This document shows, one piece after another, positions 1 through 34,896 of a DNA stretch of 34,896 nt. The notes below the pieces were generated by a model that was not told the origin of the DNA, did no database searches, and saw only the letters and a list, made by a program, of their open reading frames with translations. This DNA is from an uncultured Helicobacter sp. (GTDB lineage Bacteria; Campylobacterota; Campylobacteria; Campylobacterales; Helicobacteraceae): the NCBI GenBank assembly GCA_944325475.1, contig CALVAF010000144.1, positions 1 through 34,896 of the forward strand. The letters run 5' to 3'. Each line of letters begins with the position of its first letter. Positions within the stretch are counted from its first letter, which is position 1. The position numbers and the translations under genes were made by a program.

Positions 1-662
1 ACCCTCTTTGAGCTTGGAATCTTAGGCGAAATATTCCCCTCACTCTATGCACTCACCACACTAAAAGAAGGTAATCTCCACCACCTAGAAGCCTCTGTTT
101 TCGTACACACAATGGAAGTTTTAAAGCTTTTAGAAAAGGATTCTTTACTCCTTAAACTAACCGCCCTCTATCATGATATTGCAAAACCCTATGCTTATAG
201 AAATTTTGGAAACTCAAGCAAGCATGATGACCCAAAAATCGTGGAATCATTCCTTGATATACAAATCCCAAAAGCCCTTAAGAAAAAAATGCTACTTCTC
301 ATTAGCAATCACATCAAAATCGCTCACCTCTTTTCAATGCGTCCTTCTAAGATTCTTGATTTTTTCCACAGCTTCAAAGGAGATAAAGCCTTATTTATCG
401 ACCAAATCAAACTTTTTAAAGCCGACCAAAAGGTCGCATTAGCCAACATAAACCCCCAATTCTTGATAGTCAAAAACTCCTCAATCTTTTCACTCAAATC
501 CAAGCCTACTCCCCAAAAAAATGGATAAGCTCCCAAACCCCAAAACCAAGTGGGAATCAAATCAAAGACCATATCCAAAAAAACAAAATTAATCTTATCT
601 TAAACTTCCTACACTCTAACGATACGCAATCTCCCCATGCAAAGACTGATCTAGCCCATTAA
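1..662 (+). CDS. cca: 3' part of HD-domain CCA-adding enzyme (tRNA nucleotidyltransferase); 5'-truncated by window; apparent 1-nt frameshift at ~428-431
   Basis: Frame 1 is open from base 1: LGILGEIFPSL...HHLEASVFVHTMEVL...LYHDIAKP...HD, typical of HD-containing CCA enzymes. It stops at 528, but adding one A at 428-431 gives ADQKGR (ADxxGR motif) and continues to TAA 660-662. Confidence 0.75.
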
Positions 663-1893
663 TCTCTTGAGATTCTTCTACTCTAAGTGGGCTAAAGTGA
701 GAAATCACCTTTAAAATCACAAAGCTCCCCACCAAAGACAACACAAAGCACGCCACAATCGCCACAATCTGCACACCTAGCAAACTCCAATCACCACTAT
801 AAAACAGCCCCTCGCTTGCAGCTTCTTTAGCAATGATTCCATTCACTGAACTTGTCGCAAAAAGCCCTGTGGCAATGCCGCCCCATATCCCCCCAATCCC
901 ATGCAACCCAAAAGCATCTAGAGTATCATCATAACCCATTTTAGCTTTCAAATAACTAATTGCAAAAAAACAAATGGGCGAAGCAACAAATCCGATAAAA
1001 ACCGCCACAAAAGGCGTAACAAACCCCGCTGAAGGCGTAATTGCCACAAGCCCCGCTACAATTCCCGTGAGACTTCCTAGCAAAGTTGGCTTACCATATT
1101 TGACCCACTCTACTAACATCCATGATAGCATTGCCCCAACCACAGCAAAATTCGTTACCAAAAAAGCATTCACCGCTACAGAATTCACACTCAAGGCACT
1201 TCCAGTATTAAACCCAAGCCACCCCATCCAAAGAAAAATTGCCCCAATAAAAGAAAGCGGTAGATTATGTGGCATAATCCCTTTAGCATATTTCCGCTTC
1301 CCAAGCATCATGCAGCCTACAAGCCCAGCCACTCCAGCAGCAATATGCACTACCCCTCCCCCAGCAAAGTCCAAAGAACCAATCTTCATAAGCCAACCAC
1401 CACCCCAAACCCAATGCACCAAAACATCATAAACCAAAGTACTCCAGCATAAAATAAAAATCAAAAGCACCCCAAATCGCATTCTCTCCGTTAAAGAACC
1501 TGTAATAATCGCCGCACCAATCACCGCAAAAAGCATTTGAAAAAACATAAAAAGATTCTCACTCACCCCACCTACGCTCTGCCCTTCAATCCCCACTAAA
1601 AAAATATGATTCAAATTCCCAACAACAAGCCCAATATCATCGCCAAAAGCCAGCGTATAGCCCAAAATAATCCACTGCAAAGCCACCAAGGCATAAAGCA
1701 CAAGCGTGTTAATTGTCGTGCTTAGGACATTATTGCGATTCACCATTCCTGCATAAAACATTCCAAGAGCCGGCGTCATTAGTAAAGCAAGCCCACTACA
1801 CGCAATCAAAAACAAAATATCCACAGATACTGCCACATTCTCTGCACCAAAAGCAAAAACCACCAAAAACAAAAACAACACTAACTTTTTCAT
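616..1893 (-). CDS. amtB: Ammonium transporter AmtB
   Basis: FQMLFA, HWVWGGGWL, DFAGGGVVH, GWLGFN, DDTLDAFGLHG motifs; likely start ATG 1893 or GTG just upstream. Confidence 0.97.
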   Translation of the reverse strand: MKKLVLFLFLVVFAFGAENVAVSVDILFLIACSGLALLMTPALGMFYAGMVNRNNVLSTTINTLVLYALVALQWIILGYTLAFGDDIGLVVGNLNHIFLVGIEGQSVGGVSENLFMFFQMLFAVIGAAIITGSLTERMRFGVLLIFILCWSTLVYDVLVHWVWGGGWLMKIGSLDFAGGGVVHIAAGVAGLVGCMMLGKRKYAKGIMPHNLPLSFIGAIFLWMGWLGFNTGSALSVNSVAVNAFLVTNFAVVGAMLSWMLVEWVKYGKPTLLGSLTGIVAGLVAITPSAGFVTPFVAVFIGFVASPICFFAISYLKAKMGYDDTLDAFGLHGIGGIWGGIATGLFATSSVNGIIAKEAASEGLFYSGDWSLLGVQIVAIVACFVLSLVGSFVILKVISHFSPLRVEESQEINGLDQSLHGEIAYR

Positions 1894-1903
1894 CACCACC
1901 CCT

Positions 1904-2251
1904 TTAAATTGCATCAATTCCCTCTTGATTGGTGCGGATTCTAATCACATTTGCCACTGGCGAAATGATAATCTTACCATCACCAACATTTCCAGTATTA
2001 AGGCAATCTTTGGTGACTTGTATGATTTCATTAACCGCACTTTCTTTGCTTAGAATCTCCACACGAATCTTTGGCAGCAAATCAATTTGCATTTCATTCC
2101 CTCGATACACCTCTGTTTTACCCTTTTGATTTCCAGCACCCATAACATTACTCACGGTCATGCCTTTGATTCCTTTTTGTGAGAGTGAATCTTTTAAAAT
2201 ATTTAATTTTTCAGAACGTGTTATAATTTCAACCTTATAAATTTTTTCCAT
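1904..2251 (-). CDS. glnK: P-II family nitrogen regulator (GlnK/GlnB)
   Basis: GMTVSNVMGAGNQKG, EVYRG T-loop, TGNVGDGKI; RBS AGGAG; directly upstream of amtB. Confidence 0.93.
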   Translation of the reverse strand: MEKIYKVEIITRSEKLNILKDSLSQKGIKGMTVSNVMGAGNQKGKTEVYRGNEMQIDLLPKIRVEILSKESAVNEIIQVTKDCLNTGNVGDGKIIISPVANVIRIRTNQEGIDAI

Positions 2252-2359
2252 ACACCTCTCCTTAATTAAAAATTACCATGGCGAATTATACAAACTTAAA
2301 TCTTAACTTAATTTTAATAACTAAATTAAATATTTAAGTAAATAATTATAAAAATTTTT

Positions 2360-2368
2360 TGCTACAAT
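2360..2368 (+). promoter_or_regulatory. Extended -10 promoter (TGCTACAAT) for selU-prfB
   Basis: TGnTAnAAT ~30 nt upstream of the start, AT-rich upstream region. Confidence 0.55.
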
Positions 2369-2398
2369 ACTTTGTTCATTTTATTAAGGAATCATTAC

Positions 2399-3406
2399 GT
2401 GGAAAAAGACATTAAAATCCAAGATTTTTTAAACCAAAATCTTCCCTTCATCATCGACACCCGTTCCCCCAGAGAATACGCTCATTCTCATATCCCAAAA
2501 GCAGTGAATTTTCCAGTTTTGCAAGATAATGAGTTTGAAGAAGTTGGCACACTTTATAAAAAGGATTCTTTTGGAGCAAAGATTCTTGGAGCAAGTCTCA
2601 TCTCTCAAAACATCTCCTGCCACCTCTTGGAACTAAAAAATCTTATCACACCTGCCACACCCTTTCGAATCTATTGCGCTAGAGGTGGTATGCGAAGCCA
2701 TTCTTTTGCGATTATTTTGCGGCACATTGGCTATCGCATTTCAGTATTAGATGGTGGCTACAAAGCCTATCGTAAAGCCATAACCCAAAGCCTAGAGCAA
2801 GCCCCACCACACAGATTCATCACTCTAATTGGACCCACAGGAAGCGGCAAAAGCGAAATCATCAAGTCTTTTAATGATTCTTTAGATATTGAGAAAATAG
2901 CAAGGCATCTTGGCTCTAGCTTTGGTGGGATTTGCGGGAATCAGCCTAGCTTTAAGATGTTTCAAAATCTCATTTTTGAGCGTTTAAGGGAATTACAAAA
3001 TGCCCCTTTTGTGCTAGTTGAAGGAGAAAGCAAAAAGATGGGGAATCTCATTTTACCCACTCCACTTTATCAAGCTTACCAAAATGCCCCAAAGATTCTT
3101 ATCCTCTCTTCCTTAGAGCAAAGAATTCAAAGAATCATAGCACAATATGGTAAAATTTCAAATCATTTTTTCAAAACCTCGATGCAAAAAATCGCACCCT
3201 TTATGAAAAAGCAATTTTGGCAGGAGGCAAATGACGCCTTTTTTTCCCGAAATTTGCAAAAGGTTACAGAAATTTTGCTAGTCGAATATTATGATAAAGT
3301 CTATAAAAAAGAATCTTTTAACCATATCGTGCATTACCAAAGCACCGCCCAAGCCCTCGCAGAAATCGAGGCTTTTGCAAAAGAATTTTATAAAATAAAG
3401 GAATAA
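2399..3406 (+). CDS. selU: tRNA 2-selenouridine(34) synthase MnmH/SelU
   Basis: Rhodanese domain ([25 protein letters not shown]) plus P-loop [13 protein letters not shown]; GTG 2399 with AAGGA RBS. Confidence 0.92.
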
Positions 3407-3408
3407 TT

Positions 3409-4500
3409 TTGGATAATTATGAATATGGCGAATTGCTTAAAGAACTTGAAATCAAACGGCAGAATATCGAAAAAATTATGCAACCAAGTCAGCTAGAATC
3501 AAGAATTAAAGAGATTGAATCACTAGAACAACAAAAGGAATTTTGGGAAGATTCCAAAAAAGCTGGAGAATACCAAAAAGAAAAAAAGCGTTGCTTAAGG
3601 CAGCTAGAAAAATACCAAGAAGCAAGCCTAGCTTTGAGCGATGCAAAAGAGCTTTTTGAACTATCAAGTGATGATGAAGCGACGCTAGAAGAGCTTTTTG
3701 GCGAAGCCACTTCGCTAAAAGAACAGATTAAAAAAGCAGAAATTGAAGTTATGTTAAATGGGGAGCTTGATTCAAACAACGCAATTTTTACTATCACGCC
3801 GGGAGCTGGTGGAACAGAATCACAAGATTGGGCAAGCATGCTTTATCGCATGTATTTGCGATGGGCAGAGAGGCGTGGGTTTAAAGTTGAGCTTTTAGAT
3901 TATCAAGAGGGTGATGAGGCAGGAATCAAGGATGCAAGCTTTATCATCAAAGGAGAAAATACTTATGGCTATGCAAAGGTTGAGAATGGGATTCACAGGC
4001 TTGTTAGAATCTCGCCTTTTGATTCTAATGCCAAACGCCACACAAGCTTTGCTTCCGTACAAGTAACGCCAGAGATTGATGATAATATCGCTATTGAAAT
4101 TGAAGAGAAAGATTTACGCATCGACACTTATCGCGCAAGTGGTGCAGGCGGACAGCATATCAACAAAACTGAATCAGCTATTCGAATCACGCACCTTCCC
4201 ACAGGAATTGTCGTGCAGTGTCAAAATGACAGAAGCCAACACAAAAACAAAGCCACCGCTCTAAAAATGCTAAAATCCAAACTCTATGAGCTCGAAGTTC
4301 AAAAGCGCAATGAACAAATTGCCAATGACGACAAAAGCGAGATTGGTTGGGGACATCAAATCCGCTCATATGTCCTAGCCCCCTACCAACAAGTCAAAGA
4401 TTTACGCTCCAACATCGCTTATAGCAACGTTGAAGGAATTTTAGATGGGGATATTGATATGATTTTAGAGGGTGTACTTATCTGTATTAATTCCAAATAA
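3409..4500 (+). CDS. prfB: Peptide chain release factor 2
   Basis: SPF recognition motif, [18 protein letters not shown]; continuous ORF. Confidence 0.98.
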
Positions 4501-4510
4501 GCACACCCTC
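4468..4510. terminator. Inverted repeat overlapping the prfB stop, between convergent prfB and fldA
   Basis: GAGGGTGTACTTA (4468-4480) and TAAGCACACCCTC (4498-4510), 12/13 complementary. Confidence 0.45.
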
Positions 4511-4549
4511 CAAAAAGAGAAAAGTTTTTGCTTTTAAACACACTTTTCT

Positions 4550-5059
4550 TTAAGCAAACTGCCCAGCAATAGCCTCACACCATTTTTCTATTCTTGTATC
4601 TGTTAGGTCCTCTTGATTGTCTTCATCTAGGATTAATCCCACAAATTCCCCATTGATAACTGCTTTTGATTCTTCATACTCATAGCCCTCTGTGCTAGTT
4701 TTGCCAATCACTTTTGCACTTTTAGCCTGATTATAAATCTCAGCAATCCCATCACAAAAAGTATCACTATAAGTATCTTGATCGCCAAGCCCAACAAGAG
4801 CAATGACTTTCCCTTCAAAATCCGCCGGGCTTAAAGTCCCCAAAAAATCTTCCCAATCTCCTTGAATATCGCCACTCCCATAAGTTGGGGTTGCAAGAAT
4901 TAGATTTTTAAAAGCTTTCAAATCTTCTTTGGAAGCCTTTGCAACATCAAAATTTTCCACTTCCTTAGCATTTTTTTCTTGCAAAGTTTGCGCAATCTTT
5001 TCTGCGATTCTTTGGGTATTTCCACTATCGCTTCCATAAAATAATCCGATTTTTTCCAT
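4550..5059 (-). CDS. fldA: Long-chain flavodoxin
   Basis: [23 protein letters not shown] motifs; ATG 5059 with GGAG RBS. Confidence 0.96.
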
Positions 5060-5256
5060 AATTTTCTCCAAAATTTTGATTTTCAAAATGCAGAGTTTAA
5101 AACAAATATTCTTAAAAAATAATTATAATAATACTTATTATTAATAAAAAATGAAATTTTTCCCAAATCCCTCAAAAAACCCCTTGTAACTTCTTGTCAC
5201 TTTGGTATATAATTCAAAAACTTTATTTTTAAGGAAATCCCATAGATATTTTATTT

Positions 5257-6972
5257 GTGATTGTTTGCGCTTTTGCGATGGCAGTGGTCTCTGGCATTAT
5301 TTTAAACAAACTCAAAATTCCAACGATTATTGGCTACATTGTAACGGGGGTTTTGACGGCTTATATTTTTAATTTTAGAGTAGAAGATTCCACTGATTTA
5401 AGCGAAATTGCTGAAATGGGAATCGTCTTTTTGATGTTTATGATTGGGCTTGATTTTAGCTTCAAAAAAATGTCTTCAATCAAACAGGAAGTTTTTTTGT
5501 TTGGCGGCTTTCAAATTGGGCTTTCCATTCTCTTTTTCTTTTTTATCTGCTATTCTCTTTTTGGGTTTAATTTCGACACCTCCATCATCATAGCAAGTGC
5601 GATTAGCCTCTCATCTACCGCGATTGTCTTAAAGCATCTCAATGAAATTAATCAAACCAAAACTTCCTATGGAATCGCTTCTGTTGGGATTCTCATTTTC
5701 CAAGATTTAGCAGTGATTCCTATTCTTTTAATGATTAAGCTTTTAAGTAGCAAAAACTTACCCTTAAGCGATCTCTTAGTAACCACTGGAATCTCGGCTT
5801 TTATCGTTGTGATTTTACTCTTATTACCGGGACGATTCTTAGCTAAAATCATTCTACGCTCATCGGCTAAAATGAAAACCGATGAAATTTTCGTAGGGAC
5901 CGTGTTCTTAATTGTTTTGGGTTCGGCGTTTTTAAGCCAATCCTTTGGGTTTTCAATGACACTTGGTGCGTTTTTATCAGGCATGATTATCTCAAGCACC
6001 CCTTATAAATACCAAGTGGCTTCTGTACTAGTGTATTTCCGCGACCTTTTACTTGGAGTTTTCTTTATTACCATAGGAATGCAAGTGAATATTGTCTTTT
6101 TAGTTAAATATTTTGCCATTATCATCGCCCTTGTTTTCCTCACACTTTTAGCCAAAACCCTCATTATATTTCTTTTCCTAAGCCTCTTTAGAGGGACAAA
6201 AATCGCAATGAAAGTCGCCCTCTCCCTCTCACAAATTGGAGAATTTTCTTTTGCAATTTTCTTGCTTGCAAGCCAACATCAAATTCTAAACTTACAGCTA
6301 GATGGCGGGATTTTGAAGCATATTTTTGGAGCAGGATCTTTTGCCACAATCACTCCAACAGAAATCCACCAATTCCTTACACTTATGGTCATTTTCTCGA
6401 TGATTACCACACCTTTTATCCTTGATAATCTCGACAAATGCGCCGCTTTTACCCTAAAGCTTATTAGGATTCCACAAAAGCTCTCCCCCAAGCACACCCA
6501 AGAGCAGCAAGAGGAAGAAAACCCTAAAAAACGCATTCTCATCTGCGGTTATGGGCTTGTGGGGCAAAAGATTTTTGATTTTTTAAAAGACTATGATGTC
6601 GAGGTTTTTGGAATTGACTCTAATTATGAAAGGGTTGAAAAAGGCATTATAAAGGGTGATAGAATCATCTATGGCAATATTACAAATAAGATGATTTTCA
6701 AAGAAGTGGAGATACAAAAAATTACGGCGGTGATTTTGTGCCTTGAATCACCTGTGAAAATTCAAAAAGCCTGTAGGCATATTTTAGCCCTCTCTAAATA
6801 CACTAAAATCATCGTCCAAACTCGCGATAGTATCCTTGAATCAGAGCTTAAATCTATGGGGCTTTATGGCGTTATCAATGTCACAAGAGAGATTGCTGCA
6901 ACCCTCTCTAACCTCAACCTTGAAGCCATTAAAGAAGAAGAGAGGCAAGAAGATACAACAAAAGAAGAATAA
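5257..6972 (+). CDS. kefB: CPA2 cation:proton antiporter with C-terminal KTN/RCK domain (KefB/KefC-like)
   Basis: LSSTAIVLK, ILIFQDLA, LSQIGEFSF, ICGYGLVG; true start may be ATA 5242. Confidence 0.85.
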   Translation: MIVCAFAMAVVSGIILNKLKIPTIIGYIVTGVLTAYIFNFRVEDSTDLSEIAEMGIVFLMFMIGLDFSFKKMSSIKQEVFLFGGFQIGLSILFFFFICYSLFGFNFDTSIIIASAISLSSTAIVLKHLNEINQTKTSYGIASVGILIFQDLAVIPILLMIKLLSSKNLPLSDLLVTTGISAFIVVILLLLPGRFLAKIILRSSAKMKTDEIFVGTVFLIVLGSAFLSQSFGFSMTLGAFLSGMIISSTPYKYQVASVLVYFRDLLLGVFFITIGMQVNIVFLVKYFAIIIALVFLTLLAKTLIIFLFLSLFRGTKIAMKVALSLSQIGEFSFAIFLLASQHQILNLQLDGGILKHIFGAGSFATITPTEIHQFLTLMVIFSMITTPFILDNLDKCAAFTLKLIRIPQKLSPKHTQEQQEEENPKKRILICGYGLVGQKIFDFLKDYDVEVFGIDSNYERVEKGIIKGDRIIYGNITNKMIFKEVEIQKITAVILCLESPVKIQKACRHILALSKYTKIIVQTRDSILESELKSMGLYGVINVTREIAATLSNLNLEAIKEEERQEDTTKEE

Positions 6973-7445
6973 AGCTGATTTTGCAATTTCTCACATACCT
7001 TTGCAAGATAGCCCATAAGCATAACAAAAAAACCATAACCTTCAATTACTCTTGATTCTATCTCTAGTGTCATTACAAGACTTCATTAAGAGTCATGATA
7101 ATCCATATTAGAATCACAAAAAAAGCAATAAGGCAGTTACAAAATCAAAGGTGAGTGCTTTGATTCTTGATTCTATTTCTATACAATTATTACTTTCTTG
7201 TTGCACCTCACATCAACAAAGCACAAGTGCAAATGAGTTCTATGCACCGCTTTGCCATTTTATTCCTTGCAATGATGCAGTGGAAACCCTCTGCATTTCT
7301 ATTACTCCTTCATTACAAAGCTTGGCTAAAAGTCATAACAATCCAAGTTTTGAATTCTATTAGATTCTATGCCTGCATTTATCTCTGCCACTTTATAACT
7401 ATGCATTGCTTTAAACAAAACTCTTTTAATACCTTACCTTTTCCC

Positions 7446-8207
7446 CTAAAAATCAAAAATACTTAAAAATCGCTTTGCTCTCTGGTTTTTAGGGCTTGAG
7501 AAAAACTCCTGTGGTGTTGCAATTTCAGCAATTTTACCACTATCAAAAAACACGATTTTATCTGCGACATTTTGGGCAAACTTCATCTCATGAGTTACAA
7601 GAATCATCGTCATTCCCTGCATAGCAAGTTCCTTGATCACTTCTAAAACCTCCTTTACCATTTCGGGGTCCAAAGATGCCGTCACCTCATCAAAAAGCAT
7701 CATCTCAGGATTCATACACAATGCCCTTACAATCGCTACTCGCTGCTTCTGCCCTCCGCTTAATTCCTTAGGATAAGAATCCCTTTTGTGCAATAGCCCT
7801 ACCCTCTCTAAAAGCTTGAGTGCTTGAGTACTCGCCTCCTTCTTCTTGTGTTTTTGCACCTTTAGTGGTGCTAAGAGAATATTATCTAGCACACTTAGAT
7901 GTGGAAAAAGCTCATAACTTTGAAACACCATTCCGATTTTTTGACGAATCTTGCTCCAATTAATCTTTGCCTTATTTGCCGCGCTAATCACCTCTCCACC
8001 AAAGGTAATGGTGCCCCCATTAATACTTTCTAAACCATTAATACAACGTAAGAAAGTGCTTTTGCCACATCCACTAGGTCCCAAAATCGCACAAACCTCA
8101 CCTCTTTTGACCTCCAAAGATATGGAATCTAACACCACAGAATCCCCAAAATTCTTCACCAAATCCGACACACTCAACAACACTTCATTACTCATATCAT
8201 TTAACAT
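7446..8207 (-). CDS. Polar amino-acid ABC transporter ATP-binding protein (GlnQ-like)
   Basis: GPSGCGKST, LSGGQKQR, LFDEVTASLDPE, VTHEM; ATG 8207 has an AAGGA RBS (ORF open to 8240). Confidence 0.95.
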   Translation of the reverse strand: MLNDMSNEVLLSVSDLVKNFGDSVVLDSISLEVKRGEVCAILGPSGCGKSTFLRCINGLESINGGTITFGGEVISAANKAKINWSKIRQKIGMVFQSYELFPHLSVLDNILLAPLKVQKHKKKEASTQALKLLERVGLLHKRDSYPKELSGGQKQRVAIVRALCMNPEMMLFDEVTASLDPEMVKEVLEVIKELAMQGMTMILVTHEMKFAQNVADKIVFFDSGKIAEIATPQEFFSSPKNQRAKRFLSIFDF

Positions 8208-8232
8208 TTTTTCCTTAAAAATATCAACTCTT

Positions 8233-8886
8233 TTATGCAAGTCTTTTTTCCAGATTCTGCGCTACAAGCGACAGAGGATAACAAAGCAAAAAATAAAGCA
8301 CAAAGATTCCGCCATAGACCCAAAAACTCGCCTGTGGGTAGCTGATAAGATTAACTTCAATAATTTGCTGCCCGACCTTTAACATATCGCTAACTCCAAT
8401 AAGTGCAGCTAATGAAGTCGTCTTTATCATACGCGTAAAAAGATTGACTAGCGGGGGCAAAAGCCGCCTAAAACTTTGGGGTAAGATAATAAAAATTTGA
8501 ATCTGAATCTCACTTAAACCCAAAGCCCTTCCACTTTCACTTTGATGCCGTGGCAAACTCGAAATCGCTCCCCGCACCAAATCGCCCATTTCTGCAATCC
8601 CCCACAAACTGAAAACAAGAATACACGCCCAGATTCCATTGAGATTTAAAAACGAAGAAAGCCCAAAATACACGATAAAAAGCCACGCTAGAATCGGGAT
8701 AATACGAATAGCTTCCAAATAAAAGCGGCACACAAAGCCCAAAAATCGACTTGATAAAGTCATCAAATACCCAAGCGCAAACCCAAAAATACACGAGAAA
8801 AAAATCGCAATAAAGGCGATTTGAAAAGTTACCAAAACACCCTGCAATAAACGTAAAATGTTTTGGGAATCAAAAAGGATTTCCAT
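8233..8886 (-). CDS. Polar amino-acid ABC transporter permease (HisM/GlnP family)
   Basis: RIIPIL, EAA-like QSESGRALGLS, IKTTSL. Confidence 0.93.
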   Translation of the reverse strand: MEILFDSQNILRLLQGVLVTFQIAFIAIFFSCIFGFALGYLMTLSSRFLGFVCRFYLEAIRIIPILAWLFIVYFGLSSFLNLNGIWACILVFSLWGIAEMGDLVRGAISSLPRHQSESGRALGLSEIQIQIFIILPQSFRRLLPPLVNLFTRMIKTTSLAALIGVSDMLKVGQQIIEVNLISYPQASFWVYGGIFVLYFLLCYPLSLVAQNLEKRLA

Positions 8887-9548
8887 TACGCCATTTTCCT
8901 TTTATAATGTTTTTCTAAAGCCAAAAACAAAAATGAAAGAGGCAAAAGCACCACAAGATAGCATAAAACAAGCAGCAAAAGTGTTTCATTGGTCTTATAA
9001 TAGCTACCAATTAAATCTTTAGTGACATACAAAACATCAGCTAAAGCAATCGCGCTCACTACTGAGGTTTCTTTAAGTAAAAATATCACATTTGCCCCCA
9101 CATAAGGTAGGCTCACTACCAAGCTTTGAGGCAACACCACAAAAAGCACAAGTTGCCTTTCACTTAATCCCAAACTTCTGCCTGATTCTAGCTGAATCTT
9201 CCCTACTGATTCTAGCCCAGCACGGAAGGACTCTGCCATATAGCTTCCGCCTAAGAAAACCACCCCAATTAACGCACAAGTGTAACTCTCAAACTGCAAT
9301 CCAATTTGTGGAAACCCATAATACAAGAAAAAAAGCTGGATAAGTAAAGGTGTGTTACGCGAAAGCTCGATATAAACTTGACACAAAGCGCTTAAAATCC
9401 TCACTTGATAAAACTGCACCAAAGCAATGCAAAAGCCAAGTAAAAGAGAAAACAAAATCCCAAAAAATGACAAATGCAAAGTTAGCCACAAGGCTTGTAT
9501 AAAAATGGGAATGGCATTTTTTATAAAATCAAAATCCAAATAAAACAA
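8886..9548 (-). CDS. Polar amino-acid ABC transporter permease (HisQ/GlnP family)
   Basis: RNTPLLIQLF, YMAESFRAG, LLKETSV. Confidence 0.93.
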   Translation of the reverse strand: MFYLDFDFIKNAIPIFIQALWLTLHLSFFGILFSLLLGFCIALVQFYQVRILSALCQVYIELSRNTPLLIQLFFLYYGFPQIGLQFESYTCALIGVVFLGGSYMAESFRAGLESVGKIQLESGRSLGLSERQLVLFVVLPQSLVVSLPYVGANVIFLLKETSVVSAIALADVLYVTKDLIGSYYKTNETLLLLVLCYLVVLLPLSFLFLALEKHYKRKMA

Positions 9549-9698
9549 TCAATAAAATCCTTAAAAAAATCATCAATAAAAGCTATTTATCCATATAGTT
9601 TTGGACGAATTATACAAAAAATACCATTAATTTTGCGTATTTTTAAGTCTCTTTTGATAGAATTTCACTTCCAAATTACCTTAAATTTAGGGGGCATT

Positions 9699-10130
9699 AT
9701 GACTTATTATTATGTCAAGGTTTTTCATATTATTGCCTTTGTGAGTTGGATGGCAATGCTTTTTTATTTACCGCGTTTGTTTGTGTATCATGCTGAACAT
9801 AGAGAAAATAAGGGTTTTTGTGAGGTTGTTAAGATTCAAGAATCAAAGCTTTGTAACTTCATTGGGCATCCTGCGATGATCTGCACTCTACTTTCTGGAA
9901 TCTGGCTTTTAGCCTTAGATCCAAGCTTACTTAAAGGCAGTGGTTGGCTCCATGCAAAAATTTCACTTGTTGTTATTTTAATCGCTTATCACTTCAGTCT
10001 TTATCGCTTTATGATTGGTTTTAGAGAAGATAAATGTCAAAAAAGCGGAAAATTCTTCCGTATCTATAATGAAGTGCCAACCCTTATTTTAATTCTCATT
10101 GCCTTTCTTGTTATTATCAAGCCCTTTTAA
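9699..10130 (+). CDS. hemJ: Protoporphyrinogen IX oxidase HemJ
   Basis: KVFHII..VSWMAMLFYLPRLFVYH, WLHAK, FRIYNEVP, KPF; ATG 9699. Confidence 0.95.
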   Translation: MTYYYVKVFHIIAFVSWMAMLFYLPRLFVYHAEHRENKGFCEVVKIQESKLCNFIGHPAMICTLLSGIWLLALDPSLLKGSGWLHAKISLVVILIAYHFSLYRFMIGFREDKCQKSGKFFRIYNEVPTLILILIAFLVIIKPF

Positions 10131-10145
10131 AAAGGTTATAAAACA

Positions 10146-11558
10146 ATGAAAAATGGCAAATTATGGGGTGGGCGATTCAAAGAAAATACAGCTGAAATTT
10201 TAGATCTGTTTAATGCCTCGCTGCCTTTTGACAAAAAACTTTACAAACAAGATATTTTGGGCTCCCAAACACACGCAAAAATGCTAAGTCATTGTGGGAT
10301 TTTAACCCAAGAAGAATCATCGCAAATCTGCCAAGGGTTAGAACAAATAAAAACCGAGATTGAAGCAGGGGATTTTGTCTTTAACCTAAGCGATGAGGAC
10401 ATTCATATGGCAATAGAAAAAAGACTAATAGAAATCCTCGGTGAAGTGGGCAAAAAACTCCACACTGCACGCAGTAGAAACGACCAAGTTGCCCTTGACT
10501 TTCGGCTTTTTGTACTCGATTCAAATCAGCAAATCCGTACCTTACTTTTAGAACTGATTGAAACTTTGCTTGAGATTGCGGATTCTCACACCACAACCCT
10601 ACTTCCGGGAATGACACACCTCCAACACGCACAGCCTGTGAATTTTGGGTTTTTAATATGTGCGTATGCGTGTATGTTTGTGCGAGATTTTGAGCGACTT
10701 AGCGATAGCTTTAAACGCAACAATTACTGCCCTCTAGGCAGTGCCGCACTAGCTGGGACACCTTATAAAACCGACCGATTCTACACCGCAAAAACACTTG
10801 GATTCACCGCCCCTACCCTAAATGCCGCTGATAGTGTGAGTGATAGGGATTTTGCCTTAGACTTTCTTTATGACTTAAGCCTTATTGCGATGCACATTTC
10901 ACGAATGGCAGAAGAGCTTGTTTTATGGAGTAGCTATGAGTTTCGATTCATCACACTTAGTGATTCTTATTCTACGGGAAGCTCAATAATGCCTCAAAAG
11001 AAAAATCCTGATGTCCCAGAGCTACTTAGAGGTAAAAGCGGACGTGTGTATGGGAATCTTTTTGGCCTACTTACGATTATGAAAGGCTTACCGCTTGCGT
11101 ATAATAAGGACATGCAAGAGGATAAAGAGGGTGTTTTTGATAGCTTTGAGACTTTGGATATTTCTCTAAAAATCCTTAACGACCTGCTAAAAACCATGCA
11201 AATTAACAAAAAAGCCATGAAAGAAGCGTGCCAAAAGGGGCATTTAACTGCCACAGATTTAGCCGATTTTCTCGTGCAAAACTGCAATATACCCTTTAGA
11301 GAAGCCCACCACATCACTGGCAAAGCCGTCACTTATGCTGAAAGTCTTAATAAAGACTTAAGCCAACTTAGCATTCAAGAGCTTTGCAACATAGATTCTA
11401 GAATCCCCAAAGAAGCTCACAACGCCCTAGATTTGGAAGTTTCAATGAATAGTCGTGATTCTTATGGTGGCACTTCCACACAAGCCACAAAAACTCAAAT
11501 CCAAAGTCTGCAGGCATGGCTGCAAATCGCTAAAAATGAGGAATGTGATGGAAGATAA
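10146..11558 (+). CDS. argH: Argininosuccinate lyase
   Basis: [33 protein letters not shown]. Confidence 0.98.
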
Positions 11559-12267
11559 ACAGCAACAAATCATCTCCATGTTTGATGACATCGCTAGTAG
11601 CTATGATCTTACAAACCGCATAATGAGCTGCGGAATTGACATTGCATGGCGAAAAAGGGCTTGCAATCTCGCCCTTAAAAATCTCCCCCAAGCAAACTTG
11701 CAATCCCTAAAAATCCTCGATGTCGCTTGTGGGACAGGCGATATGATAACCCATTGGCAAAAAAATACCAAAAATTCCAAAGCTAACCTCCAAAAAATCA
11801 TCGGTGCTGACCCAAGTAGCGGTATGCTAGAAGTTGCCAAAAAAAAACTTCCCGATATCGAATTCACACAATGTGAGGCAACAAAACTACCTTTTTTAGA
11901 GGGCGAGTTTGACATTCTCTCCATCGCCTATGGAATCCGTAATGTAGTGGAGCGCAAAAAGGCATTAAGTGAATTTGCAAGAGTGCTAAAAAAGAACGGA
12001 ATCTTAGTGATTTTGGAATTTACCAAATGCGAAAATCCGGGGATTTTAGAAAGATTTATGGGGTTTTATACCAAAAATATTTTACCCTTTGTAGGCGGAA
12101 TCGTCTCTAAAAACTATCAGGCTTACAAATATTTGCCTAATTCTATTGAGGAGTTTTTAACTGCAAAGAAGCTAAATTTAGAGATTCAAGAAAGTGGTTT
12201 TGAGCCCCTCTACACAAAGCCTTTTTTAGCCAATGTCTGCACACTTTTTGTAGCAAAGTGTGTGTGA
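11548..12267 (+). CDS. ubiE: Demethylmenaquinone methyltransferase UbiE/MenG
   Basis: [33 protein letters not shown]; ATG 11548 overlaps the argH end. Confidence 0.93.
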
Positions 12268-12299
12268 AACTATTTCTAGTCGCCTCCTTTGCATTTTCT

Positions 12300-13100
12300 T
12301 TATCCCCCACAAACTCTCAAATTCTCTATCCCACTCTTTGAGAATAACACTCTCCACCTCCGCTATATATAAAAGTAACCTCATCAACTTTTATTGCAAC
12401 CATTTGGTATTATACAAATCCACCCTCACACCACCAAATACCTATCCTAATATCCTAACAATAGTCATCATAACTCCAACCTCTTTAGGCTTTTTTTTGG
12501 GGGGGGGGGGAGGTAAAAGGGGTAAAATTTGATAAATCTATTAGTAGCTGCCTACACGAAAATTTCTTCCCCAAAGCAGTGGAATTTATAATCATGAGGA
12601 GATTTAAAACCTAAAGAATCTAAGCTTAAATCCACTAAAGGCTCATACCTAAATAGCTCTTTAGCAAAATCCTAGGTTCCATATCATTATAATGGTATTC
12701 ATAAGAGCTATAATAATTGGATTAAGATGTTCTTTAGCTCCTCCATAGCCTCACTAAACTTCTTAAAATCCCCAAAAATCCCTCTTTATTTGACATAATA
12801 ACTACAACTATCACAATCATGATTAACCTTTAGCACAAAAGTTTGTAGCAAGGCAGCAAAGTTAATCTCTTTTACACTCTTGAGGATTCCTGCCATAAAG
12901 AATTCGATAGATGATTTTCTCATTTAAAGATTTGAGGATTTTTTTGAAATCTGGTGTGTAGCTAAAAATTCCCTTATGTCTTTTTATAAAATACTACTCA
13001 TCTACCAATTTAGAATCTTTATATTTTCTATAATTCAAAAAAGATTATAATAGACTTTCTTGATGATTTCACCTGATACCGCCCCCACAAAATTATAAAA
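12300..13100 (-). pseudogene. Heavily decayed TupA-like ATP-grasp (polysaccharide biosynthesis) gene
   Basis: Minus-strand fragments in shifting frames: NEKIIYRILY, FVLKVNHD, YHYNDMEPRI, DYKFHCFG, VRVDLYN, EVTF..GG; many stops; boundaries approximate. Confidence 0.7.
12491..12510. repeat. T8-G12 homopolymer tract
   Basis: T 12491-12498 and G 12499-12510, inside the pseudogene. Confidence 0.9.
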
Positions 13101-13168
13101 ACCAAATCTTTGCAGACGTTTTTACCCCCAAAACAAAATTAACAAAAAACTTAAAAAAAAATCAAAAA

Positions 13169-15040
13169 TCACTCCATAAGCCCATCATACACACTCTTAG
13201 CGAGATTCTTTGGTAGCACCTTTTCTAGCTCCTCTAGGCTTGCTCCACGTATATTTTCAAAGCTCCCAAAATACGCTAAAAGTCGCTTTTGGGTTGCCTT
13301 TCCTATACCTTTAAGCTCCAAAATTTTGCTTTGCTGCATAGTTTTTTGCTTTTGTTTTTGGTGGAATGTAATGGCAAATCTATGGGCTTCATCGCGTAAT
13401 TTTTGCAAGAATTGCAGCCGCTTATCACTGCTACTTAGCCGATATTCCCGCCCCCTTTCATCACGCAAAATATCCAACGCCGCACCCTTTGCGCGATGCG
13501 CTTTAGAATCAAGCTTTTCTTTGGCAATCCCTACCACTTCAAGATTCACCCCAGCACTCCCTAGCAAATCTCTAGCAAGATTAATCTGTCCAATCCCTCC
13601 ATCAAGCACCCACAAATCTGGTGGCGATTCCACTTCAAAATCTTTAATTCTCCTCTCTAGCATTTCACGCATTTGCGAATATTCATCACTACCTTGCAAC
13701 AAATAATGCCGATAAGATTCCTTGCTAAACCCATCCTCATAAACCACCATAGCCCCCACGCACTGCTTACCTCTGTGGTGTGAAGTATCAAAAATCTCAA
13801 TTTTATAAGGCACACTTTGCAAAACAAAAAGATCTTTTAGTGCAAAAAGTAGATTCTCCTCATTGCTTGCATTAAATTTCAAAGCTTCTCTTGCATTTTG
13901 CAATGCCAAATCACAAAGCTTCTTTTTATCCCCACTCTTTGGAAAATGAAGAAGCACCTTTTTCCCTAGTTTCTCACTCAAAAACCTCTCTAACTCCGCC
14001 CTTTTCTTACCAAAATCATAGGGGATTAGAATTTGCTTTGGCTTTATGGGAAGGGCGTTACTGTAATAATTAATAAGGCTTTGTGTATAAACCTCCTCTA
14101 AATTAATCTCATATTGGCTTTTAATTGCATTTGTCGCACTTGAAACCACCCTACCCCCCCGCACAAAAAACTTCACCAAAACCCCCTTATTCCCTTCACT
14201 CTCCAAAACAAAAATATCCAAATCCTCTACCCTTGCAAAATCCACACTTGAGAGCGGATTGATTTGTCTGATTTTACGGATTCTATCCCTTAGCACCATC
14301 GCTTCTTCAAACCTTAGGTTTTCAGATAAAAACTGCATTTTGTCTTCTAAAATCCCTAGAATCTTCTTAGGATTATGGATACACTCTAGGGCTTTTTGTA
14401 AAATCTTGCTATAGGCTTCCTTACTCACTTTGCCTTCACAGGGAGCTAAACACCGCTTGATTTGATAAAACAAACACGCCTTTTTGCCTTTAAGACAGCT
14501 TTCTTTTTGGGCAAGATTAAAAGATTCATAAAGCGAATCAAGCAAATCCCTAGCCCCAGTAGAATAAGGACCAAAATAACGGACATTTGGGCTTTTTAGA
14601 ATCTTTCTTGTAAGTGTGATGCGCGGAAACTCTGCAGACATATCCACACATAAATAAGGATAAGTCTTATCATCACGCAAAAGAATATTGTATTTGGGTT
14701 TAAGCTGCTTAATGAGGGAATTCTCTAAAATCAAAGCGTCATTTTCATTCTCTACAACAATATAGCGCATAGAGGCGATTTGGCAGACCATTTGCGTGAT
14801 TCTTGGGCTTAAATTGGGTGCAACAGAGAGCTTGGGTGTGAATTTAAAATAGCTTTTGACGCGGTTTTTGAGATTTTTTGCCTTGCCTACATACAACAGC
14901 CTCCCCTCACTATCAAAATAATGATACACGCCACTTTGACTTGGAATCTTTTTTAAAATACCCAGTAGAGTATCATTAAGTGGAGCAAGTTTAGATTCTA
15001 TAGGTTTAGATTCTACAAATTTGGATTCTATTGGTTGCAT
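13169..15040 (-). CDS. uvrC: Excinuclease ABC subunit C
   Basis: GIY-YIG (GVY..LYVGKAKNLKNRVKSYF), DDKTYPY, LDGG.GQ, LRDEAHRFAI, HhH tail. Confidence 0.98.
   Translation of the reverse strand: MQPIESKFVESKPIESKLAPLNDTLLGILKKIPSQSGVYHYFDSEGRLLYVGKAKNLKNRVKSYFKFTPKLSVAPNLSPRITQMVCQIASMRYIVVENENDALILENSLIKQLKPKYNILLRDDKTYPYLCVDMSAEFPRITLTRKILKSPNVRYFGPYSTGARDLLDSLYESFNLAQKESCLKGKKACLFYQIKRCLAPCEGKVSKEAYSKILQKALECIHNPKKILGILEDKMQFLSENLRFEEAMVLRDRIRKIRQINPLSSVDFARVEDLDIFVLESEGNKGVLVKFFVRGGRVVSSATNAIKSQYEINLEEVYTQSLINYYSNALPIKPKQILIPYDFGKKRAELERFLSEKLGKKVLLHFPKSGDKKKLCDLALQNAREALKFNASNEENLLFALKDLFVLQSVPYKIEIFDTSHHRGKQCVGAMVVYEDGFSKESYRHYLLQGSDEYSQMREMLERRIKDFEVESPPDLWVLDGGIGQINLARDLLGSAGVNLEVVGIAKEKLDSKAHRAKGAALDILRDERGREYRLSSSDKRLQFLQKLRDEAHRFAITFHQKQKQKTMQQSKILELKGIGKATQKRLLAYFGSFENIRGASLEELEKVLPKNLAKSVYDGLME
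14990..15034. repeat. 3 x 15-bp imperfect tandem repeat at the uvrC 5' end
   Basis: TTTAGATTCTATAGG / TTTAGATTCTACAAA / TTTGGATTCTATTGG; encodes PIESK-FVESK-PIESK. Confidence 0.85.
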
Positions 15041-15468
15041 AAAATTGCTTTTTTGATTCTTTCCAAAATCTCATAAATTTCTTTATTTTTAGCGAAATTC
15101 CTAAATTCTCCACTGGATAATTCCCCATAACACGCCACTTCATAAGTGGAATCTTGCAAAGACTTTTGGTAGGGGCTATTTCTCACAAATGCTTTTAAAT
15201 CCATAATGCCAAGCAACTTTTTTTGAATCTTTTGGTAGTCTTTTAATAACTGCTTTATAATTGTTAGTTTATAATCAAACTCTTGTTTAAAACAGGAATG
15301 CTTAAGGGCAAAAAATAAAATACCATTTTTACTATAACAAAAATGGATTCCTTGACGCACACTCAAAGGTAGCATTGCGACAAAATGCTGAATCTGTTGT
15401 CGCTGGTGCATTTTTTGATACAAAGGATTATTCCAAAGATGAGACAGAATTTCACTTGCTTTTTTCAT
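15028..15468 (-). CDS. Hypothetical protein, possibly DciA/DUF721-like
   Basis: 146-aa ORF overlapping the uvrC start; L-F-A-L-K-H-x-x-F-K-Q-E-F pattern recalls DUF721 (inference). Confidence 0.65.
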   Translation of the reverse strand: MKKASEILSHLWNNPLYQKMHQRQQIQHFVAMLPLSVRQGIHFCYSKNGILFFALKHSCFKQEFDYKLTIIKQLLKDYQKIQKKLLGIMDLKAFVRNSPYQKSLQDSTYEVACYGELSSGEFRNFAKNKEIYEILERIKKAILCNQ

Positions 15469-15474
15469 TGGGTA

Positions 15475-15483
15475 ATTATAGCA
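15475..15483 (-). promoter_or_regulatory. Extended -10 (TGCTATAAT) placing +1 at the ATG: likely leaderless mRNA
   Basis: Perfect TGnTATAAT ending 7 nt before ATG 15468; no SD. Confidence 0.6.
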
Positions 15484-15571
15484 TATCTTGCAAGTTTTTT
15501 ACTCGTGGGTTGTGGCTTCAAAGACACTCCTTTTAACCCCAAAACCGAGCAAACAAAATAAAAGGATTCTT

Positions 15572-17038
15572 ATGCAATATGATGTGATTATTGTTGGGGC
15601 TGGGATTGCAGGGCTATATGCAGCTTTAAATCTCCCACAAAACCTTAAAGTTCTCATTCTCTGCAAAGACCAACCATGGGAGTGCAATACCTTTTATGCT
15701 CAAGGTGGAATCGCCGTTGCCAAAGACCAAGCTGACATTCCCCTACATATCACAGACACCCTTAAAGCAGGAGCTGGAATGTGTGATGAAGACGCAGTTG
15801 CAACACTTAGCAAAGAAAGTCTAGAAGTACTAGAGGATTTAATCATGCGTCACACACCTTTTGATAGGGACAATGAAGGAAATTTGCTTTTTGCCAAAGA
15901 AGCCGCACATAGCACCTCACGAATCATACACGCTGGAGGTGACTGCACTGGGCGAGTGATTCACAGCCATTTAATCGCTCAAATCACACATACTTTATGG
16001 AAAAATGCGACCGTAACAGAATTGCTTATTGATAATGATCATTGTTGTGGTGTGAGCGTACTAACCAAACGAGGCAACTATAATCTCTATGCTAAAAATG
16101 TGATTCTAGCAGGTGGTGGCGTTGGTGCGCTTTTTGAATACCACACTAATGCCTACACGATTTCAAGCGAACTACATGGAATGATTTTAGAAAATGGCTT
16201 AAAACTCAAAGATATGGAAATGTTACAATTCCACCCCACAGTTTTTATCCAAACTCCTCATGCTAGAAAAATGTTGCTTAGCGAAGCTTTGCGGGGTGAA
16301 GGGGCATTTGTGGTAAATTTTTGGGGTAAGCGATTTTTGTTTGACTATGATTCTAAAGGTGAGCTTGCCCCTCGCGATAAAGTCGCACGTTCTATCTTTG
16401 AATACAAACTCAAACTTCAGGAAAAATATCCCAATGCAAAACCTAGGGAATTGGAAATCTATTTGGATTTTAGCGCATTTTCTAAAGATTTTTTTTACAA
16501 ACGATTCCCAAATATCGCACGCAATCTCAACGCCGCTGGCTTTGATGTTCCAAAAGATAAAGTTCCTATTTCGCCTGCTTTTCACTACTGCATGGGTGGA
16601 ATCCAAACAGATAATGTTGGTAAAGTGCTAGGAATGCAAAATCTCTATGCGGTAGGAGAATGTGCTTGCACGGGGGTGCATGGGGCAAATCGCCTTGCCT
16701 CAAATTCTTTATTAGAAGGACTTGTTTTCTCCCGCCGTGCTACCCAAGATATTTTAGCTAAAAATCTTGCTTTAAAGCTAAGGGAATTCCCCTTACACAC
16801 ACAGATTCTCCAAAAAGAACAAGATGAGAATCTCAAAAATCTTTTGCGTCATCTGATGTGGAATAAAGTTGGAATCATTCGTAAAAAAAGCGGCTTAAAT
16901 GAAGCCCTAGGAGGCGTGGAAGTCATGCTACAAAGTGGGATTGGGAGACTTCTTAAACTGCGTCTTTTAACCGCGCAAAATATTATCCAATCTGCGCTCA
17001 AACGTGAAGAATCCATTGGTGCGCATTATATCCAATAA
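15572..17038 (+). CDS. nadB: L-aspartate oxidase
   Basis: VGAGIAGL, AQGGI, EAAHS, QFHPT, SEALRGEG, HGANRLASNSLLE; ATG 15572 with AAGGA RBS. Confidence 0.95.
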   Translation: MQYDVIIVGAGIAGLYAALNLPQNLKVLILCKDQPWECNTFYAQGGIAVAKDQADIPLHITDTLKAGAGMCDEDAVATLSKESLEVLEDLIMRHTPFDRDNEGNLLFAKEAAHSTSRIIHAGGDCTGRVIHSHLIAQITHTLWKNATVTELLIDNDHCCGVSVLTKRGNYNLYAKNVILAGGGVGALFEYHTNAYTISSELHGMILENGLKLKDMEMLQFHPTVFIQTPHARKMLLSEALRGEGAFVVNFWGKRFLFDYDSKGELAPRDKVARSIFEYKLKLQEKYPNAKPRELEIYLDFSAFSKDFFYKRFPNIARNLNAAGFDVPKDKVPISPAFHYCMGGIQTDNVGKVLGMQNLYAVGECACTGVHGANRLASNSLLEGLVFSRRATQDILAKNLALKLREFPLHTQILQKEQDENLKNLLRHLMWNKVGIIRKKSGLNEALGGVEVMLQSGIGRLLKLRLLTAQNIIQSALKREESIGAHYIQ

Positions 17039-17095
17039 GCACTCTTTGCAAGGATTTAAAAATTAGTTTTACACTCTTTTAAACTATGCGCATTA

Positions 17096-17107
17096 CCCCC
17101 CCCCCCC
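17096..17107. repeat. C12 homopolymer tract, intergenic upstream of the citE-like promoter
   Basis: Directly visible. Confidence 0.9.
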
Positions 17108-17243
17108 TCAACCCAAGTATTCTTTCAAATTAGTCAATGATTATCAAAAAGCCAAATTAACAAATAACTTCTTTATTTTTGCCAAAAAAATGTTTTCATT
17201 TTAAATAATTATTCTTAAAAAAGTTTAATTTTAAATTCATTTT

Positions 17244-17252
17244 TGCTATAAT
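17244..17252 (+). promoter_or_regulatory. Extended -10 (TGCTATAAT) for the citE-like gene
   Basis: Consensus match 40 nt upstream of ATG 17292. Confidence 0.6.
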
Positions 17253-17291
17253 TTTTGCGACCTAAATTTTACCATTTTTTAAGGATATACA

Positions 17292-18140
17292 ATGCCAGAT
17301 TCTGCTCCATTTCATACTTACCCCAAAGCTAAAAGCCTCCTTTTTGTCTCCAGTATCAAGCCAGAAAATTTCGCACCAAGCTTTGCTAGTAAGGCTGATG
17401 CGATTATTTTTGACCTTGAAGATTCCGTGCCAAGTGAGCGTAAAAATGAAGGTAGGACCAATCTTTTAAAACTTTGTTGTAATGATTTTAACCATAAATT
17501 TTTTGTCCGCATTAATGATGCGCAAAGTCCATTTTTTGCTGATGATATGGAATTTTTAAAAGAATTGGGATTAGAGAAGATTTATGGAATCATGCTTGCC
17601 AAAACCGAGCAAAAAGAGCATATCCAATCTGTGTTTTCTGCGCTTGGCGAGGTCTCACTACTTTTACTTATCGAAAGTGCCCTAGGAGTGCAAAACCTAC
17701 ACATTACAGCCGCACAACCTTGCGTTAAACAACTTGCCTTTGGGGCATTTGATATGATTTTAGATTTAGGATTAAGAGATGGAGAAGGAAAAGATTTTAT
17801 GCTAAATTATGTGCGCGTGCAAATGGCTTTAGCAAGCAAGATAAACAATCTTCTGCCACCTATTAATCGCGTTTTTCCCAACACAAGAGATGAATCAAGA
17901 TTAAAAGCAAATATGGAATTAGCCTATTCTATGGGCTTTGGCGGCTCACTTACCTTTTATCCCAATCAAATTCCTATCATTAATGCAATTTTCTCTCAAG
18001 ACGACAATCAAATACAATGGGCTAAAGAAGTGCTACGATTAGCAGCGATTCACAAGGGCGAACCCTTTAGCTTTGAAGGCAATGTTGTAGATATTCCAAT
18101 GATTAAAAAGGCGCAGGGTATCTTAGAGAAAAAATACTAA
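17292..18140 (+). CDS. CitE-like CoA-ester lyase (HpcH/HpaI aldolase/citrate lyase family)
   Basis: SLLFV, ADAIIFDLEDSV, FVRIN, LLIESALGV, AFGAFD, VDIPMIKKA. Confidence 0.88.
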   Translation: MPDSAPFHTYPKAKSLLFVSSIKPENFAPSFASKADAIIFDLEDSVPSERKNEGRTNLLKLCCNDFNHKFFVRINDAQSPFFADDMEFLKELGLEKIYGIMLAKTEQKEHIQSVFSALGEVSLLLLIESALGVQNLHITAAQPCVKQLAFGAFDMILDLGLRDGEGKDFMLNYVRVQMALASKINNLLPPINRVFPNTRDESRLKANMELAYSMGFGGSLTFYPNQIPIINAIFSQDDNQIQWAKEVLRLAAIHKGEPFSFEGNVVDIPMIKKAQGILEKKY

Positions 18141-18585
18141 GAATACTAACAACCCTCCAAGTTAGCTTTTATTGCCAAAACACATCATTCCTAAGAATTG
18201 CAAAAATCTTTTGTGTAAGCAACCTCAATCAAAATTTGATTCTAGGATAACCTAGCCATGCAAATATACCCTCTTAATCCCTCTAAAAACAATATAAATA
18301 CCAATGGGGAGCTTTTATATTATATTTTTCTCTAAAAAATTTTGTAAAATACCAAATGGCATAAAAAAATCCAACATAAAATCTTTAAAATAACACTGAA
18401 TCATAAACTTATTTATACTTTATTTTACTTAGCACATTATCATTTTGCATTTTCTTATAGAGATAAATCATCTAAGGTAGATTTGATGAGAAATTTTACT
18501 ATCATAACTCTTTTGAGAAATTTATTAAGCATTTTTTAACAAAGACAAATCTAAGTTGAGTTCTAAAGACTATGTTCCCACTATG

Positions 18586-18645
18586 CTTTGCCTAGACTCT
18601 AAGTATTCTAGGCAAAAGGTATGTCCAATAGGGCTGATAGCCCTA
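18586..18645. terminator. Two stem-loops downstream of putP
   Basis: TTTGCCTAGA..TCTAGGCAAA (18587-18616) and TAGGGCT-GAT-AGCCCTA (18629-18645). Confidence 0.5.
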
Positions 18646-18692
18646 ATTTTATGAATGTATGCAGCAAGATTTTGCAGCACATTTGTTAAAGC

Positions 18693-20477
18693 TTAGAGAT
18701 TTTCTAACATTTTTTGATACGCCGCTCTAGTGCCTTCACGCACATTACTTGCAAGGCTAAAGAGGATAATTGCCAAAGATGCTACTAAAAATCCCGGGAT
18801 AATCTCATACACACCCGTATCAGCAAAAAACTGCTTCCACAACACCACAACAGCCGCACCACTAATCATTCCAGCAATCGCACCAATACGTGTCATTCTA
18901 CTCCAAAAAAGCGAGAAAAGCATTACTGAACCAAAAGACGCTCCAAACCCAGCCCACGCATACGCCACAATACTAAGCACACTAGAATCTTTGTCTGTGG
19001 AGATGACAAAAGCAATGAGCGCCACCACAAGCACTCCAATTTTACCAAGCCTAAGCACCATTGCTTCAGAGGCATCTTGCTTGAAAATCTTTTTGTAAAA
19101 ATCCTCTGCAATCGTTGAGCTAGAGACAAGCAATTGCGAACTAGCGGTACTCATAATGGCTGCAAGAATTGCACTAAGCAAGATTCCAGCAACCCATGGG
19201 TTAAAGAGAAGTTGTGACATTACAATAAAGATTCGTTCTGGATCTGCTAGGGTAAGATTAAATTTATTAACATATGCTACACCAAGCATACCAATAAAGC
19301 AAGCCGCAATAAGACAAATCGCCATCCAACCTATACCAATAAAAGTCGCAGTAGGAATATCTTTAGTTGATCGAATTGACATAAACCGCACAAGTATGTG
19401 GGGTTGCCCAAAATACCCAAATCCCCACGCAAGTGCCGAGATAATCCCCACAAGCGAAACACCACTAAACCATTGTAATCTTTCTTTAGCCACAAGAGGA
19501 ATCTTTTCAAAAGCCCCAAGCAATGATGTTAAGATATCATTATCCCCTGCATTCATTGCCACTTCAAGCTTATGGGCTAAATCCCTAGGTGAAACTGCGG
19601 TATTTAAGTCATTATTAAAAAGCATCAAAACATCAGGATCATTTTTTATTTCTTGCGGAATCTTAGCTGCAACAATGCTTCTATCTTGTATATTTTGCAA
19701 TTCACCAACAAGGCTTTGAATCTTAGGATATGAATCTGGAAGACTTTGCAAAAGACTCGGAATTTCTGCTTGAATCTGCACTAATTTTTCACTAGATTTA
19801 TCAGAATCTCTTATGTATTTTGCTGCTTCGCTTAGTCCTCCTATATGAGAAAGCATCACAATAGGCACGACTACAAGAGCCAAAAGCATTAAAAGACCTT
19901 GAATCATATCCGTCCAACAAACGGCTTTATACCCTCCAAAAAAAGTATAGGCAACAATGATTAGAGTTCCTGTTGTAAGAGCATAATCATATCTTATACC
20001 AAAGACTTCTTCAAAAAGCTTTGCCCCACTTACAAGTCCAGATGAGACATAGAAGGTAAAAAAGATAAGAATTACCACTGCACAAACCACACGCAAAATA
20101 TGCTTATCATCGCTAAAGCGCGTCTCAAAATAATCTGGAATGGTTAGTGAGTTTGCCACCACGCTTGTGTAGATTCTAAGTCGTTTAGCAACAAAAATCC
20201 AATTCAAACTCGCCCCAATTGTTAATCCTATTGCAATATAGCTATCAACAAAGCCACTCACATATAAGGCTCCAGGTAAGCCCATTAAAAGCCAACCACT
20301 CATATCAGAAGCCCCAGCACTTAGGGCAGAAACCACAGGTCCCATGGAACGACCACCAAGGAAATAATCCTCAATGCTCTTGTTCTGCCTATAAAAATAA
20401 AAGCCTATAAAAAGCATCAAAGCCGAATAGGCAACAAACATTATTGCAATGGGTGTGTTTATACTTACAACTTCCAT
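18693..20477 (-). CDS. putP: Sodium/proline symporter PutP with a ~100-aa extra loop
   Basis: [49 protein letters not shown]; downstream of putA. Confidence 0.95.
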
Positions 20478-20489
20478 TATTCCCTCCTT

Positions 20490-23400
20490 TTAGTTTTTTA
20501 AAGCTCGAATTCCTAAATTTCCATAACGATGATATGATATGCTTAAAGACTTTTCATTATGATAAAATAAAAGTTCAAAGCGTCCATTTAAAAGTGGCTT
20601 ATCTCTAATGACAATCTTAGCCAAAGAAGCTGCTTTTTGATAAATTTCATCATCTACACTAGTCTTTGCATGATAGCGAATTCTTTCGTATTTTTCTATG
20701 GAATTTACAAAATTACCCTTACTTTGCTCTATAAATTCAACCTCTAAGCCAAGTTTTTCACAAACCTCTTTTGCTTTTTTTATGTTTTGATTTTCATCAA
20801 AACTTAAAATAAGCTTTATTTTAGCCACATTTGAGGCTAAAATAACAGCCAAAATATCTCTTAAGCTATCCTCTTTACACACCCTAAAGCCTAAATTTTT
20901 TATCTTTGTGTATGAAAAAAGATTATCCTCACCTCTGATATTTACATAATCTTTGCTAATGCTAAATTCATTTTTGTAATGATAGGCGTAAGATTTTGCC
21001 ATAGCACTGAGCTCGTTTAAATTCAAATTCTTAAGCTCTTTTGAAAGCTCATTTTCAAGCACATTTTCATCAATTTCATCTTGAGTTATATCTAAAAACT
21101 GCGTTATGTAATTGTAAATCCCTACCTTTCTACCAAAGCCAATGGCGGATTTTTTAATGCCACCAAAGGGCTGACGAAGCACTATCGCACCAGTTGTAGG
21201 CTTATTTATATAAATATTCCCAGCTTCTATGTGTGTGTGAAAATACTCCCACTCTCTTTCATCAAGACTTTCAAATCCAGCAGTTAATCCATATCCCGTG
21301 GAATTTACTATATCAATAGCCTCTTTTAAGTCTTTTGCTTTCATCACAGTTAAAATTGGCGCAAAAAGCTCTGTTTTGTGCGTAAAATCGCCCTTTTTGC
21401 TACCATATTTTATACCCGGACTCATTAAGTGTGAGATATCATCTATAAATTTAGGCTTTAAAGCCCATTTTTCATAAGGTTTAAGCTCATCTAAAGCTTT
21501 TTGCACCTTAGGATCTATCTCATCACAAAGAGCGGCGATTTTATTTTTAAAATCAAATGGCGAACCAACAAGCATAGATGAAGCCGCATCTACTAGGGTT
21601 TTCTTAAAATCCTCGTCCTCATAAACCTCACTTTCAAGAACAAGCAAAGAAGTAGCAGAACATTTTTGCCCTGAATTTGAAAAGGCAGAATGGATTATAT
21701 TTTTAATCGCACTATCTCTATCGGCAAATTTTGAAACTATGGTGGCATTTTTACCTCCTGTTTCAGCACTTAAAAGTAAGGTAGGATTCGCCTCTAGCAT
21801 TTTATACGCAGTTTCTTCTCCTCCTGTGAGTATGGCAAAATTTACACTTTCACTAGAAAGTAGATATTTTGATATATCGCTGCCCTTTGATGGTAAGAAA
21901 ACCAAAGCGTCCTTTGGTATGCCAGCCTCCCAAAGAATCTCACAAATCATATAGCCTGTGAGTATAGATAGCGATGAGGGCTTGTAAATGACAGCATTAC
22001 CCGCAGCAAGCGGTGCGACTATGGTGCCCACTGAAATTCCCACGGGAAAATTCCAAGGCGCTATGGTAAGTCCTACACCTTTTGGGCTAAATTTGATTTT
22101 AGGATTTTGCTCTTGTAATTTTCTCAAAGAGTGGGGGTAAAACTCAGTAAAATCAATAGCCTCGCTGACTTCAGGATCTATTTCTAAAAAAGTCTTACCC
22201 ACCTCTAGGCTTGCAATGCCTATTAAATCCCCTCTTTTTTCTCGCATTAAGCTTGCAGCACGGGCTAAAATTTGATGAATTTCCTCAAAGCTTTTTTCTT
22301 TAAATTTAGAATTTTTAGCCACCTCTAAAGCCTCTTTTATCTCTTTTTCTCCTGCCAAGTAAGCCTTACCTATCAAGCGGCTTTTTATCTTGTCTTTTAC
22401 TTCTATATAATTTAAATTTTCATCTTTTATAGCCTCTTTTATCACAGGATAGACATTAAAATTACTTAAATTTTCATACTTTGCTTTAATTTTTTTAGCC
22501 CAAGCTCTGTTTTGAGGTAGGATAAAGTCTGTGTCGCTTTCGTTTGTAAAAGTTTTTGTTTCATAAGAGCTTTTTATATTTTGTTTTTCATTTCTATCTT
22601 GCTTTCTATGAGTTGAATTATCTAAATCTTTTACACCTTTTAAGCTATCTAAAAAAAGTTTTTCTTGCTTTTGCCAATTCTTATCTCCAACCTTTAGGTT
22701 GAAAAAATAACGCATAAAATTATCCTCGCTAGTATTTTCATCAAGCCTTCTTACAAGATAAGCTATGGCGTTGTTAAAATGCGCATCATCGCAAACCGGT
22801 GCATAAAGAATCAGATTATGAATTTTAGACAACTCATAAGAGCATGTTAAGCTCATACCCTCAAGCATTTCAAAGGTAAAACTATCAAAGGCATTCGCCT
22901 CCTTTATCCTAGTGTAAGCATAGGCTATTTCAAAGATATTATGACTTGCTATGCCTATGTTGATGTATTTATAATTCTCATCTTGCAAGATGAAGTCTAG
23001 CATTTTGTTGTAGTTACTATCTGTGTCTATCTTTTTATAAAAAGTCGGAAGTTCCCATCCTCTCTGACTTGCGATAGTTTCCTCACTTTCCATATTCGCA
23101 CCTTTTACAAAGCGAATTTTTATAGGTTTCATTCCCTTTAAAACTCTTTCTTTTGAAAAGGCAAAAAGCTTTTTAAGATACTCATAAGAATCAGGGATAT
23201 AAGCTTGCAAGACTATACCTGCCTTTATGTCAAATTTGCTTAAACTCTCAATAAAAGCAGCAACAGTTAGCTCCAAATCCCTAAATTCTTCCATATCCAA
23301 GTTTATAAATTTATCAACCCCTTGTTTCTTCTCTTCTTCTTGCGCAAGAGCATAAAGATAATCCAGCCTTTTTACAACCTCATCTTTTGAGTATTCAAAA

Positions 23401-23969
23401 TCTATAATATTAATCTGTGAAAAAATGGTAGTGATTTTAATAGATATATAAGTGATATAGCTTGATTTTAAGGCATCTTCATACTTTTTTATGCGATAAG
23501 CACTTTCAGCCTCGCCTAAAACTTCCTCGCCGATTAAATTTACATTCAAAGTGATATTATCCTCATTTTTCCTTTTTTCTATATGAGGCTTTAAAAAGCT
23601 TTCGTTTGCATCTAAAACCATAGCACTTGTATCTTTTCTTAGATGAGATACAAAAAAAGGCACTGAAATGCTCGGCGCAAAACGTCCAAAATTTATAAAA
23701 GAGAGAAGCAAAAATTTCTCAAAAGCAGTAAAAAAGTCTGCTATACCAAATTTCTTTAAACTATGTTCTATTAGCTCAAAAGAAGCCTTTTTATCCTTAC
23801 ACCTAAAAGAACGATCTAATAACTCTATAAGCATAACCTTATTTTCAGGGTTATTTAAGAGTTTTTGCATTTTTTTGTGAAATTCCCTCTCACTCTGCGA
23901 GATATGTGCCTCAATCTTGTGCTGCAAGTCTTTGGCAAATTTCAGGGATTCCTCTATTATCTGATCCAT
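20490..23969 (-). CDS. putA: Bifunctional proline dehydrogenase / glutamate-semialdehyde dehydrogenase PutA
   Basis: NLIGE, NLDMEE, RFVKGA, YLVRRLDEN, ETGGKN, SGQKCSA, QPFGG. Confidence 0.96.
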   Translation of the reverse strand: MDQIIEESLKFAKDLQHKIEAHISQSEREFHKKMQKLLNNPENKVMLIELLDRSFRCKDKKASFELIEHSLKKFGIADFFTAFEKFLLLSFINFGRFAPSISVPFFVSHLRKDTSAMVLDANESFLKPHIEKRKNEDNITLNVNLIGEEVLGEAESAYRIKKYEDALKSSYITYISIKITTIFSQINIIDFEYSKDEVVKRLDYLYALAQEEEKKQGVDKFINLDMEEFRDLELTVAAFIESLSKFDIKAGIVLQAYIPDSYEYLKKLFAFSKERVLKGMKPIKIRFVKGANMESEETIASQRGWELPTFYKKIDTDSNYNKMLDFILQDENYKYINIGIASHNIFEIAYAYTRIKEANAFDSFTFEMLEGMSLTCSYELSKIHNLILYAPVCDDAHFNNAIAYLVRRLDENTSEDNFMRYFFNLKVGDKNWQKQEKLFLDSLKGVKDLDNSTHRKQDRNEKQNIKSSYETKTFTNESDTDFILPQNRAWAKKIKAKYENLSNFNVYPVIKEAIKDENLNYIEVKDKIKSRLIGKAYLAGEKEIKEALEVAKNSKFKEKSFEEIHQILARAASLMREKRGDLIGIASLEVGKTFLEIDPEVSEAIDFTEFYPHSLRKLQEQNPKIKFSPKGVGLTIAPWNFPVGISVGTIVAPLAAGNAVIYKPSSLSILTGYMICEILWEAGIPKDALVFLPSKGSDISKYLLSSESVNFAILTGGEETAYKMLEANPTLLLSAETGGKNATIVSKFADRDSAIKNIIHSAFSNSGQKCSATSLLVLESEVYEDEDFKKTLVDAASSMLVGSPFDFKNKIAALCDEIDPKVQKALDELKPYEKWALKPKFIDDISHLMSPGIKYGSKKGDFTHKTELFAPILTVMKAKDLKEAIDIVNSTGYGLTAGFESLDEREWEYFHTHIEAGNIYINKPTTGAIVLRQPFGGIKKSAIGFGRKVGIYNYITQFLDITQDEIDENVLENELSKELKNLNLNELSAMAKSYAYHYKNEFSISKDYVNIRGEDNLFSYTKIKNLGFRVCKEDSLRDILAVILASNVAKIKLILSFDENQNIKKAKEVCEKLGLEVEFIEQSKGNFVNSIEKYERIRYHAKTSVDDEIYQKAASLAKIVIRDKPLLNGRFELLFYHNEKSLSISYHRYGNLGIRALKN

Positions 23970-24547
23970 TTATCATTCCTTAAAATTTCTATTCATAAGA
24001 GCAAATTCTAATAAAAAACACACAAAATAGCAATAAAGTTAAATAAAATTATACTTTATTCGTGTTTAAAAGTGTTATTTAGTAACAAATAAAAAATCTC
24101 AGATTGTGCTATAACATCAAGTTTAATCCATTTTATCAAAACAAGATCATGGGAGTATCAATGATATTCATGCTTTGTATCTGTATGCATCCATTTGAGC
24201 CTCCTATATGGGTACAACACGTTTGGGGCAGTGACTTAGCAATATCCACTTGTGTGGGGGATTACTCAACCTAGCACGTTTGCGCTCACTGCAGCACTAC
24301 TCCAATTCTTTGGATTACCCACCTTTGTAGGCATTGCACGACTATGCTTTAAATGATTCCTCCCATGCGCACTACATTTATAGCACCTAGCCCAAAATCT
24401 AATCCTAAACCCACTCCAACTTTCATTCCACACGCAATTAAGACACATGTCTTTTATCCTACCAAATTCAGCTTCACTTCACAGAAGGAATAGAGATTTG
24501 CACTCCACACAAGTCCTCTCTCACCCCAAAATATTCTCATTTCTATT

Positions 24548-25010
24548 TCATGAGAGATTGTCATTGATTACACCTCGCATATCATCGAGTAGTTTTTTGT
24601 TTTTCTTTGAGAGAGAACCATATAATCTTGCAGAAAATACTATGATAATCTCTAAAACATCTTTGGCTAATTCTTCTTCAAATTTAATGTTTTCATCGCC
24701 TTTATTGATTATTTACTTCCACTTCTTTAGCTTCACAAATGGCAAAAACAAGTTCAGCTCCAAATCTTAGTAGTCTATCTTTGTGTGTTAGAACAAGTCT
24801 TTTAACTATCCCTCTAAAATAAGATTTAAGCTTCATTAAGACTTTTTCATAATCATTCCTACCACTGCCTACCACTGCCTACCACTGCCTAAATCTTAGA
24901 TAAGCTCATAATTAATCCAGCCTTAGCACAATAATTCTAAGACTTGAATTTGCCTTATTAATCCTCTTTTTGGTCGTGGCTACTTACTCTAGCATAGGCA
25001 ATGGTTTTAA
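24548..25010 (-). mobile_element. tnpA: IS607-family TnpA serine recombinase remnant (pseudogene)
   Basis: KTIAYARVSSHDQKED*, DLGSG, LVLTHKDRLLRFGAELVF, EELAKDVLEIIIVFSARLYG across several frames; no recognisable tnpB. Confidence 0.85.
24858..24891. repeat. 3 x 10-bp tandem repeat CCTACCACTG
   Basis: Perfect triplication within the DLGSG-coding segment of tnpA. Confidence 0.9.
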
Positions 25011-25394
25011 GATTAATGCAGGGTTTTAGATGAAAAATCTGGCTTATTGGCGCTATCACTGCCCTTTGTGCACTTACCTTTAATGTGCCACTTGGGATTT
25101 TGGTGGATAAACCCACTATAAACGCACACCAATTTCCTTTCATCCTAGCTATCATGGGCAATGTGTTGCTTAATTACTTCTATCCTGCCTTTGCCTTTAT
25201 GCTCATCACACAAGCCTTCATAAGCCTCTGTAGCATTTCTCTTGCACCTGTTTTTTGCTACGCTCGCAAGATTTGTGGCATGGAAGTTGTTTTGTCTGCA
25301 TTTAGAAATCACCAAACAAGGTAGATTTAAGCTTTAAGAAAAGTTAGATTATAATTGCAATTTCAATGCCAAAATTATACAAAAGTGAGAATCC

Positions 25395-26057
25395 ATGAAC
25401 CAAGTGCAAATTCTAGTCCTAGACTTTGGCTCTCAATACACGCAACTTATCGCAAGACGCTTACGCGAATTTGGCGTTTATACTGAAATTGTGCCATATT
25501 TTGAGAATCTAGAATCTATGAGGGCAAAAAATCCCAAAGGCATAATCCTAAGCGGCGGTCCTGCCTCTGTGTATGAGGAGGGGGCGTATAAGCCAGATTC
25601 TGGGGTTTTTGAGCTAGGTGTGCCGGTGCTTGGAATCTGCTATGGTATGCAGTATATCGCCCATCATTTCGGCGGCAAGGTCATAAGAGCAAAGGAGCAG
25701 GAGTTTGGCAAGGCAAGGCTAGAGATTATAGAGTGCAAATCGCCATTATTTGCTAATGTCAAGCAAGATTCTATCGTGTGGATGAGCCATGCTGATAAGG
25801 TTCAGACAATCCCGCAAGGCTTTAGCGAGCTAGCAAAGTCGGACAACACGCATTATTGTGCCATAGCGGACTTTCAAAGGCAAATCTATGCCTTGCAGTT
25901 TCACCCCGAAGTCGTGCATAGCGAGTGTGGCGGGGAGATTCTAAAAAATTTTGCGGTGCAAATTTGTGAGGCTAGCACGGATTGGAATATGAAAAACTTT
26001 ATCGCCTATGAGATAGCAAAAATCCGTGAAATCACAGGATTTAAAAGCCAAGATTAA
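25395..26057 (+). CDS. guaA: GMP synthase, N-terminal glutamine amidotransferase half (split guaA)
   Basis: LDFGSQYTQLIARR, GICYGMQ (catalytic Cys), QFHPEV; ends EIAKIREITGFKSQD*; TATAAT at 25350. Confidence 0.95.
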   Translation: MNQVQILVLDFGSQYTQLIARRLREFGVYTEIVPYFENLESMRAKNPKGIILSGGPASVYEEGAYKPDSGVFELGVPVLGICYGMQYIAHHFGGKVIRAKEQEFGKARLEIIECKSPLFANVKQDSIVWMSHADKVQTIPQGFSELAKSDNTHYCAIADFQRQIYALQFHPEVVHSECGGEILKNFAVQICEASTDWNMKNFIAYEIAKIREITGFKSQD

Positions 26058-26099
26058 TGTTCTAGCAATACCCACAAATGGCTTAAAGGAGTAGCGATG

Positions 26100-26470
26100 T
26101 ATCCCCTAATCTTGCATAAAAAGAGGATAAGCAAACATGCTAAATAGACCAAAAATCATTACAGCGCCAACTGCTATGATACCCTTGTATGGTTCTAAAA
26201 CGCAACGAAGATTCTAAAGCAAGGATCGCTGCAGCTCCACATATAGCACTACCAGCACTCACTAAAATCGCAAGCTCTCTATCAAGCTTAAAAAAAACTT
26301 CATGCCAATCCAAACCCCTAACACTAATCATAATGACAATAAATACACCGCAGGCAACACCCGTGATTCCCACTTTCCCAATCTCTGCTGTTATACGCAT
26401 GTTATCAATAAGATATACAATACAAATAATCATGTATCAAAACATTATAAAAGGGCTTTTATGATGTTTA
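26100..26470 (-). pseudogene. YeiH-family (putative sulfate exporter) remnant
   Basis: FKLDRELAILVSAGSAICGAAAILALE matches the YeiH GxxICGxxA motif; truncated and frameshifted. Confidence 0.7.
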
Positions 26471-26489
26471 TGGCATAAGCTTTTTTGAA

Positions 26490-27356
26490 TCATTCTTGAG
26501 CGATGTGTAGGGCAAAGGTTATAGCATCGGGTATGACCGTGCCATGTGTTTTATTGGCAAATGTTTTAAAGACTATGGGGATATCTGGATTATCACGCAT
26601 TAATACACTCGCTAATGTTTTAGAATCAATAGTCATGTTGCCCCTTTTACTTGGCGATTCAAGTGTGCCTAATGTGATGGCAATGGATCGTATGGGACTT
26701 TTTATGTGTAAATCTTCTGGTATAAAAGCCGCATTTTTCCACCATAAAGAGGGGGAGGCACAGATATAATTGTCAAAAGTTTGAGGATGATTAAAAAGCA
26801 CATACAAACAAAAGACACCCCCAAAAGAATGGCCAAAAAAACTGGATCGTTGGATATGATATTGTTTATGCATTGGGGTAATGACCTCTTTGTATAAAAA
26901 ATGATAAAAATCCTCTGCCCCACCACCTTCATAGCTATGAGATTCTTGGATAGATTGCATAGAATCTCTGTGATTGGGGGCTTGTGGGCTTATAGAGTGG
27001 TTTATCTTTGGAAGATAATCATAGGTTCTCCATGGGGTATGATAGGCTAAGGGGGTATTATACCCTATGCCAACTATAATGAGATTCTTAGAATGAGAAA
27101 AATGCTCTGAGTAGAGATTAAGCGCAAGGGGAAATTGCGCATTAGCGTCTAAGAGATAGAGGATTGCATAGGTGTCTGTGGTAGTGCTGTGTTTGGGTAT
27201 AGCTGTATAGATTCTGTATCTTGGATAGTTTGTAGTCGTTATATGAAAGGCATTTAGTGCTTTTTGAGAAAGGGGGGGTATATCTTGATTGGGTTTAGCC
27301 ATAAGGAGTAGAGGTAATAGTATAATATGTATATAAAATAGACTTCGTGTTTTCAT
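26490..27356 (-). CDS. Exported alpha/beta hydrolase, IroE/BesA-like siderophore esterase
   Basis: Signal-like N-terminus, YLLDAN, IIVGIGY, RTYDYLP, GGAEDF, GHSFGG nucleophile, ASPSLWW, terminal His. Confidence 0.8.
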   Translation of the reverse strand: MKTRSLFYIHIILLPLLLMAKPNQDIPPLSQKALNAFHITTTNYPRYRIYTAIPKHSTTTDTYAILYLLDANAQFPLALNLYSEHFSHSKNLIIVGIGYNTPLAYHTPWRTYDYLPKINHSISPQAPNHRDSMQSIQESHSYEGGGAEDFYHFLYKEVITPMHKQYHIQRSSFFGHSFGGVFCLYVLFNHPQTFDNYICASPSLWWKNAAFIPEDLHIKSPIRSIAITLGTLESPSKRGNMTIDSKTLASVLMRDNPDIPIVFKTFANKTHGTVIPDAITFALHIAQE

Positions 27357-27358
27357 GA

Positions 27359-27757
27359 TTATGTATCCAAGTTATGCCATAGTTTGGAATAATTCTTTTC
27401 TTGGCTACTCACATCTTGTCTATTTAGATGATTTTTATCCCCTTGTATGCCTATACAAGCATGAGCATACCCCAAATTTATCATCATAGTTTGAATCTTA
27501 TTTTTAATATGACTTTTATATGCAATACCTGCCGGTATACTATCTGCCCACACACCAGCAGCAATACATGATCTCGAATCAATAAGAGCTAGGTCAAAGC
27601 GATTTTTATATTTGCTATTTGTCCTAATACCAAAAAGCAAAAAGCCTTTGGGGAGGCTTGAAATTCTTTTAAATATTTTGCTGTTTTCTGAAGATTGCCC
27701 TGTTTTTGTATGATGTTTTTTATGACCTATGTGCAATTTCTGTATTGCTACCATCAA
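27359..27757 (-). pseudogene. ArgJ-like (ornithine acetyltransferase) N-terminal remnant
   Basis: PKGF..FGI...K..RFDLALI..AAGV..MINLGYAHACIGIQG resembles the ArgJ N-terminus (consensus VNSGNANAxTG); far too short. Confidence 0.5.
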
Positions 27758-27770
27758 TCCCCTTCAAATT

Positions 27771-27789
27771 AATAATGATAATACTATCA
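27771..27789. promoter_or_regulatory. Fur-box-like site
   Basis: AATAATGATAATACTATCA vs consensus GATAATGATAATCATTATC; upstream of the argJ-like remnant and esterase. Confidence 0.5.
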
Positions 27790-28397
27790 AATTTTATCTC
27801 AATATCAAATAAATCCTCTTTAAGATGTTACAAATGGCATACCAAAGCCCTTTGAAAGGTCACTATTGGCATGAGGAGTGTTACTCACAATGGCATTGTA
27901 TAGTCATTAGATTAGAGGGTTTTTTAAGATTGGACTTAGGCGATGTGGGATAACACAGAATTATAAAAATAAGATTCTAATTCATACAAAGATTTGCAAA
28001 ACAAAGAATACATCTAAAAAAGACCATATACAAGAAGACCCATAAGGGAGCAATCACTTTTTAGTGAATATTTAAAAATACTGCGGGAAGATAGGATTTG
28101 TCATAAAAAACACCCTAACAAAAGAGCAGATATTGCAAGACTGGCAAACACAATAAAAAATCTCTAAGGTATGAAAGTGATACAAGAGAGATAAGGAGGT
28201 TATTTGAGGAAATTATAACTATGAATGAGCTGATAGAATGGCTTAGGGCATTAGATACGTATTCCATTAACGATATAAATATGTATTATAGATTAAAACT
28301 CTATTTGTTAAAGAACAAACACGCTTTAATCTAGCAAAATGCCTCAAAATATCTAAAATCAAAATGGCAAAAGAAAATTAAAAGAAAAGAAATAAAA

Positions 28398-28406
28398 TGA
28401 TACAAT
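28398..28406 (+). promoter_or_regulatory. Extended -10 (TGATACAAT), candidate promoter for the plus-strand cargo
   Basis: TGnTAnAAT followed by AAGGA. Confidence 0.4.
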
Positions 28407-28482
28407 ATCAAATTTCATTTAAGGACTAAGAATACAAGAAACAACTATATGATTTGTCAAAAATACTTGCTGGAAATGTGGA

Positions 28483-28776
28483 TTGGAATATTTTGTGTGT
28501 TATGTGCTTCCACAAGGCAATATACTCAACCATACAGAAATCTTTAATCCACAGATTCCAAATAAACTCAAAGAATGGCAGAGTAATAACACCCATATCC
28601 CATTAGGCGTGGTGAAAGAGCGACATAGTAACGCCACGCAAACAAGCTATATGTCCTTCTTTGGGGATTGGTATTTGAAAGAGCTAGTTAGAGACACAAT
28701 GTATGAAAAACAAGGCGATATAGCTGATTTTGTGCTTAGAGACTACGTGAGTGATTTAGAGATAAAAGGATTTTAA
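28483..28776 (+). CDS. Hypothetical protein (possibly 5'-damaged)
   Basis: 97-aa ORF ending 4 nt before tag; no motif recognised. Confidence 0.4.
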   Translation: MEYFVCYVLPQGNILNHTEIFNPQIPNKLKEWQSNNTHIPLGVVKERHSNATQTSYMSFFGDWYLKELVRDTMYEKQGDIADFVLRDYVSDLEIKGF

Positions 28777-28780
28777 AATT

Positions 28781-29656
28781 ATGGATTCTCATGAGCGAGA
28801 TTCTAAAAACATAGAATCTAAGGGCGATTCGCAGACAAAAACTTACTTAAAAGATTCTAAGATTATAAATTCCAATGGGCGAAGTGTTGTAAATGAGAAA
28901 TCGGGGTTTTATGAGGCTGGGCAAGGAAATTTATCAACTACAAATAACCAAAGCCAAGCCAAAGCTTCTGTTGCAAATGCAACCAACCCAAACTCGCAAA
29001 TCTTAAGCTCAAAAGACAAGCCCTTTACCCAAAAGACAATACCTAACACGCAAAAGCCTAAGCTATTAGAGCGTTGCAACTGGGTGTATCAAGGCTATAA
29101 TGCTAGCGATTTGGCGACTAAAAAACTCTATCAAGATTACCATGATTTTGAGTGGGGAATCCCACAGCACGAGGATAGACGGCTTTTTGAACAGCTTGTG
29201 CTAGAGGGCATGCAATCTGGGCTTTCGTGGATTACGATTTTAAAGAAGCGAGCGGCTTTGAGGGAGGCATTTGATGACTTTGACCCTGTAAAAGTGGCGG
29301 GGTATGATGTGGCAAAGATAGAATCTCTTATGAAAAATAGCAAGATTATCCGCAATCGCGCTAAGATAGAATCTGCCATTAACAATGCCAAGCGGTTTTT
29401 GGAGATACAAAGGGAGTTTGGAAGCTTTGATAGCTTTATTTGGGGCTATGTGGGGGGCAAACCTATCATAAATGCCTTTAAATCCCTAGAGGAGATTCCC
29501 ACGCGCACCGAGCTCTCTGATAGGATAGCTAAAGACCTCAAAAAGCGGGGTTTTAGCTATGTGGGGAGTGTGGGAATCTATGCCTATATGCAATCTATTG
29601 GGCTTGTGTGCGATCATTTGGTTACTTGTGCGTTTTATTACAAATCTAGCGTATGA
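28781..29656 (+). CDS. tag: DNA-3-methyladenine glycosylase I with a ~95-aa low-complexity N-terminal extension
   Basis: RCNW, YHDFEWG, LEGMQSGLSWITILKKR, IIRNRAKI, DHLVTC. Confidence 0.93.
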   Translation: MDSHERDSKNIESKGDSQTKTYLKDSKIINSNGRSVVNEKSGFYEAGQGNLSTTNNQSQAKASVANATNPNSQILSSKDKPFTQKTIPNTQKPKLLERCNWVYQGYNASDLATKKLYQDYHDFEWGIPQHEDRRLFEQLVLEGMQSGLSWITILKKRAALREAFDDFDPVKVAGYDVAKIESLMKNSKIIRNRAKIESAINNAKRFLEIQREFGSFDSFIWGYVGGKPIINAFKSLEEIPTRTELSDRIAKDLKKRGFSYVGSVGIYAYMQSIGLVCDHLVTCAFYYKSSV

Positions 29657-29755
29657 TTGTATTAGGTAAAGACAAAATGTGGGAAGCAGGAATATTTGAG
29701 GATACATTCTACTTGTAAATGAGTGTTGTAAAATAACTATTTGAGGAGCGATGTT

Positions 29756-29989
29756 ATGAAAAACGCTTTATGTTTTGAATCCTTTATAAAAATGTTAAAA
29801 CCGAGCAATAGGGATTTGGGGTTTTATGTGGATTGGGAAAAATGTCTAAGAAATCGTGATAGAATCGCTATTACCCTAAATCATCTTAATTTCTTACTAG
29901 GCAAAGATTCTTTGCAAATGCAAGAATGTATCGCTACACTTTTTGCAGAATATAGCAAAGCTTTTGAAGTATTACCACATGACAAGTAG
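29756..29989 (+). pseudogene. Truncated DpnII/MboI-family restriction endonuclease (N-terminal ~75 aa)
   Basis: F..FIKMLKPSNR...YVDWEK..N...ITLNHLNFLLGK resembles the DpnII N-terminus; GAGGAG RBS; adjacent to a DpnA-like MTase. Confidence 0.7.
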
Positions 29990-30824
29990 AGTTTTGCCCA
30001 TATTGCCTATTTTTCAAAGCCAAGATTCTTTGTTTTCTCTTTATCAGAGCGACTGCAATGAGATTTTACAAGAATTTAGAGGGCAATTTGACCTAATCTT
30101 TGCCGATCCACCTTATTTTCTCTCTAATAATGGCTTGAGTATCCAAAGTGGCAAGATTGTAAGTGTCAATAAGGGACAATGGGATAAGGGGGAAAATATC
30201 GGTGACATTGATGCTTTTAATAGGCAGTGGATACAAAATGCCAAAGAGGCTTTAAAACCCACGGGTAGTATTATGATAAGTGGAACATATCACAATATCT
30301 TTTCATTAAGTAGAATTTTACAAAAACTTGATTTTAAGATTCTAAACATTATTACTTGGCAAAAGACAAACCCGCCACCAAACTTTAGTTGTCGTTATCT
30401 CACGCATTCCACAGAACAGATTATCTGGGCTCGAAAAAGCTATAAACATAAACATATTTTTAACTATGAGATTCTCAAAAAACTCAATGGCGATAAGCAA
30501 ATGCGTGATGTATGGAGTTTTCCAGCTATCGCTCCTTGGGAAAAGACAAATGGCAAACACCCAACACAAAAGCCCTTAAGTCTTTTGATACGTCTTATTT
30601 TAATGGCAAGTGATAAGGATTCTCTTATCTGTGATCCCTTTAGTGGCTCTAGCACCACAGGCATTGCAGCAAATCTTTTACATAGAAAATTTATAGGTAT
30701 TGAAAAAGAAAATGAGTTTATACAAATGTCGATTAAAAGAAAAGAGGAATTAGATTCTAATAGAAAAGGTATAGAATCTAGGATTAGGGATTTGGTAAGG
30801 CATAGAAACACAAATAATTCTTAA
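29979..30824 (+). CDS. Beta-class amino DNA methyltransferase, DpnA-like (probably GATC m6A)
   Basis: FADPPYFLSN, VSVNKGQWD, SGTYHNI, NPPPNFSCRY, KHPTQKP, DPFSGSSTTG. Confidence 0.9.
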   Translation: MTSRVLPILPIFQSQDSLFSLYQSDCNEILQEFRGQFDLIFADPPYFLSNNGLSIQSGKIVSVNKGQWDKGENIGDIDAFNRQWIQNAKEALKPTGSIMISGTYHNIFSLSRILQKLDFKILNIITWQKTNPPPNFSCRYLTHSTEQIIWARKSYKHKHIFNYEILKKLNGDKQMRDVWSFPAIAPWEKTNGKHPTQKPLSLLIRLILMASDKDSLICDPFSGSSTTGIAANLLHRKFIGIEKENEFIQMSIKRKEELDSNRKGIESRIRDLVRHRNTNNS

Positions 30825-30855
30825 GATTTTAATCATTTATATTTAAGGGACAGGC

Positions 30856-31572
30856 TTGAAAAACACAGAATTCAAACAAGTTTCAAAGATCATACAAGAG
30901 CAGGATTTTGAAAGCAGAGATTCCAAAAGCATACAAAAATTTACAATGATATTGCAAACCAAGCGGGTTTATTTGCGAGAATACACGCTAGAGGACTTGC
31001 CTGCCTTGCATAAGATTCTAAGCGATGAGCAGACGATGTATGCTTGGGGGCATGGCTTTAGCCTACAAGAGAGCAGGGAATGGATAGAGAAGCAGTCAAG
31101 GAGCTATAAAGAAAATGGCTTTGGGCTGTGGGCGATAGTGGATAAAGAATGCGGGGAGATTATTAGCAATGCCGGGCTAAATAGAGAGATGATAAGCCTT
31201 AATGGAGTTATAAGAAGTGAGATTATCGAGATAGGCTATATCGTGGCTAGGGAGTTTTGGGGACAAGGGCTAGGCACAGAGGTAGCAAGGGCGGTGCAAG
31301 AGTATGCCTTTAAGATTTTGGGCTTAGAGCGAGTGTATTGTCTTATCAAGGAGGATAATTTTGCCTCTATGCGTGTGGCTAGAAAGCTTGGCGGAAGCAT
31401 GATTGGCAAATATATCAAAAACTATCAGGGCAAGGATTTGATACATTATATCTTTGAGTGTAGAGGCGCGGAGATTGTCTTTGAGAGTGAGAATACAGAA
31501 TCTAGCTATGCTGTAAATAAGCCTACAAACAAGAGATTTGTGTATAGAGAATCACTTGGGAACAAGGAGTGA
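30856..31572 (+). CDS. GNAT N-acetyltransferase (RimJ/RimL-like)
   Basis: LQTKRVYLR, GFGLWAI, EIGY, FWGQGLGTE, NFASMRVARKLG; alternative ATG 30946. Confidence 0.88.
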   Translation: MKNTEFKQVSKIIQEQDFESRDSKSIQKFTMILQTKRVYLREYTLEDLPALHKILSDEQTMYAWGHGFSLQESREWIEKQSRSYKENGFGLWAIVDKECGEIISNAGLNREMISLNGVIRSEIIEIGYIVAREFWGQGLGTEVARAVQEYAFKILGLERVYCLIKEDNFASMRVARKLGGSMIGKYIKNYQGKDLIHYIFECRGAEIVFESENTESSYAVNKPTNKRFVYRESLGNKE

Positions 31573-31632
31573 GAAAATGGAGATACAAAGCAAAAAAATG
31601 CAAATAGATTTTACACCATACAAAGAATATCA

Positions 31633-31644
31633 GGGGGGGGGGGG
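31633..31644 (+). repeat. G12 tract inside a 25-codon uORF (31577-31654) upstream of the restriction gene
   Basis: Directly visible; uORF has an AAGGAG RBS and ends in a TAATG overlap. Confidence 0.85.
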
Positions 31645-31653
31645 TAACTTTTA

Positions 31654-32415
31654 ATGAATAATGCAATATTAAATAAAATTGAAATAAAGACATTGCAAGA
31701 GATAGAATCAAAATATTATATGAAGCCGATATTAGATTCTATACTGCAAGACATTGAAAGCAAGAATAGAGAGTGGCATAAGGTTTTTGATAATCTCTAC
31801 TCTTATCTTGTGAATTCAAAAGATTTGGTAGAAAAGCTTATACAATTAAGAGTGCAAAACGGAGTAATCAAAGATGCCTCACAAGCAAGGAAAAGCATAG
31901 CAGGACAAGCTTTTAGCAATCTCATCATTTGGACATTTTTAAAAAATAAAGAGCAAGGGCATATTGAGAAAAATATCTTTATCACCTCTAAACGCTCTCA
32001 AATTCCAAATCATAAAGAAATCTTTTTAATACAAGTAGGCGAAGAAACACAAAAACCAGATGTGGATTTAGTTATTTATAGTCTAGATTCTATACATAAT
32101 TTACATAAATGCTTGATTATATCTCTTAAGACTTCTTTGCGTGAAAGGGCTGGACAGACATATAAATGGAAACTTTTAATGGAAATAGCCAACACAGAAT
32201 CTAACTTAAAAGAAAAATACAATATTTCTTATAATCCACCTATTATGCCTCTAGTATGCTTTGCAACAGTGAATTTCTATAATGAAATCAACAATCCACA
32301 ACACAGAGGAATGTTTAAGTTTTTTGATTGTGCCTTTATTGGTAAAGATATAGAAGCAGATGATTTTATCAAGCCCTTAAGTTATCTAATCACATATATA
32401 AAAGAGAATCTATGA
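31654..32415 (+). CDS. Type II restriction endonuclease, BsaWI-like (CCGG-family PD-(D/E)XK variant)
   Basis: RKSIAG..F, KPDVDLVIY, IISLKTSLRERAGQ (KxxxRER motif); overlaps the MTase (ATGA). Confidence 0.8.
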   Translation: MNNAILNKIEIKTLQEIESKYYMKPILDSILQDIESKNREWHKVFDNLYSYLVNSKDLVEKLIQLRVQNGVIKDASQARKSIAGQAFSNLIIWTFLKNKEQGHIEKNIFITSKRSQIPNHKEIFLIQVGEETQKPDVDLVIYSLDSIHNLHKCLIISLKTSLRERAGQTYKWKLLMEIANTESNLKEKYNISYNPPIMPLVCFATVNFYNEINNPQHRGMFKFFDCAFIGKDIEADDFIKPLSYLITYIKENL

Positions 32416-33737
32416 CGCTTACACAATCTACTTTAAACACATCTCATACTATACACGATAAAACTATTGATAATGCTAAAACTATCGCTAATACCCAAAG
32501 CAACACTACAAAATACGATTTTCTAGGACAATCCTATGCCTCAATGTATCCAAATTTACATAAATATCCTGCTACTATGCTACCTCAAATTGGACTAGAA
32601 CTTCTTAGGGATTTTAAAGTAAAAAAGACAAATTTACTAGACCCATATTGTGGGAGTGGCTCTAGCTTTATAAGTGGGATAGAATATGGCATGACACATT
32701 TTGTAGGCTTTGATTTAAATCCTTTAGCAATACGCATTGCTAAGGCAAAGCTAATCTTTATAGAATCCAAGTATCTCTTAGAGGAAAAAGAAAAGCTGTT
32801 GCACCAAATCCATAAAAAGCATACGATGCACTTAGATTCTAATCCCTTAGAAAATATCACCAATCTTGATTTTTGGATAGGAAAAGAGGCTCAAGAAAGT
32901 TTAGCGCATATCTTTTCTTGCATTCAGCAATATAGTGATGAAAATGTGCAAAATCTTTTTATCCTTGCCTTTAGTGAAACCCTGCGAGAAGTAAGCTACA
33001 CAAGAAACAATGAATTTAAGCTTTTTAGAATGAAAGAGCATGAAACTTATAAGCCAGATACATATAAGGTTTTCATAAAAAATATGGAATCTCTTATCAA
33101 GAATTATTTAGACTTTTATCAACCAAAATTGCATTCTCTATCTTTTAAGCTTATAAATTCGAGTTTTACCAATACTCAACAAAAATTTGATTGCATTCTC
33201 ACAAGCCCACCTTATGGGGATTCTAAAACCACAGTGGCGTATGGTCAATTTAGCACTTTTATTAATGAGTGGCTTGGGTTTAGGGAAGCTAGAAAGCTAG
33301 ATTCTAAACTTATGGGAGGAAAAAAGGCTAGAAGTCTCTATCAAAGAGGCGTAATGCGTGAGTGTATCACAAAAATTAGCAAACAAGATTCTAAAAGAGC
33401 CTTAGAGATTTCTAGCTTTTATTTTGATTTGGAAAAAAGCATTCAAAATGTGGTAGATTCTATAAATATCGGTGGTAAAGTCTTTTATGTAGTTGGTAAT
33501 CGCAGGGTTAAAAATATTGAACTTCCCACTGATGTATTTATCGCTGAAACTTTTTGCAAAAATGGCTTTACACATTTAGAGACTATAAAACGAAAAATCT
33601 CTAATAAATCAATGCCACTTAGAAACTCACCAACAAACAAAACAGGTATCTTATCAAACACAATGAATGAAGAATATATTGTAGTGTGTGAGAAAAAGAT
33701 TTGGAATAAGCAAAAGGAGCAAAAATGCAAAGTTTAA
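32412..33737 (+). CDS. Alpha-class N4-cytosine DNA methyltransferase
   Basis: LHKYPA, LDPYCGSG (motif I) before TSPPYG (motif IV), VVGNR. Confidence 0.88.
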   Translation: MTLTQSTLNTSHTIHDKTIDNAKTIANTQSNTTKYDFLGQSYASMYPNLHKYPATMLPQIGLELLRDFKVKKTNLLDPYCGSGSSFISGIEYGMTHFVGFDLNPLAIRIAKAKLIFIESKYLLEEKEKLLHQIHKKHTMHLDSNPLENITNLDFWIGKEAQESLAHIFSCIQQYSDENVQNLFILAFSETLREVSYTRNNEFKLFRMKEHETYKPDTYKVFIKNMESLIKNYLDFYQPKLHSLSFKLINSSFTNTQQKFDCILTSPPYGDSKTTVAYGQFSTFINEWLGFREARKLDSKLMGGKKARSLYQRGVMRECITKISKQDSKRALEISSFYFDLEKSIQNVVDSINIGGKVFYVVGNRRVKNIELPTDVFIAETFCKNGFTHLETIKRKISNKSMPLRNSPTNKTGILSNTMNEEYIVVCEKKIWNKQKEQKCKV

Positions 33738-34150
33738 GAGGAGTAAAGGCAAAAGAGAAATTTGTGCAAGATTATATGAATATCAAGGTATTAGCCTACC
33801 GTGTTTTACTGAATGGTGATATGAGAAAAAACCAATGTGGCGGCAAATTAACAAATAGGGAACTTTTTGATTTAATAAACTTAATATGGATAGGATTATC
33901 ATTGCAAAATATCGATATTTTGCACGATATTCAAAATAAGCTTTATGAAAATCCAGACAAGGAACCACCACCAAGTCATTTCAAATCACTCAATACAATA
34001 CTGAATAAATGGAATACTACGATACAAAGTATTATTGCTAAATTGCAACAAAACAATAGGAATTTTAGAAACTTCGATTTTACACAGGCAAGAGAATATC
34101 TTAAGGAATATTTTGAGAAAAATAATATTAACGATACAATACAATTTTAA
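33725..34150 (+). CDS. Hypothetical protein coupled to the R-M operon
   Basis: AAGGAG RBS, overlaps the MTase end, 141 aa, no motif recognised. Confidence 0.7.
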   Translation: MQSLRGVKAKEKFVQDYMNIKVLAYRVLLNGDMRKNQCGGKLTNRELFDLINLIWIGLSLQNIDILHDIQNKLYENPDKEPPPSHFKSLNTILNKWNTTIQSIIAKLQQNNRNFRNFDFTQAREYLKEYFEKNNINDTIQF

Positions 34151-34220
34151 TAAATCTATTAAATGTATTATGTGTAGTAGAAAAATCTCAGAGTTTAAAT
34201 TTACAATTTAGGAGACAACA

Positions 34221-34896
34221 TTGAAACATAAAACTTTTAGACAGGCTTCAAAGACGATGTATGAGCAGCCAGATTCTGAAAATTTAGAATCTAAAACGCC
34301 AAGCAAAGTGCTATGTGCTGTTAGCGGTGGGGTGGATTCTAGTGTTGTAGCCACGCTTTTATATAGGGCGATTGGGGAGAATCTTATCCCAATTTTTGTG
34401 GATACGGGGCTTTTACGCAAAGGCGAGCGAGAAGCAGTCGAGCAGATGTTTAAAGAGAATCTCAAAGTGCCTTTGATAACCATTGATGCCAGCAAGGAAT
34501 TTTTGGGGTTACTTAAGGGCGTGAGCGACCCAGAGCAAAAACGCAAGATTATCGGCGAGACCTTTATCAAGGTTTTTGAGCGAGAGGCAAAAAAGCATAA
34601 CACAAATGGCGAAATAAAATTCCTAGCGCAAGGCACACTTTATCCTGATGTGATAGAATCTGTGAGCGTGAAAGGACCCTCTAAAACGATAAAATCTCAT
34701 CACAATGTTGGCGGACTGCCCGAATGGATGAAATTTAAGCTGATTGAGCCATTAAGGGAGCTTTTTAAAGACGAAGTGAGGGCATTAGGCAGGGAGCTAG
34801 GAATGCCAGAATCTATGCTTATGCGACACCCATTCCCCGGACCCGGACTAGCCATACGCATAATGGGCGAGGTTACAAAAGAGGATTTGGATTTGT
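34221..34896 (+). CDS. guaA: GMP synthase, C-terminal ATP-pyrophosphatase half (split guaA); runs off the window
   Basis: TTG 34221 with AGGAGA RBS (in-frame ATG 34257): [77 protein letters not shown]. Confidence 0.96.

Follow-up and report, generated by a model that had tools for sequence, protein, structure and literature searches.

In the window analysed here, a stretch of 34,896 nucleotides from an uncultured Helicobacter sp., guaA is present as two intact and conserved genes that are split at a loop carrying cargo. We consider it probable that the two halves form a working GMP synthase and that the gap between them is a slot whose contents are exchanged by recombination. The best reading of the genome comparisons is a predicted bacterial two-subunit GMP synthase encoded at an intragenic hotspot that resembles a minimal mobile element.

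Structure and integrity of the two halves

The 5′ half (25395..26057, + strand) is an open reading frame of 220 amino acids, identified by profile and motifs as a complete class I GATase followed by the first ATPPase helix (WNMKNF...EIAKIRE) and a short linker remnant; its C-terminus reads ...EIAKIREITGFKSQD and its stop codon lies at 26055-26057. The 3′ half (34221..34896, + strand), an ATP-pyrophosphatase subunit without its first helix, is separated from it by 8,163 bp (26058-34220). It starts at a TTG codon (34221) with AGGAG 6 nt ahead, carries a 28-aa leader and then stays open until it runs off the contig end. The catalytic Cys (GICYG), His-Pro-Glu, SGGVDS, QGTLYPD, SHHNVGG and HPFPGPGL are all intact: the GATase triad and ATPPase motifs of the two-domain bacterial GuaA are both found, and the single polypeptide is not. 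The NCBIfam profile NF000848 is shared out with neither loss nor overlap, positions 1-212 falling on one half and 213-409 on the other. Open reading frames, motifs and profile thus agree with the earlier note, which had described guaA in two halves with its catalytic motifs kept, but the break is not at the interdomain linker where that note had placed it; it lies inside the ATPPase domain, after the first helix and ~19 residues in. An AlphaFold model of the lone ATPPase half has a pLDDT of 74 and a disordered leader. The last ~100 guaA codons are missing because the contig (C144) stops there, and none of the other contigs of the assembly, which is 76% complete, contains them. No second intact guaA, which would have offered another explanation for the halves, was found among the assembly's contigs.

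That the arrangement is an artefact of assembly or binning has a negligible probability, and for the split itself this reading is already largely refuted. The source is a metagenome bin of only 76% completeness, the full 9.6 kb is not contained in any one public contig, and 26058-28380 is without an independent bridge to the GATase. However, a 5,735-nt contig from another study (X12) joins both halves in the order GATase-TagI-GNAT-R-M-hypothetical-ATPPase, with an arrangement alike in X13 from the same study, and guaA is split at the same loop in seven other genomes (93-99% complete). There is also a cluster of 305 stand-alone ATPPase proteins, including one of 315 aa from H. pullorum, and a GATase-only H. 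pullorum protein of 225 aa encoded on a 1.73-Mb contig. The 2.8-kb left part of the insert (26039-28876) is missing from X12 and X13; for this part there are pieces from X1, which may be the source sample, X2 and X3, and among the pieces listed none crosses into it from the GATase stop.

The insert begins with a decayed fragment of a YeiH/UPF0324-like membrane protein (26140..26433, − strand; PF03601 positions 75-139 of 304), an intact alpha/beta-hydrolase of the esterase family (26490..27356, − strand; PF00756), of which 3 of 24 genus mates have a homologue on a contig other than that with guaA, and a decayed ArgJ fragment (27359..27757, − strand) with a below-cut-off match to PF01960 (positions 5-81 of 377, E 0.007). 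The remaining genes are on the + strand. A decayed small Cys-rich cargo domain with an RBS/start module (28380..28776) was recognised from relatives' copies; G154 has an intact copy, fused N-terminally to its ATPPase, in G002, G029, G140 and G160 the ATPPase opens with this start module, and matches to the domain in the ESM Atlas were hypothetical proteins only. The genome's only TagI, a 3-methyladenine DNA glycosylase (28781..29656; PF03352, E 1e-75), comes with a linker remnant of ~95 aa that holds a hairpin motif at 28798 and a decayed palindromic repeat at 28868-28959. It is followed by a truncated DpnII-type endonuclease (29741..29989; PF04556 positions 2-67 of 278) and an intact adenine DNA methyltransferase (29943..30824; N6_N4_Mtase profile, dN/dS 0.07), homologues of which lie upstream, downstream or within guaA at 12 other loci. 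Beyond these are a RimJ/RimL-type GNAT acetyltransferase with its own TTG start (30856..31572; PF13302, E 1e-32), homologous to domains in 27 of 97 in-frame guaA inserts; a BsaWI-like endonuclease and methyltransferase (31654..33737; PF18643, PF01555), a pair found directly 3′ of the guaA stop in G014, G018 and G155; and a hypothetical gene (33725..34150), which has a homologue behind the guaA stop in G154 and for which the ESM Atlas yielded nothing usable. Judged by sequence, TagI and GNAT in the window were once in-frame domains of GuaA. The neighbouring dispensable genes had been described as decayed, which is true of the YeiH-like, ArgJ and DpnII fragments but not of much of the cargo, which is intact and under purifying selection. 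As had been proposed, a profile search of the insert found no integrase. An Rfam search of 24000-34896 for structured RNA or introns gave one chance match (E 0.43), a tRNA/tmRNA search gave none, promoter and terminator scans found 38 and 5 sites, the same as in shuffles, and there are no att-like repeats at the insert junctions. An origin of the split by duplication followed by deletion was rejected: it predicts guaA 3′-end remnants within the insert, where only chance scores (22-28) were obtained.

The start signals of the ATPPase half (RBS, TTG and 28-codon leader, 34190..34304, + strand; hairpin motif at 34271) are not new, as had been supposed, but recycled. The leader is homologous, in register, to the start of the GNAT cargo gene, which among 19,210 genome windows was its best non-self match (score 42), the next being the TagI leader (score 36). 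Four different leaders precede the ATPPase in the eight split genomes, and each of the eight has an RBS and start of its own at this position. The latter observation also bears on whether the insert is removed from the DNA, the RNA or the protein (by nifD/skin-type excision, an intron, an intein or a programmed frameshift), restoring a single chain. The exact abutment of the halves on the family profile would suit such a mechanism, as would the next ORF overlapping the GATase stop in G002 and G160, but we regard it as very unlikely: the insert gave no match to a recombinase, a Hint domain or an Rfam intron, its junctions have no in-frame direct repeat, and no direct GATase-ATPPase joint was seen in eight runs, searched as contigs, which drop rare forms. 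Separately, the RNA run X20 contained contigs from relatives only.

Both halves are under purifying selection, consistent with the proposal of a tolerated fission and at odds with neutral evolution: dN/dS is 0.08-0.12 for the GATase half and 0.026-0.047 for the ATPPase half (0.03-0.12 overall), with 0-0.15 and 0.03-0.07, respectively, in a clade in which all members are split. To call guaA 'essential' would be too strong. In the accessible text of one study, guaA mutants of H. pylori require guanine when the medium is defined and are slower to grow in broth, yet still colonise mice, which weakens the argument for a protected slot (PMC3368855).

In-frame cargo and chain breakage among relatives

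We surveyed guaA architecture at 79 loci, of which 78 could be scored for each site and 77 for breakage at site 1; long frames or resemblance to guaA were among the grounds on which these loci, like the 30 comparison genomes used below, were preselected, and the counts should not be read as rates in a population. The guaA of most enterohepatic relatives is a single frame, reaching 2,286 codons, in which two loops hold in-frame GNAT and TagI domains: site 1 lies within the GATase and site 2 past the first ATPPase helix. The inserts are variable tandem arrays of up to ~1,270 aa, and TagI is located within guaA in 43 of the 48 TagI-bearing genomes of the family (173 searched). Site 1 carries an insert at 51 of 78 loci and is broken at 0 of 77; site 2 carries an in-frame insert at 50 of 78 and is split at 8 of 78. 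Cargo that differs between genomes at one and the same site had been expected of a hotspot and is what we see. The landing pad is, however, independent of the fission with which the earlier note had linked it: as an in-frame insertion site it is older than the break (50 of 78 loci). A second in-frame site lies inside the GATase, and R-M cargo also flanks guaA on both sides. Three g7 genomes have frames of 433-439 aa, and one protein of 585 aa (P0108) combines TagI with the ATPPase.

These comparisons show that a compact guaA acquired in-frame domains at two permissive loops. From the junctions, it appears that a frameshift, a stop or an inserted gene at site 2 then broke the chain at least twice, and that the ATPPase would have been rescued by capture of a cargo gene's start signals. 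A single origin of all eight splits was rejected (p-AU 2.4e-5, from 41 of the 79 rows and for a group named after the tree had been seen); with G031 left out, a single origin of the other seven was not (p 0.16). Breakage at site 1 is predicted to be impossible because it would part the catalytic Cys from His-Glu. Once broken, the slot at site 2 admits stop-containing genes on either strand, some of which decay, and its cargo includes R-M genes that elsewhere flank guaA. Compact, in-frame loaded and split guaA together make a natural series for the study of gene fission and start-site capture.

The in-frame domains are joined by low-complexity linkers that often carry a palindromic repeat of ~120 bp. 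One copy folds as a hairpin (z -4.5), and dispersed copies lie within open frames in 7 of 7 cases; the folding of the window's own copies is now no better than that of shuffles (z -0.14 and -0.74). Rickettsia palindromic elements (RPE) are short palindromic repeats found in frame in unrelated proteins, and the linker repeat resembles them in being palindromic, dispersed and in frame in unrelated proteins. It is nevertheless a separate sequence family, and its assignment to RPE was rejected, since 16 linker peptides had no match to the NCBIfam RPE models.

Exchange of the locus between genera

Loaded guaA, together with its cargo, is near-identical between genera and even families, whereas recA and purA are not. 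Among 362 cross-genus pairs from the 30 preselected genomes, DNA identity of at least 90% was reached by the ATPPase in 26, the GATase in 13 and recA and purA in none (0/362 each). The window's ATPPase has 87-88% identity to three other genera and 81% to its nearest genus mates. The ends of tracts shared across genera often coincide with the ends of guaA, and such gene-length tracts fit the earlier proposal that cargo is swapped by homologous recombination on conserved halves. We infer that transfer relies on natural transformation, with alleles replaced through the conserved ends; the selfish R-M systems crowding the locus may be what drives it. ComEC and DprA are present in 5 of 5 genomes checked, as they are in most control genomes. 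R-M genes, searched with queries taken from the guaA flanks themselves, lie within 1.5 kb of guaA at 52 of 75 loci compared with 1 of 60 purA/recA loci, and this cargo accumulates on both outer sides of guaA.

Partial duplications of guaA ends surround flanking cassettes at 18 of 79 loci, which points to a second route (integration or one-sided recombination) beside two-arm replacement. It is conceivable, if rather improbable, that the cargo is brought in by a trans-acting integrase or transposase that recognises a site in guaA, as in classic guaA islands, with homologous replacement being secondary. Repeats of the guaA 3′ end (44-293 nt) bracket downstream cassettes of 1.4-2.3 kb in 14 loci and 5′-end repeats occur in four, and just upstream in the window is what we take to be an IS607-type tnpA remnant. 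However, neither the length nor the starting position of the repeats is constant, as it would be for a fixed att core, the one tyrosine recombinase detected in the assembly sits on another contig, and no integrase family was detected in 55 flank or cargo proteins scanned, which represent part of the 81 shared clusters. Replacement on conserved ends is our preferred route, and guaA would mark an integrase-free path for R-M systems and acetyltransferases among gut Campylobacterales. This housekeeping gene behaves as a vehicle more than as a stable marker, and guaA phylogenies and annotations mislead in these species.

The predicted two-subunit enzyme and known systems

The first ATPPase helix stays on the GATase half in 8 of 8 split genomes, and it is predicted to dock into the ATPPase and hold the pair together. 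A complex model of the halves of G002 scored 0.82 (best control 0.00; runs agreeing at at least 94%, partner pLDDT at least 87), a mark reached by 116 of 157 solved pairs and 2 of 215 mismatched pairs, with its best contacts from helix 200-212; this score may mean no more than that the halves resemble solved single-chain GMP synthases. The five near-complete split genomes each have one over-cut-off GATase and one ATPPase. It is unlikely that the halves do not cooperate, the ATPPase making GMP from free ammonia and the GATase being kept for another partner or on its way out. The accessible text of a review and a preprint, which describes bacterial GMP synthase as single-chain, reports that lone ATPPase units use ammonia in vitro (PMC10526850; 10.1101/2022.02.27.481963), and GATase dN/dS (about 0.1) exceeds that of the ATPPase (about 0.03). 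Yet the GATase triad is intact, its dN/dS is equal against split (0.08-0.12) and fused (0.09-0.10) partners, and the GATase half holds the helix that the ATPPase would otherwise lack. A cooperating pair is thus the reading we favour. Only tentatively would we go further, to a guaA that is a self-spreading platform: active in-frame domains, shuffling by palindromic repeats and R-M-driven sweeps of the entire loaded gene, by allelic replacement, across genera and into Campylobacter, followed by fission with helix complementation, might have led to a stable two-subunit GMP synthase and turned a protein-level array into a gene-level one.

As in the archaeal two-subunit GMP synthetases (P. horikoshii 2DPL/3A4I, M. 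jannaschii 6JP9), GATase and ATPPase are here separate genes. Archaeal subunit B starts 17-19 residues ahead of the split ATPPase half, whose alignment begins at residue 18-20 of 6JP9/2DPL and 227 of E. coli; in the present case the GATase carries the first helix of the ATPPase, the cut lying ~19 residues further on. The half scores 385 bits against E. coli and 318 against archaeal chains. The split guaA is of bacterial descent, independent of the archaeal pair and recent, and its different cut could be useful for understanding how two active sites stay coupled.

Islands associated with guaA are integrase-driven and use the gene as an insertion hotspot. The present locus shares the hotspot, and relatives' downstream cassettes are backed by 3′-end duplications; it differs in having no integrase at its edge, small cassettes, repeats of variable length and insertion within coding sequence. 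Parallels also exist with what the accessible text of PMC3787668 defines as minimal mobile elements, known from Neisseria (Saunders and Snyder, 2002): conserved flanks, a variable cassette common to distant relatives and different in close ones, and no mobility gene. Here, however, both flanks belong to a single enzyme gene, being separate genes only in the eight split genomes, most cargo is translated in frame, and exchange spans genera and families. NCBIfam NF040702 (ileS_w_GNAT) likewise has a GNAT in frame inside a core enzyme; long GuaA differs in its two-site variable tandem arrays, TagI cargo, horizontal exchange and repeated fission. A literature search, mostly outside subscription journals, found no relevant paper on guaA or GMP synthase, on GNAT/TagI fusions or on in-frame palindromes in Helicobacter. 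Long Helicobacter GuaA proteins are already in NCBI/UniRef, labelled simply GMP synthase, and there is presumably a 1,375-aa Swiss-Prot GuaA entry for H. hepaticus; entries named GMP synthase conceal the TagI of these genomes and most of their strong-scoring GNATs.

The split guaA locus and its independent support

In the window, guaA (GMP synthase) is carried by two separate genes. The GATase half lies at 25395-26057 (220 aa), and the ATPPase half opens with a TTG codon at position 34221, located six bases past an AGGAG, in a frame that reaches the contig end without a stop. They cover positions 1-212 and 213-409, respectively, of the GuaA model NF000848, and every motif searched for was found, which bears out the earlier note's claim of a split into two motif-intact genes. 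Within the intervening 8,163 bp, an esterase gene sits between fragments of YeiH and ArgJ, followed by a decayed Cys-rich gene (28380-28776), TagI (3-methyladenine DNA glycosylase), a truncated DpnII and the methylase belonging to it, a GNAT acetyltransferase gene, a BsaWI-like restriction-modification (R-M) pair and a hypothetical gene. The insert contains no integrase; an integrase island, an intron, an intein and an excised element were each rejected as its identity. A poly-G tract directly 5′ of the BsaWI-like endonuclease (~31634-31645) varies in length among other sequencing runs and is a possible phase-variation switch. The closest named proteins come from H. pullorum and H. canadensis, and the best-matching public run, a chicken gut metagenome (99% identity), may be the sample from which the window itself derives.

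The window spans contig C144 entirely, one of 211 contigs in a 1.42-Mb bin that is 76% complete. Two alternatives foreseen in the earlier note were a second intact guaA and mis-assembly. Neither a second guaA nor the missing 3′ end occurs on the other contigs of the bin. As to mis-assembly, run X12 from a separate study yields one 5,735-nt contig that bridges GATase, TagI, GNAT, R-M, hypothetical gene and ATPPase in that order, and X13 from the same study is arranged similarly. The X12 contig lacks window positions 26039-28876 and 29635-30973, and is ~95% identical to the window across the R-M block but only ~85% across the GATase; no independent contig joins the leftmost 2.3 kb of the cargo to the GATase. 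A 315-aa H. pullorum protein is in the same 90% cluster (305 sequences) as the stand-alone ATPPase, a GATase-only H. pullorum protein (225 aa) is encoded on a 1.73-Mb contig, and five split genomes of 93-99% completeness each have one GATase above the cut-off and one ATPPase. The split is no artefact. In run X20, a joint of 33742 to 28418 places a relative's BsaWI-like methylase immediately before a start module and Cys-rich domain, i.e. identical cassettes in a different order in a relative.

Purifying selection acts on both halves, including in comparisons among all-split genomes. A complex model of the halves from split genome G002 scored 0.82 (best control 0.00), with at least 94% contact agreement across runs and partner pLDDT of at least 87; it passes the mark for such models, which 116 of 157 solved pairs and 2 of 215 mismatched pairs reach. 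The surest contacts come from GATase residues 200-212, and the terminal helix of this half is predicted to dock onto the ATPPase subunit. The score may stem from resemblance to solved single chains and does not demonstrate binding. Counter to strong protection of the guaA slot, a study of H. pylori (PMC3368855) describes guaA mutants that depend on added guanine in defined medium and are slower-growing in broth, yet colonise mice.

Loaded single-chain guaA and captured starts

We matched guaA in 165 of 173 family genomes. Among the best 99 of 150 listed family matches, frames exceed 560 codons in 67 and 1,000 in 33, fall below 400 in 6, and reach 2,286 at the longest; the remaining 51 have 433-524 codons. 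Outside the family, frames among the matches listed (151 more lie beyond these) are nearly all 483-600 codons, the exceptions being G339 (906) and one of 314. We excised 78 loci, comprising all 24 genus mates, others chosen by long or short frames, and outgroups. Among the 78 loci with visible GATase, window included, 50 carry in-frame cargo at site 2, past the EIxKxR helix, and another 8 are split there: those of the window's genome (G000) and of G002, G029, G031, G140, G154, G160 and G161. Site 1, within the GATase between Cys and His-Glu, carries an insert in 51 of 78 (47 by script, 4 by reading), with breaks in 0 of 77 loci; ten loci are compact. At L045, L046, L047 and L049 (G122, G124, G189 and G132), site 1 inserts of 1,060-1,270 aa place tandem GNAT-like domains inside the GATase.

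Both sites receive GNAT domains, whereas TagI is confined to site 2. TagI is present in 48 of 173 genomes, single-copy in each and within guaA in 43, and in five complete genomes all PF13302 hits below 1e-20 are located in guaA. Because they have homologues among 97 in-frame inserts (34 for TagI, 27 for GNAT), the window's TagI and GNAT are best read as one-time GuaA domains. Sequence comparison indicates that the ancestral guaA was a loaded single chain.

The earlier interpretation, of a tolerated fission whose linker is an integrase-free landing pad for cargo swapped by homologous recombination, is partly supported: selection on both halves, the lack of an integrase in the insert and tracts shared between genera fit it, but it took for new an ATPPase leader that is recycled. 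The start region of the ATPPase half can be aligned, in register, to the RBS, TTG and leader of the GNAT gene, the top non-self match of 19,210 genome windows, and the TagI and ATPPase leaders each hold one of the bin's four copies of a hairpin motif. The start of the Cys-rich gene heads the ATPPase in G002, G029, G140 and G160, and in G154 that gene is still fused to it; the leaders of G161 and G031 are each of their own kind. A cargo ORF overlaps the GATase stop in G002 and G160, as would be expected after a linker frameshift. One origin for all eight splits was rejected (p-AU 2.4e-5; 41 of 79 rows, the group being named after the tree was seen). The halves resemble the archaeal two-subunit GMP synthetase but are cut elsewhere, ~19 residues into the ATPPase domain: the ATPPase-half alignment begins at E. 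coli residue 227 and at residues 18-20 of archaeal B subunits, and the E. coli domain begins at residue 208 according to a review (PMC10526850).

Exchange between genera and crowding by R-M systems

Genera are intermixed in the ATPPase tree, whereas recA keeps most of them together. Across 362 cross-genus pairs from 30 genomes, partly selected for guaA likeness, DNA identity of at least 90% occurs in 26 pairs for the ATPPase and 13 for the GATase, against none for recA (maximum 82%) or purA (maximum 69%); several such guaA pairs include one-contig genomes. Shared tracts often open near the beginning of the gene and close at its stop codon, enclosing the cargo (G023/G143, 98%; G011/G149, 96%; G149/G188, 96%), some switch partner within guaA (G003/G121, GATase 79%, ATPPase 100%), and others reach into the flanks. 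Thus guaA has been exchanged between genera. G339, which belongs to another family (f12), has a GNAT-loaded Helicobacter-type guaA (L139:7937-10657, ATPPase 94% identical) as its sole guaA match, with uvrC upstream and more genes downstream, and a protein search returned long GuaA proteins under the names Campylobacter helveticus and C. felis (P0114, P0165).

R-M genes, queried with sequences taken from guaA flanks, lie within 1.5 kb of guaA at 52 of 75 loci versus 1 of 60 for purA or recA. In four other genomes, homologues of the BsaWI-like pair and the hypothetical gene of the window come immediately after the guaA stop; homologues of its DpnII pair lie upstream, downstream or inside guaA in 10-12. 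At 18 of 79 loci (e.g. L060, L010, L068, L024 and L074), partial repeats of the guaA ends (44-293 nt of the 3′ end, 82-156 nt of the 5′ end), 0.7-2.7 kb off, surround flanking cassettes, mostly R-M systems. A nadB-like gene adjoins guaA 5′ in outgroup loci and lies a few genes away in several genus mates; in the window (15488-25394) it is ~8 kb from guaA, and the hotspot therefore expands upstream too. Judged by motif, the intervening genes are a CitE-like lyase, putP, putA and an IS remnant. The PutP-like symporter (18693-20477, minus strand, 594 aa) has an apparent ~100-aa hydrophilic loop insertion. Immediately upstream of guaA lies a broken-up tnpA remnant (~24450-25160, minus strand) with an 87% copy on contig C194; its pieces had no hit in a Pfam search, and we take it by motif to be of the IS607 serine-resolvase type.

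Proposed mechanism and a linker repeat

Allelic replacement on the conserved guaA ends after transformation would account for exchange; ComEC and DprA were both found. R-M systems have been conceived of as selfish elements, and such selfishness may be a driver, with selection sparing only insertions that keep frame or supply a restart. The locus would operate like a minimal mobile element as outlined in PMC3787668 and PMC2952849, but with a single gene as its flanks. Bacterial GMP synthetase is described as single-chain in the accessible text of two sources (PMC10526850; 10.1101/2022.02.27.481963), the first of which does not mention Helicobacter in that text. Our literature search found no paper on guaA arrays, cross-genus exchange or the split; the long proteins are already in databases, known only by the plain name GMP synthase. 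For GNAT-bearing GuaA, compare IleRS, for which a model with GNAT already exists.

A dispersed palindromic repeat of ~116-120 bp occurs in the window (28868-28959), elsewhere in its genome (C162:930-2999) and at L140-L146 (G126, G149 and G009). All seven copies checked lie in frame, in one orientation and frame, in unrelated proteins, which we take by motif to be MurJ-like, AlaRS-like and others. It acts like the Rickettsia palindromic elements, matches none of their NCBIfam models, and is possibly an undescribed family. An IlvD-like gene of the window's genome holds two copies.
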